Shown one piece after another: positions 1 through 64,000 of a DNA stretch of 64,000 bases. This DNA comes from Takakia lepidozioides (taxonomy: Eukaryota; Plantae; Bryophyta). The stretch's first letter is position 1. Every line of letters begins with the position of its first letter. Where the stretch lies: positions 6,014,001 to 6,078,000 of the forward strand of contig CM060732.1 of assembly GCA_030704615.1 (NCBI GenBank), in the 5' to 3' direction. The notes beneath the pieces were generated by a model. It saw only the letters and a program-made list of their open reading frames with translations. It was not told the origin of the DNA and ran no database searches. Made by a program: the position numbers and the translations under genes.

Positions 1-1727
1 GCTGCGTAGCAATCAGGTCAGTAGCAGAGGGGTGGGATTTGTTCAATTCGACGCCCATGATGTTGTTGGAAGATGTCGGAGCAGGCTAGTGGAGCTGGGG
101 GTAGAGCCAGAATCCGGGTCTGGTGGGGGTCTTCAACTGATATACAAGGAATAGCATGCACAAAGAATAACACAGCCCAGATGTGAGATGAGTCTATGGT
201 GTGCAAGGGGGGGTGAGAGAAACATTGTGAGGTAGAAGGGGGGGTTGTTGAGTGAAAGAGTAGGGTGTGAGGTTGGGGTATTTGGCAGCATGGGAGCAGA
301 AGAGTGAAGAACATTGGTGATGGGGCCGGGGGGGTAGTAATCATAGGGGGGTGCATTTGTATGGTGGGGGATAGAGAGTCTGAGTGGGGCAGAGGAGTGA
401 GAGGGCAGATTGGCTGTAGCAATATAGTATAAGGAGAAGGGAGAGTAGTGGTGTGAGACTAGTGCAATGATGTGAAAAGAAGGGGGGGGGGGGGGGGGAG
501 AGGTACCTGTTGAGCTGGTGCGTATGCTCGGGTAATATATCGTACCTGGGAGGGGTGGAGAGGAGAGTTGGTGGGGGGGGGGGCTGGAGGCAGTGCCAAT
601 GGCCCAACCCATCAGGCCAAGCCACCGGCAGCCGAGTACTTTGGTAAATATAGGGGTAGGGATCTGCAGCACAGACCAGGGGAGGGGAGAAAAGAGCTCC
701 AGGTGTCCCGGGTTAATGCAAAGAAAGTTGCCAGACGAGTATGTAGGCAACAAGGGATTAGTAGGAACAGTAGGAATGAGAGGGGATTTGTAGGAGGTGA
801 GGTATGATGACCATACCTAGGGATATGGGTGTATAGTGATAACTTGTATGTCGGGTTTAACTTGAGAGGGAATTGGGGGAGTCCACCAGAAGCCCCTGGT
901 GAGAGATTTGGTCTTGGGGGATTGGGTGTTTTGCAGGCAGCAGGCAGAGGTCAGGCAGGTCCAACATCGCCCAAGCAGCCGATCCAAGAACATGGTTGGT
1001 GTAGCGCCGCCTGAGAATACGATGACTGTGGCAGAGGTGATGAGGGAGCCTGAGCAATAACTGAGGTAGTGTGGTGTAGCTTATCTCGCAACGGGTGCCG
1101 GGGAGAGAAGACCCGGCCATCAGTGGTGAGCTGCTCCCTTGGTAGAGGGCGCACGTGCTCGAATACTACTTCTAGCCGTAGAGAGTGCAACATCCGTAGT
1201 CCGAGTTGTGGGGAGGGGGACCAAGCGGGTGTTGTGGGGTATACAAACCGGTATCATGGGCCCGCTGCAACATCATCTGAGGGGCGCTGTCTGAGTGGAT
1301 GCAACTCCGTATGGTGTTGGCAGTGTAGGACCAGTTACTTTTGAAAAGTAGGTAATAGAGAGGCACCTTAGCTGGTGTGTGTGTAGCGTTGCAGTAGATG
1401 CGTTCCCTCCACTTGATGTGATAGGCCTGGGGCCAAGTATGGTAATCATAGTGAAGCCAGAACATCAGAGATAGTTGACATTGGGTGGCAGATTTACCCC
1501 CCAGGACATGCCTCATGTTGAAATTGATGGGTTGTAAAGCAACAAAGCAAGAGGAAACTATGCAAATAAACTAGGTGAAAAGCAAGGAGAGCCTTGCTCT
1601 TCTTTTATACTGTTTTTGGTCCTAATAAACTAATGAGAAATATTCATTAAACTATTGTAACATTGAAGGATCTATAGTTTAATATTCAACATGGACAATG
1701 AAAGATGGCTTTTCATCCATCCTTATG

Positions 1728-3765
1728 GATGACAGGTTGGCGTAGAAAGATCTGCACACGAAAGCGGAGGAGAAGAGAAAGGAAAGACGTGTCCCTGCTG
1801 GGCCTGAGTCGGCAAAGGACGCTGATGCTCTGGAACAATCCAGAAAGGCAGTTGAGATGGCATAGAAGACGGTGGATGGAGCTGTGCAGGCTCAACAGAA
1901 GGGGTCGAAGAAGAGGACTTGCCAGCAAGGAGCAGTAGTTGTGACACCCAAAAAGACGAAGAAGCAGAAATAGAAAGAGCAGGAAGAGGGTGACGAAGAG
2001 GACTCCGATGGAGACTTTGCAACCAGCCCACCCCCCGAAACGCAGCCAAAATCCCATGTGCCCACCGTTGTCACGAGAGGGACGAGAACAGGCTTAGCCA
2101 AGAAGGCACTCTTCAACCCCCCGGGGGGGCACCCTTTCGAGCCGGTGGAAATGAAGAGGCCAAAAGTGGAGCCACAAACAGTAGTTCAGTGTGTCAATGA
2201 GAGTTTCTTGGCGGCTTTGGACGGACAGACAGCCAAGTTGGCATACATCAAGACCATGGAGGGTCTGAAGGGCAGAGCACTGAAGAAGGCGGCTGAAGCA
2301 GAGCCTTCCAACACCCCTGGGTTTCTGAAGATGGTCTTCTTCTTTGAGAAGGTGTGTGCAGGGAAGGATTGTAGGAGGGGCGGAAAAGCCACCGAGTGGT
2401 CTTGCGATATGATCATCTTGGATATTCCGGACGGAGAGCCCGTGGAAGGACTGCAAAGTTTGCCATCTTGGAACAGGTACTCCGAGGACTTTTGGAAGAA
2501 AGGATTCGGGCTCGCCCGCATGGTGTTGGACGACAGAGGCTGTGTGGTTGTCCTGGCGAGCAGCGGCAAAAACACAGAGACGCGAATTGTGGAGTGGACC
2601 CGCAAGAGCACCGTCCCAATTCTGAAGAAGAAGTGGACGTGCATCAACACATTGGGCCTTCGGTCGGAAGGGAAGAAGGTAATTATGACATTAGCAATCG
2701 TCCTTTCATTTTGTAACCTGTTTTGAAATGTGGTGCCGCATTTGATTTCTAATCGTTCCCCACTGTGTATGCAGACGAAGCAGTTTGATGCATACTGCTT
2801 TGTGAAGGAGAACTCGACCTTTGCTTTCCGGAAGGAGGGATTGTTGGTTGACCCGAACTGCGACCCCATCGATTACAACGTCCTGTTCAACAACGTTCCC
2901 ACGGAACTCCTCCCCCATAGTCTCACTTCAACGGATCCCCTGCGGTATTCACGGACTCGGAGCCCTGACTTCATCCAGACAATTATGGAGGCATGCACTG
3001 ACCTGGAGGGCAGAGTGCTGGACCTCATCTGTGGAACAGGTATGCAGATTCTTGTACTATGTTGTTCTCTGAATTTTCATTCTGTTCAAATTCGTCATGT
3101 GTGAAGGGCCATTTTTCAATGAGTGGATGGCATTGTAACAGGTGCCTCAATGTGGGCTGGGCGATTTTCCGACCGGCACCTCTTTGCCTACGAGGAGGAC
3201 ACATCCGTCTGGGGATCCCATCTAGAAGGGCTTCAACGGAATGTGAAGGCTCCCATCGAAGCCAAAGATTCCTCGGATTCGTCAGACTCGGAGGAAGAGA
3301 CAGTGGACATTGATGCCGAGGAGAACCCGGAATACGAGTGAGTGCAAACATTGTAAGTTTGCAAAGCCTTCTGGGTGATTTTTTGTCAAACGCATTTCCG
3401 GACTGAGGTTCTCATTGGTCTCGTGGGTGATTGTTATGTGCAGGATTCCAGGATCCGGGTCAAAACATGTAGGGCCTACACTTCTTGCCAGGACGAATGT
3501 CCCGTTCTTTGCGAGGGCCGACTTCATGAAGAGCCCGGTGAAGGACTACTCCCTTCCTAGTTATGCAGCTAAACTCGCAAATACAACGATTAGACGATGT
3601 GAGAATCCCAGTAAAGTAGAGCAGATTTTGGAGAGGGCTAGGGAGGACAGAAGGTTAAGGAAAGAGTTGGCAGCAACTCAGACAGATAGACGGGTGCGAA
3701 AGTTCATATGTGATTCAACGGAAGAGAGAGATGCAGACAGGGAGGACGACGACCAACGGAGGTGA
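1728..3765 (+). pseudogene. Spliced beta-class DNA amino-methyltransferase (N4C/N6A, N6_N4_Mtase-like) gene remnant
   Basis: Three GT-AG introns (2679-2774 phase 0, 3040-3141 phase 1, 3338-3443 phase 2) join ORFs 2058-2726, 2730-3104, 3123-3341 and 3415-3765 in frame. The product has a motif IV-like CDMIILDIPDG (DIPD at 2421-2432), then ARMVLDDRGCVVV, then motif X-I-II RSPDFIQTIMEACTDLEGRVLDLICGTG/ASMWAGRFSDRHLFAYEED. This is the beta-class order and spacing. The upstream part of the frame (1728-2057) contains three TAG stops. Confidence 0.8.
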
Positions 3766-4047
3766 TATGGTCGGTTCCGCAAGGGGAAGATGGGATTTTC
3801 GAAAACCTGGCCAACGAGCAGTCCGCTGGACATGAGAAAGGCAATGACGGGGTGGAAGGGGAGCAGGACAGTCAAGGACAGGACGACGATAGTCATGATT
3901 TTCAAGATTGGTAGAATTTTAATTAACTCTCTGTACATTTAAATTCTCTTCCAGAGTATATAAAGGAAATTATCCCCGTCCTTCATGTCCCCTCTCCCAT
4001 GTGCTTCTCAACGACACCATCGTCCAAACCACGTCCCTCCCAAAATC

Positions 4048-5029
4048 GGAAATGCGGCACCGCATTTCCATGTCGGAATGGAAATGTGGGAATTGCAAAA
4101 ACCTCGTTTGGAAATGCGGCACCAAATTTCCAAAACCGGGGCAAGAACAATTTTCCGTTTCCTGGTTTGGACATCAGAAACTGTTCGGCCGAACGGAAAT
4201 GCGGTGCCGCATTTTCGTTTTCGACACGGCAGTTTTAGGGAAATGGAAATGCCACCCCGCATGCAGAGGTCGAACACGTTATTTACATGGCGGACATGGA
4301 AATGGGGTGCCGCATTTCCATTTTAGAGATGGACGTTTTTCCAACTCCAGACCCATCGACGGAAATGCGGCTCCGCATTCCATGATGCTGGACGGGAATG
4401 CGGCACCGCATTCCATTGTCCAATAAGAAATTTTGATGACGTACATGGAAATGCGGCGCCGCATTTCCAGAACGGACATCGTTGTTTGTCCAATTCCAGA
4501 CCCTTGGACGGAAATGCAGCACCGCATTCCATTGTCCAATAAGAAATTTCGATGACGTACATGGAAATGCGGCGCCGCATTTCCAGAACGGACATCGTTG
4601 TTTGTCCAACTCCAGACCCTTGGACGGAAATGGGGCACCGCATTCCATTGTCCAATACGAAATTTTGATGATGGACATGGAAATGCGGTGCTGCATTTCC
4701 AGAACAGACATCGTTGATTGTCCAATTCCAGACCCTTCGACGGAAATGCGGCACCGCATTCCATTGTCCAATAAGAAAATTTGATAACGGACATGGAAAT
4801 GCGGTGCCGCATTTCCAGAACGGACACGGACATGCATTGGCGATTGGACATGCTTGGACAATTCAAGGTCCAATATGGAAATGCGGTGCCGCATTTCCAA
4901 TTCGAAGTATGGTAATGCCATGTCAAGAAATGAAATGCGGTACAACATTTCCGTTACGACCACAACGGAGGAAAAGGAGCTGCCAGAAATTGCTGCATGG
5001 AGAAAAATGAAATGCGGTGTCGTATTTCC
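4048..5029. repeat. Array of 16 copies of the palindrome GGAAATGCGG-NN-CCGCATTTCC, including ~4 tandem 116-bp units
   Basis: Copies start at 4048, 4110, 4195, 4298, 4361, 4394, 4447, 4510, 4563, 4626, 4679, 4742, 4795, 4877, 4931 and 5008. The 116-bp period is 53+63. Confidence 0.95.
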
Positions 5030-5303
5030 GAGCTTGAGCATGTACATGTTTCCTCTTACTCATACATGGATTTCCTTCACCTCAGGACTCTGACATCGCT
5101 GACTCTGGTATATTCATGTGGACAGACACATTGTAGAAATGAGACCACAAATTGTAAACAGTGGGCCAATCACAGCAGTTCTTGAACACAATGAAAAACA
5201 GCACACAGAAGTTAGGTACGATGGGTTGTTTTATTGATCAAACACGGTGTCTCACATTTAGCATTCCGGACAAATCTAAGCCCTTCCGCCTTCTACGTGG
5301 GCG

Positions 5304-5990
5304 TCACCAAGTCGACGGAACTTCGATAGCCCTCAAAACAAGCTCATTACTCAACCGGCACCTCCAGGTAAACTGCAATGCGGTCGTTCTGGTGCCCTTG
5401 GTGGAACTGACGACAATGTCATGCCCATCAATGATACCACCATCATACATTGACAAGCTGACTGTGGGCCTCATGTGCCCGTGCGATTCGTCTTCGCAAC
5501 TCAGCCGAATGTCTCCATACACTGGAAGAGCGGATTGAACTCCACGAATATAGTTTTCTTGGTGCCGTCCTCCCTGGTCCTCTGGCAGTAGTTCCAACGC
5601 CAAAGCGAGGCCGTGCGTGATCTGTCCGGCATCCCATTCCAGCTTGGTATATCGAGGTCAACAATTTTCAGGACCCACGGACTGCATTGACCCTCGCCCT
5701 CACCTCGCTCAAAGCGGTAATAGCCCTCCAAATACTCCATTGCGCGCAAAGACGAAGCGTCTGTGAAAACAGAGAGACAGACAATGATGTCTCCTGATTC
5801 TGGTTTGAACATAGCATAATCGTGGCCATGATAAGGGCAGTCAGCAGGATTGCGGCGGCACGACATCCTTGCAAAATATTAGCGGAGTACGCTCAATGAC
5901 AGCAGCTCCCGGATGGAGGAGGCAGCAGCGCGGTGGCTGGAAGAAGTTCAAGCAAACGCTGCAATTCCTCACTAACACTCCAGGGCACAT
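5304..5990 (-). pseudogene. Orphan protein paralogue A (unknown family), frameshifted
   Basis: ORFs 5501-5866 and 5304-5603 read FARMSC..DCPY..DYAM..SGDI..Y.FERG..SPW..I.D.D.PS..G.P..LS.YDGGIIDGHDIVV..FTWR..ELV, collinear with the 6273-6973 paralogue. The 5' limit is approximate. Confidence 0.65.
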
Positions 5991-6272
5991 TTAAATTTCC
6001 CCCCTACAGGAACCTGCACGGATGAAGATTGGCTGCTCCATGAATGTAGCCGTTTCAGTTTCCTTCCGTACCATGCAAACTATGGGCAGTAAGTGCCAGA
6101 TGGGCCTATAGCCACTCGAGACGACGAAGTCCATCCCCCCTTCGATGTAAATGCGGCGCCGAATTTCCATCCGGGGGATGGACTTCGGTTGCAGATTTCA
6201 AAATATACCCTGTGGATGAGAAAGAGGTATCAGTTCGTCCACCACTGGCGTGATGAACACGTTACACGATGA

Positions 6273-6973
6273 TTGGTGGGTACGTGGGACCCAGATGCTC
6301 CATTATTGGATCCCGCACTTCTCTTCCGCTTCTCATCATTTCGAAAATCTAAGGGCTTCGTTGTTGTCCGCAAGGTCATTGTCATCGACATCAAAGACGT
6401 CCTCAGGTCCTCCTTTGCAAGGATGTCGTGCTTCCGGAACCGGGACGACTGCCCTTATGGAGGCTTCGATTATGCAATGTATTCGGCCACATCGGGAGAC
6501 ATCGTTATCTAGTACACAGTTTACACAGACGATACTGGTTCGAATGTGGAAACATTGTCCGCTTTTGAGTATATCCCAGGCCACTACGCCTTCGAGCGGG
6601 GTGACGATCTTGGTCTGAGGAGTCCGTGGCTCATGCGCATCCTTGATTCCGATTTTCCCAGCTACGACGGGCACCCATACAGAAGAATGTGCACTACTAT
6701 GCTATTGGGGTGGAACTGCTGCCAGTGGACGTGGGTGGACTCCATCGGAGAGACGTATACTCCTGAAGGAGTGCGCTCCTCTTCTCTTATTCGCATTGGT
6801 GTGGACGACGAAAACATGAAGCTTTCCATATTCGATGGTGGTATGATTGAAGGGCATGACATTGTGGTGAACATAAAAGGGGCGGTACAATGGCTGCAAT
6901 CCAGTTTACCTGGAGGAGCCCGATGACTCATGAGCTAGTTTTCAAAGCAGTCAAAGTCCCATTGACAACGTGA
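6273..6973 (+). pseudogene. Orphan protein paralogue B (unknown family), stop and frameshift
   Basis: ORFs 6273-6512 and 6546-6926 plus a frameshifted tail FTWRSPMTHELVFKAVKVP*. Shares all motif blocks with 5304-5990. Confidence 0.65.
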
Positions 6974-7232
6974 CTTGTATTCAGAAGGCACATGGCTAAA
7001 GATTTGTTTGCACACTCAACACAGTAGACGTGCTTCAAAAGCAATTCATGTGGATCAATAAAATCCCCATTGTGCCCTCTTTTTGTTCAATTATGTATCC
7101 ATCGTTCCCAGAATGCATCATTCCTCATTTCGTTTGGGATTGGGAGTGTGGGTTTTTGCAAGTGGCTGGTAGGCTGAAATGGGCCCCCACTGTACAGAGC
7201 AGTACCACCCTACCATTCGCGAAACATTGCCT

Positions 7233-7440
7233 TTCAATATGTAATTCTAAAAAACATTGCCGAACCTCCTTCATTGGGAGGTCCTTCTCCCCCTATGACC
7301 GTGACACCCTGAACCCTATTCCTGCGGACACTCATTTCCGGAAAATAGTCCTGCTCATGTTTTTTTCGACACTTACGACTCTGCTCATGGCTCATGCCGC
7401 TCATGGCTCATGGCTCATGGCTCATGAAATAGCAGCCCCC
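7233..7440 (+). repeat. Shared ~200-bp terminus of the MTase/palindrome element (copy 1)
   Basis: Clearly homologous to 54891-55075. Contains GCTCATG repeats and ends GGCTCATGAAATAGCAGCCCCC, after which the flanks of the two copies diverge. Confidence 0.85.
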
Positions 7441-7941
7441 ACCTTTTCCAGGGCTACTTGGCTGGCACATGCACCAGAATACAAATGAACGGGAGGTTTT
7501 GATACAACTGACAGATTTGTATTATGAATGTTCTTTATATGATATTTTTAAATTTTCAATTGGTTTCGACCATGGAGCCTGGCCAATGACAGAAACACTC
7601 TACTTGAAAAACTGCTATAATCTTGCTTGCTGCATGATTGAACCTCCTACTCCACAAAGCACTCTGCGTTTGACCTGTAACTGAAGAGCTATGCTGCTGA
7701 TTGGAGTGATGTTGCGAGTAGGGGCCCGACCAGTGATCTACACAAGGAAGGGAAATGTTGGTGGAAGGCATCGTTGCAAGGCAGAGCTGCCTGGAGACTA
7801 AATGCTAATCTTGAACCACATGTGACTGCATAATGACCCTGTCTGCAGCAAATTAGCATTGGAAACCAATTAGACTCAAGTCTGGACACCTTGCATACAC
7901 TTGGGAGGCACTAACATCCCCTACTATTCCTTTGTTAGTAG

Positions 7942-8539
7942 TGTCAAGGATGAGAGCATAACTGAACACAAACAAGAGATTAGACTAGAGGTACAAGACT
8001 AGACAAGAAGTCAAGGTCGGCGTGGCCGAATGCATGATGGGTATATATGAATCAAGATGATCTTTATAACAATTGCCAAGAGTACAAGATACTGGAACTT
8101 GACTTGGATATTGGAATGTTGGAAACTGGACTAGAGTACTGGAAGCTGGACTGGAGTACTGGGACTGGAAACAAGAGTAGTTTGAATTTGTGTTGGCGAG
8201 ACTGAAGAGTGTCCAGTCTCGTCTCCTATATATACTGGCTATTAAGAAGTTCTCTAAGAGGCTTCCCCAAAGGAGGTTTCTTGATGGAGAAGTTTCCAAG
8301 GTTAAACAAATGAGGTATCTTGATGGAGAAGTTTCCTCCAAAGGAAGCTTCTTGAGCAGTTTGAAGTTTCTCAAGTTACTCTTGGTAATTTGGTAAATTC
8401 TCGGTAACTTGGTAACTAATGGTAACTTATGATAAATCATGGTAGATCATGGTAGATCACGGTAACTTTTGATAACATGATAACTTGGTAACTTCTGGTA
8501 TTTACTCCTAATAAGTTCCTCTGGGCTATGTCCATGACA
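7942..8539 (-). repeat. 3' LTR of family A copy 1
   Basis: Direct repeat of 13263-13811; TGTCA..TGACA ends. Confidence 0.92.
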
Positions 8540-8691
8540 TCACCCTCTCCTCTAGCACCGAGTTCCTCGAGGAGCGGTAAAATCTTGGACTTGCTTAGAG
8601 TTGGAGAACCTCCCTCCTTAATGTATCATATACACTGAATGTGGAGTCTTCACCTTGAAGCTAACATGGCTGATATCATCGTTGTGACGTT

Positions 8692-11600
8692 TTATTGACG
8701 TGTAGCTCGGGGCTTAGCTGGATATCGTTGATGAAACTCTTGGACTTTGTCAGATGCATTGGCAAGGTTGGATGAAGGTTCCCAAGTTCGTTCGCTGATG
8801 TCGTAGCCTTTCCAATGTACAAAATATTCAAGACGTTTATACTTGATGCGAGAGTCTAAGACTTTGTCGACTTCATACTCGATTTCCTGATTGACTTCGA
8901 TTGGTGGAGGTGGTACGGAGACTATCCCTGGAATATTCGATGGATGATACAACTCCAATAATGAAACATGAAAGACTGGATGGATGCGCATACTTCGTGG
9001 GAATTCAAGCCGAAAACTGACCGGATTTATTTGTCGAATAATTTTGAATGGTCCCAGGCGTTGATAATCCAACTTCCTTGATGGTCGCGAGGTTTGTATG
9101 TCCCGTCGAAGAAGCCACACACGATCTCCGATCTTGAACTGGGGTTGGAGTTGGCGACGTTGATCTGCATACTCCTTGTATTATTTTTGAACTTCTGCGA
9201 GGTGGAATGTAAGGTCCTTGTGAATCGTAGCAAGATGAGTAGCAAGGTTTTAAGTAGCAGGGCTTCCAACAGTCTTCATGTGGAAAGGGTTTACTCGAGG
9301 ATGATGACCATAATTGGAGAAAAATGGAGTTTGCTTGGTCGAAGAATGTATAGTGTTGTTGTAGGCAAACTCAGCCAATGACAGAAAGTCCGTCCAATTA
9401 TCTTGGTGATAATTTATCGTACAGCGAAGATACTGCTCTAAAATCTGGTTTACGCGTTCGGTTTGACCATCAGTCTGTGAATGATTAGTTGTAGAGAGAT
9501 TGATCTTAGTATCCAATATGTGAAATAATCCCCTCCAAAAATTTGATATGAACTGTGGTCCTCGATCAGATACGAAGTCCTTCGGGAGTCCATGAATGCG
9601 GTAGATATTATTGAGGAAGAGTCTTGCAGTTTCCTCATCGGTAACTGTCTTATTACATAGAATGAAATGTGTCATCTTTGTAAAACGATCTACAATAACA
9701 AGGATTGAATCGGTGGTCTTGGAAATTGGAAGGTCCGTAATAAAGTCCATAGACACTGACGACCATGGACCATTGGGAATGGATAATGGTTGAAGAATGC
9801 CGTAAGATCGATGTCGTGGTCCCTTCGCTCTAGCACACGTGTCACAAGATTTTATAAATTCTTTCACGAATTTCCACATCTACGGCCACCAATAGTCCCT
9901 GGATATCAATTCCATTGTTTTGTTGAAGCCGAAATGTCCTGCAGCCGGAAGATCGTGACATGTTTGAAGAATTCGCAGTCGTGTAGGTCCTGGAGGTACA
10001 TAGAGAAGTCCCTTGAAATAAAGTAAGTCATCTTTGAATTCGAAGTCGTTTGTAAATGTGGGTTGTCTCGAGGTCGATTTAGTTGACTTCGTAGTGTCGT
10101 AGCAAATTGCTCGCTCTTCAGTGCTTCCCGAATCTCCTTTATGATCTCTACATCGTCATAGGTGGACATGGATAGCATATTCAATTGGAGATTTGCTGGT
10201 TTCAAGATGATGGATTTCTATTGGTCGAAAGTTGCATCCCTTTTTTTCGGCGCAAGATACGATCATCGAGAAAGAGCATCGGGTTTCCCTTGAAGATGTC
10301 CGGGGCGATAGGTAATAACAAAATCAAACCTTGCTAGTGACATACCCCATCTTGCTTGACGTCGATTCAAAACACGAGCATTCATAAAATATTCGAGGTT
10401 TTTTTATCGGTGTAGACAGTGACCTGATGTTTAGCTCCCTCCAATAAATGACGTCACTCCTCAAAAGCATCAATGATCGCTAGAAGTTCTTTGTCATAGA
10501 TTTCATAATTGATCTCTGCAGTGGAAAATTTGTGAGAACGAAAACCAACAGGGTGAAGTCGGTCATCCGTACTGTATTGAGAGAGTATAGCGCCAAGTGC
10601 AAAGTCTGATGCATCTGCTTAAAAAAAGAATGGTTTAGATGGGTCTGCATGTACCAGTATTGGGGCCGTTGTAAATGTCTGCTTCAGTCTTTAAAATGCC
10701 TGGTCAGCCTTCTCGTCCTATTCAAATTTGTCCTTCTCTGTGAGTCGTGTCAATGGTGCAGCAATTTTGAAGTAGTCTTTGATGAAGATTCTATAGAAAT
10801 TTGCAAATCCTAGAAAACATTGTACATCTCGGACCGAAGTTGGTTTAATCCACTCGATGATGGTTTGTATTTTCTTCTGATCCATAAAGACGTCTTTGTC
10901 GGAAATAATGTAGCCCATAAATTCGACCTCAAATTGATGGAAAAAACATTTTTCCAACTTGGCATATAGTCCTATTTCTCTTAATTTATCAAAGGACGAG
11001 GCGTACATGGCGGCCATGTTCTTCTTCATTCTGTGAAAATATCAAAATGTCGTCCAAATAGATGACTACAAAGTCATTTAAAATTTCTCGAAAGATGTCA
11101 TTCATCATATGTTGGAAAATCGCTGGAGCATTTGTAAGACCGAAAGGCATAACACTGTATTCAAAATGTCCATACCTTGTTCGAAAAGCTGTTTTCCATT
11201 CGTCTCCTTCTTTTATCCGTACAAGGTTATAAGCTCATCTCAAGTCAATTTTGGTGAAAATCTTCGCTCGTCCCAGTTGGTCGAGAAGCCCAGAAATCAG
11301 CGGCAACGGATAACGATTCTTAATTGTGACTTTGTTGAGACCGCGATAGTCCACACACATGCATAATGATCCGTCCTTCTTTTTCACAAACAAGATAGGC
11401 GCCCCCACAGGTGATTTTGAATGTCAAATGAAGTTCTTCGACAAATTTTCATCAATGTACTCACGTAATGCAGCCAATTCCATCTGGGATAAGTTATAGA
11501 TTGGGCCGAATGGTGGTTGGGCTCCTTCTTGTAACTCAATTGCACAGTCATAAGGTCGATGTTCTGGCAATATATCTGTATTTTTCTTCTCGAAGACATC

Positions 11601-12311
11601 CTTGAAATCTTGATATTGAGTAGGTAATGTCGAAGTACCTTTATCTGTTGTGGTCTTGATCGGAATCGCATAAAGTGCAAATGCCGCATCCTTTTTAGTA
11701 GCTCTCATGAAAGCTCTAGCTCCAATGAACAGGGGTTGAATACCTTTGATATTTCTACATTTTCGTCTTGCAAATTTTTTTTGCGATCGCCAGTCGATGT
11801 CAGGATTGTGAAGTACGAACCAGGGAAGTCCAAGGATCACATGATTCGTTGGAGACTAGATGATGTTGAAAACAATATGTGATGTTTGATCTTCAAGCTT
11901 CACTTCAAGTGGTCGAGTTTCATGGTCAACATTTCCTGATGCTAACGGTCGTCCATCGATGATTTCAACGGGGGCCGAGAGTTTTTTCTTTACGAGCGTT
12001 AAATTGTGTTGCTTCGCAAAGTTTTTGTCAATAAAACGTGCTGAAGCCCCTGAGTCCAAAAGTGCTTCTACAGAGATATCTCGATTTTGCACTCTGATTT
12101 TTACCGGAACTGTAAAGCAAGGTGCACAGTCTGGAGGTAGAAAAAGATTTTTTTTTTTTGAGGAATTTGTGGTATCCAGCCGCATGGTCCCTACTGTGAC
12201 TGGACATCTTCGTTTTCTGACCTCCTCGTATCGAACACTTGAGTTGTGCCCCGAGCTTTGAATTTTCTCTTGTTGGGGCAGTTTAATGCTATATGATCTT
12301 CTTCTCCGCAA
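8692..12311 (-). pseudogene. pol (PR-RT-RH-INT-chromodomain) of family A copy 1
   Basis: Fragmented ORFs 11856-12311 (PR), 11424-11840, 10718-11029, 9250-9879 (integrase core) and 8692-9120 (GPF + chromodomain). Confidence 0.9.
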
Positions 12312-13224
12312 TAGAGGGATAATCCATTCGAGCGTCGTCTTTGTTTTTCTTGTGGCGTCAATGGCTTGAATTGGACAGCATCAATCTGCATAGGATCATT
12401 ATCGGATGTCTGATGGATCGTTGTATTTAGTGCCGTAGTAGCAACGACATGATGCGTCGTCGACCATCCAAATTGCTTCTCTTGACGTCTTTCGAACAAA
12501 CGATTATCGCATGCAATGACTTGGGTGATGAATTCGCTCAATGTGCTCACGTTTGGCATTGTCAGCAACAAATCTTTTACATTCTCTTTTAGTTCACATC
12601 GAAACTGACTAATGAGGCTCTTCTCATTCCATTCGAGGTCGCACGCAAGTTGTCGAAATTCGGCAGCATAAACGGAAGCAGGACGTGCTCCTTGTCAAAG
12701 ATTTCGCATCTTTGTCTCTGCAACTCTCTCCCTATCATTTTCTCCAAACGTTGCAGTGAACTCGAACATGAGTGCTTCAAAATTGTATAGTAAATGTGAA
12801 TTTTTTTCTAATAGCGGTGCAAACCAAAATAGGGCAGTGCCTGATAGAAGGGTGCCCACGAATCCCACTTGAATACCTTCATCGGGGTAGCGTTGTGGAT
12901 GTAGTCCTAGGAATTATTTGTTGAACAAAACCGCGAAATCTTTCTCGTCCCATCAAATTTCCCAGGCATGCTGATCTTTGGTTCTCTCGTAATCTGTTGA
13001 AGAGGAACCGTTGCAGTAGGAGCTATTGCAGTAGAGACTCGTATGGTTGAAGATCCATTGTTTGACTCCTTTAACTCTGAAATTTGTTGTTGTAAATTGT
13101 GGAGAGCGTTACCAAGATCTTGAAACTGATCAGCTTGTAATTGGGCGGTAGAGGTACGAAGTTCTTGCATATGGAGCTGAAGACTCTGCAATGTGGCGAC
13201 CATTTCCGCAAATGTGCCTTTCAT
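12191..13224 (-). pseudogene. gag of family A copy 1
   Basis: PKISMPGKFDG..R, DPMQID and a degenerate zinc knuckle (LYCGEEDHIALNCP); homologous to 42490-43530. Confidence 0.88.
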
Positions 13225-13262
13225 CTTAATTAACTAAGGAACAAACTTTAGTCTCGTCAAAC

Positions 13263-13811
13263 TGTCAAGGACGAGAGCATGACTGAACACAAATAAGAGA
13301 TCAGACTAGAGGTACAAGACTAGACAAGAAGTCAAGGTCGGCGTGCCGAATGCATGATGGGTATACATGAATGAAGATGATCTTTATAACAATGGACAAA
13401 AGTACAAGATACTGGAACTTGACTTGGATATTGGAATGCTGGAAACTGGACTAGAGTACTAGATATTGGAAACTGGACTAGAGTACTAGAAGCTGGACTG
13501 GAGTACTGGGACTGGAAACAAGAGTAGCTTGAACTTGTGTTGGCGAGACTGAAGAGTGTCAAGTCTCGCCTCCTGGCTACTAGGAGGTTCCCTAAGAGGC
13601 TTCCCCAAAAGAGGTTTCTTGATGGAGAAGTTTCCTCCAAAGGAAGCTTCCTGAGCAGTTTCCCAAGTAACTCTTGGTAATTTGATAAACTTTCGGTAAC
13701 TCGGTAACTTATGGTAACTTATAGTAAATCGTGGTAACTTTTGGTAACTTGTTAACTTGGTAACTTTTGGTATTTACTCCTGGTAAGTTCCTCTGGGCTA
13801 TGTCCGTGACA
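13263..13811 (-). repeat. 5' LTR of family A copy 1
   Basis: Direct repeat of 7942-8539, followed by TSD AGTAG. Confidence 0.92.
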
Positions 13812-15603
13812 AGTAGGATCAAGCTAGGGTTAGTTCAAAGGTTTCCAACAACAATGGACAAACCAAAAAACAGAAATGCAAACAAAAATGGACAAAGGGC
13901 TAAGAACTTTCTCTCCACTCAAAGTTGCTTCACTTGGCTAAGTGGGCTACCAAAACTTAGATGGAAGGGGTAGTGCTCACCTCTCCTATGGGATTTGTTG
14001 CTTCTACCTCCTCTTCACACTCCAAGGGCTCACCACACTCTCAAATGACACACACACTTTGCCTCTTGGGGAAGTTTATCTCATTTTCCACTCCAAAATG
14101 GCTCTTGGCCTTACACACTAGGCACCTAGCATCTTCCTAGTCTTCCTAGCACTTCTAGATGCTTCCTCCAAGCTTGCCTAAAACAACTAAGCTAAGCTTG
14201 AAGCCAACAAGCAATCTAGGACTTCACAAACAAGATGCTAAGGCTAAGCAAGCTTCTCGAGCTAGCTCTCTAAGCAACTCACTAACACGCAAAAAAACAA
14301 ATGTGAAGTGGTGAGCAAGCTCACCTCCTAATCTACTTATACTAAAAATACTATAAAAAAAGAACGGATGACATCCAAAATCCTTGGATGGGATAGGCAA
14401 TCAACCATTTTTTGGTTGGTAGGTGGCACATTTCATTCAACCAGCTGGTTGGGGGCGGTGCTAGATATTTGTGGCCCAAAAATCCCCTTCAAATGAATTT
14501 CTTGTGGCCACGGGCGCCCGAAAACCTCAAAAATAGTGAATTGTTGATAACTTCATCCAAAAATCTTGAAACTTGGCCACAAATTCCCTTTTGGTATGCT
14601 TGAAACACCCACAAATCTTCAGGTCCATGTGGTCTACCCATCAACCATAAAAAATAAACAAGTCCCAAATCACCGCGAAAACACCGCTTTCAACGGGTAA
14701 CATATTTTTTGGTTGTGAACAGATCGACGCTTGGGTCTGAAATTCCTTCAACATCATCTTGCTTCACTTTTAACCACATTAAAAAAAACCCTCCACAAAC
14801 AGCGCTCGATTCTGGCTTCGTCTTGTTCGCTGAAGGTACTCCGCATAGCAAAAACTCAGTGTTACCGCTAGATAAAACCTCTTTAGGATTTTTTTGTAGG
14901 AGACCAAGACTCCTTGGAAGCTCCTTGAAATGAATTCACACTAAAAAGTGGAAATTCCTTCATGGAAAAAGAGATCACTGCCAGCTGTCTGATACTTGTC
15001 GCACTGCAGTGTCTGTTTTGCATGAATGAACTAAAACACAGAGGAACCCATGCTTGATCCCTGTCACTGACATATCCAAGCATGAAAATAAAATCGTATC
15101 ATGAGCACGTGTGCTCCACGCCTCCAGCGTCTTCATGAACTGCATTGGAGCAACGTGAAAATTTCTACCTGTGCATTGCGAGACTGTTGTCAACCGTGTC
15201 ATTGAAAGTATAACCCAGTGGGTAGTTTGTCATTGAGGTCAAGCTCTCCTAACTTGCCTCTACTTGAATAGCGATCGGATGTTGAGGTGAAGAACAGGCA
15301 GACCGTTGCCTGCAGTCGTTTAATCGGCCCCTAGATGTTCGAACGGTCGACTGGAATCGCACTGCTCTGCTGCTCCCTGTAGGTACCCTAGTCATATAAA
15401 CTCCTAAGAGCTTTGGCTTCATGAACGTCGCAGATATCTTCCATTTGCGGGCCATACCAGTAGCTGTGTCGATGTTTATCTGCTTCCCTACAGATTGAGT
15501 GCTTAATGTTGCATTTTTGTCTGCAGATCCAGGGGCAGTGAATATTGACATTTTGCGGGAAGTACCTGTTTGGCTTGCAAAGCTGAGCAATGTGCTTCTC
15601 ATG

Positions 15604-16205
15604 AGGTGTGACACCCAACATTACATTCATTTCTGTTCTCAATGCTTGTGCCAGCCTAGGAGCCCTGGAAAAAAATACAGAGGTCCGTGAGCTGACATCA
15701 TTATGGACACTTTGTCGATATGTATGCCAAGTATGGGAGCTTGAACGATGCCAGACAAGTTTTTGACAAAACGTCTCAACGAAATGTGGTCTCATGGAGT
15801 GCAATGATGGAGGCTTTTGAGATGTATGAGCAGATGATACGGGAAGGCATAACGCCCAGCAAGGTCACGCTTATTTCCATTCTCAATGCATGTGCCAGCA
15901 TAACAGCCCTGGAGGAGGTCCATGCTGACATCATCAAAGATGGAGTTGCCTCATATATCTCTTTAGAAAAATGCACTTTTTAATAGGTATGCCAAATGCG
16001 GCGGCTTAAAGGATGCACGGGATGTGTTGGACAACATGGCTGAGCAAGATGTGGTATCATGGAGTGCAATCCCAGCGCAATGTCGATCGCAGGATATACT
16101 CAGCATGGGTTTGGTGTGGAGGCTTTAGATATCTATGAGCAAATGATATAGGAAGGGGTGACACCCAACAAGGTTACGTTTATTTGTGTTCTCAAGGCCT
16201 GTGTC
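15604..16205 (+). pseudogene. PLS-class pentatricopeptide repeat (PPR) gene fragment
   Basis: GVTPN.ITFISVLNACASLGALE, DMYAKYGSLNDARQVFD..NVVSWSAM, YAKCGGLKDARDVLD..DVVSWSA and GYTQHGFGVEALDIYEQM..GVTPNKVTF; contains deletions and stops. Confidence 0.88.
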
Positions 16206-17831
16206 ATTCTCTTCGACCAGTAGCCAATTAGACGCTGCTCTATGACAATGCTGGGGGGTTTGAGGCTGTAGTGTCAAGCAGTCAACTGCTTGTAGGATAA
16301 GCAAGTTGATTCTTGTCATATGATCATGTCGGGGCTCTCTCTAACAGCATTGTCGACTGAGCTTATGCCTAAGTCACCTACATGATTCCACAATGGTGCT
16401 AGCCACATAGAATCTTGCAGACAGAATTAGGGTAAGTGATGGTGGTCCATGGGTTTGCCCACAACTCGCACTAACTGTTGAGGGCAGATGTGGGCCCCTG
16501 CATTGAACAATGCCTTGGAGAATCGCCTGTCAACTGGCTTTTCAGCCTTTTGTCGGTGAGGGGTTGACGTAGTTGACCTACTTTAGGGTTTTGGAGTTGT
16601 TCAATCTATTTTTTTCTCTCCTGCAGTCATGTGAGAGCTTGTGAAAGAGAGGCTAACCCTCCTTAGTGGCCAATAGGCCCAATGAGTTGTCTTTTTTGTT
16701 TGATGCTTTGTCTTTTGTCTTAAGAGTGAAAAGATCTAAGAGCTAGCAAAGTTTTGAGGTTTTTTTCAAGTTTATTTTGTCGCTGGATTTTATTTTTCAT
16801 GCATAACTAATTTACAGATAAAAAAGTTGATCTAATATGGCCTCCACAACTTGGTTAAGCCATGGAGGACCATAGCTAACCCTGGAGAAGGTTAGGCTAG
16901 CCTCTTTGGGATTAGCTTGTTTTATTTTCTTGTTTTTTTTAGGTGAAGGCAAAAAAGCCATGGATTCATGATGGGGTTCCCAAAAGCGAGGCGCCATAAA
17001 GGGGATACCATGGTAATAGCTAGGAGCTGGCTATTGATTTGAAGCGGGCTGCAGGCCCGCGTGCCTCGAGGCGTTGACCACCCCAGCCCCCAAGCTGCTG
17101 GGATTTGCTATTCTATCAACTATCAGCGATCAGTCATCAGTGTGACGTGGATGCGGAAACGGCGGCCACGTGACAATATAATAATTTTTTTTTGGGTTGC
17201 CCATAATGTATGTTTGGATTTGTGAGAGACAATAATGAAAAATGACATGGGGTCTTAGGTAGGAAAATACTTTTTGGATGGTTCTTGTCTTGGTCGATTG
17301 AGGCAATTTTGATATGTTGTCTCCTCAGCGGCTGGGATGGAAATTAGAATGGAGGGTGGAGGTCTTCGAGGCCTTCGTTTTGGTATGTCATAGGTATTCA
17401 GATGGGGAATTGGCCGCTCAGCTCACACTGAGACACCTTGCTCACGAAAAGCGAATGAGAAGTACAAAGCTTTTGAAAGGGGTACAAGGGGGTTTGGAGT
17501 GGGAGAGGGAGTCATTTCCATTTGCACCCAATTTTTATTTTATTTTATTTTAGTTAACAGGGATAGGACCCTGGTATAAATTTATTATAAATTATTTGAG
17601 GGAAAAAAATTAAAACCCTCGATCTTGCCGTGAGGCACACACACCGATGTCAGTGATAGTTTGAACCTATCTACTCCCTGCGGAGTAAAAGCGTATCTGG
17701 CTAGCCAATGCATATTGCAGTATTCACCAAAGTCAATCGTGGCTAACTTACTAAGTCCCTTGAGCCTATGGCTCCTGCACTACTCAAGATTGCATCGTTT
17801 CTAGTCTAGTGAAGTGAAAGCTGAAAAATCC

Positions 17832-20800
17832 TCAGCGGAAGTCTCCGGAAGTGCTTGTGCAGATAATGCCCTGCTGGGCCCAGGTGGTTGCGAAGGCGTG
17901 GTGTAGCTGCCCTGCATTTCGGGTGTTTTTCTTTATGTCAGCACATAGTTTGATCCAAGCTTTCCTTGCTTCTATTAGCAAATCATAGTACACAGCAAAC
18001 AGTAGGGTAGATATTGAGCACATTGTTCCAGAGAAGGTTCTTTTGCATCTTGCCCTCCATAAGTGCCAGAGAGTTGTTGTTCTTAGGGTGTCCAGTACAG
18101 GGCAGTGGCTTGCGTTCTGTTTGGTTGCGCGGTCATAATTTAGCAGAATGGCAATGGGCCCCAAGTGTGGATTGTCCCAGGAACGGTAGAATGATTTGAC
18201 GAGTTGCCATATGAGGGACGGGGCAGTGCAGTGAAGCAGACAATGTTCGTGAGTCTCCAAGATTTTTGCAGAGCAACATTTACATTGCAAAGCGCTATCA
18301 AATCCCAGCCACTCCCCTACTTTCAGCACTCTGTTTGCTATCTGCCACAGGAAAGTTGAGAGCTTAGCAGGTCTGGTTTTTTTCCATATGCCTCTCCATA
18401 TTGTATCCCAGCTTTCATCCTGAAAGCCCATATGGTTCCATCTTCCATTCCATTTATCTAGCAACGGAGGGGAGCGGTTGAGAGCTAGGTATCCCTTTTT
18501 TGTGGTGTAGGAAAAGAACTGTTCCGGTGCCCTTGCTATTTTCCATGACCACTCTTTCGGGTCTAAGTCTAGCTCTTGCAGCGGTCTCCCAAGGATAGAT
18601 AAAACGCTGGGAAGAGAGCCATGAGAACAGTGCTTGGTTTAGTGGTGGCATGGGATTGATCTCCTTTGCTGGTGATGACCAACAGTAGATGGAAACCGGG
18701 GTGTGTGTGCGGTGTGGAAAGGTCTGCTCGGTTGAGTCCTGGATAGAAAGGTTCATGGTAATGGTGTCTATATGAAAGGAGAATCCTTCCATGAACTGTC
18801 CATTGGATCTGACGACAAAGAGAATGGTTAGCTTGTTAAACAGGATTGCCAGGGTCCAGTAATTGCTGGTTGGTGTTGCGGGCCCGGCTTTGAGGATATC
18901 CGGGATGTTATCTAGCAGTGCCTGAAATCCACGATTGGCTCTTACTTTCCCTACGATGTTTGCAGCTATTTCCTTGGAGAGGAAGCAGCCCCGGCTCCAA
19001 ATATCTGAAACCTTAGAGATACCCCTGGTGTCCCAGCCTGACCACTTCTTAGCTTGTTGTCTTTGGACTAATGATGTAACATTGCTGTTTAGGAACAGTG
19101 CCTGTCTACTGGTTTCCTCGAAGGTGGTGGGTTCCGCTTTAGAGAGAAAGGGTCTAAGCAAAGCCCATGCCTGCCATATGGAATTCCACAAGGGAGATCC
19201 TGTTTTTTTAATGTTTAAACCCATTTACTATCCAACGGTACGATGGTTTCCACATGGTAGCTTTGAGGGGAGGGCTGCAGCAATGTTGTCTGCAATCAAG
19301 AATTTCCACCAACCTCCCTCCGGCCCCAGAAATCTTGGGATCCATTTAACAAGGAGGGCTGAGATTTGCTTATCCAGATCCAGAATACCTAAACCCCCTT
19401 ATTTTTGGGGGAGGCATATCTGTTTCCAAGATACTTGGGGTCGTTTTTTGTCATTGTGGGTATGGGCCCCCCAAATGAAATTTCGTGGCTTCCTTGATAT
19501 GATTCGATCCTGGTTTCCATAAGGCAGAGAAAAACCATAAATCTGCGGATAGGATCTGGTTTGTGACTATGGCTTTCCCTGTTATAGAGAGGTGGTATGA
19601 CCCCCAGTGGGTTAGCTTGGACCTGAGGTGGGTCATGGTAGGCTCAAAATGTTGATGATCCGTGAGGTCAATTCCAAACATGTACCCTAACAGTGTTGTT
19701 GTCTGGCCTGGCTGAAGCCATTTCAAACCCTTCTTTGGCCCCCACGTTGGCTGTGTCCCTATTTGTGACATTGTCGTGTCCCCCACAAGCAGTGCACATG
19801 TTTTCCCCCAGTTGACTTTGAAGTCAGATGCCTGGCAGAAGGTTTCTAGGATTTGTGCAGTGCTGTCCAGATTTGCAGGATTAGCTTACAATGCAAGAAA
19901 TGTGTCGTCTACAAACATTGACTCCCTGATTTGAATCGGCTGACGGGTGATGTGGTTTATGGTTCTGAGCCCTGTAACGTCTTGATTAGCTTGCAGCATG
20001 TGACCCAGCGAATCAACTGCCACAAGGAACAAGAATGGTGATAGCGGGCAGCCATGGCAAACGGACCTCTTTAGGGAGAAATCTTTGGATAAATGGCCGT
20101 TGACCAGGACCCTGCTTGTAGAGCCCTGTAACAGAATTTTAACCCACTGGCAGAAGTAGGGTGGTAGTCCAACCTTTTGCAAGGCTCCCAAAAGGAAAGA
20201 CCATTCCACCCTGTCAAATGCTTTTTCGAAGTCCAGTAAGAGTAGAGAAATGGCTTGGTTGGTTCCTTTGGTGTAGTGGGGTATCTCTTGGGCCAACAAA
20301 AGGTTGTCCAAGATGTACCTTCCCTTGATGAATCATGTCTGGCCGGGCCGAATGATGGTGGATAAGAGTGGTTGGAGACGCCTGGCCAGTGCTTTAGCGA
20401 TTATCTTGTAAGCCACATTAAGCAGCGTAATGGGCCTGTAGTATGCCAGTTCAGTGAGGTCTTTGGCAACATTCTTCCATAGTGCCTTGTAAAACTCTAC
20501 TGGGATGTCGTCTATCCCGGGAGACTTACCATTCTGGAGTTTGGAGAGAGCGTCCTTGAGCTCAGTCTCCGTGAATGGGCCTTCCAGTGACTTTGCCATG
20601 GCTGGTGTAACAAGAGTGGGGGTTTGTGCCAGGCATTGGCGTTGGACATCCGAGAGGTCAAGGGACTGTTGGTCGCTGTGAAAGAGGGCTTCGAAGTGAT
20701 TGTAAGCTACAGTTGTCATTTGTTTGGGAGCTGAGGTAGTGATACCAGCTCTTTGGTCAAGGAGGCTTACTATGGTTTGCGCAGCCCTTTTCTGCCTTGT

Positions 20801-22190
20801 TTTGCTGAAGAACCATGCCTCTTTCATACCAGATTTAAAATCCGGGTTTGCGAGCAGGGATGCATTCATTTTTTAGAGGCCTTTCCCTCTCTTGTGGTCT
20901 ATCGGGATGTTTATTTTTGCAGATATTTCTGCATGGTCAAAGCCTTGTGGTATTGGCTGTTGGGGTAATCTAGACATCCATTGTACAATGTGTATGGAAG
21001 AATAAAATATGTCCAGACGAGCCATCTGCAGATTGGGCATGTCCCGGTTGTTTGACCATGTAAAGTGAGGGTTAAGGGACTACGGGGTGTCTGGTGGGTC
21101 AGAACTGATTTCCACCAAACTGTGGATTTGTGACAGGTTAAGCCAGCGTTGGAGATCCTCTGATCCAATGTTGATTGTGGCGGCCCCTCTACGGTCTTCA
21201 GGTGATTCAACCATGTTGAAGTCTCCCCTGAGCAGCCATTGCTCAATGGAGGTTTGATCCCTCATTTTTGAGTCAATCAGATCCCATAGCTCTAAGCGTT
21301 CCTAACTGTCATTTGGTGCATAGATGTTTAGTAGACCCAGTGATCCTGTGTTGTTTGGTAAGGCTAGGGCATGAAATTGTACTCTCCCGGGACCCCAAAT
21401 TTCGTGAGAAGTAAGGAGGGGAAAGATAGTGGATGACATGAGAATGGCTGTCCCTCCCCTTGTGCCAATGGAGGTGGGAGCCCATAGAGATTGGGCTTTG
21501 GGCCAGAGATGGTCTGATAGATTATCTATTTTGGCTTGGTCTTGTTTGTGTTCCTGGATAAAAATAATTGCTTGCTGGTTTTGGAGAGGAGTCAGCCAGG
21601 ATGCTAAGCGAACTCTCTTTAGGCAGGATGGGTCAGGACCAGTGTTGGTCTGGTATTAGGTTTAGGACATACCAAACTGGTCTTGGTACCAGCTCCATCA
21701 CAAAACTTTCATACCAGTCTGGTCTATATAGTGGTGGATGTATTTTTTTTCCAGATACTGGTATGAGTATGAGCATCATGACCACAATACCAGCTGGTAT
21801 GAATATCAATTCTGGTATCATTCCAAAGCCATCTTGACTTACAGGTTTATCACATATCAAGTGAAAACAAATACAATAAACATAAAATAAAGATAAACAA
21901 TTACATGTATATACACAAAAATTAATATAGTACACATACCAGAGTAAATGAGAAGGGGGGGTACTGGTATTGTGGCTGGTATGAGAAATTGGATACCAGC
22001 CTGGTTTGGTATATGACCTGGTATGTAGAACTTAAAGACCAGGCTGGTCTGGTCCTTGATACCAGGGTTGATCCCAGAATTGATACTCGGGTCTGATACC
22101 CATACCAGACCAACACTGGTCAGGACCCATGCCTCTAATGTTCCATGATGACACATTAATGAGCATCTTTTGGGGTGGAGGGGCTGCAAC
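17832..22190 (-). pseudogene. LINE ORF2 (APE endonuclease-RT-zinc finger), fragmented
   Basis: ORF fragments 21080-21265, 20333-20869, 19886-20311, 19451-19786, 18454-19224 and 17832-18464; interrupted by the MITE. Confidence 0.88.
21640..22118. mobile_element. hAT-superfamily MITE (479 bp) inserted in the LINE endonuclease
   Basis: 17-bp TIR CAGTGTTGGTCTGGTAT / ATACCAGACCAACACTG. 8-bp TSD GTCAGGAC at 21632-21639 and 22119-22126. Many subterminal ATACCAG/CTGGTAT motifs. Removing it restores WNIRGMGPD-PSCLKRVRL. Confidence 0.93.
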
Positions 22191-22203
22191 CTTTAGTTGC
22201 ATT

Positions 22204-24967
22204 TTATAGCCCGTTAACGAAAAATTTAACCCTTTTGTCCAAGGGCATGAGCGATTTTACCCAGCAGAGGTGTGGTGGGAGGCTGTTGTTGAGCTTAACA
22301 ATGCTTAGCATAGCCACTTTCTGTGGGTTTGGAAATTGGGAGTCAGGCTGGCCTGGCTTTGGCAAAAATTGAGTTGGGTATGGGGTGAACCATTCCAGCG
22401 AAGTGAGGGCTACCAATTCTGGCTGTATGCTAATGTGTAAGTTGCTGCGAAGCAGGTTTGCTACTTCTGCGGGTTCTATGGTGTACGCCTGAGTAGTGCC
22501 CATGAAGATTCCGGGGATAGTCTGTCTCTTGGTTTTGTCCATTGGGTGTCTCTTTTCTTTCCTGCATAACAGCCAGCATCTTTTGCAGTCTTGCGGCAGT
22601 GGCTGAAAGATAAAGCATGGGTAGAGTGAGTTTTGTACCTGATGAGTGATGTTAATGGTATGAGGGAGTGGTGCAGTTACATGGTTTGAGTTGGCTGTCA
22701 CCGGCGTTGATGTGGGAATTGTTGGTGGCGGGGGTGCTGCTGCCTGCTGCGTGATGTCCAGAGGTTGATGCGGGACCTGCTCTTCCACCAGCGGCATCTG
22801 CGGTGGCTCTTGTGTGATCCCTCCTTCTGGCATTGAGGCGCTGGAGGATGATGATGCCTGAGCCGGGGAGTTGTGTCCATGATCCCTCTTGATGAATTCT
22901 TGGTCCTTTGGAGCTCCTGTCTGTACTCTTCCTGTGACAGATCTTTTTCCAGCCTTGCATACAGTATTAAGAATGCATTCTTGAGTGAATCCCTTGTTCT
23001 GATTGGCAAAGCACCCCTGCCCCAGGCTCTGGTCATTATGGATTCATTAACCCATAGAGCCCCATCTGGTGCAGGGGTATTGTAGATCTCAACTTCCTCC
23101 ATGAGAATTTGTGTGGAGGGTTTTGAGATGAGCCCTGGATGATCCTCTTTGTATGCCCCCCACAAAATGTTAGTTAGACTGGATAGATAGTAGTGTTTCA
23201 GATGGTCTGCAAAGAAGTCATAGATCTTCTTTTCGATGATAAGATCTGGATTGCTTGAGGTGATGAGAAAGGATGGGGGGTTCCCTTTCCTGAAGACCAA
23301 GGGAGTTACACATGATGCTTTTGGGGCATTGTCAGTGTCGATTTGTGAGCATCCTTCCAAGGTCAGTTGTGGGAAAGATTGCAGACCTAGGCAGATTCTT
23401 GCCAAGACCGGGTTGCTTGCAATGCCAGAGACCACAAATTGGCCCTCCTCCCCCTGGACCACATGGGGTTTTAGCACCCTGTTGCAATTGCCGAACGGGG
23501 ATGGTTCCTTTGGTTTAAGTTTGATGTGTACACTCCCTTGTGGCATTGTTGAGGTCCGGCCCTCCAGAATCATGGGGTCCATTCTTCCTCCCCCTGTTGA
23601 GGTGAGTCTATGTCCTGGGCTGAACTGGAGTTGATCATCCGATGTTACTGGCCTTGCCTCGTTAACTCTGGCTTTTTGAATGGGCCTTTCTGTTCCAGGA
23701 GACAGGCTTACTGGCGATCCACCTCATCGTTGGGCTGAATTGCTACCGCTTTACCCGATCTAAGTGATCTCTTCCTCTTGACCTGCGGGCAGTTGGCCTT
23801 TACATGTCCTTGCTTGCCACAGTTAAAGCATGCAGAGGAGGCAGATTCTTCCACTAGCCTTATGGTGAAGAAGTTCCTTTCCCTGTCTATTGGGAGACGC
23901 ACGAAGTCTGGGAGGGTGTCTTCCTCAAGCATGAGTAGGACCATCCTACCAAACCCTGATTCATTTAATCTTGAGGCAATAGTGGCTGATTTCCAAGCTT
24001 CAATCTGTCTGATGTTTTGGGTGTTCATAAGTGGGTCAAAAACCCCCAGGCATCCCAGGTAAGTCCCAAAGTAGTTAGCAATGTCTGGCAGATTCATTAG
24101 GTACTGGTCTGGAATAAAGGGTAGGGCTACAATTCTTGGTCCCCGCAGCTTTCCGTTTCTGTCACCCATTTTGGATGACCATGGGAAGATGTTCACATTG
24201 CCCTCACATGAGGATTGATTGAAAGGCTCTAGAAGCAGCTTCTTTGGTTTCAAAAATTATGGAAAAGAATCCTCTACCTTTGGCATGACAGAATTGTTGC
24301 GTCAATTCCCCCGAACCTCCCAATGATGGATTGCCCAGTCTCTAACTGAGGCCCTACTGACCTTTCTTCCTGGAAAGTGTACTAGTATGCCATGCTCCTC
24401 CATACTTGTAACCCTGTTGTCCAGATCGTCCATGTCCACACGGATAAGGATGTGCTGCCCTTGGAGGTCTACATGGGATATGTGAATATCCATTAGTTGA
24501 TCGTGGACCTCTCTGGGGCTATGGGGCTCTGCTTCACCTGGATTCGATGTCTGTCCACGGATCTGCAGCTGCGCCAGTGTGTTTGCAAGGTGGGTGGGTG
24601 AATACTGCAGGTGATGCCAATGCGGTGCTGCCCTCTGCGTGTGAGTGTCTGCTAGTGTCTGTGCCAGTCTGGGTGCTTCTCTGGGTTGCCAGACTTGAGC
24701 GCTTCTTCGAGTGAATGTTCCATGCGTTTGCGCCTGATGAGCCTGGAAGTAACCTGTCTCTGAAGCTGGGTGTGCTCTGGCAGCTGAGTAAGACCGAGGC
24801 TGCCCTTGGCCTCTAGCGGAGCTCTGACCTCTATTTCTGGACTGAGAGTTTAGTGGTGCCATAACTGAGATTAGCGTAAAGGAAAGGAGGATGCTTGTGA
24901 GGTAGATAAGCAGGGTTTGGATACTTGGATAACACTGTGGTAACACGTTTAGAGCCTTCAGATTCAC
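22204..24967 (-). pseudogene. LINE ORF1, long (zinc knuckle plus C-terminal extension)
   Basis: Collinear ORFs 24302-24967, 23708-24253 (CCHC), 22698-23582 and 22204-22833, linked by frameshifts. Confidence 0.7.
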
Positions 24968-26362
24968 CTTGCAACAATGAGATGAGCTCGGGCTGTTGGC
25001 GCGGGATGTTGGAGGCTTGGCTATTGTGCGGTCCTAGGATATTATGAGTTTGACAGCGGATGAGGGCTTTAACTTAATGGTGACGGCAGCCTGGGTTTGG
25101 ACGCCTGGGTTTGCCGTCCGGCTATTGATGATGAGGATATGGTCACTCTGGTACTGGCGGATGAGGATGAACGGGAATGAACTCTAAGATGATGAAGAGA
25201 GATTTTCTTGTCCGGTTTGCATTGTGTCGATTTAGTATTCAGTTGAATCAAAATAAAGAGAATTGGAAGCTGCGTAAGATACAATGTTAATGCAAACCTC
25301 CTTAGACCTCCCAATATCGCTCCCAAGATTGCTAGCGCGTCTTGCTAGAGGAGAGAGACAAATAGATCGTTGGGCTCTCCTCTCACCGGAGGACGCGGAG
25401 CTCGCACGGCGCTCCATCCTATATCCCCCAGCCTTAAAATGCACTTTAGGAAGGTGGAGGAACCAACAGCGGACCCACCAAAATATATTATTCATAGGTG
25501 AGAAGCGTTTTTTGAGGAATGGGAAATAGTGGATGGTTAGCCATGGATGGATGAGGGATGGATGAGATAAGCAGTATTTCATCTGTAAGATGGATGAACG
25601 GTGGAAGAAGTCAAGATGAAGAATGCAGTTTTTCATCCATTACAGGGATGACTAGTGGATGAAAAAAACAGTTTTTCATCCGCTGTTTGAAAATCCATTT
25701 TTGCTCTAGGAGGGGTTGAACCTGGGACCTAGAGGCTAGGGGGCTATGTATGAAGGGCATAAGTGGGTTGTTTGGACCTATTGGGCCGATTCCCTATGGT
25801 TCCCACATAATGAGAGTGGTTTTTGGGCAATCAGAACGGGATAGAGAATTATCTAGAGGCCAAGTCATGGGTCATTGGAAAGCTTAGATGAATTCCTACC
25901 TAATGCCTATTTTTCTAGAATTAGTGAATTTCCAGATTTAGTAATTAATTTTAAAGGGGTTTTTTGCTTATAAAATTACCAAAAAATAGGGATAGAGATA
26001 ATTAAATCTAGGATTTTTATTTCTATTTTCTAAGTTCAAGAGCTTGCCTAGGATAGTATTTTTCCCATCTTCACTATTGAATTTTATTGCTAGGAAATGG
26101 CCAGGAGCCCTAAAACTTAGCAAATGAAGTGAGATATTGTCCAGGTTAAGAGCTTTTACTCTAGGCTAGGGTGTGCTCTCCCCTACGGATAGTGGGAACG
26201 TAGGCGTCCCCTTTGCACGTGCGATCCGGGGAAGCATGATTGTGAAGCAACCCAGACCTAAGCAGCTTGTCGTTAACGCTTGTCAGTCCTCTGAATGTGT
26301 TTGCTGGTAGTTTAGGATAGTGGGAGGAGTTCCCTCCATTGACCGCTGACCCTCTGCCAAGC

Positions 26363-27726
26363 TTAGTGACACATCTCACGGGTGGGCGGTTCTTGAGCCC
26401 AACCCACCTCGTCACCGGACTCCAGGCCCCGGATCGACGTTCGTCTTTTTCCCTTTCGCGGTAAGTGCACGCGGCGAGGCTCGTCAAAGCACCATACCTT
26501 TGCCGGGTTGGGGCCGGATTCTCCTACTGTAGCCACATCTCGATACCCCTCATAGCTGGTGATCTGCTGGCCGATGGAGCTCATGTGATCGCCCATTGTT
26601 TCGATAGTTTTGATGAGGGAGGTGACTTGTGCCTCCAGATGGCCCACCCGTGAATCAGACTGCCCAGTGGACTCTGCATGCGAGTTAGTAGGGACAACAT
26701 TTGTATATTGTGGCACCGTAGGCGCTACTACTGGTGTGGGGCCAATTGTCAGGGCGTATGGCCTTGCCCCTCCTACATAGGATGGCGTGTAATGCAGAGC
26801 GGGTTGAATTACCGCTAATGGTGTCGGCTCCTGTGTGGGCTCGATTGTGATGTATGATGGTAGCGCAAAGTTGGGCATCTTGGCCTATTGTACCTAGCGA
26901 TGCATGTTGTCGAATTCCTTGTCAGCTTGTATGGCGTCTACCAATGTTGTAGGTCTTTGCTACAAAACATGAAAGTGAGTGGCCTTTCGTAATCCACTCA
27001 GAAAAACAATCTTTGAGTACCCCATCATCTAGGGGGGTCAACGGGTTTTGGAGTCGCATCAGCTCTCGAAACCGCATTTTGAAGTCCGCTACCTCTCTGT
27101 GGGGCCTTGGCGGATCCTTGCCAATGTCATCAAGACACTGGTGAACTGGTGGATTGCCCAAAAATGGTCTAAGAATGCGTCGCGAATTTGCTGCCAAGTA
27201 ACGAACATACCTGGCGCCTGTTGCCAATACCAAGTAGATGCCCTACCCCTCATGGTTGTGGGAAACCATATCAACCAATAGGCATCGTTTAGTGCTTGGT
27301 TAGAATAACAACATTGAAAAAAAAATTTCACATAATACTCTGGGTTTTCATGTGCTTCCCCGGAGAACCAAGACATATGCCTGGGCAACATTAACGGGGG
27401 ACCTCAGGAGGTAATGGGATATGTGCCATGGTTGACACTAATGACGGCGAATGACTTCTTGACCTGGCCGGTGGTGTATAAGGGGGACTAGATATCGGGG
27501 AAACCACTCGTGAACACTCGATGTCCGAAGAGCTTTCAGTGTTCTCTCCTTCCCACTCTATCCTACCCAAACTTCTAGTTTCTGAGTCTGATTCTGGAAT
27601 CAATGTTGGGTTCTTCCTTAACAGTTGATCTCTGACGGCTTCTCTAGCCAGTCTTCTTTGCAACCTAATGTCAAAAGATATGCTATCCAGGCTTGGGAAT
27701 GTGGCTCTTGATCCTGAGCTAGACAT
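26363..27726 (-). pseudogene. Retrotransposon gag (Retrotrans_gag-like) without a recognisable pol
   Basis: FSGEAHENPEYY..FPTTMRGRASTWY..TWQQIRDAFLDHF..IRQGPTE is a typical Ty3/Gypsy gag core. No RT or INT nearby. Confidence 0.75.
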
Positions 27727-28684
27727 ACACTTACTGCTATGTTGATGAGGATTCCGCTACCTCAGTCTGGACTAAAGGACCTATATTACCATGAACAATC
27801 ATGTCAAGAATAAACGAGGTCAAATTTAAATACCTTCCATGGAACCTTGGCGATGGAGGCACGTCAGTGTGCAATCTATGGTGCATTAAGGGATACCCAA
27901 TTGGCCAAGGTCCCTCACAATGCGAGCACTCGGATCGGAGTATCAGATGCTGGTTTGCAAAGAACTGGCAAGACTCATAGTGAGTAAAAAAATCAACTTG
28001 CCACCTTAGGTGGGCTACGAATGATGATCTCGGGTGTAATGCTCCTAAGTAAATACCTGGACAGGGACAACCTGGAAATACAAATCTATTTGGGCACCAG
28101 TAGAAATTTTGAGTGGTGCCGTCGAGCAGAGTTCGGGTGTTCCAAACTCGTTCGTCGATCCAACGTTTCTTATGCAGTGCTTTTTTTCACCTAGATACCG
28201 GATATATTTTTCAACCCGTTCTCGGGTAGACCATGGTGTATGGAAGAACCGATCTCAGATGCGTTTCACTTTTCATCAAAGGACATTCCGAATGGATTTC
28301 AACCTTTGCTTATCAATGACCCACTTTTGCATTTGTGTTAGTCATCTCATAAACAATCATCACATATAGTGGTGCTCGTTTGGTACAATGGTGCTCAACC
28401 GCACGTCACTACCATACTCCTCAGCAATCAAAGCAAATGAGGTCCAGACCCCTATAGTCACGGGGGGGTCACTATATGTATTTTTTCCATATCACGTGCG
28501 TACAAAGGTATATTTATACTAGGCTATATTTTTAAAATTTTGCATTTTTTTCCACCATTTCTTTAGGTAATATTGTAAAACCCTTTGTTTCTTAATACCC
28601 TATTTTTCTTTATAATTGTTTTTGCAACAATTAATTAGACCCTATTTTAAATTGTCTTTTTAAATAATTACAAAATTCAAAGCA

Positions 28685-29415
28685 TGTCGCGCACCTCACT
28701 TCGGTAAACTCTCCCCCCTCAAGTCATAGTTACTCGCTTGATGCGCGCGCCTAACTCCCAACCTGGCCGCCGGGCCAACTTGGAGCTCCGGCTGCTCACC
28801 GGGGCATACCGGTCCCCCCTTTGATCTCCCAAAGAACCCTCCAACGATTTGGAACCAGCGGAATTCCCTTTGGTAGTTGGCAGTCCGGAACAGTTCCCCA
28901 CTCTTTGGTCGCTTTCCGGCTCGCTCGCTTACTCACTAGTTTTTGGTCACCAACGGGCTTGCACCGTTCTCGGGGTTACTACTCCCTATATATATACTTC
29001 TGTAGCTGTCCGCGGGGGTTTCACAAACAACCATGCCATTTTATGGCGAACCACCACGAACACCCTCGACTCCCGGTGATGAGTCGCAGTGAGTCTTGGC
29101 CCACCCACCACGGCCCCTATGGACCGTGATGAGTCCCAAGACTCCCCACGACTCCCACCACGAGGTCTCCGCCCCAAGGTGAGTCCTATGCCACCCCCAC
29201 TAAGTCCCGCTAAGCTACCACCACCCCTTGTGGAGCCACCCCCACCGCAACCCGGTGTGCAGGGCTCCACCTAGTGAGCGCCTCCGCCTCCTTGAGTGCC
29301 TTGAGCACTCAAGGGTGCTTCAGCCCCCCATACCTATCGCTGTCACTGCCCCCACCACAGGGGCAGCCCCTCTTGTGTCCCGACCCCCCTGCCCTCAAGG
29401 CAAAGGGCCGCGACA
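28685..29415 (-). repeat. 3' LTR of family B copy 1
   Basis: TGTCGCG..CGCGACA ends; direct repeat of 34876-35605. Confidence 0.95.
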
Positions 29416-30338
29416 CACACCCCTACCAACAGGGAGTCGATGTCCTCATCGGCTTGTCCATTTTGTGGAAACGAACATCCAAGTTGTGGCGTCCCATATC
29501 AAGGAGTTTGTTTCTGTACCATGGCGTCCCATGGCAAAGAACCAAACCCACACTCGACTCTACTCTCCACTAGCTAGTTCGGCCGACTTCCTCCAAGTCC
29601 CGGCCAAGGGTGGAGCCTCTCAAGCTCCTCCCAGTGCACTCTTCTTGGCCTACTTCAAGGCCAAGGAACGATCCTCCCCGAGGATCGAATCGCCTTACTG
29701 CAACAACATTGCTTGCGATCGCTCATGATGCCGCTTTTGGCATCACCTTGAGCAAGGGTTCACCTCGAACCCTCTTTGACTAGGAAGATAACCTTGAACC
29801 AACCGCGCGCCCCATTGACTACAATTGGGTCCGCCTTGGAATGCTGGCCTGAGGTACGGGAACACGCCAAAGCCGCACTACGACTTCGTCCCGAGGCTAC
29901 ACGATTATAGTACGTGAACGGAAGCACGTAGCTTCCGCGTTAGCCCGCACTACAAAGCAACCCCCTCGGTAGCGCAGTTATAGTATGCACACGCGTCAGG
30001 TGCGCACTAGCACGTGAACTCCTAAAGAAGGCACAAGTTTCCTTGCCCCTTGGATGGGAGTCACCCGATTTCGGCACTGCGCAAACACATGATTAACCCA
30101 ATTTACCTCTCCCACTTTTGTAAGCTAGCATGTATTCTACACACTAGTCAACCACACCATGCATCACCATTCCAAACAAAATAGGACGCACAACATTTGG
30201 AACCCATTTCCTTTATAACAAATTTTTGTACAATACAAGTTTTTGCAATCGGATTTCTAAGCTAGCTAAGCCGGGCTAAGCATGCATTTCCTCCCCCACG
30301 CTCCAAGGTTGATGTCCCCATCAACGCTTCTTCCGTTT

Positions 30339-33300
30339 TTAAGGTCGCCCTTCGAAAACTGCAACCGCCTCGGATGCGTTTCCCATTTCTGAGGCACGCA
30401 CCCAAGATGCCTCCACATGATGATAGCCCTTCCATTTGACGAGATACTCCGTTTCTCGGTTCTTGAACCTCCTCGACTTAAGTACTGCCTCCACCTCGTA
30501 CTTAAGTTCATTTTCATGATCCAACAGCACAGGTGACGGACGCAACACTTAATGCCGATTCGGACGCGCTTCATCTTTGAAGTAAGGCTTCAAAAGGGAG
30601 ACGTGGAATATTGGATGCACTTTGCTGTTTGCCGGAAGCTCCAATTCATACACATCCTCATTCATAACCTTCCGGATGCGAAAGGGTCCCGCATACGGAG
30701 GTACGAACTTTGGACTCACTTCCGGAGGTAGTCGGAAATTCTTGATGTTCAACCAGACCTCCGTGCCTGCCTCAAACTTCACTTCCCTCCGCTTCCGATT
30801 CGCCTGCCTTTCATACCGTTTCCTAGCTTTGGCAATGTTGTACTTTGCGAGCTTCAACAAACGCTCGCGTTCTTCCAGTACCGCCGCTACTGCCGGTTCC
30901 TCAACGTCCTGGGCGGCCCAACTTGTCGGCACCAGAGGTGCTTTTCCATAGACCAATACGAAAGGGGAAACTCCCGTTGTGGAGTGTTTTGTGTTATTAT
31001 AATAGAACTCTGCCGCGTCTAAGTGTTCCACCCAGTCTGTTTGGTCTGCCGACACGTAATTCCGCAAGATCTGCTTCACTACGGAATTCACTCTTTCCGT
31101 TTGGCCGTCGGTCGTAGGTCGGAAGGCGATGCTCATCTTCAGCCTCGTCCCCATCTTCTTCCAAAGTGCCCTCCAAAATTTACTCGTAAACTTTGGATCG
31201 CGGTCCGAGACAATATCCTTCGGGACTCCATGATGATTTAAGACGTGGGCGAAGTAAAGTCGCCCTGTTTCCTGCGACGTTGCCGTCTCCTTGGTGGGGA
31301 TGAAATGGCCCATTTTACTAAACCTATCCACCACCACCATGATTGCATCGAATCCTTTTGACAGCGGCATAACAGTCATGAAATCCATCGAGACGCTCTC
31401 CCAAGTCCCATCTGGAATCGGCAAGGGTTGTAACAGCCCCGCTTGCTTTTTGTACTCGCTCCGGTTTTGTTGGCATGTGGTGCATGTCTTGACATACTCC
31501 TCTGCCTCCTCCCTCAGTTTGGGCCAGAAATACTCTTTCTTCAAGAGTGCGCAGTGTGCTTGGCTCCGCCGGGGCCTGCAAGCGGGCTATCATGGCATTC
31601 TCTCAAGAGGCTATCTCTGATCCCTCCCTTCGGCACGTAGAGACGATTTTGCTTATACCGGAGCAGTCCATTTTGCAAGTGGAACTGCGATTTAACCCCC
31701 ATCCTCAAGTCCTGCATCACGAATTTCGCCAGCTCATCCTTCCGGATCTTCCTTTGGAGCGCCGTCTCGCCCCCGTACACCAACAAGAGTTGTTGCTTTC
31801 TACTTAAAGCTCCGCCACCACGTTGTCCCGTCTCGGTTTGTACTGGATATCCACATCGAACACCGCCAAAGTATCTTGCCACCTAAGTTGTTTTGGGGAA
31901 AACTTAGGCTGCGTGGCAAAATACTTCACCGTGACATTGTCCGTGAACACCTTCACTGGGTTGGAACCAACATAGTGGCGCCAAAGCTCAAGACAGTGCA
32001 CCACCGCCTTCATCTCTTTCTCGTGCGCCGGCCACCGTCGCTCCACTTTATTCAGTTTCTTACTTTCGTAAGCCACTGGACGTCCCTCTTGCATCAGTAC
32101 ACCCCCAATCGCGAAGTCCGACGCATCTGTATGAATCTCGAACGGACGATCGAACTCCGGGATTTTCAAGACTGGAGCTTCCGCCATCCGCTGCTTCAAT
32201 TCAGCAAAAGCTTGGGCACAAAAGGTGTTCCATGCCCAGACTTTGGATTTACACAGAAGGTCTGACAGCGGCCCCGCGATCTTGGCGAAATTTCTCACAT
32301 ACTTCCGGTAATAGGAGGCGAGTCCTAGGAAGGATCGCACTCCCGGGACCGAAGTCGGAGGTTCCCAATCCAAGATTGCCCTCACCTTCCTGTCATCCAT
32401 TCTGATCCCATCCTGTGTAATCACATGCCCCAGGAACTCCACTTTTGTGACCCCGAAATTCGCACTTTGAAGCTTTGGCATACGGCTTCCCTTCCCGCAA
32501 TTTTTGGAACACGCTTTTGAGGTGCTCCAGGTGCTCCTCCTTTGTTTTGGATACACCAAGATGTCGTCGATGTACACGATCACGAAGTCATCCAACCACT
32601 CCTGGAAAAGGCTATTCATCAGCGTGCTAAAGGTCCCGGGAGCATTGGTGAGTCCAAAAGGCATCACCAAGAACTCATATGAACCATACCTTGTCCTGCA
32701 TGCGGTCTTCTTCTCATCTTCTTCCGCTACTCGAATTTGATGATAGCCGGAGCGCAGATCAATCCGGCTAAAATACTTCGCTCCTGCCAACCAATCAAAA
32801 AGGTCGTCGATCCTTGGCAAAGGGTACCGGTTTTTGATAGTCACCTTATTCAGAGCCCTGTAATCGACACACATCCGCAGCGTCCCATCCTTCTTGTCTG
32901 TGAATAGCACCGGGGCTCCGTAAGGTGACTTACTCGGCCGGATGTACCCCTTTGAATTAGATCTTTGAGCTGAGTCTTCAGCTCGACCAACTCTGTGTGA
33001 CTCAACCGGTAGGGCTCCTTGGTAGGCGGTTCCGATCCCGGTATCACCTCAATCTTGTGGTCAACTCCTCTTCGCGGTGGCAAGCCGTTTGGTAAATCCT
33101 CCGGCATCACATCCTGGTATTTCTCCAAAATCCCCTTGATCCAATCTGGGCTCGGCTCCCCATCGCCTTCTCCCTTCACTTCTCTAATATAGAGCAAAAA
33201 CTGGGGCTCGTGTGCCTCCTCCACGGCCCACTCCCTTGCTGACAGAAGGTTTATTCTCCCTCCCATGGGTTTGGGCGTTTTCGACACTCGTAAGACCTCG

Positions 33301-34820
33301 CCACCATTCCCACATGGCAGCGTGACTACTCTCTTGCGGCCATCTATGACCGCTCCGGATTTGCTCAAAAAGGTCATCCCCAAAATGAGATCCACTCCAT
33401 TGATCTCGCAGATGGTGAAGTTCTCACGTCCATCCCAACTCCCCAGTTGAAGAGGAACATCAAACGCCAACCTTGTCGCCAATTGCGGTTCTTCTTTGGC
33501 AGAACGCACCTCAATAGAGGCCCCCACGTCACTTGTCGGGAGTCCTAGCTTTTGTGCCATTGCCGGTGTCATGAAGGAGTGCGACGCTCCTGTGTCCACC
33601 AACAATGACACGTTAGTTCCGGATATTATCCCATCCACGAACAATAACTGACTCCCTTTACGTAAGGCGCCAGTTTCCTGATACAACTCACAAAAAAATT
33701 TGCCTACCTTGCAAGTCCTGGCGACCACCGCTTCCACCAAGAATTGACGGGGCTTCGTGCACTTCTTGGCCATGTGCCCGGGCTCCCCGCAATTGAAACA
33801 CACTCCATCAAAGGTCGCCTTCTGTCCGCCATAGGCCGCTCCACCCGCTTTTCCTTTCGAAGCACCGGGTGTCGCCTTGACTTGTGAAGGCCCTCCCTTC
33901 GATTTCCACGTGCCATTGTCGCCGCGTGGCCTATCCCACTTCTTTTCCGGTCGAAAGGAGTCACCTTCCTGCCGGGTCTTCTTGTGGTTCAGCTCCGTAC
34001 GGCCTTGTCTTTCACCCTTAGGGACATCCGAGAAACATTCAGCCCTCTCAATTGCCTCGTTCAAAGTCTTAGGTGGCTTCTCCTCCAACTTCCGCCTGGC
34101 CCATGGGGCCAGTCCCGCCACAAAGTTGAAGACCATTTCTTGTTTTGCCATGTCCGCGACTTTGAGCAACAGCACATTGAAAGCCTGGACATATCCCCGA
34201 ATGTCATCTGTTTGCTTCAAATTCCTCATCTTGTCCCGGGCGAGCCAGGACGCGTTGAGGGGCACAAACTGCCTCTTCATCAATTCTTTGAACCCACTCC
34301 AGTTCAAGGTTTCCGGGCTTGGACCTCGGTCGTGAAGGCGTTTCTGCCACCATTGTTGAGCATAGCCCCTCAAATAGGTGGGAGCCACTTCCACCCGATC
34401 CTCGTCACTCAACTTGGCCGCCCGTAAGTACTGCTCTAGCTCCAAGAGCCAGGTGTTGAGTGCCTTCCGATTTCGGACGCCCTCGAAGGTGCCGGGTTCC
34501 TTAGGCTTCACCTTAAACTTTGCCTTAGTGGAAGTGGCATTAGCCGCCTTCAACACGTCTTTCAACGTCCCGCCAAATTGCGCCAACAACCCTTCCCAAA
34601 AGGCTGCCGGCATGGAAGGCATCTGTTGGTCGGTCGGAGCTCTCAAGGATTCCTCAGGCTCCGTCTCCTCATATTTCTCCCGCTCTTGAGCGGCCTCGTT
34701 TTCGGAAACATGCATCGCTTCCTCAAACGACCGCCTCGGTGACACGTCACCCCCATCGGGCTCACCAAGATCATCATCTTTTGGGCCGTTCCGCTTTGGC
34801 TTTGGCTTGCCCGACCCCAT
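30339..34820 (-). pseudogene. gag-pol-chromodomain of family B copy 1 (few frameshifts)
   Basis: ORFs 32850-34874, 31804-32910, 31541-31882, 30549-31544 and 30339-30548 (YEVEAVLKSR..YLVKWKGY..SWV). Confidence 0.93.
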
Positions 34821-34860
34821 GATGAGGCCAATCCCAAGGACGATCGCGTACTGAACACTA

Positions 34861-34873
34861 AGCTCTGATACCA
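34861..34873 (-). promoter_or_regulatory. Primer binding site complementary to the tRNA-iMet 3' end
   Basis: TGGTATCAGAGCT 2 nt inside the 5' LTR boundary; the same site occurs at 50747-50759. Confidence 0.9.
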
Positions 34874-34875
34874 AG

Positions 34876-35605
34876 TGTCGCGCACCTCACTTCGGTAAAC
34901 TCTCCCCCCTCAAGTCATAGTTACTCGCTTGATGCGCGCGCCTAACTCCCAACCTGGCCACCGGGCCAACTTGGAGCTCCGGCTGCTCACCGGGGCATAC
35001 CGGTCCCCCCTTTGATCTCCCAAAGAACCCTCCAACGATTTGGAACCAGCGGAATTCCCTTTGGTAGTTGGCAGTCCGGAACAGCTCCCCACTCTTTGGT
35101 CGCTTTCCGGCTCGCTCGCTTACTCACTAGTTTTGGTCACCAACGGGCTTGCACCGTTCTCGGGGTTACTACTCCCTATATATATACTTCTGTAGCTGTC
35201 CGCGGGGGTTTCACAAACAACCATGCCATTTTATGGCGAACCACCACGAACACCCTCGACTCCCGGTGATGAGTCGCAGTGAGTCTTGGCCCACCCACCA
35301 CGGCCCCTATGGACCGTGATGAGTCCCAAGACTCCCCACGACTCCCACCACGAGGTCTCCGCCCCAAGGTGAGTCCTATGCCACCCCCACTAAGTCCCGC
35401 TAAGCTATCACCACCCCTTGTGGAGCCACCCCCACCGCAACCCGGTGTGCCGGGCTCCACCTAGTGAGCGCCTCCGCCTCCTTGAGTGCCTTGAGCACTC
35501 AAGGGTGCTTCAGCCCCCCATACCTATCGCTGTCACTGCCCCCACCACAGGGGCAGCCCCTCTTGCGTCCCGACCCCCCTGCCCTCAAGGCAAAGGGCCG
35601 CGACA
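34876..35605 (-). repeat. 5' LTR of family B copy 1
   Basis: Direct repeat of 28685-29415. Confidence 0.95.
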
Positions 35606-38600
35606 AAGCAAACAACATTTCATGCATAAGTCAAATGTCGGACCCAAAGAAAAGTTTAATTTTCATTAGCCACGAACTCATTCAAAGCCGCAGCATCACT
35701 TGGATATAAAGAGTACAAGTTCTGAGATGGTTCAAATGTCATAGTCATTGTTGAGATTATGGTCTCAACATCAATCCACTGTGTATCACTGGAATCATAT
35801 TTGAACTTCAAGTGGCCTTTATCTTTAGAGAACCAATTCAAAAACACCATAATCGAAGGACCCCCAGATTTTGGTAGAGCAGGCTTATTCATCAAATAAG
35901 CCTGATGAATGAATGAAGTTTTCAGAAGATTTCATCCTGATGGATTAGAGTTGGATGAAATATGATAAACTTCACAAGGATGGATACATTATATTGTAGA
36001 TAAAACCCTTTATTACGTTAACTTTTTAAGTAAAACTCTGGATTTTTTGTGACCATTTTTTTAAAAAAAATTGGGTGAAAAGATATTACCCTACCATATT
36101 TGAGAGTAAAACTTTTCTAAAATTTTCCTCAAAAAAATAAACTACACCCTATATTTGTTCTCACGTGGTTTTGAAGGAGTGACCCCCCCAAGCTTATAGT
36201 AGGAGTTCCTGGATCAATCATAAAAGACCTCTAATCCGACCCACTAGGACGGCTACTAGTGGCGGACTTGTCCTCTTCCTCCTCCGAGGAAATGTACTCA
36301 GTGGGTCCACTTGGGGCACTCTTTACTGAGGAGGTGACATGTACCACTCGGGGCGGTATACGAGGCAAATAGGCCAAAGGAATCCTCAGGCCAAAAGGAA
36401 AAGCTACTGGCCGAATTGGATCCGGTGGGATCGTCCTACGAACTACAGCAGTTGATGCAACAAAAGAACTCTCTGCTGGGCGGTCTCTAACTGTGTCTAG
36501 CAACGACAGTGAACCTGATGAAATCAACTCACGAATAAGAGCTGTTGGTGTGGTCCCTCGGTGATAGTACCGGGGTGGTAAGAATGGCCGACAAAACCTC
36601 CTCGGATGTGGGAGACGCTCACTCTCAAATCCGTCCTCTCCTGGGCCGACTCCAATCAACCAATCTACGAAGGCGGGGCGATGACCACAGATAGCCCGCC
36701 CTACACAATCTCTCAATGGGGATGATCGCCTGATGGTCCTAATGCGCGTGTACAACAGGGTATCTGCAATGGTGCGACACAGCGTACACAAGCCAAGTAG
36801 GCCACCTACCACGCAAGATGGACCTCAAGGGCCGAATCAAAGTGAATATAAGCAAGAAAAAGTGGCTGACAACAGCCCAGCCAACGAGTGTTGAACCGAA
36901 AAAACGTAGCAATGGGGGCGTCTGAGCTCCGGGGCCTCGGGGTCCAACCCGGGCGGAGATCCAATACTCATGATACTCCTCTACAATGGTCAATGCAAAT
37001 CACTGTGGCCTCGGGGCCAGGTATGTCACCAGTCCTGGTGCTGGAAATGATGCGATAGAGTCCGATCATGCGGTACTCAAAGGAATGCTCCCGCGCGAGG
37101 GAACTGTGATGGTGCAGCCATACTGCCACTCAAGAGTCTTCATGTGGTTAGCAATGTGCTTAACTCAAATGCGATAAATTTATCTAAATGCATCTAATTG
37201 TTCACTCGGTCTGTTCCTGCCCGAGTAAAAAAATACAAAACACAAAACGTTAGGTAAAATAAAAGAACAAGATCCAAGAGGAGAATGACAGGCGTCCAAT
37301 CTTCCTCCATCCGGAACGCAGGGAGTCCTGACTATTCACTTACCTCCCGGCAAACGCACCATTTATATGACGAGCCCTGGGCGCGCGCGGCCAGAGCGAC
37401 GACATACTAGCCTAGTGGGGTCGTGGTAAGATGCGGTGTAGGTTGGGCTCAATGAACCGCCTACCTGGCTGCGGTTAGTGCAGGGTTCGCAGCAGGTATG
37501 GGGGCCTAAACTATCAATTCTAATATCCTACCGGCAAAGAGAAGCTCAGATGCTCCCCTCTACAGGGCAATTTGCGTGTTCTAGTCCTACGGTTTGTTTA
37601 CGGTTTTTAGATTTTAAAACGTAACTGCCTTCCAAATCTTGTTTATTGCTACTTCCTACTGCTTAAAACCCCGAGACGCTAATAGCCGGGGTATTCCTTT
37701 ACCCCTTCACAAAGCATTTCCCGGATTTAGGGAGGAGGGGAACCGTGTCCCCCTCCCACTGCCCCTCCTTCACCCGAGTGCTTGAGTTCAAGCCACCCCT
37801 TTGGAAGGGCTAAGTTTTTACCCCCTTTCAAGCTCACTTTGGCCTTAGGGAGAAGGGCCCATTATCATGCCCATGCACCAATTTAATAAGTTCAAGAAGT
37901 TCACTCCTTCATCACCTAAGTACTTCAAGTTCTAACAATTCAAAAAGTTCAAGCAGGCGTCCTAATTTGCTTAGGGAATTTTCGCCACCCATAATATGCA
38001 AGAAATAATAGAAAATATCAAATTCAGGAAAAATACCTGCCCAAGGATCATGAGGGACATCCAAAGATGCCAATAGCACCCCCATTAGAACATGGGAACC
38101 CCATGGGAACTCAATGGAGCACCGGGAACTGCCCGGGATCTGCTCCCCCCGGTGGGGAACTGCCGCATCCCCCGTGGATGAATGATATTCGTTCCATCCG
38201 GATCTTCTGTCTGTTCATCCGTGCGCAAAACGCACCTGTCGCCAGCCTGGGATCTCCCCAAGGGTGGGGCCAGCCTATTCCGCCGCCCCCCCCCCCCCCA
38301 CTAATATTAAATAAGCAACCCCCCCTCTGGGGAAATCGTCGTCGTCTACCCCGGGGTTCTGACATGTGTGGCACTGTAGCCGAAGAATGCGGCAGAGTAC
38401 TTCTGTGCGCCCCTTGTCTCTAGCCTGCTGTCTTTAGTACTCTCTGCTTGGAAGTTCGCTTTGTCCCTTTCATGGCTTGTCGTTTAGGCCTCGCTGAGGG
38501 CTCTCTCCTTCACAAAAACCACAATATTTCTATCTCTAGATCTCTCGAATCAACCCTCTAAAGCTTAAAGGGGTCAGCATAAAATCGCAATAGCACAAGG

Positions 38601-41600
38601 TTGAGAACAACCCCCTTTAATCTGATTACCCCACTGTGCCCGCGGGATAAAAGCGTCCCCGCCACGTAGCGGGGCATGGAACCTCGTGGCCTGGACAAAG
38701 GCGCGGACCGCGCTGGTTAAACACGGAGACCGCCGGTGCGTGGCCTCGGGCCTTTATCCAGCGGTTAAACTCGCAACTTTTGGGCACGAGGCTTTTCCCT
38801 CGCCCGTGTGGCCACGCGGCCGTCATTTTCTGCACGTACACTTACGGTCAGCGCGCCCCGCCTCTCAGCGCCTAGGCGTGGGTCAACAGGTGCTCCCCAC
38901 GATCAGTTCGTTGAATTAGTAACCTCCTGGCGCACCAGCCAGGCCTACCCGTGATCTTGGCAGCCCGTGGGCAGTCTCCCACCAGCCTAAAAACACCATA
39001 AACAAAAGAACATTCTTTTCCTTTTTTTTATGTTCAAAGTCCCTTAATGGACTTACTAAGGGGTTAGTATGGCCCTCTCTGGCCTTCCACTAGTTAGTCT
39101 AGCTTGGGTAAAGACCCCTTAGAGCTTAGATATATGTCCTCACTTGGAAATCATAAAAAATCAACCAAAGCCTTAATGCTTTATTTCACCTACTATGGTG
39201 CCAAGCTTATGTGGCTATTCATATCATGGGTCTTCCCCAACTTAAATGCGAACAACAAAACACATCATAGTTGTCGCGCACCTCACTTCGGTAAGCTCCC
39301 CTTCAAGTCATAGTTACTCGCTTTCATGTGCGCGCCTAACTCCCAAACTGGCCGCCGGGCCAACTCGGAGCTTCGGCTGCTCACCGGGACATAACGGTCC
39401 CCCTTTACTCCTCCACCAGACCCTCGCTCAATTTGGGCCTAGTGGAAATTCCCTTTGGTTGTTGGCAGTCCGGAACAGCTCCCCACACCTTTGTCGCTTT
39501 CCGGCTCGCACGATTACTCACTAGTTTTTGGTCACCAACGGGCTTGCACCGTTCTCGGGGTTACTACTCCCTATATATACTTCTGTGACTGTCCGTGGGG
39601 GTTTCACAAACAACCTAGTCATTTTATGGCGAACCACCACGAAGACCCTCCATTCCCGGTGATGAGTCGCGGTGAGTCGCGGTGAGTCTTGGTCCACCCA
39701 CCACGGCCCCATTGGACCGTGATGAGTCCCAATACTCCCCATGACTCCCACCACAAGGTCTCCGCCCCATGGCGAGTCATATGCCACCCCCACTAAGACC
39801 CACTAAGCTACCACTACCCCTCGTGAAACCACCCCCACCGCAACCCGGTGTACGGGGCTCTTTGAGCGCCTTGGGCACTCAAGGGTGCTTCAGCCCCCGT
39901 ACCTATTGTTGTCACTGCCCCCACCACAGGGGCAGCCCCTCTCGTGTCCCGACCCCCTGCCCTCAAGGCAAAGGGCCGCGACACACACCCCTACCAACAG
40001 GGAGTCGATGTCCTCATCGACTTGTCCATTTTGTAGAAACTAACATCCAAGTCGTGGCGTCCCACATCAAAGAGTTTGTTTCCATACCATGGCGTCCCAT
40101 GGCAAAGAACCAAACCCCCACTTGACTCTACTCTCCACCAGCTAGTTTGGCCGACTTCCTCCAAGTCCCGGCCAAGGGTGGAGCCTCTCAGGCTCCACCC
40201 AGTGCACTCTTCTTGGCCCACTTCAAGGCCAATGAATGATCATCCCCGAGGATCGAATCGCCTTACTGCAACAACATTGTTTGCGATCGCTCATGATGCC
40301 GCTTTTTGGCATCATCTTGAGCAAGGGTTCACTTTGAACCCTTTTTGACTAGGAAGATAACCTTGAACCAACCGTGCGCCCCAATCACTACAATTGGGTC
40401 CGCCTTAGAATGCTGGCCTGAGGTACGGGAACAGCCGAAGCCGCACTACGACTTCGTCCCGAGGTTACACGATTATAATACGTGAACGGAGGCATGTAGC
40501 TTCCGCGTTAGTCCGCACTACAAGACAACCCCCTCGTTAGTGCATTTATAGTACGCGCACGCGCCAGGAGGGCACTAGCACGTGAACTACCAAAGAAGGC
40601 GCAAGTTTCGTTGCCCCTTGGATGGGAGTCACCCGATTTCGGCACTGCGCAAATACACGATTAATCCAATTTACCTCTCCCACTTTTGTAAGCTAGCATG
40701 CATTCTACACACTAGCCAAACATACCATGCATCACCATTCCAAACAAAATAGGAAGCACAACATCTGGAAACCATTTCATTTATAACAAAATTTGTACAA
40801 CACAAGTTTTTGCAATCGGATTCCTGAGCTAGCTAAGCCGGGCTAAGCATGCATTTCCTCCCCCACGATCCAAGGTTGATGTCCCCATCAACGCTTCTTC
40901 CACTTTTGAGGTCGCCCTTCGAAAGCTGCAATCGCCTCGGATGCGTTTCCCATTTCTAAGGCACGCACCCAAGTTGCCTCCACTTGATGATAGCCCTTCC
41001 ATTTCACGAGATACTCCGTTTCTCTTGAACCTCCTCGACTTAAGCATTGCCTCCACCTCGTACTCAGGTTCATTTTCATGATCCAATAGCACAGGTGGCG
41101 GACGCAACACTTGATGCCAATTCGGACGCGCTTCATCTTTGACGTGAGGCTTCAAAAGGGAGACGTGGAATACCGGATGCACCTTGCTGTTTGCCGGCAT
41201 CTCCAATTCATACACATCCTCATTCGTAACCTTCCGGATGCGAAAGGGCCCCGCATACGGAGGTACGAACTTCGGACTTACTTCCGGAGGTAGTCGAAAA
41301 TTCTTGATGTTCAACCAGACCTTCGTGCCTACCTCAAACTTAACTTCCCTCCATTTCTGATTCGCCTGCCGTTCATACCGTTTCCTAGCTTTGGCAATGT
41401 TGTACTTTGCGAGCTCCAACAAATGCTCGTGTTCTTCCAGCACCGCTGCTGCTGCCGGTTCCTCAACGTCCTGGGCGGCCCAACTTGTCGGCACCAGAGG
41501 TGCTTTTCCATAGACCAATATGAAACGGGAAACTCCCGTTGTGGAGTGTTTTGTGTTATTATAACAGAACTCTGCCGCATCCAAGTGCTCCACCAAGTCT

Positions 41601-42453
41601 GATTGGTCTGCCGACACATAATTCTGCAAGATCTGTTTCACCACGGAATTCACTATTTTCGTTTGGCCGTCCGTCGTAGGTCGGAAAGCCGTACCTCATC
41701 TTGAGTCTCGTCCCCATCTTCTTCCAAAGTGCCCTCCAAAATTTACTTGTAAACTTTGGATCGCGGTCCGAGACAATATTCTTCGGGAATCCATGATGCT
41801 GTCACGGACATAGCCCAGAGGAACTTACCAGGAGTAAATACCAGAAGTTACCAAGTTACCATGTTATCAGAAGTTATCATGACTTGCCGTAATTTACCCT
41901 GATCTACCATGATTTACCATTACTTATCAAGTTACTGGGAGTTTATCAAATTACCAAGAGTAACTTGGGAAACTGCTCAGGAAGCTTCATTTGGAGGAAA
42001 CTTCTCCATCAAGATACCTCTTTTGTTTAAGGAAGCTTCTCCATCAAGAAACCTTTGTTTAATCTTGGAAACTTCTCCAGCAAGAAACTTCCGTAGGGGA
42101 AGCTTTTTAGGGAAGCTTCTTAGTATCCAGTATATATAGGAGGCGAGACTGGACACTCTTCAGTCTCGCCAACACCAGTTCAAGCTACTCTTGTTTCCAG
42201 TTTCCAGTACTCCAATCCAGTTCCCAGTACTCTAACCCAGTTTCCAGTATCTGATACTTCAGTCCAGTTTCCAGCATTCCAATATTCAAGTCATGTTCCA
42301 ATATCTTGTACTCTTGTTCATTGTTATAAAGATCGTCTTGATTCCTATTTATTCATCGTGCATTCGGCCACGCCGACCTTGACTTCTTGTCTAGTCTTAT
42401 ACCTCTAGTCTGATCTCTTATTTGTGTTCACTCAATTTCTCGTCCCTGACAGT

Positions 42454-42464
42454 TTGGCGAGACT
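42454..42464 (+). promoter_or_regulatory. Self-priming PBS (Tf1-type)
   Basis: TTGGCGAGACT is the exact reverse complement of AGTCTCGCCAA (42162-42172), which lies ~30 nt after the TATATATA box at 42131. Confidence 0.8.
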
Positions 42465-43502
42465 AAAGTTTGTTTCTTAGTTAGTTAAGATGGAAGGCAC
42501 ATTTGCGGAAATGGTCGCCACATTGCAGAGTCTTCAGCTCCATATGCAAGAACTTCGTACCTTTACCGCCCAATTGCAAACTGATCAGTCTCAAGATCTT
42601 GGCAACGCTCTCCACAATTTGCAACAACAAATTTCAGAGTTAAAGGAGTCGAACAATGGATCTTTAACCATACAAGTCCCTACTGCAACAGCTTCTACTG
42701 CAACGGTTCCTCTTCAACAGATTATGAGAGAACCAAATATCAGCATGCCCGAGAAATTTGATGGGACGAGATCAAGATTTCGCGATTTTGTTCAACAAGT
42801 ACGACTGTTCATACGACTACATCCACAACGCTACCCCGATGAAGGTACTCAAGTGGGATTCGTGGGCACCCTTTTATCAGGCACTGCCCTATCTTGGTTT
42901 GCACCGCTAATAGAAAAAAATTCGCATTTACTATATAATTTTGAAGCATTCATGTCCGAGTTCACTGCAACGTTTGGAGAGAATGATAGAGAGAGAGTTG
43001 CAGAGACAAAGATGCGAAATCTTCGACAATGAGTACGTCCTGCTTCCGTTTATGCTGCCGAATTTTGACAACTTGCGTGCGATCTCGACTGGAATGAGAA
43101 GAGCCTCATTAGTCAGTTTTGATGAGGGCTAAAAGATGATGTAAAAGATTTGCTGCTGACAATGCCAAACGTGAGTACACTGAGCGAATTCATTACCCAA
43201 GTCATTGCATGCGATAATCATTTGTTCGAAAGACGTCAAGAGAAGCAATATGGATGGTCGACGACGCACCATACCGCTGTTACTACGGCACCAAACACAA
43301 TGATCCATCACATATCCGGTAATGATCCTATGCAGATTGATGCTGTCCGATTCAAGCCATTGACGCCACAAGAAAAATAAAGACGACGCTCGAATGGATT
43401 ATGCCTCTATTGCGGAGAAGATGATCACATAGCATTAAACTGCCCCAACAAGAGAAGATTCAAAGCTCGGGGCACAACTCAAGTGTTCGATATGAGGAGG
43501 TT

Positions 43503-43560
43503 GGAAAACGAAGATGTCCAGTCACAGTAGGGACCATGCGGCTGGACACCCCAAATTCCT
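43503..43560 (+). promoter_or_regulatory. -1 programmed ribosomal frameshift signal at the gag/pol junction
   Basis: Heptamer G GAA AAC (43503-43509), 5-nt spacer, stem TGTCCAG/CTGGACA (43515-43521 / 43542-43548). gag stops at QSQ* while the -1 frame continues towards the protease. Confidence 0.72.
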
Positions 43561-46500
43561 CACAAAAAAAAAAGTCTCTTTCTACCTCCAGACCTTGTAC
43601 CTTGTTTCACAGTTCCAGTAAAGATCAGGATGCAAAATCGAGATATCTCCGTAGAAGAACTTTTGGACTCGGGCGCTTCAGCGTGTTTTATTGACAATGA
43701 CTTTGTGAAGCAACACAATTTAACGCTCGTAAGAAAGAAATTTTCGGCCCCTGTTGAAGTCATCGATGGACGACCGTTAGCATCAGGAAATATTGACCAT
43801 GAAACTCAACCTCTTGAAGTGAAGCTTAAAAATCAAGCATCATAGATTGTTTTCAATGTCATCCAGTCTCCAACAAATCTTGTGATCTTTGGACTTCCCT
43901 GGTTTGTACTTCATAATCCTGACATCGACTGGCGATCACGAAAAATTTCGGCAAGACAAAAATGCAAAAATACCAAAGGTATTCAACCCCTGTTTCTTGG
44001 AGCTAGAGCCTTCATGAGAGCTACGAAGAAAGACGCAACATTTGCACTTTATGTGACTCCGATCAAAACCACAACAGACCAAGGTACTTCGACATTACCC
44101 ACTCAATATCAAGATTTCAAGGATGTCTTCGAGAAGAAAAATGCAGACATGTTACCAGAACAGCAACTGAGTTGCAAGAAGGAGCTCAACCACCATTCGG
44201 CCCGATCTACAATTTATCTCAGACGGAGCTGGCTGCTTTACGCGAATACATTGATGAAAATTTGTCAAAGAATTTCATTCGACATTCGAAATCACCCGCG
44301 GTAGCACCTATCTTATTTGTGAAGAAGAAGGATGGATCGTTACGCATGTGTGTGGACTATCGTGGGCTCAACAAAGTCACTATAAAAAATCGTTACCCAC
44401 TACCGCTGATTTTCGGACTCCTCGAACAACTTGGATGAGCAAATTTTTTCACAAAGATCGACTCCAGAGGAGCTTACAACCTTGTACAAATAAAAGAAGG
44501 AGACAAATGGAAGACTGTTTTTCGCATAAGTGTTATGCCTTTCGGTCTTACAAATGCTCCAGCAATTTTTCAACACATAATGAATGACATCTTTCGAGAA
44601 TTTTTAGATAACTTTGTAGTCATCTATTTGGACGACATTTTGATATTTTCACAGAATGAAGAAGAACATGGTCGCCATGTATGCCTTGTCTTTCATAAAT
44701 TGAGAGAAAAATGACTATATGCCAAGTTGGAAAAATGTCTTTTCCACCAATCTGAAGTCGAATTTTTGGGCTACATTATTTCCGACAAACGCGTCTTTAT
44801 GGATCAGAAGAAAATACAAACCATCATCGAGTGGATTAAACCAATTTCGGTCCGAGATGTACAATGTTTTTTGGGATTTGCAAATTTCTATAGATTCTTC
44901 ATCAAGGACTACTCCAAAATTGCTGCACCATTGACACGACTCACAGAGAAAGACAAATTTGTATGGGACGAGAAGGCTGAAGCAGACATTTACAACGGCT
45001 CCAATACTGGTACATGCAGACCCATCTAAACCATTTATTTTGGAAGCAGAACTTTGCACTTGGCGCGGTACTCTCTCAATATGGTACAGATGGCCGACTT
45101 CACCCTGTTGGTTTTCGTTCTCGCAAATTTTCCGCTGCGGAGATCAATTATGAAATCCATGACAAAGAACTTCTAGCAATTATTGATGTTTTTGAGGAGT
45201 GACGTCATCTATTGGACGGAGGTAAACATCAGGTCACAGTCTATACTGATCACAAAAACCTCGAGTATTTTATGAGTGCTCGTGTTTTGAATCGACGTCA
45301 AGCGAGATGGAGTATGTCACTAGCAAGGTTTGATTTTGTTATTATCTACCGTCCCGGACATCTTCAAGGAAAACCAGATGCTCTTTCTCGACGATCGTAT
45401 CTTGCGCCAAAAGAAGGGGATGCAGCTTTTGAGCAACAGAAATCCATCATCTTGAAATCAACAAATCTCCAATTGAATATGCTATCTATGTCCACCTATG
45501 ACAATGTAGAGATCATAAAGGAGATTCAGGAAGCACTGAAAAACGACCAATTTGCTACGACACTACGAAGTCAACTAAATCGACCTCGAGACAACCCACA
45601 TGTTACAAACGACTTCGAATTCAAAGATGATTTACTTTATTTCAAGGGACTTCTCTATGTACCTCCAGGACCTACACGACTTTGAATTCTTCAAACATGT
45701 CATGATCTTCCGGCTGCAGGACATTTCAGCTTCAACAAAATAATGGAATTGATATCCAGGGACTATTGGTGGCCGCAGATGTGGAAACTCGTGAAAGAAT
45801 TTATAAAATCTTGCGACACGTGTGCTAGAGCGAAGGGACCACGACATCGACCTTACGACCTTCTTCAACCAATACCCATTCTCAAGGGTCCATGGTCGTC
45901 CGTGTCTATGGACTTTATTACGGACCTTCCAATTTCCAAGACCACCGATTCAATCATTGTTATTGTAGATCGTTTTACGAAGATGACACATTTCATTCCA
46001 TATAATAAGACGGTTACCGGCGAAGAAACTGCAAGACTCTTCTTCAATAATATCTACCGCATTCATGGACTCCCGAAGGACATCGTATGTGATTGAGGAC
46101 CACAGTTCATATCAAATTTCTGGTCACGACTTTCAACATCACGCCGACGCTCTTGAGACGATGGGCCACCAATACGACGCGTACTTCCTCGTCTGGACCC
46201 CGTACGACGGCAAGTGGAGCCTACTCAAAGTCTAATAATTCTGTTGGAGGTTGAGGCTTCGGATTCAGAGGGCAACGAAATCATGTTTGAAGGCAGCTTC
46301 AAAAATCAAAATGTTCAAATCACTGCGTGGTTCCAAGTTCAAGGTGTTGGACACTATCAATGGTTGCAGGGACCTATAAATCATTTGAGTCAAGAACGAA
46401 GAGCCGAATACTTGGCAAGTATCATTCGCCGGATTTTGGATTTTCTCCAACTCTAAGCAAGTCCAAGATTTTACCGCTCCTCAAGGAACTCGGCGCTAGA

Positions 46501-49500
46501 AGAGGGGGTGATGTCACGGACATAGCCCAGAGGAACTTACCAGGAATAAATACCAAAAGTTACCAAGTTATCACGACTTACCGTAATTTACCATGATCTA
46601 TCATGATTTACCATTACTTACCAAGTTACCGGGAGTTTACCAAATTACCAAGAGTAACTTGGGAAACTGCTCAGGAAGTTTCATTTGGAGTAAACTTCTC
46701 CATTAAGATACCTCTTTTGTTTAAAGAAACTTCTCCATCAAGAAACCTTTGTGTAATCTTGGAAACTTCTCCAGCAAGAAACCTCCATAGGGGAAGCTTC
46801 TTATGGAAGCTTCTTAGTATCCAGTATATATAGGACACTCTTCAGTCTCGCCAACACTAGTTCAAGCTACTCTTATTTCCAGTTTCCAGTACTCTAGTCC
46901 AATTCCCAGTAGTCTAACCCAGTTTCCAGTATCTGGTACTTCAGTCCAGTTTCCAACATTCTAGTATTCAAGTCGTGTTCCAATATCTTGTACTATTGTT
47001 CATTGTTATGAAGATCGTCTTGATTCATATTTACTCATCGTGCATTCGGCCACGCTGACCTTGACTTCTTATCTAGTCTTGTACCTCTAGTCTGATCTCT
47101 TGTTTGTGTTCACTCAATTTCTCATCTCTGACAGATGCTTGAAGACGTGGGCGAAGTAAAGTCGCCCCATCTCCTGCGCCGTTGCCGTCTCCTTAGTGGG
47201 GATGAAATGGCCATTTTACTGAACCTATCCACCACCACCATGATTGCATCGAATCCTTTTGACGGCGACATAGCAGTCATGAAATCCATTGAGACACTTT
47301 CCCAAGACCCCTCTGGAATCGGCAAGGGTTGTAACAGCCCCGCTTGCTTTTTGTACTCGCTCCGGTTTTGTTGGCATGTGGTGCATGTCTTGACATACTC
47401 CTCGGCCTCCTCCCTCAGTTTGGGCCAGAAATACTCTTTCTTCGAGAGTGCCGCGATGCGCTTGGCTCCGCTGTGGCCCGCAAGCGAGCCATCGTGACAT
47501 TCCCTCAAGAGACTATCTCTGATCCCTCCCTTCGGCACGTAGATGCGCTTTTGCTTGTACCGGAGTAGTCCATTGTGCAAGTGGAACTGCGATTTAACCC
47601 CCATCCTCAAGTCCCGCATCACGGACTTCGTCATATCATCCTGCTGGTAAGCCTTCCAAATCTTCCTTTGGAGCGTCGTCTCGCCCCTATACACCAACAT
47701 GAGCTGCTGCTTTCTACTTAAAGCATCGGCCACCACATTGTCCCATCCCGGTTTAATTGGATATCCACGTCGAACATCGGCCAAGTGTCTTGCCACCTCA
47801 GTTGTTTTGGGGACAACTTAGGCTACGTGGCAAAATACTTCACTGTGACATTGTCCGTGAACACCTTCACCGGGTTGGAACCAACATAGTGGTGCCAAAG
47901 CTCAAGGCAATGCACCACCGCCTTCATTTCTTTCTCATGTGTAGGCCACCGTCGCTCCACTTCATTCAGTTTCTTACTTTCGTAAGACACTAGACGTCCA
48001 TCCTTCATGAACACACCCCCAATCGCAAAGTCCGATGCATCTGTATGAATCTCAAATGGACGGTCGAACTCCGGGATTTTCAGGACTAGAGCTTCCGCCA
48101 TCCGCTGCTTCAACTCGGCAAAAGCTTGGCCACAAAAGGTGTTTCATACCCATACCTTGGACTTACACAGAAGGTCTGACGGTGGCCCCGTGATCTTGGC
48201 GAAATTTCTCACATACTTTCGGTAGTAGGAGACGAGTCCTAGGAAGGATCGCACTCCCGGGACCGAAGTCGGAGGCTCTCAGTCCAAGATCGCCCTCACC
48301 TTTCTGTCATCCATTTTGATTCCATCCTGTGTAATCACATGCCCTAGGAACTCCACTTTTGTGACCCCGAATTCACACTGTGAAGCTTTGGCATACAGCT
48401 TTCCTTCCCGCAATTTATGGAACACCCTTTTGAGGTGCTCCAGGTGCTCTTCCTTCATTTTCGATTACACCAAGATGTCGTCAATGTACACAATCACAAA
48501 GTCATCCATCCACTCGTAGAAAAGGCTGTTCATTAGCGTGCTAAAGGTCGCGGGTGCATTGGTGAGCCCAAAAGGCATCACCAAGAACTCATATGAACCA
48601 TATCTTGTCCTGCACGCGGTCTTTTCCTCATCTCTTTCCGCCACTCGGATTTGATGGTAGCCGGAGCGCAAATCGATCCGGCTGAAATACTTCGCTCCTG
48701 CCAACTGATCGAAGAGGTCCTCGATCCTTGGCAAAGGGTACCGGTTTTTGATAGTCACCTTATTTAGAGCCCTGTAATCGACACACATCCGCAACGTCCC
48801 ATCCTTCTTGTCTGTGAATAGCACCGGGGCTCCGTAAGGTGACTTACTCGGCCAGATGTACCCCTTTGACATTAGATCCTTGAGCTGGGCCTTCAGCTCG
48901 ACCAACTCTCTGTGGCTCAACCGGTAGGGCGCCTTGGCAGGCGGCTTTGATCCCGATATCACCTCTATCTTGTGGTCAACTCCTCTTCGCGGTGGCAAGC
49001 CGCTTGGTAAATCCTCCGGCATCACATCCTGGTATTTCTCCAAGATCCCCTTGATCCAATCTGGGCTCAGCTCCCTATCAACTTCTCCTTCCACTTGTCT
49101 TATATAAAACAAAAATTGGGGCTCGTGTGGCTCCTCCACGGCCCACTCCTTTGCTGACAGCAGGTTTATTTGCCCTCCCACTCGGTTGGGCGTTTCCGAT
49201 ACCTGTAAAACTTCGCCACCATCCCCACACGGTAGCGTGACTATTCTCTTGCGGCCATCTATGACCGCTCCGGATTTGCTCAGAAAGGTCATCCCCAAAA
49301 TGAGATCCACTCCATCAATCTCGCAAATGGTGAAGTTCTCACGTCCCTCCCAACTCCCGAGCTAAAGAGGAACTTTGAACGCCAACCTCGTCGCCAATTG
49401 TGGTTCTCCTTTGGCAGAACGCACCTCAATAGAGGCCCCCACATCACTTGTCGGGAGCCCCAGCTTCCGTGCCGTTGCCGGTGTCATGAAGGAGTGCGAC

Positions 49501-51912
49501 GCTCCTGTGTCCACCAATAACGACACGTTAGTTCCGGAAATTATCCCACTCACGAACATTAACTGACTCCCTTTACGCAAGGCGCTAGTTTCTTGATATA
49601 ACTCACAAGAGTAGTTGCCTACCTTGCAAGTCTTGGCGACCACCGCCTCCACCAAGCGGCTGATGGAATCTTCGGACAGCTCCGCGGTCGCCCGAGTCAT
49701 GTTCAATTGTCGGGGTTTTGCGCACTTCTTAGTCATGTGCCCAGGCTCCCCGCAATTAAAGCACACTCCATCGAAGGTCGCATTCTGTCCGCCAGAAGCC
49801 GCCGCACCTAATTTTCTTTTCGGGGCACCGAGTGCCGCTTTAACGTGTAAAGGCCCTCCCTTCGATTTCCATGTGCCATAACCGTACGGCCTTGTCTTTC
49901 GCCCCTAGGGACATCCGAGAAACATTCAGCCCTTTCAATTGCCTCGTTCAAAGTCTTAGGTGGCTTCTCCTCCAACTTCCGCCTGGCCCATGGGGCTAGT
50001 CCCGCCACAAAGTTGAAGACCATTTCTGGTTTTGCCATATCCGCGACTTCAAGCAACAGTATATTGAAAGTCTGAACATATCCCCGAATGTCATCCGTTT
50101 GCTTCAAATTCCTCATCTTGTCTCGGGCGAGCCAGGACGCATTGGGGGGCACAAACTGTCTTTTCATAAGTTCTTTGAACCCACTCTAACTCAAGGTTTC
50201 TGGGTTTGGACCTTGGTCATGAAGGCGTTTCTGCCACCATTGTTGAGCATAGCCCCTCAAATAGGTGGGAGCCACTTCCACCCGATCCTCGTCACTCAAC
50301 TTGGCCGCCCGGAAGTACTGCTCTAGCTCCAAGAGCCAGGTGTTGAGTGCCTTCCGATTTTGGACGCCCTCGAAGGTGCCGGGTTCCTTAGGCTCACCTT
50401 AAACTTTGCCTTAGTGGAAGTGGCATCAGCCGCCTTCAACACATCTTTCAACGTCCTGCCAAACTGCGCCAACAACCCTTCCCAAAAGGTTGCTGGCATG
50501 GGAGGCATCTGTGGGTCTGGCGGAGCCTTTGGGAAGTCCTCGGGCTCCGACTCCCAAAATTCTTCCCATTCTTGAGCGGCCTCACTTTCAGAAGCATGAA
50601 TCGCCTCTTCCAATTGCCGCTTTGGTGACACGTCGCCCACACCGGGCTCACCAGGATCATCATCTTTCGGGCCATTCCGCTTTCGTTTTGTCATGCCCGA
50701 CCCCATGATGAGGCCGATCTCAAGGACAATCGCGTACTGAACTCTAAGCTCTGATACCAAGTGTCGCGCACCTCACTTCGGTAAGCTCCCCTTCAAGTCA
50801 TAGTTACTCGCTTTGATGCGCGCGCCTAACTCCCAAACTGGCCGTCGGGCCAACTCGGAGCTTCGGCTGCTCACCGGGACATAACGGTCCCCCTTTACTC
50901 CTCCACCAGACCCTCGCTCAATTTGGGCCTAGTGGAAATTCCCTTTGGTTGTTGGCAGTCCGGAACAGCTCCCCACACCTTGGTCGCTTTCTGGCTCGCA
51001 CGCTTACTCACTAGTTTTTGGTCACCAACGGGCTTGCACCGTTCTCGGGGTTACTACTCCCTATATATACTTTTGTGATTGTCCGCGAGGGTTTCACAAA
51101 CAACCCAGTCATTTTATGGTGAACCACCACGAAGACCCTCCATTCCCGGTGATGAGTCGCGGTGAGTCTTGGCCCACCCACCACGGCCCCATTGGACCGT
51201 GATGAGTCCCAAGACTCCCCACGACTCCCACCACAAGGTCTCCGCCCCATGGTGAGTCCTATGGCACCCCCACTAAGACCCACTAAGGTACCACCACCCC
51301 TCGTGGAACCACCCCCACTGCAACCCGGTGTGCGGGGCTCCACCTAGTGAGCGCCTTTGCCTCCTTGAGCGCCTGGGCACTCAAGGGTGCTTCAGCCCCC
51401 GTACCTATTGTTGCCACTGCCCCCACCACAGGGGCAACCCCTCTCGTGTCCCGACCCCCTGCCCTCAAGGCAAAGGGCCGCGATAATAGTGAACTCAGAT
51501 TTGCAAATCATCTCATCAAGAGGGCTATTTTTCTGTCAATCACTTCAACTTCTGCAAATCTTAGCTTGGAAAATAATTCAATGCACATGCATGAACAACA
51601 AGTGAGTGGAGTGTCAACCTGCTCTGTAGGAGGTGCTTGTGATGCTCTAATGACTCGTGCAATGGTACTCTATGCGGCCCTTCCTTGGTGCTCGTCACTA
51701 GGTCCACGCCGGCCTTCCTAGTCGTATCCAAGTCTCCCTTTCCCCACACGAGATGGCACAACCTCCTTGATCAAATTCAAAAGGGCCTCAAGGCCAATCA
51801 ATGGACTAGGCTCCTTGCCTTAATCCTCTAACAATCCTTCTACACTAGGGAGCTTCAAGCTCCACTCCATAGGACCTAGGCTTCCTCAAGCCACAAACTA
51901 GCAAGCATCTAT

Positions 51913-51958
51913 GGAAATGCGGCGCCAAATTCCCATCAAGCGGGGATGACTAGAGGGG

Positions 51959-51990
<32 letters not shown>

Positions 51991-52876
51991 GTTAGACAAC
52001 TTGCAAAAAGCACGGGTGGATGGCAGTCGAGACGGAAATGCGGCACCGCATTTCTGTCTCGATTGGCATCCCCCCTTGCATGATGATCATCATTTGGGGA
52101 AAAGAGGCGGGGAGGGGGGGTGAACCTGGCGACGGAAATGCGCTGCCGCATTTCTGTCCAGACTGACACCTACCCATCACTTTATACCTGGTGGGACGGA
52201 AATGAGGTGCCGCATTTCCGTCCGGGGTCCATTGGACCATGCATTTCTACCATTGTGGATGGAAATGCGGTGCCGCATTTCCATCCTAACTGACACCTAA
52301 GCATCCTTGATACATGGTGGGACAATAATCCGGTGCCGCATTTCCGTCCGGGCTTCCATTCCACCATGCCTTTCTAATAGTCTGGACGGAAATACGGTAC
52401 CGCATTTGCGTCCAGACTTACACCTAAGAATCCCTTAATGCCTGGTGGGACGGAAATGCGGTGCCACATTTTCGTCTGGCTCTAACTGTACAATCCTTAA
52501 ATAGGTGGTCGGATGGAAATGCGGTGCCGCATTTCCGTCTAGACATTGCTTTCCTTACAGTTTGGACGGAAATGCGCCACCGTATTTTCATCCGGACTGA
52601 TAGTGGACCATCCCTTCATTTCTGGTGGGATGGAAATGTTGTGTCGCATTCCCGTCCCAGAAGACCACTTCAGTGGCGTACCTGGCAGTTGAACTGGAAT
52701 GCGGCGCCGCATTTCCGTTCGGACTGCCATTGTTCTTTTTCTTCATGACAGGTTCGTCGGAAATGCGGCATCCCATTTAGCACTGACTGCCATCCACCCT
52801 TGTATCTTTATCGTCTCTCGGGATGCGGTAGGGAGGTATCCTGATCGAACGGCCACTAATGCGGCACCGCATTCGG
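51913..52876. repeat. Second array of the GGAAATGCGG-NN-CCGCATTTCC palindrome (14 copies)
   Basis: Starts at 51913, 52034, 52134, 52198, 52261, 52324, 52388, 52452, 52515, 52568, 52632, 52695, 52759 and 52855; spacing mostly 63-64 bp. Confidence 0.93.
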
Positions 52877-53493
52877 TCTGTTGACTCGTGGAGGCTGAAA
52901 TGGCAGTTGAAGGGGTCATTGCCAGCACATGTTCGGAGGCGGCGGTGCCGGACCATTGCATCATCACTGACTTTCCGACAGACACTAGACCCTATTTCTT
53001 TGAATTCAATTTACCGACGACGCATGGACCCCCTGCCTCACGAGGAGACACGTAGGCCCCGACCTTTCGAATCCATACGGTGCATCTCCGCCGTTTGATG
53101 TCATCTTTCGCTTGTGACTCTTTCATTGCTCTAGCACCCCTTGCAACACCACTCTTCGCCTCATTTCTTCTCTTCAGTTTCTCTTATGCTACAGCCTGAT
53201 AGTGAGAAAGTTGCTGTGCCAGAGAAGAGACGTCGTCGCAAGCTCCACAAACTATACTTCGGACCGAGACCAATGCCGAAGAGGAGGCAGCTTCGCCTTC
53301 TGGAAGAGATGGTCATCACTGCGCAACAAGCGACGCGGTTGACGCAGCCTCCAGTGAGAACTCGGTGATTTCGGGATGCGGTCCCTTGATCGAGCACCGA
53401 AACCTTCTTTGCGTTGTGTTTTTTTGTTGCTTCGTGTGGCCTATTGCTAGTATACTTGAATGCATGGAAATGTTTGGATGTCTGAGTTCAAAG

Positions 53494-54725
53494 ATGGAGG
53501 TGGTGGAGGGATCAAAGGGCTCTGAAGACCCGCAGGATGAAACGGGGGGAAGCTACTGCAGCGCGCACACACCCCCGACCTTCGAGCACGGGTCCTCCTA
53601 TCAGGCCTAGCCTTGTGCTCTTCAAGGACGTGCTTTGGAAAGGTAAAGGTTTCAAGTCAAAAGCAGCAGAGAAAGAGGTACGTTTGACGATGAAGATGAT
53701 GGAAAGTCACCAACAGGGGTCGTCCCCTTCTCTAGCAAATTAAAGAGCAGGAAGCATCAGGCGGTTGTTAAGGAATATACTACCCCACTAGATCAGTCCC
53801 CTTCCCCTACGAAGAGAAGAAGCAGAAGGGGGCAGTGGAGAATCGGACGAGAACGGAGGAGTCCCCTTCCCCTGCAAAGAGTAAGAAGCAGAAGGGGGCG
53901 AAAGCAAGGACAGAGCAGTCTCCAGCAAAACCCCTTCCACGAGTTGAAGCTCCTAGTTGATCTTTCAGTGGATGAAGGTGTTGTTTATCAACATGGGGAG
54001 CTCGACTTCTCCTACCTGGAACATGACTTTTGTGACAACAGGGGAGGTATGGATGACTACATTCTCCAACATGATCTGCCCGGCTACATTCCCAAGAATA
54101 CAGGCACGGCTCTGGGTGGTCCATCTGAACAGCCCTTTTCCCCACCCCCAAAAATGTCGCGGGAGGATTTCCAGAGTGCAGCGGATCAAATGTTGGAGGA
54201 GACTCACAACAACATTGGCAGAGTTCTTAGGACCATGGTCTTCCCTTGCACACTGCAAATTCCACTATGTCGAATGGTCTCCCTCCTGATAGTGAGGCCT
54301 GCTCTCGCATGGGATGTGAATAAGATGAAGCTTGCATTCTGAGAAGGCTATAGGCTGGGGTATGCCACCTTCTATGTTTCCATTGAGAATGAGGAAGGTG
54401 AATTGCGTGGCCTGACAGCGAAAGAGTTTGCAGCCTGGGGTCCCCACTAGCACACTCGCAACACAGAATTCGAAAAAATGCTAAAGGATAATCCAGTGTT
54501 CGGTGGCCAGCCAAAATCCCCTCTACCCCCTCTTATTGGGAAAGCTGTGAAAATTGGCTCAGCAAAGAAGACACTCTTCAACCTCCCGCGGGGGCACCCG
54601 TGCATGCCAGTGGAAATGAAGGGCAGGCCGAAGTTGGAGCCAGAAACAGTGATTTTGTGTGCGAATGAGAGTTTTTTGAAGGCATTGGATGGCCGGCCGG
54701 TCGCCAAGTTGGCATACATCAATGC
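53494..54725 (+). pseudogene. N-terminal part of the MTase-element gene (possible ParB/Srx-like domain), internally deleted
   Basis: Frame 53944-54725 with two stops reads IPLCRMV..VRP..DVNKMKLAF*EGY..FYVS..WGPH*..N.EFE..L. It continues PKS..AKKTLFNLPRGHP..PVEMK.RPKLEPETV..NESFLKALDG..AKLAYI, which aligns with 2046-2255. Confidence 0.65.
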
Positions 54726-54890
54726 CATCCATCTATGCTTCTCTCCCCCAGAGAAGGTTTCATCCAACTCCCACCGGATGGAAATAGGGCGCCGCATTTC
54801 CATCCGGGGGGCTCGCGATTGGCTATCATCTTTCCCCCGGACAATATATAGTTCATCCAGAACCATGACAATGAATTTAAACTTTGGAGA

Positions 54891-55075
54891 TTCAATATGG
54901 AATTAAAAAACATTGCCCAACCTCCTTCATTGGGAGGTCCTTGTCCCCCTATGACCGTGGAACCCTATACCCTATTCCCGTGGACAATCATTTGTGAAAA
55001 AAATTCTTGCTCATGATTTTTTCGGTAGTTACGAGTCTGCTCACGGCTCATGGCTCATGAAATAGCAGCCCCCCC
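54891..55075 (+). repeat. Shared terminus of the MTase/palindrome element (copy 2)
   Basis: Homologous to 7233-7440; preceded by a single palindrome at ~54779-54801. Confidence 0.85.
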
Positions 55076-55154
55076 TCTCAAGTCTAGACCCAAAAATAAA
55101 GCTCGCAAGCACCCACGCCCAACTCCATCTCCTCCCCCTCTACTGCCCACAGTC

Positions 55155-56385
55155 ATGGAGCCCAAATTCCATGATGCCTGCAGCATCATTGACCCGCCTT
55201 CTCTAAAATTTCCTAACGCGACACTGCCCGTGGAGGACACACCTCCAATAACCGGAGCTCAAGACAACGATCACACAATGCGGGAGCCCTCTGAAGTGAC
55301 ACCACCACCTACCAACCACGACCAGCTGAGCAATGGACCAATCTCCTCCACTCACAGAGCTAAGAGAGCTTCCAGCGAGGTCAACAGTGCCGAGGACCCA
55401 TCTCCCTCAGAATCCAAGAAGTTGCGTAACCATCTACAAGACACCCACGAGTTGCAATACCAGGAAGTCAGTAGCGAGAAGCCTCTACCACACCTCTGGT
55501 ACGGTTTCCAGAACATGGAACTCTATGCTTGTGAATGCAACAGGCCCGTCATCACCGAACACCGCACCATGGAGGAGCTTCTCTCACTCGGTATCCCGCC
55601 CACGGAATGTGAGAAATGATTCACTGCAGGAAAGCTTTTCCCCACGTTCCGCAGCGACTCTATCCCGCTACCCGCCCTGACGGCCAGAGCGGTCAATTCT
55701 TACACCTTACGCAATTGCCAAGTGGTACCAGTGTCAACCCAGCAATGGGGCTTCCAGCCAATCCATACCATATCATGATTCGATTCGACACCGAGGTTGA
55801 ACTCCCACGCTCACTCATCCTCTCCCGGGCCACCCAGCGCTTTGCGGACATGGATATCAAGCTTGATAACGTACTTTACTCCCCTATATCAGTTTACTCT
55901 AAACCTGCCACTTAGATTTGGTCTGGTCTGCTAAAGTCGAGCTCCTACATCCCGAGATCGACGGCTTGGCCCTGCTCCGTGGAGACAGGGCCTTTGTTCT
56001 AGAAATCGAGCCAGGATATAAATTGCAAGGGAAGGTGGAGAAAGCGTTTGACCCCACTGCCTCAACTGACAAGCTCTCCCTGTACTTCACCGACGAGATA
56101 CTACAAGGTACCATGGGATCGCAGCTGGCTATGCATTTTATCACCGAAACCAACGACCACGACGATAATTACGAGAACCTTCACGTAACAAAGCCCAACC
56201 ACGACTCCTCCTTTGGATTCATCAACGTGGCAACGAAGGATACAAGAACAAGAATTATGGAGCTCGGGGTACGCATCGACAATGAACATCCCCTGGAATT
56301 GGTAAGTCGTCAGCTGAGTCCGATGATCCTGACATCAACTGGAAGCACAACAAGCTGCACAGCTCTAAATCAAAAGTGCAGCTAG
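55155..56385 (+). pseudogene. Degraded ~400-codon ORF of unknown family (possibly LINE ORF1-like)
   Basis: Three consecutive ORFs (55050-55619, 55616-55915, 55918-56385) in shifting frames; disordered N-terminus, then globular-looking sequence. Confidence 0.4.
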
Positions 56386-56762
56386 ATTTGGGTCTCTGAG
56401 ATTTGGATCGTAGGTTGTTCTAAGTTAGTAGCTTAGAGCCGCTATGTTTTCTCTCCTACCCTTACCTCTTTTGCTAGGCAGCGTATTCCTGCTGTCTCCT
56501 GTTTCGGCTCTGTCCCATCTTCTTAGTCTTCTTCCTGGGCCTACCTGGCCCTCGTTGCTCTCCCTCCTTGCCTTTGATTGGCTCTTTCCCGCTTTATCCC
56601 CCTTAATTTCTGCTAGTGCTGGGTGTTCCCCATGTGTTACGCTTTACGACCTTCTTGGAGGTTATTTTTTCCTCCATCTGTGCTACTTTGTCTTTCCTTA
56701 ATAAAATTTTGCCAGGGCCACTGTTCCTGTTTTAATTATATATATATATATAACTCAACTAT

Positions 56763-57003
56763 CAGTAGCTCAGTTCAGTTGGTTAGTGCATTGAGTGCCA
56801 CCCAGATGATTTTGGGGTCAAATCTTGCTACTTGACGGATGTGGTATACTCTTCTTGACAACCGCAAGGCGAAGTGGCTCTTAGTTACGCCGGCCTCGGT
56901 CGGAGTTTTCTCTCTCTCTCTTCTTGACAACCAGCATGTAGCCCAGTGGTAATGGGCACATACCACGTTGGATTGGATGTGGTTGTGGGTTCAAAACACG
57001 GTC
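56763..57003 (+). other. Two degenerate tRNA-derived (SINE-like) heads
   Basis: A-box-like TAGCTCAGTT..GG with B-box-like GGGTCAAATC (~56765-56825), and TAGCCCAGTGG with GGTTCAAAAC (~56939-56998). No intact cloverleaf. Confidence 0.4.
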
Positions 57004-57195
57004 AGGTGTGTCATGAAGGTGTCCACCTTTCAGCTGGAAGGCAGTAGCCCTTGTGGTGAAAAGACACCATAATTTACGCTCCCTTTGGGAGGGTCTATAT
57101 TTTATTTTCTCCTCCTTCCCTGGACGGTGTCCCATTCGGTTACTGTGAAAGAGGTTATTTTCTCCTCTCAATATTAAGGGGCCTGATTTTTTATT

Positions 57196-57723
57196 TGTCG
57201 TGCGCATACGTATCGCTACACAACTACATCGCTGTCCAAACCACACCACACATATATGCACAATAAAGTAGTCTGCCACAATGATAAGAAAAGCTAAAGG
57301 ACACACACTCTCAACACAAGAAATATGAAATCCATCGCTATCACTCTTTAAAATAGAAGTCGAGCCAGGGGCACCCCAAGCTATGGGGACTCCACCCCAC
57401 AACAACCTACACTCCCATCATAAGCACACTCAGATCTAAACGCATGAAGGAGCTCGGTCGCGCAGGCTCAACTCGAGAGAGATGAGCTGCGCGACTGCGC
57501 TCTCGTGAAGATAAGGCGTTTCAGGTGTCAAACTAAACTTGACACCTGACTTAACACTTGACATAAATCCAAGTGTTAAATACAAATAACTAGCTTTATT
57601 CTAGTTGTTTTCACACTGTGCTTATTTAACTTGACAGCTATTGTGCGCATACGTATCGCTACACAACTACATCGCTATCCAAACCACACCACACATATAT
57701 GCACAATAAAGTAGTCTGTCACA
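57196..57723 (-). repeat. 3' LTR of the DNMT-Gypsy element, with an 81-bp direct repeat at both ends
   Basis: TGT..ACA ends with an adjacent purine tract; 57200-57280 nearly equals 57643-57723. The partner LTR is not in the window. Confidence 0.7.
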
Positions 57724-57989
57724 ATCGCCCCCCTAGCTGGTGGGTAGGTCCCTCTACCTCCAGATAGCTACAAGATGTAATAGCCACAGCCGTACTAAGT
57801 CCTCTATCACTGTCCCTATTGCACTCAAACCCTATAGACCAAGAGGCCGGGTACAAGAGTAGCCCCATCGTTAGTCGCCGTCTTGCAATCTGTGAACTTG
57901 AGCCAGGACCTCGTGTGTTCAAGGTCTCCTAGTAGCTGGGCCTTGCGTTTCTTGTTAGCCTTCCATGGTTGTATCCACTCCCACTATCC

Positions 57990-58127
57990 AATGCGATGTG
58001 GACATAACCAATCCCCATCCGGAACCATCAAGAGGTGGAGTCAAGCATCCCATATGCCAACCTCTAGAGCATCGATCACACACCCAGCATGGTGGCTGCC
58101 CCTCTAGCAGACCCACACAACATGCAC
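57990..58127 (-). pseudogene. PHD finger at the integrase C-terminus
   Basis: Manual translation across two 1-nt frameshifts gives CMLC..MLVCDRCSRGWHMGCLTPPL..VPDGDWLCP, a C4HC3 pattern with the last Cys altered. Confidence 0.85.
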
Positions 58128-58128
58128 C

Positions 58129-60950
58129 TCAAACCTGCAGATACCACTGCCAGTTTGGGTCTATCCTGCCATCGACATTCGGAAGGTGACATGGCGCACA
58201 ATTACGCACATGGTCCTTCCAAGTTATGCCATCCTGACCCTCCAAGACGAAGACGCCTGAGGGCAAGACCTCTCGAACCCTCAAAATAACACGTCCTGCA
58301 GTCACATCCAAGGTCGTATGAGCAGTCTGCTGCAGATAGACGTAGTCACAGGGTTGAATCTCCGAACCCCAGGACGATAGCCCCCACGTATAGTAGATAC
58401 CTCAACGTATCACGGTGTTGTGCAATGGCAAGGTTCTCAAAAGCCATGGGCATGACTTTCTTGAACAACTCTGCACGCTGCTCACATGCACCGTGCCCAC
58501 ACATCTGGATCGTCAAGGTTAAGAACGGTGTAGCAGCTTCTCTGCGAATGGATGTAGGCAAATCCGGCTCTTGGCCAAAGAGAAGAAAGTATGGTGAGAA
58601 GGAGGCAAGTGATGCTTGCTTGCTGAACCTGTAGCCCATGGCTAACCAGGGTAATTGAAGGTCCCAGTCTCCTAGGTGTCCCTTCTGCAAGCCATACTTG
58701 CACAAACCCCTCTTACTGTCTGAACAACTCTCTCTGGCCAAGCCTCGGCCTCAGGATGATCCCGAGAAGTGGTGCGGTGGTCTATCAAGGCCTTGTCACA
58801 CAAAGCCTGAAACTCCCCCAAGAACTCTCTCCCTTGGTCCGTGAGTACCTCAGCTGGAGCACCGAATCGGCTAAGCACACAATCCAAGAATGCATACGCA
58901 GCTCCCTCACTAGCCTTATCAGGCAATGGAACCAATTCAATCCACTTGGAGAAGTGCTCCACCATCACCAACACGTACTTGTTGTGGCGCATGGTCAGTG
59001 GCAACGGCCCTGCGAAGTCAAGACTCCACCTGTAGCCCAATCCCATGATCGGAAGAGGGTGCAATTGTGGAGTAGGGGCGTTGAATGAAGCACGCACCCT
59101 GTCACACACCATGCACCTAGCCACAAATTGTTGCACCTCTGTGTGCATACCACGCCACCAATACTGCCCCTGCAGTAGACTATGAGTGCGTCGCACCCCA
59201 AAATGCCCCAACTCCTCATGGGCATGCCGCACTAACCGTGCCCGCTATGTTGGGTGAGGCACAATCCTCACTCGACCATCCTCCCACACTCGGAGCAGGT
59301 GTGTCCCCTCCCACTTGAACCTCTTGGCTCGTTGTAGGATCCGATCCCTCTCCTTGGCAGTCACAGTGGCTGCAGTGTCTCCAGTGCGGAGGTAGTCCAA
59401 CACAACTGAATCCTCATGTATATCTTTGGCGCCACCTTGCTCATTGCTGGCCTCAGGGTCCTCAGACACTTGATCTACAGTCATCCCTGTTGCAGGTCCA
59501 ACCTGGCCTTCCGCTGCCAAGATACACAGAAATGCAGATGCATGCCATCCGGGCACCATCTCCTCGTCCGTCTCACCATGCCACCGAGCTCCAGTGTCAT
59601 CCTGCTGGCTCGTGCATGGATTGCGACTCAACCATCTGCATTGCGATTGACCAAACCGGTCGATGCACCACCTGAAAGTCATACTCTTGAAGGATGAGTG
59701 CCCACCGTGCAAGCTTCCCCGTAAGCTTGTCTGACTCCATCAACCACTTGAGTGGTTGGTGATCCGTGACAAGGGTGAAGAGATTGCCGTATAGATAGCA
59801 CCTGAAGTGTGCCACGGCCCACACTGCAGCTAAGCATTCTCCCTCATATGAGCTATACTTAGACTCTGCAGCATTGTTCAAGCGGCTAGCATAAGCCACT
59901 ACGAACTCTCTTCCCTCATCATCCACCTGTGTGAGCACCGCTCCAAACCCCAGCATGCTCCAATCTGTATGCAGCTGAAAAGGACGCCCCCTGATAGGTC
60001 GTCTCAAGATGGGCGCCGAGGTCAACCTCGCCTTGAGCTCTTGAAAAGCTTGTTCTTGCTCATCTTCCCACTGCCACTCCTGGTCCACCTTGGTCAGCTT
60101 GGTTAGAGCCTTTGCAATGGCACTAAATCCCTTAACAAACCGTCTGTAATAGTTTGCTAACCCCATGAAAGCTCGAACTCGGCTCACATCCGTGGGGCGT
60201 GGAACCTGTGCAATGGACTCTACCTTAGTCTGCTGTACCCCAATCCTCCAGGATATATCATGTGACCCAGATACTCAATCTGGTTGTGGAAAAACTTGCA
60301 CTTGCCCGGATGTAACTTCAATCCGTGCGTCCTCAAGCGCTCAAATACCCCCTGAAGGTGTCTCTCATGCTCCTCCACCGTAGCACTAAAGATGATGATG
60401 TCATCTATGTAGCACCGAGCAAACTCCACCCTGCTAGAATCCTGTCCATGACTCTTTGAAACTCAGCGGGCGTTTTTAAGCCCAAATGGTAAGAACCGCC
60501 ACTGGTATAGGCAATCCTTCCCGTGCTCATTGATCCCCCAGAATGCCGTCTTTTGCTTATCCGCCTCCTTGATCGGCAACTGGTGATATCCGGATCGTAA
60601 ATCCAACGTGCTAAAGACCTTGGAATGCCCAATGGCATCAAAGATCTCCTCTGGTGTCGGCATGGCATACCTATCGGACTTGGTCTGACGATTTACAGGC
60701 CGGTAATCACCGCACATACGTCTCTCCGTCCAATTGCCATAGACATCCTTCTTGGCTGGCATCACTGTGGCTGAAGCATACTCTCCACCAGAGAGCTCCA
60801 CCAAACCTGCCTCCCAAGATCTTGAGTCCTCATCTGAATCAAAGACCTCTCCATGTCACTGTATCTATAGGGTCTCCGAAAGATTGGCGTGTCAGTGGCC
60901 AACTCAATACGGATCTCTTGACCCTTCAGTGCTCCCAAGTCCTTCAAACT
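58129..60950 (-). pseudogene. RT-RNase H-integrase of the DNMT-Gypsy element
   Basis: ORF fragments 60762-60947, 60463-60804, 60220-60429, 59597-60187, 59245-59712, 58672-59232, 58346-58741 and 58129-58311. Confidence 0.92.
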
Positions 60951-61379
60951 GAAGGCAAAGCAATTCCTGTAAGCCCTCAGGAACCGCCGTATACGTCGTC
61001 TCTCTCCTCCGGTGACAATGGGTCCAATGTCAGGCTCCCAATTGTCCTCCGTAACTGCAACCTTAAGTCCAATGGGCTTAGAGGTAGAGGACGCGTCCCG
61101 TGGTTGCTATGCTGCAACCTCTTGAGCAGTACTCCCTGCCTGCTCAGTCAATGACAAGGCCTCATCCTACCCATCATCTCATCCTTGAGGACCTCCTCAA
61201 CCCGAGAAGAATCCCAACCTCATCCATCACAGCTGCCTTGGCTGCCAACTCCCTCTGAACCTCGAGCACCTCCCATGTGTGTCATGGATGTCTACACCCC
61301 GTGGTCCTCACCGGCTCGCCCCCACTCGCTGCCTGTACCGTCTCGGTAGGCAGAGAGACCGTCAAGGAAGTGCACTCCG

Positions 61380-62340
61380 CACTCTACGTTGCTCAGCCAT
61401 AGCCAAGCTGATAATCCAGGTCAAGCAATTGAGATCCATTGCTTGCCCCAACACCTGACGACGTGATGCCTCAGAAAGAGAAGGCACCGCCGTGGTCCCC
61501 GTGGAAAATCCCATAGCCCGCTCTCGCTCGTCGGCATTAGGCTCCACTAACTGTTGCAACTGGCTATCCACAAGAGGCCAGGTCCACCATCCGAAAAGCA
61601 TGGGATCCTGGGAAGCTGAGCAGTGTAGGTAATGCTGCTCGTGGTTGACCCACCCTGTTGACCACTGCCAAAGGCAACGGTCATCGTGTCTAACACGTTG
61701 AGACTGCCTCCCTGTGTCCAAAATGCCATCCACGGTGAGGTGTGCTGGCCGCTGCACCCCATCAAATGCACGCTTGAGCAGTGCGGGTGGCATCAAGTTA
61801 GTCCACCAAAGCCGTGGACGATGAGCCCGTGACCCCACTGCAGCTGCATCCAGCAACACTGCTGACCCAAGCCACGACCGGACTTGATGCACACTGGCCA
61901 TCACCCTGGCCGAGAATCACCCATCAGTGGCACATTCTCCAAGAAATATGCTGGAGATACAGCTTGATGAAGCTGCAAGTGGCGCAAAACCGCACCATCT
62001 CCCAAAACAGACCCGTCCTCGAGTCTCGCAATCCATTGCCATGCCGGTTGATGAATGCCCTTGGCAGGGCCAACCTGCCACTACCAGATCAATGGAGCCA
62101 ACCTGCTCCAAATCCGGCGCCCCAGCAGCAACAAATGTCTGCTGGCAAGGCTTGTTGGTATCCACGAACTGCAGACACTGGCAACAAAGCAGGGTACTGC
62201 TGTACCAACTGAGCAACATGGCGCAGTGAGACGCGTCGTGCAGTCTCATCCCTCTCCACATACAGGTAACGCCTTACCCGCACACCTGCCTGTAGCACAG
62301 CAGCCAATCCGGTGCTGATCCCGCCAAACAAGTCCAGAAG
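61380..62340 (-). pseudogene. C5 cytosine DNA methyltransferase domain within pol
   Basis: Motif I LLDLFGGIST (62340-62311), II YLYVE, IV DLVVAGWPCQG (62090-62058), V LRDSRTGLFWEMVR, VI YFLENV (ENV 61939-61931), VIII HRPRLWW, IX/X ERERAMGF..RRQVLGQAM; several frameshifts. Confidence 0.93.
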
Positions 62341-62779
62341 GCAATGCCTTCATCCGGATACTGCCATACAATAGGTGTGGTATCCAATGGTGACAACTGA
62401 GGTGGTCCTGGTGCAATACCCGCACTCTCCTCCTCTCCTGACGGTACAAAAGCCTCTACCCAGGCTTGTTGCACCCGTCGATCAGCAAACCTGCTGCAAA
62501 TCCTTGCTCGTACCCCACAATGGAGTGTGAGCAACCATGGCAGCAACTCCGCCATACCATGCATGTCATCCTGCTCTGCTGGAGGTGGCACATCCTCTGC
62601 ATGGGCATTGCCTTCCAGCAACTCTCCAGGCCAACTAACTGCAGATATAAAGGCGGCTAGTGTTGGCATCTTGCCCCGTTGGGCAGCCGCAATACCCCCA
62701 ATGAATGTCACAGGGAGCTGTGCACGACGACCATCCCCTGACTGCCATCCAGGCCTGTAGAATGTTGACTCCTCCCAAA

Positions 62780-63100
62780 AGTCCAGGGTGAAGCCTATGG
62801 GGTATAACACTGCCCCACCAACGAGGACATCGTAAGAGACCGCGTCTGTCACAATGGCCTTGGCTTGCATTACTGAGCCATCGATAGGATGATCCGCTGC
62901 AGTCTAATGGCCAACTGATGCCGTGTCATGCCCCGAGCCTGCTCTGATCCTCCCAGAGATGTCTGTATCTGGAAAGGACAAGACTCCATATCCGCCTCCA
63001 TGAGGCCGAAACCTGCAATAGTAGCTCTGCCCAACATCAGTGGCTGAGCTCCCGAGTCCAACAAGACCCGCAGTGGCCGGTACTTCTTGCCTGCCGGTCC
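62780..63100 (-). pseudogene. Retroviral-type aspartic protease of the DNMT-Gypsy element
   Basis: RVLLDSGAQPLMLG ... SYDVLVGG (DSG catalytic motif and D.L.G motif). Confidence 0.8.
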
Positions 63101-64000
63101 ACTCAAAGAGAAAATGTCATCCTGGTTGTCTAACAAGACAACTCCAGGTGTCACCATGGCGCGCTCAAAAGCTGGCCTAGCTGGCAGCTCCGTCAACCTG
63201 GCAGCTGCAGCTTGCCATGGCGCAGCCGTGGCACTCTTGACCCTCAAATCCGAGGATCCCTCTGCCACTACACCTTCCACTAACTCCGCAGAAGATGAAG
63301 TGACCTCCCCACTCTCACAGAGTGTTGCTGCTAGTCTGAACACTGCAGTTGGCCTTACCCCCGGCGTCACAATTATGGTTGCCGAGAACAGTGGGGCTTG
63401 ACACACAGAGGTGGCTGCCCCCAATAACACACCGCTGCACTAGCCTTGGTAGCAGGTGTCAGTGCTGCACGTGTAGCTCTCCCCAATGCATAGTAACCTC
63501 CGCCTCGGTAACAGTCGGGCGAGAACTAGGTGTCATGGATGGCGTCGACACAGTCTCGCCAATGTGAATGACTGAGGAAGCCTCGCCTGACGGCTTGCCT
63601 CCCCACGCTGTGGATCCAATTCCACCTCTGCACCTCAAGGCTCAGGAACTCGTGCTGCTCCTCGAGTCACAGCTGCAGCAGACTCCACCTGCACTAGTGG
63701 TAGTGCTGCTCCGCACATGAATCCCATGCCTCCCATAAACCCCTCTCTAAGAAGTAGGAGGTGGACCATCCCGCCGGGGAGCCGTTACCGCCTGAGCTAT
63801 AGCCATTGCAGCGAGCCTCTGCTCTAGCTGCTGAAGCCGGTTGACCATGCCTTGGTCACACCCTGACCACCGCGTCCTTGGCCATGTTGAGCTTGCCCTT
63901 GGCCTGCACCTCGTGCCCGACCACCTCGTCCTCTCTGGGCTGGTCCACCTCGCCCCCGGCCACCATTGTTCCCTTGGAATGGCCTGGGCGCAACTCAGGA

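Follow-up and report, generated by a model that had tools for sequence, protein, structure and literature searches.

Gene structure

The DNA analysed here, referred to as the window, is a stretch of 64,000 nucleotides from Takakia lepidozioides (assembly GCA_030704615.1, contig CM060732.1). It contains a methyltransferase-like gene on the forward strand, in which four exons (1725-2678, 2775-3039, 3142-3337 and 3444-3765) join into 578 codons plus a stop. An earlier, sequence-only reading had placed the start at 1728, but the frame begins with the ATG at 1725; after splicing it is open from 1974 to the TGA at 3763-3765. Exon 1 opens with a charged N-terminus of low complexity, interrupted by three premature TAG stops, and continues into the first half of the methyltransferase-fold domain, with DIPD (2421-2432) at the motif IV position, where it aligns with DPPY of CcrM and DLPY of the phage enzymes, and with the family signature PSWN (2463-2474), whose Trp is invariant in the homolog alignment. 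The variable loop region follows in exon 2, together with RTRSP at the place where HPTQKP would be expected and most of motif I (DLICGT). Exon 3 supplies the end of motif I, the motif II strand (FAYEED) and an acidic linker, and exon 4 a charged C-terminal tail without a family match.

All three introns are of the GT..AG type, with donors GTAATT, GTATGC and GTGAGT and acceptors that end in CAG. Intron 1 (2679-2774, 96 nt) is in phase 0; intron 2 (3040-3141, 102 nt) is in phase 1 and splits the last Gly of motif I, so that DLICGTG is encoded by 3021-3039 plus 3142-3143; intron 3 (3338-3443) has a length of 106 nt that is not divisible by three, and other copies show a 1-nt gap here. The T content is 0.36-0.40 in the introns versus 0.17-0.23 in the exons, the G+C content 0.37-0.44 versus 0.50-0.56, and read-through of introns 1 and 2 meets in-frame stops. 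The three frame-joining introns proposed earlier, with junctions at 2678/2775, 3039/3142 and 3337/3444, thus hold up, as does the proposal that motif I is divided by one of them.

Conservation of the introns had been set beforehand as a test of this gene model, and the position of intron 1 proved to be common to the homologs. A Val codon (GTN) lies at most six residues from the intron-1 column in 17 of 20 unspliced homolog ORFs, where the chance of this is estimated at about 1/3, and 18 of the 20 come to a stop at most 68 residues from the intron-1 anchor. Locus L001 has a GTATGT donor at the same place, and the NCBI model P0015 diverges from its unspliced relative P0008 at this column. For P0024 and P0026 similarity is lost just past motif I, which is the position of intron 2. 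A full-length contig from run X7, 89% identical, covers 1744-3997 unbroken; it differs in 239 letters and has one gap each at 2758 (intron 1), 3379 (intron 3) and 3752 (the last codons). Two runs that we guessed to be RNA contain no joint at any of the three introns and are uninformative on expression. Judged from the DNA and the homologs, the gene is likely to be spliced, and because the intron positions are common to homologs, the introns would be older than the split of proteins that are now 25-39% identical.

The premature TAG stops are located at codon 7 (1743-1745), codon 47 (1863-1865) and codon 83 (1971-1973) of the spliced frame, and contigs of four other runs have no stop at codon 47. 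Because of these three stops, which the sequence-only reading did not report, the full protein cannot be made from the window copy, which is a pseudogene.

Repeated unit and genomic setting

Downstream of the gene, 16 near-palindromic 22-mers (GGAAATGCGGNNCCGCATTTCC) occupy 4048-5029, partly as a 116-bp tandem repeat. There are 28 such 22-bp palindromes across the window, with none expected by chance, and 11 of them form a second array at 51913-52716, with a period of about 127 bp, which adjoins a 30-nt poly(A) run. Two broken ORFs of unknown family follow the first array, at 5303-5891 on the reverse strand and at 6273-6974 on the forward strand. They are inverted paralogs, 72-74% alike, that flank a strong hairpin (6125-6187) and have no Pfam or NCBIfam match. 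The right boundary of the repeated unit, marked by GCTCATG tandem repeats (7233-7440, forward strand), recurs at 54891-55073, where it is preceded by a second, truncated copy of the exon-1 region (54508-54728, forward strand, 59% amino-acid identity) and a palindrome. A long forward frame with two stops (53400-54730) leads into this second copy. By eye, part of it (54133-54510) resembles the N-terminal domain found in fern members of the family and may be a remnant of such a domain; the likeness is not significant, with no BLASTP match and with E 0.59 in a further comparison.

The gene therefore lies in a repeated unit, as the second copy and the shared end show, and its carriage by a mobile element is likely, judged from copy number and the shared end. 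Of the earlier proposal that the gene is element-borne, the location in a repeat stands, whereas mobility itself is inferred: among the 78 of 93 window ORFs that were scanned (the 15 in repeat arrays were left out) there was no transposase and no DUF3435 tyrosine recombinase. Neither a terminal inverted repeat nor a target-site duplication was found in the window, in which both copies are partial with undefined left ends, and positions 1-8000 gave no Rfam match.

The unit ends at 7440, ahead of a Gypsy element that starts near 7942, and the gene is outside that reverse-transcriptase element. The window as a whole consists of nested remains of Gypsy and LINE elements, and a fragment of a PPR repeat (15696-15980, forward strand; PF13041, E 8e-9) lies between retroelements. 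Together with the fern relatives, this setting suggests a land plant that is probably seed-free. One Gypsy LTR element occurs twice in opposite orientation (7942-13811, reverse, and 41797-46123, forward; 83-94% alike), and the region 8692-9180 is presumably its chromodomain-like end. A second Gypsy element has copies at 28687-35602 and 39272-51483, one of which is split by nested insertions. Within a retroelement region there is also a reverse-strand ORF (61362-61916), the translation of which we take to resemble the end of a C5-cytosine methyltransferase domain, as in DNMT3-bearing Gypsy elements.

Fold assignment through relatives

None of five pieces of the window matched Pfam, and single exons compared with Pfam, PDB sequences, PHROGs and NCBIfam gave nothing beyond one chance-level PHROG row; the Atlas gives N6_N4_Mtase at only 0.81. 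The fold was assigned through relatives. When exon 1 was compared with 1.84 billion proteins there were 25 matches, the best 39% identical, 24 of which form one family; the remaining one, P0022, was rejected as a false match, a cytochrome c. The named members are hypothetical proteins of the ferns Adiantum nelumboides and A. capillus-veneris, and the others are unnamed.

The joined core of the window gene matches P0026 (E 1e-34), P0045 (E 5e-19) and P0015 (E 2.6e-13). P0045 exceeds the gathering threshold of PF01555 (29.8 vs 26.7 bits) and matches phage DNA methyltransferase families at 3e-8; P0026 matches PF01555 below Pfam gathering (E 0.062). A profile of the family gave five PDB matches; of the best three, all at E about 0.03, two were to M1.HpyAVI and one to CcrM, and DPPY fell on the D-L-P-T of the family. 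In profile-profile comparison with 60 phage enzymes, the local match spanned 197 columns and scored 97.4%, and the global match scored 98.3%. The two halves taken singly scored 94-95%, where the score of the N-terminal half is partly circular since 56 of the 60 were chosen by a DLPYG motif. Against four DPPY enzymes chosen without the plant motif the score was 96.0% for the whole and 28.7% for the N-terminal half, and column-shuffled profiles reached at most 2.3%. Motif IV, the target region and motif I follow one another in this order in the profile-profile comparison.

A first structural model, made from P0026, which reads through an intron, had a pLDDT of 55, no match at E 0.001 and a best Z of 5.9. 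A domain model of the fern protein P0015, built from a plant-only alignment, reached a pLDDT of 81.7 and a pTM of 0.81. Foldseek matched it to M1.HpyAVI at E 2.5e-10, and the alignment with M.MboIIA had a Z of 17.2 (rmsd 3.4, 191 residues aligned), followed by M.BceJIV (Z 16.9), CcrM (16.4), N4CMT (13.8) and METTL3 (10.9). The top 20 structural rows were all beta-class or MT-A70 enzymes, and the model also matches phage and giant-virus enzymes. It is nearer to the bacterial enzymes than to the MT-A70 family (Z 16-17 vs 9-13), and an MT-A70 profile, applied to 25 proteins with a cut-off of E 1, matched none of them. The beta-class (permuted) amino-methyltransferase fold is established by way of relatives, through the Pfam match of P0045, the profile match and the predicted structure of fern P0015. 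A match to this SAM-binding fold had been set beforehand as a test, and the earlier view that motif IV precedes motif I in a beta-class protein was borne out by the same evidence.

Motif IV across the plant family

The motifs were surveyed in 35 redundancy-filtered alignment rows, including the window gene. Residue 1 of motif IV is Asp in 32 rows and Ser in none; residue 2 is hydrophobic in all 35 and never Pro; residue 3 is Pro in 33. Residue 4 varies, with Thr in 12 rows, Asp in eight, Phe in six, Tyr in three, Ser and Glu in two each, and Asn and Ile in one each. An aromatic residue 4 is thus present in nine rows and missing in 26, of which 25 have a polar residue instead, and PP[YFW] occurs in no row. 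About 15 residues past motif IV, the Trp is invariant throughout the family. The Gly loop of motif I is present in all eight plant rows shown. An HPTQK-like motif, found in 59 of the 60 phage references, occurs in none of these eight rows; in its place the plant family has a stretch resembling RG..(E/K)SP, which in the window gene reads RTRSP. The window motif I, DLICGTG, keeps the Gly loop and not the Phe of FxGxG; its motif II, AYEED, keeps the acids, and the motif II acid is missing in P0055 and P0045.

The catalytic motif (D/N/S)PP(Y/F/W) is accordingly replaced by DIPD in the window. Since the protein fails in this motif despite its beta-class scaffold, we do not file the gene, as read from its sequence, among the active PF01555 enzymes or among the N4C writers; the N4C label given to it earlier found no support, with no Ser-first row among the 35.

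Adiantum nelumboides has both motif types in proteins of the same domain layout, DLPT in P0015 and DLPF in P0055. In the family tree, ten DLP[YF] rows make up one supported subclade that is nested among DLPT-type rows, so that the aromatic residue would have been regained once or lost several times. Placing all non-aromatic rows in a single clade gave p-AU 0.03 (32 rows, nine near-copies left out), a weak result for a group named after the tree had been seen. Two outgroup sets join the tree at different places on long branches and name no donor. The alignment and tree show that the family extends beyond a single genome and that a subclade in ferns retains the aromatic residue, both of which the sequence-only reading had missed; no DLP[YF] paralog was seen in the organism of the window.

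The fern proteins P0015 and P0055 share an N-terminal domain fused to the methyltransferase domain; the window gene is without it. This domain of P0015 resembles DUF3723 clusters in the Atlas (score 0.95, 175 shared features), and a Pfam scan of the fern domain gave no match. A likeness to ParB was not supported (0.08% against phage ParB domains). P0047 is a gene model fused to a retrotransposon gag. No close relative was found in viral, metagenome and prokaryote contigs by a method that finds close relatives only; a further search for relatives gave one locus, and a word-based search among longer proteins gave no match.

Copies in sequencing contigs

The DIPD codons were compared in 100 contigs drawn from four runs, and none of their changes reached 3%. 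Throughout 2395-2478 the sole change at or above 3% was at 2441, in a synonymous Pro codon, in a count limited by the fact that contigs drop rare variants. Run X1 alone, which may be the source sample, had 94 contigs on the 84 bases around the motif, 30 of them at least 99%, 24 of them 95-99% and 40 of them 90-95% alike, a contig depth that is not equal to copy number; two very small assemblies that come from other studies also contain the motif stretch. From the spread of contigs, and because the window itself holds a second copy and a recurring right boundary, the gene is likely to be a many-copy repeat.

Of the 25 codons counted as different between the window gene and the full-length contig, all five in the core from motif IV to motif II are synonymous, versus two of 20 outside (p 0.0004). 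When the domain is drawn from codon 150 the counts are five of nine versus two of 16 (p 0.058). These changes, which cover 27 of about 300 difference rows, suggest that the core is kept under selection.

Comparison of the contigs and of the 35 rows indicates that DIPD is fixed in the copies of this organism and typical of the family. The check on genomic copies that had been proposed earlier thus came out in favour of fixation, and the suggestion that DIPD reflects decay of this one copy does not hold. With it falls the view that the gene is an otherwise ordinary N4C or N6A enzyme, like those of Marchantia or rotifers, in which the motif was lost through decay of the window copy alone. It shares the fold with such enzymes, N4CMT being among the structural matches (Z 13.8), but the constancy of DIPD in the contigs and the survey of 35 rows, with neither PP[YFW] nor a leading Ser, contradict copy-specific decay, and we give this explanation almost no weight.

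Interpretation

The best explanation, which we prefer tentatively and hold at slightly less than an even chance, is that intact members of the family are non-methylating, DNA-binding pseudo-enzymes, probably dimeric, that serve the element carrying them, and that the window gene is a broken copy of this likely spliced and likely element-borne family, for which a beta-class fold is predicted. An ancestral prokaryote-type enzyme would have entered a plant mobile element once, and the captured gene would then have gained introns, lost the base-stacking aromatic residue of motif IV and the His of HPTQK, and kept the Gly loop of motif I. In the enzymes reviewed in PMC7544214, the bulky residue 4 of motif IV stacks on the target base and residue 1 activates the amino group; without the aromatic residue a flipped base would presumably not be held for methyl transfer. 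The surfaces for dimerization and DNA binding may have been retained by analogy with METTL14 (EPPL) or MTA9 (NALW), non-catalytic subunits that are marked by eroded motifs (PMC7544214). The protein could bind element DNA, with the palindrome arrays as obvious, putative two-fold targets, either alone or beside a DLP[YF]-keeping paralog as putative partner.

In favour of this explanation are the rarity of the aromatic fourth residue (9/35 rows), the absence of HPTQK from the eight plant rows shown, the signs of selection on the core, the many copies and the coexistence of both motif types in one fern species. Against it stand the conserved first Asp, third Pro, invariant Trp and motif I Gly loop and the retained motif II acids of the window gene, which would also suit a functional SAM site and hence an enzyme. 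Such an active methyltransferase of altered chemistry or substrate is the strongest competitor, although we regard it as rather unlikely. Here, the Asp would activate the target, the Trp or a residue of a partner would replace the aromatic, and residue 4 would be part of a site reshaped to accept a different base, RNA or protein. Asp in 32/35 rows, Pro in 33/35, the invariant Trp and a Gly loop in 8/8 rows shown all agree with this, as does a residue 4 that is polar in 25 of 26 non-aromatic rows and hence not random; moreover, according to PMC7544214, neither the fold nor the motifs determine the substrate. It is weakened by the loss of the stacking aromatic in 26/35 rows and of the HPTQK His, by P0055 and P0045 being without the motif II acid, and by the finding that a double change replacing Ser and Tyr in SPPY abolishes the activity of N4CMT (PMC8885841).

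Division of labour in beta-class dimers (PMC7544214, PMC10406627) also allows for a two-subunit 6mA writer, in which the eroded members act only in obligate partnership with DLP[YF] paralogs, the pair methylating adenine in element or host DNA. The occurrence of both motif types in Adiantum nelumboides, with the same domain layout, and an Asp-first motif that suits N6A speak for this, and the DLP[YF] subclade, from its motif, could write 6mA. The subclade is, however, a single nested one, so that a partner of this kind may be missing for most of the family; P0055 is without the motif II acid; and 6mA is described as lost from major multicellular lineages in the available text of a preprint (10.64898/2026.05.21.726589). 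We consider the two-subunit writer improbable. Less probable again, and only slightly credible, is a passenger that serves no purpose today, a captured gene that is inactive and has been copied along with the repeat. The three stops of the window copy and the truncation of the second copy are in line with a passenger, but motifs and intron positions are kept across proteins 25-39% identical and the core changes are synonymous. On balance the non-methylating, DNA-binding pseudo-enzyme is preferred over the enzyme of changed chemistry, the two-subunit writer and the passenger, at the same tentative level as above.

Comparison with known systems

The plant family shares its fold, its motif order (IV, variable region, I, II) and its leading Asp with the prokaryotic beta-class N6A enzymes (PF01555: M.MboIIA, M1.HpyAVI, CcrM, M.BceJIV and the phage DLPY type), with which it is collinear over about 200 columns. 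It differs in being mostly without the stacking aromatic residue and without HPTQK, and in having spliceosomal introns, charged extensions and many repeat copies. METTL14 and MTA9 likewise combine an eroded motif IV with a beta-class fold (PMC7544214), but are MT-A70 host genes with known active partners, and the plant family is structurally nearer to the bacterial enzymes.

MpDN4MT1a/b of Marchantia and N4CMT of bdelloid rotifers are also prokaryote-type permuted amino-methyltransferases in eukaryotes, and N4CMT has introns. Both carry SPPY, according to the available texts on MpDN4MT1 (10.1101/2021.02.12.428880) and N4CMT (PMC8885841), and unlike the plant family they are active 4mC writers encoded by few-copy host genes; MpDN4MT1 is set apart by its description. 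The likeness drawn earlier to the Marchantia and rotifer enzymes therefore does not extend beyond the fold, Ser being first in 0/35 family rows.

Dam-type domains of DIRS and LTR retrotransposons are adenine-methyltransferase domains on a mobile element, a carriage that is likely for the plant gene too. They belong to another group, and the plant gene has introns and no link to a reverse transcriptase. In the portions of Iyer et al. (PMC4738411) that were available, the DIRS Dam copies are judged inactive, and the permuted clades are MT-A70 plus two restricted ones, none like the plant family. The terms moss, bryophyte, land plant and N6_N4 do not occur in the available text of the preprint on retrotransposon Dam domains (10.64898/2026.05.21.726589). 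The Atlas likeness of the fern P0015 N-terminal domain to DUF3723, a conserved cargo gene of Starships (10.1101/2021.12.13.472469), is a lead only; the window gene is without the domain, and no tyrosine recombinase was found.

Significance

A literature search, with most subscription papers outside its scope, including any journal version on Marchantia that might discuss plant homologs, found no description of this plant family, and term searches of the available text of PMC13562431 and PMC13054798 found nothing bearing on it. It is conceivable, if doubtful, that seed-free plants harbour undescribed cargo-carrying elements with a DUF3723-like domain and a phage-type beta-class methyltransferase, and that the DLP[YF] subclade together with eroded partners writes 6mA in the element. 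If true, this would be a land-plant system of adenine methylation outside the MT-A70 family.

Few eukaryotes are known to have prokaryote-type amino-methyltransferases, which are either active genes of the host, as in Marchantia and rotifers, or parts of retrotransposons. The plant family is separate from these, intron-bearing and situated in repeats; it is missed by Pfam scans, and its catalytic motif is remodelled family-wide yet kept. It supplies concrete proteins for the question of whether land plants have any real 6mA writer, bears on what mobile elements do with catalytically eroded methyltransferases, and tags a many-copy element type.

Follow-up and report, generated by a model that had tools for sequence, protein, structure and literature searches.

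A C5 cytosine methyltransferase (DNMT) domain lies between the protease (PR) and the reverse transcriptase (RT) of a Ty3/Gypsy element of the bryophyte Takakia lepidozioides, and, as judged from related sequences, this domain is a fixed part of a high-copy Ty3/Gypsy family. The element occupies one end of the stretch analysed here, the window, which comprises 64,000 nt (GCA_030704615.1, contig CM060732.1, positions 6,014,001 to 6,078,000). As a whole, we consider the following reading fairly probable: a dead copy of the family, in which a DNMT3-like enzyme would form the end of ORF1 and be followed by a leaky stop codon, the cDNA would be methylated at CG by the element's own enzyme, and integration would use joined ends. 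A methyltransferase borne by a Gypsy element is already known from Klebsormidium; elements of this kind have so far been described from one alga. Our literature search, in which subscription journals were thinly covered, found no bryophyte or chlorophyte Gypsy-DNMT3, no such stop and no split repeats made by an integrase. New here, relative to the literature searched, are the range over land plants and chlorophytes, the conserved stop of readthrough type, and the target-duplication and palindrome evidence for permuted integration.

Structure of the element and its methyltransferase

Minus-strand positions 64000 to 57196 hold the 3' two thirds of the element, in the order gag remnant, protease, C5 methyltransferase, RT, RNase H (RH), integrase (IN) with a C-terminal PHD finger, polypurine tract and three repeats (Table 1); the Ty3/Gypsy order PR-RT-RH-IN is thus present. 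The end of the window cuts the element, so that the 5' repeat, primer site, most of gag, the 5' end and the target duplication fall outside, and by analogy with relatives repeat A1, the partner of A2, would be expected beyond it. RT, RNase H and integrase of the window match Pfam with E from 2e-9 to 2e-36, Asp_protease_2 matches are weak and were obtained in open relatives, and the PHD finger is recognised in the open relative L065 (PF00628, E 2.6e-10). Frameshift-aware alignment, in which an X marks each break, counts 26 frameshifts and one stop over all aligned domains of the window copy, some of the 26, in weakly aligned spacer, being possible alignment artefacts. As assembled, this copy is dead. 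Its breaks may stem from decay or from assembly errors: other copies differ from the window in length in at least 12 places, three of them among the eight DNMT breaks, and 15 of 29 breaks lie near runs of three or more, against a background of 35%.

Table 1. Features of the element at the end of the window.
Feature	Position	Strand	Basis or remark
gag 3' part and gag-protease spacer	63200..64000	-	tblastn of Marchantia P0009/P0004, matching 63926-63780 and 63691-62897
Aspartyl protease, LLDSGA, catalytic D at 63058	62770..63075	-	frameshift near 62895 breaks the domain
DNMT3-like C5 cytosine methyltransferase domain, 8 frameshifts	61375..62350	-	motifs I-X, unpermuted order
Linker closing ORF1, about 90 codons	61110..61374	-	dN/dS 0.36-0.57 in three relatives
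Conserved in-frame stop TAG CAA CCA, tobamovirus-type readthrough context	61101..61109	-	comparison of loci
Reverse transcriptase, YIDD, 4 frameshifts	60100..61100	-	Pfam and frameshift-aware alignment
RNase H	59535..60076	-	Pfam and frameshift-aware alignment
Integrase, H2C2 finger and DDE core	58400..59412	-	Pfam and frameshift-aware alignment
Integrase C-terminal region ending in PHD finger, broken here	58000..58400	-	alignment to relatives
Polypurine tract TAGGGGGGCG	57726..57735	-	CTAG(G/T)GGGG tract likewise in L051, L065, L066, L068
Repeat B1, 87 nt	57639..57725	-	pair with B2
B1/A2 junction, decayed form of palindrome CACGACA-GC-TGTCA	57632..57645	-	putative integrase attachment site inside LTR
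Repeat A2, about 354 nt	57283..57636	-	position and analogy with L033, L051, L054, L068
Repeat B2, ends CGACA = element's 3' end	57196..57282	-	pair with B1

An earlier note on this DNA had recognised C5-methyltransferase motifs in order between protease and RT, and all of them were recovered on the minus strand between 62350 and 61375 by frameshift-aware alignment of an open relative to the window, with an X at each break. They read DLFGG (62334), YVE (62262), GWPCQG (PCQ at 62069-62061), ENV (61939), RAHRPRLWW (61829), ERERAMGF (61529) and GQAMDLN (61448). Motifs I, II, IV (PC), VI (ENV), VIII (RxR), IX and X and the fold of a C5 cytosine DNA methyltransferase are all present. The PF00145 search proposed in the note gave a divided answer: none of the three window pieces matched when taken separately, because the domain carries eight frameshifts, and open relatives matched with E of 8e-13 and 2e-13. 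With an open relative as query, the best PDB sequence match is DNMT3A (E 4.8e-11), compared with 1e-4 for DRM and 2e-3 for M.HhaI, and the top Foldseek matches of an open relative's model (pLDDT 71.8) are all DNMT3A, B or C (E 1e-15). Both results favour the DNMT3 type; going by these best matches only, the methyltransferase appears to be DNMT3-like and not DRM, with its motifs in unpermuted order.

In relatives the domain is under purifying selection. Between subfamilies, dN/dS lies at 0.09-0.19 in the eight unsaturated of 21 DNMT pairs; twelve pairs are saturated, and one within-family pair (L001/L002) gives 0.84 because of decay within one family. Catalytic residues are largely kept among 251 near-full domains (Cys motif in 228, EN in 233, RxR in 240). 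Motif IV reads EC, not PC, in 85 of the 251.

As to the role of the enzyme, we tentatively propose that the protease would free the DNMT in the particle and that CG sites of the new cDNA would be methylated there, the insertion arriving pre-marked. The element has a CG observed/expected ratio (o/e) of 0.52 versus 0.80-0.98 in other Ty3 stretches of the window, and at codon boundaries 0.32 versus 0.74-0.79; open relatives range from 0.27 to 0.75. We take this depletion as no more than a weak hint, since a LINE-like stretch that lacks a DNMT has an even lower ratio (0.33). The enzyme could instead be active on host chromatin after nuclear import (at the insertion site, on rival elements or on genes), or act as a DNA-binding protein of the particle, the cDNA staying unmethylated. 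Production at the level of Gag, proposed below, would far exceed the need of one cDNA, the PHD finger points to chromatin contact, and the enzyme of KnitGypsy-Dnmt3 from Klebsormidium gave no methylation in yeast, a result that its authors call inconclusive (PMC5890265, in part). We nevertheless regard these alternatives as rather unlikely, since the catalytic Cys, EN and RxR are kept in most near-full domains, and since a DNMT that stays part of the polyprotein, although it occurs at two different places there, would be in keeping with a function within the particle.

Other parts of the window hold ordinary Ty3/Gypsy copies without DNMT (28700-35430, 39270-41700, 46500-51500, 9250-13800 and 41800-46100), which stand in direct and inverted pairs, some nested. 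The LINE-like remnant, with zf-RVT and a zinc knuckle, lies at 17800-25000 on the minus strand and is strongly depleted in CG (o/e 0.33). Regions 51900-56400 and 1-8000 are related by common palindromic repeat arrays and a protein stretch (LFNPPGGHPFEPVEM / LFNLPRGHPCMPVEM) and are probably two copies of an unclassified element. On the plus strand, frames at 1974-3340, with DMIILDIPDG and later SPDFIQTIMEACTDLEGRVLDLICGTG, look like an amino (N4C/N6A) methyltransferase of the beta class whose catalytic motif is altered and whose gene likely has introns. Pfam gave no match for these frames and PDB an E of 1.5; atlas matches to N6_N4_Mtase clusters reach 0.86-0.88 only and are a lead. Palindromic GGAAATGCGGCGCCGCATTTCC repeats surround the frames, which may be part of a transposon.

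A stop codon between methyltransferase and reverse transcriptase

In the earlier note the DNMT was described as embedded in pol, and a search for intact copies with a single continuous ORF was proposed. Comparison of related loci shows another arrangement: in this clade the DNMT is the last domain of ORF1 (Gag-PR-DNMT), outside the RT polyprotein, with a conserved UAG-CAR stop before RT-RH-IN. Out of 80 loci, 24 without an anchor were left out; among the 56 scorable ones, 54 have an in-frame stop between DNMT and RT, as does the window, most of the 54 belonging to one peat-moss-like family and only about five subfamilies being independent. The stop is TAG in 38 loci and TAA in 16, CAR follows it directly in 52 of 54, and a C-to-T change in CAR could account for the remaining two. 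A sense codon stands at this position in L020 and L041 only, which share the same 3' flank (one insertion, by flank). The full UAG-CARYYA occurs in the window, L028, L049, L056, L065 and L066, whose flanking protein has diverged, and the window's nine bases at 61109-61101 show no difference in other copies among the 40 of 52 rows listed, from four runs. In the peat-moss-like family the stop is followed by CAA CCC ATG, a weaker motif match, CCC not being YYA; this ATG would also allow reinitiation.

Open relatives have two long same-frame ORFs split by a single stop (L065, with 1369 + 1047 aa, L066, L028, L002 and L056). The continuity of frame from protease through DNMT to RT that had been assumed does hold: DNMT-to-RT distances come in six different lengths, all multiples of three. 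Past the stop, no in-frame Met occurs before codon 85 in the window and codon 117 in L065, and both of these lie inside RT. Proteins of Marchantia, Calypogeia and Sphagnum, which are protein records only, end 96-98 residues past motif X, as would fit a DNMT at the end of ORF1.

Tobamoviruses use UAG-CARYYA as their type I readthrough signal (PMC5382211, in part). We consider it quite probable, from the sequence comparison, that RT-RNase H-integrase-PHD would be reached by readthrough of UAG-CAR-YYA. Since the DNMT lies before this probably leaky stop, Gag-PR-DNMT would likely be the abundant product and RT-RH-IN-PHD a minor readthrough fusion, and the enzyme would be packaged at Gag-like levels. 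The conserved stop, in predicting Gag-level enzyme, alters which roles are plausible.

The stop could also be a real termination, with RT-RH-IN translated from an RNA that is spliced or separate, or after reinitiation at an AUG close by. Ogre elements splice their protease-RT region. Here, pyrimidine-rich stretches and AG dinucleotides occur beyond the stop, gene models P0018 and P0037 rejoin just ahead of the RT start, a Coleochaete transcript encodes RT-RH-IN-PHD as a complete ORF alone, and in the peat-moss-like family an ATG stands three codons past the stop. The same two gene models, together with P0006, P0007 and P0010 (Marchantia, Sphagnum, Riccia), join DNMT to RT without a stop, so splicing remains a rival to readthrough; these are protein records only, and the bridging probably arises by predicted introns. 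Yet both frames are open up to the stop and in phase across six different lengths, CAR-YYA has persisted despite divergence of the protein on either side and saturation of synonymous sites, and neither the window nor L065 has an early Met for reinitiation. Termination in any of these forms thus appears unlikely.

With regard to readthrough, five folds of the sequence after the stop revealed no RNA structure in common, and our literature search found no retrotransposon paper on CARYYA. A contig of run X7, which is only guessed to be RNA, spans 59316-61478 without a skip and was not counted as evidence. Klebsormidium-like RT-RH-IN-PHD proteins (P0207 and P0210 clusters) likewise begin as separate ORFs of constant length, and therefore the break before RT may, going by protein records only, extend beyond the clade studied.

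Ends, repeats and integration

The 3' end of the window copy reads B-A-B, its two 87-nt B repeats standing 443 nt apart and the first directly following the polypurine tract. Two full terminal LTRs were found neither here nor in full-length relatives, which are built as A-coding-B-A-B (L033, L051, L054, L061, L068) or A-coding-B (L008, L020, L049, L071). Relatives begin with TGTC and end with GACA (TG..CA ends), and the window shows the integrase and the 3' CA. Target duplications of 4 bp directly flank A1 and the last B in relatives; they are exact in six of nine independent insertions and agree in three of four bases in the other three. The palindrome CACGACA-GC-TGTCA at the B1/A2 joint is kept in the peat-moss-like family, L065 and L066 and decayed in the window; in other copies a position near 57635 is joined to 57196 through an intervening GC. 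A1/A2 and B1/B2 diverge to a similar degree (90-94%). The sequence that follows A1 is the complement of a site in A lying 28 nt past a TATA box (14 of 14 in L068). In 8 of 20 loci no other site matched better, and in only 5 of the 20 did this self-priming match exceed every one of 200 shuffles.

The TG..CA ends, 4-bp duplications, internal palindrome and self-complementary primer site of the relatives together imply permuted integration. We therefore describe a model drawn from the relatives, to which the window contributes its 3' end, and which we hold likely as a whole. Transcription would start inside A, the RNA would be primed by its own 5' end, and if LTR reverse transcription follows its usual course, the cDNA would have B-GC-A as its LTR. 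The end of A would then be joined to the start of B, via a two-LTR circle or an end-to-end RT jump over one shared A, and the DDE integrase would cut the internal CA/GC/TG palindrome, giving A-coding-B-A-B, a circular permutation. A-coding-B copies would come from B1 x B2 recombination or from one-LTR circles. A plain circle model with random cut should also yield A-B-A-coding-B, which was seen at none of 18 visible 5' ends, an absence that the plain model does not explain; the choice of palindrome is therefore one-sided, for which an end-to-end RT jump or protection of one site could account. About 20 extra bases, as expected of imprecise end-joining, were observed at the A2/B2 joint of one relative (L061:10837-10857).

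The same ends might result from ordinary LTR elements rearranged after insertion, or from faulty assembly, without any permuted integration. The loci are short-read metagenome contigs, in which repeats misassemble, and many copies are deleted or decayed. However, target duplications directly abut A1 and the final B, the palindrome at the B/A joint has been kept between subfamilies whose dS is saturated, both repeat pairs are diverged alike, and the same design has been reported for Klebsormidium. It is very improbable that rearrangement or misassembly would produce all this. Target duplications around permuted repeats point to an LTR element in which the integrase acts on joined ends. It is a long-running question in retroelement biology whether circles can be true integration precursors.

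A wider reading, which we regard as doubtful in its entirety, would make this a Ty3/Gypsy clade of the whole green lineage, land plants including Marchantia among them, that produces an active DNMT3 in capsid-level amounts by readthrough and methylates its own cDNA in the particle. Its DDE integrase would cut the palindrome of end-joined circular cDNA, the circle being the normal substrate, and the methyl mark might choose which palindrome is cut.

Range of the family and comparison with known systems

A 184-aa DNMT piece has 55 longer relatives, down to E 8e-61, a level far beyond chance, the named ones coming from Calypogeia fissa (65%, first), Marchantia polymorpha, Riccia sorocarpa and Sphagnum; nearest to the window DNMT among named relatives are liverwort and moss proteins. 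Clustered at 50% identity, relatives with E up to 1e-30 form 234 clusters. A metagenome scan gave 412 candidate stretches, of which 98 were confirmed and 80 loci kept, and 57 pattern matches in a viral contig collection included no confirmed relative. Thousands of contigs from other copies extend over the DNMT stretch in each of four public runs, in the same way as over RT and integrase. The earlier note had foreseen a one-off insertion as an objection. That a host or bacterial gene inserted into the window copy alone is ruled out for practical purposes: the pieces alone lack a Pfam match and nothing else was found in its favour, whereas the 55 relatives, many with the DNMT in the same position, the metagenome loci, the coverage in four runs and the broadly similar grouping of DNMT and RT trees all stand against it.

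Three layouts occur among 132 proteins: DNMT after protease, with the record ending there; protease-DNMT-RT in one ORF (Closterium and unnamed proteins); and RNase H-DNMT-integrase (the chlorophytes Hariotina, Tetradesmus and Monoraphidium, including P0078, P0104, P0054 and P0096). In a DNMT tree of 85 rows, the window falls into a 29-row clade in which no member runs on into RT (SH-aLRT 99), and the RNase H-DNMT-integrase forms make up a 46-row clade (99). RT trees agree broadly with these groupings, with the Coleochaete transcript close to the clade that holds the window (93) and RTs of Klebsormidium in the wider group. All are quick trees without bootstrap, rooted only on ordinary Ty3 copies and carrying long-branch warnings, with RHdI rows thinned in one RT tree, and we therefore claim no direction of domain movement or transfer. 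Two members, P0043 and P0330, are labelled in NCBI as proteins of cyanobacterial MAGs, likely plant or algal contamination of bins.

Annotated Marchantia polymorpha genes (e.g. Mp4g09160, Mp8g17980) belong to the family, which implies uncounted DNMT3-like genes in bryophyte genomes. Five Marchantia DNA methyltransferases are listed in the accessible part of PMC5784723, none from a transposon. As methylation mutants and genetics exist for Marchantia, the question is testable in a model plant.

Signals of the UAG-CARYYA type are used in SIRE1 env and at some gag-pol junctions; we know of none between DNMT and RT. The motif found here is identical to that of tobamovirus type I readthrough (PMC5382211, in part), but belongs here to a retrotransposon, where it follows protease-DNMT.

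EpiLTRs of Euglena and Cymbomonas are also LTR retrotransposons with a cytosine methyltransferase, but theirs is sister to DNMT4 and accompanied by DAM and a chromodomain; their authors hold them distinct from streptophyte Gypsy-DNMT3 (bioRxiv 10.64898/2026.05.21.726589, in part). A DNMT3 of streptophyte retrotransposons is mentioned, with bryophytes not named in the accessible parts, in PMC12344493 and the same preprint. In Tcn1/Tf1-Sushi chromoviruses, which occur in bryophytes, self-priming replaces the tRNA primer (Neumann et al. 2019, PMC6317226, in part). The present family would share self-priming, as suggested by complementarity; compared by description, it differs in its DNMT, its permuted ends and a PHD finger in place of the chromodomain (L065 has the former and no chromodomain).

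Split-direct-repeat retrotransposons with a tyrosine recombinase (PAT/Ngaro type and SymbioDIRS-Dnmt3) share A-coding-B-A-B with our relatives, and SymbioDIRS also bears a Dnmt3, which methylates CG in yeast (PMC5890265, in part). Here, by contrast, there are a DDE integrase, protease, polypurine tract, TG..CA ends and 4-bp target duplications. With these duplications present and no tyrosine recombinase found in open relatives, the family does not belong to DIRS/Ngaro.

The closest described counterpart is KnitGypsy-Dnmt3 of Klebsormidium nitens, with DIRS-like repeats (de Mendoza et al. 2018, PMC5890265, in part), and the link to Klebsormidium drawn in the earlier note proved apt. The window element itself is closest to bryophyte elements; its DNMT was set beside that of KnitGypsy-Dnmt3 by description, our trees being without Klebsormidium DNMT, and the RT relatives include RT-RH-IN(-PHD) proteins of Klebsormidium, whose RTs belong to the same broad group. 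The available portion of PMC5890265 mentions no target duplications, internal palindrome, self-priming, PHD finger or Marchantia. Going by the description given there, both share the Gypsy domain set, an unpermuted Dnmt3-related DNMT under purifying selection, and the arrangement A-coding-B-A-B, of which the window shows the 3' B-A-B. They differ in that the DNMT of KnitGypsy-Dnmt3 shares one ORF with RT and RNase H, whereas here a conserved stop parts DNMT from RT.
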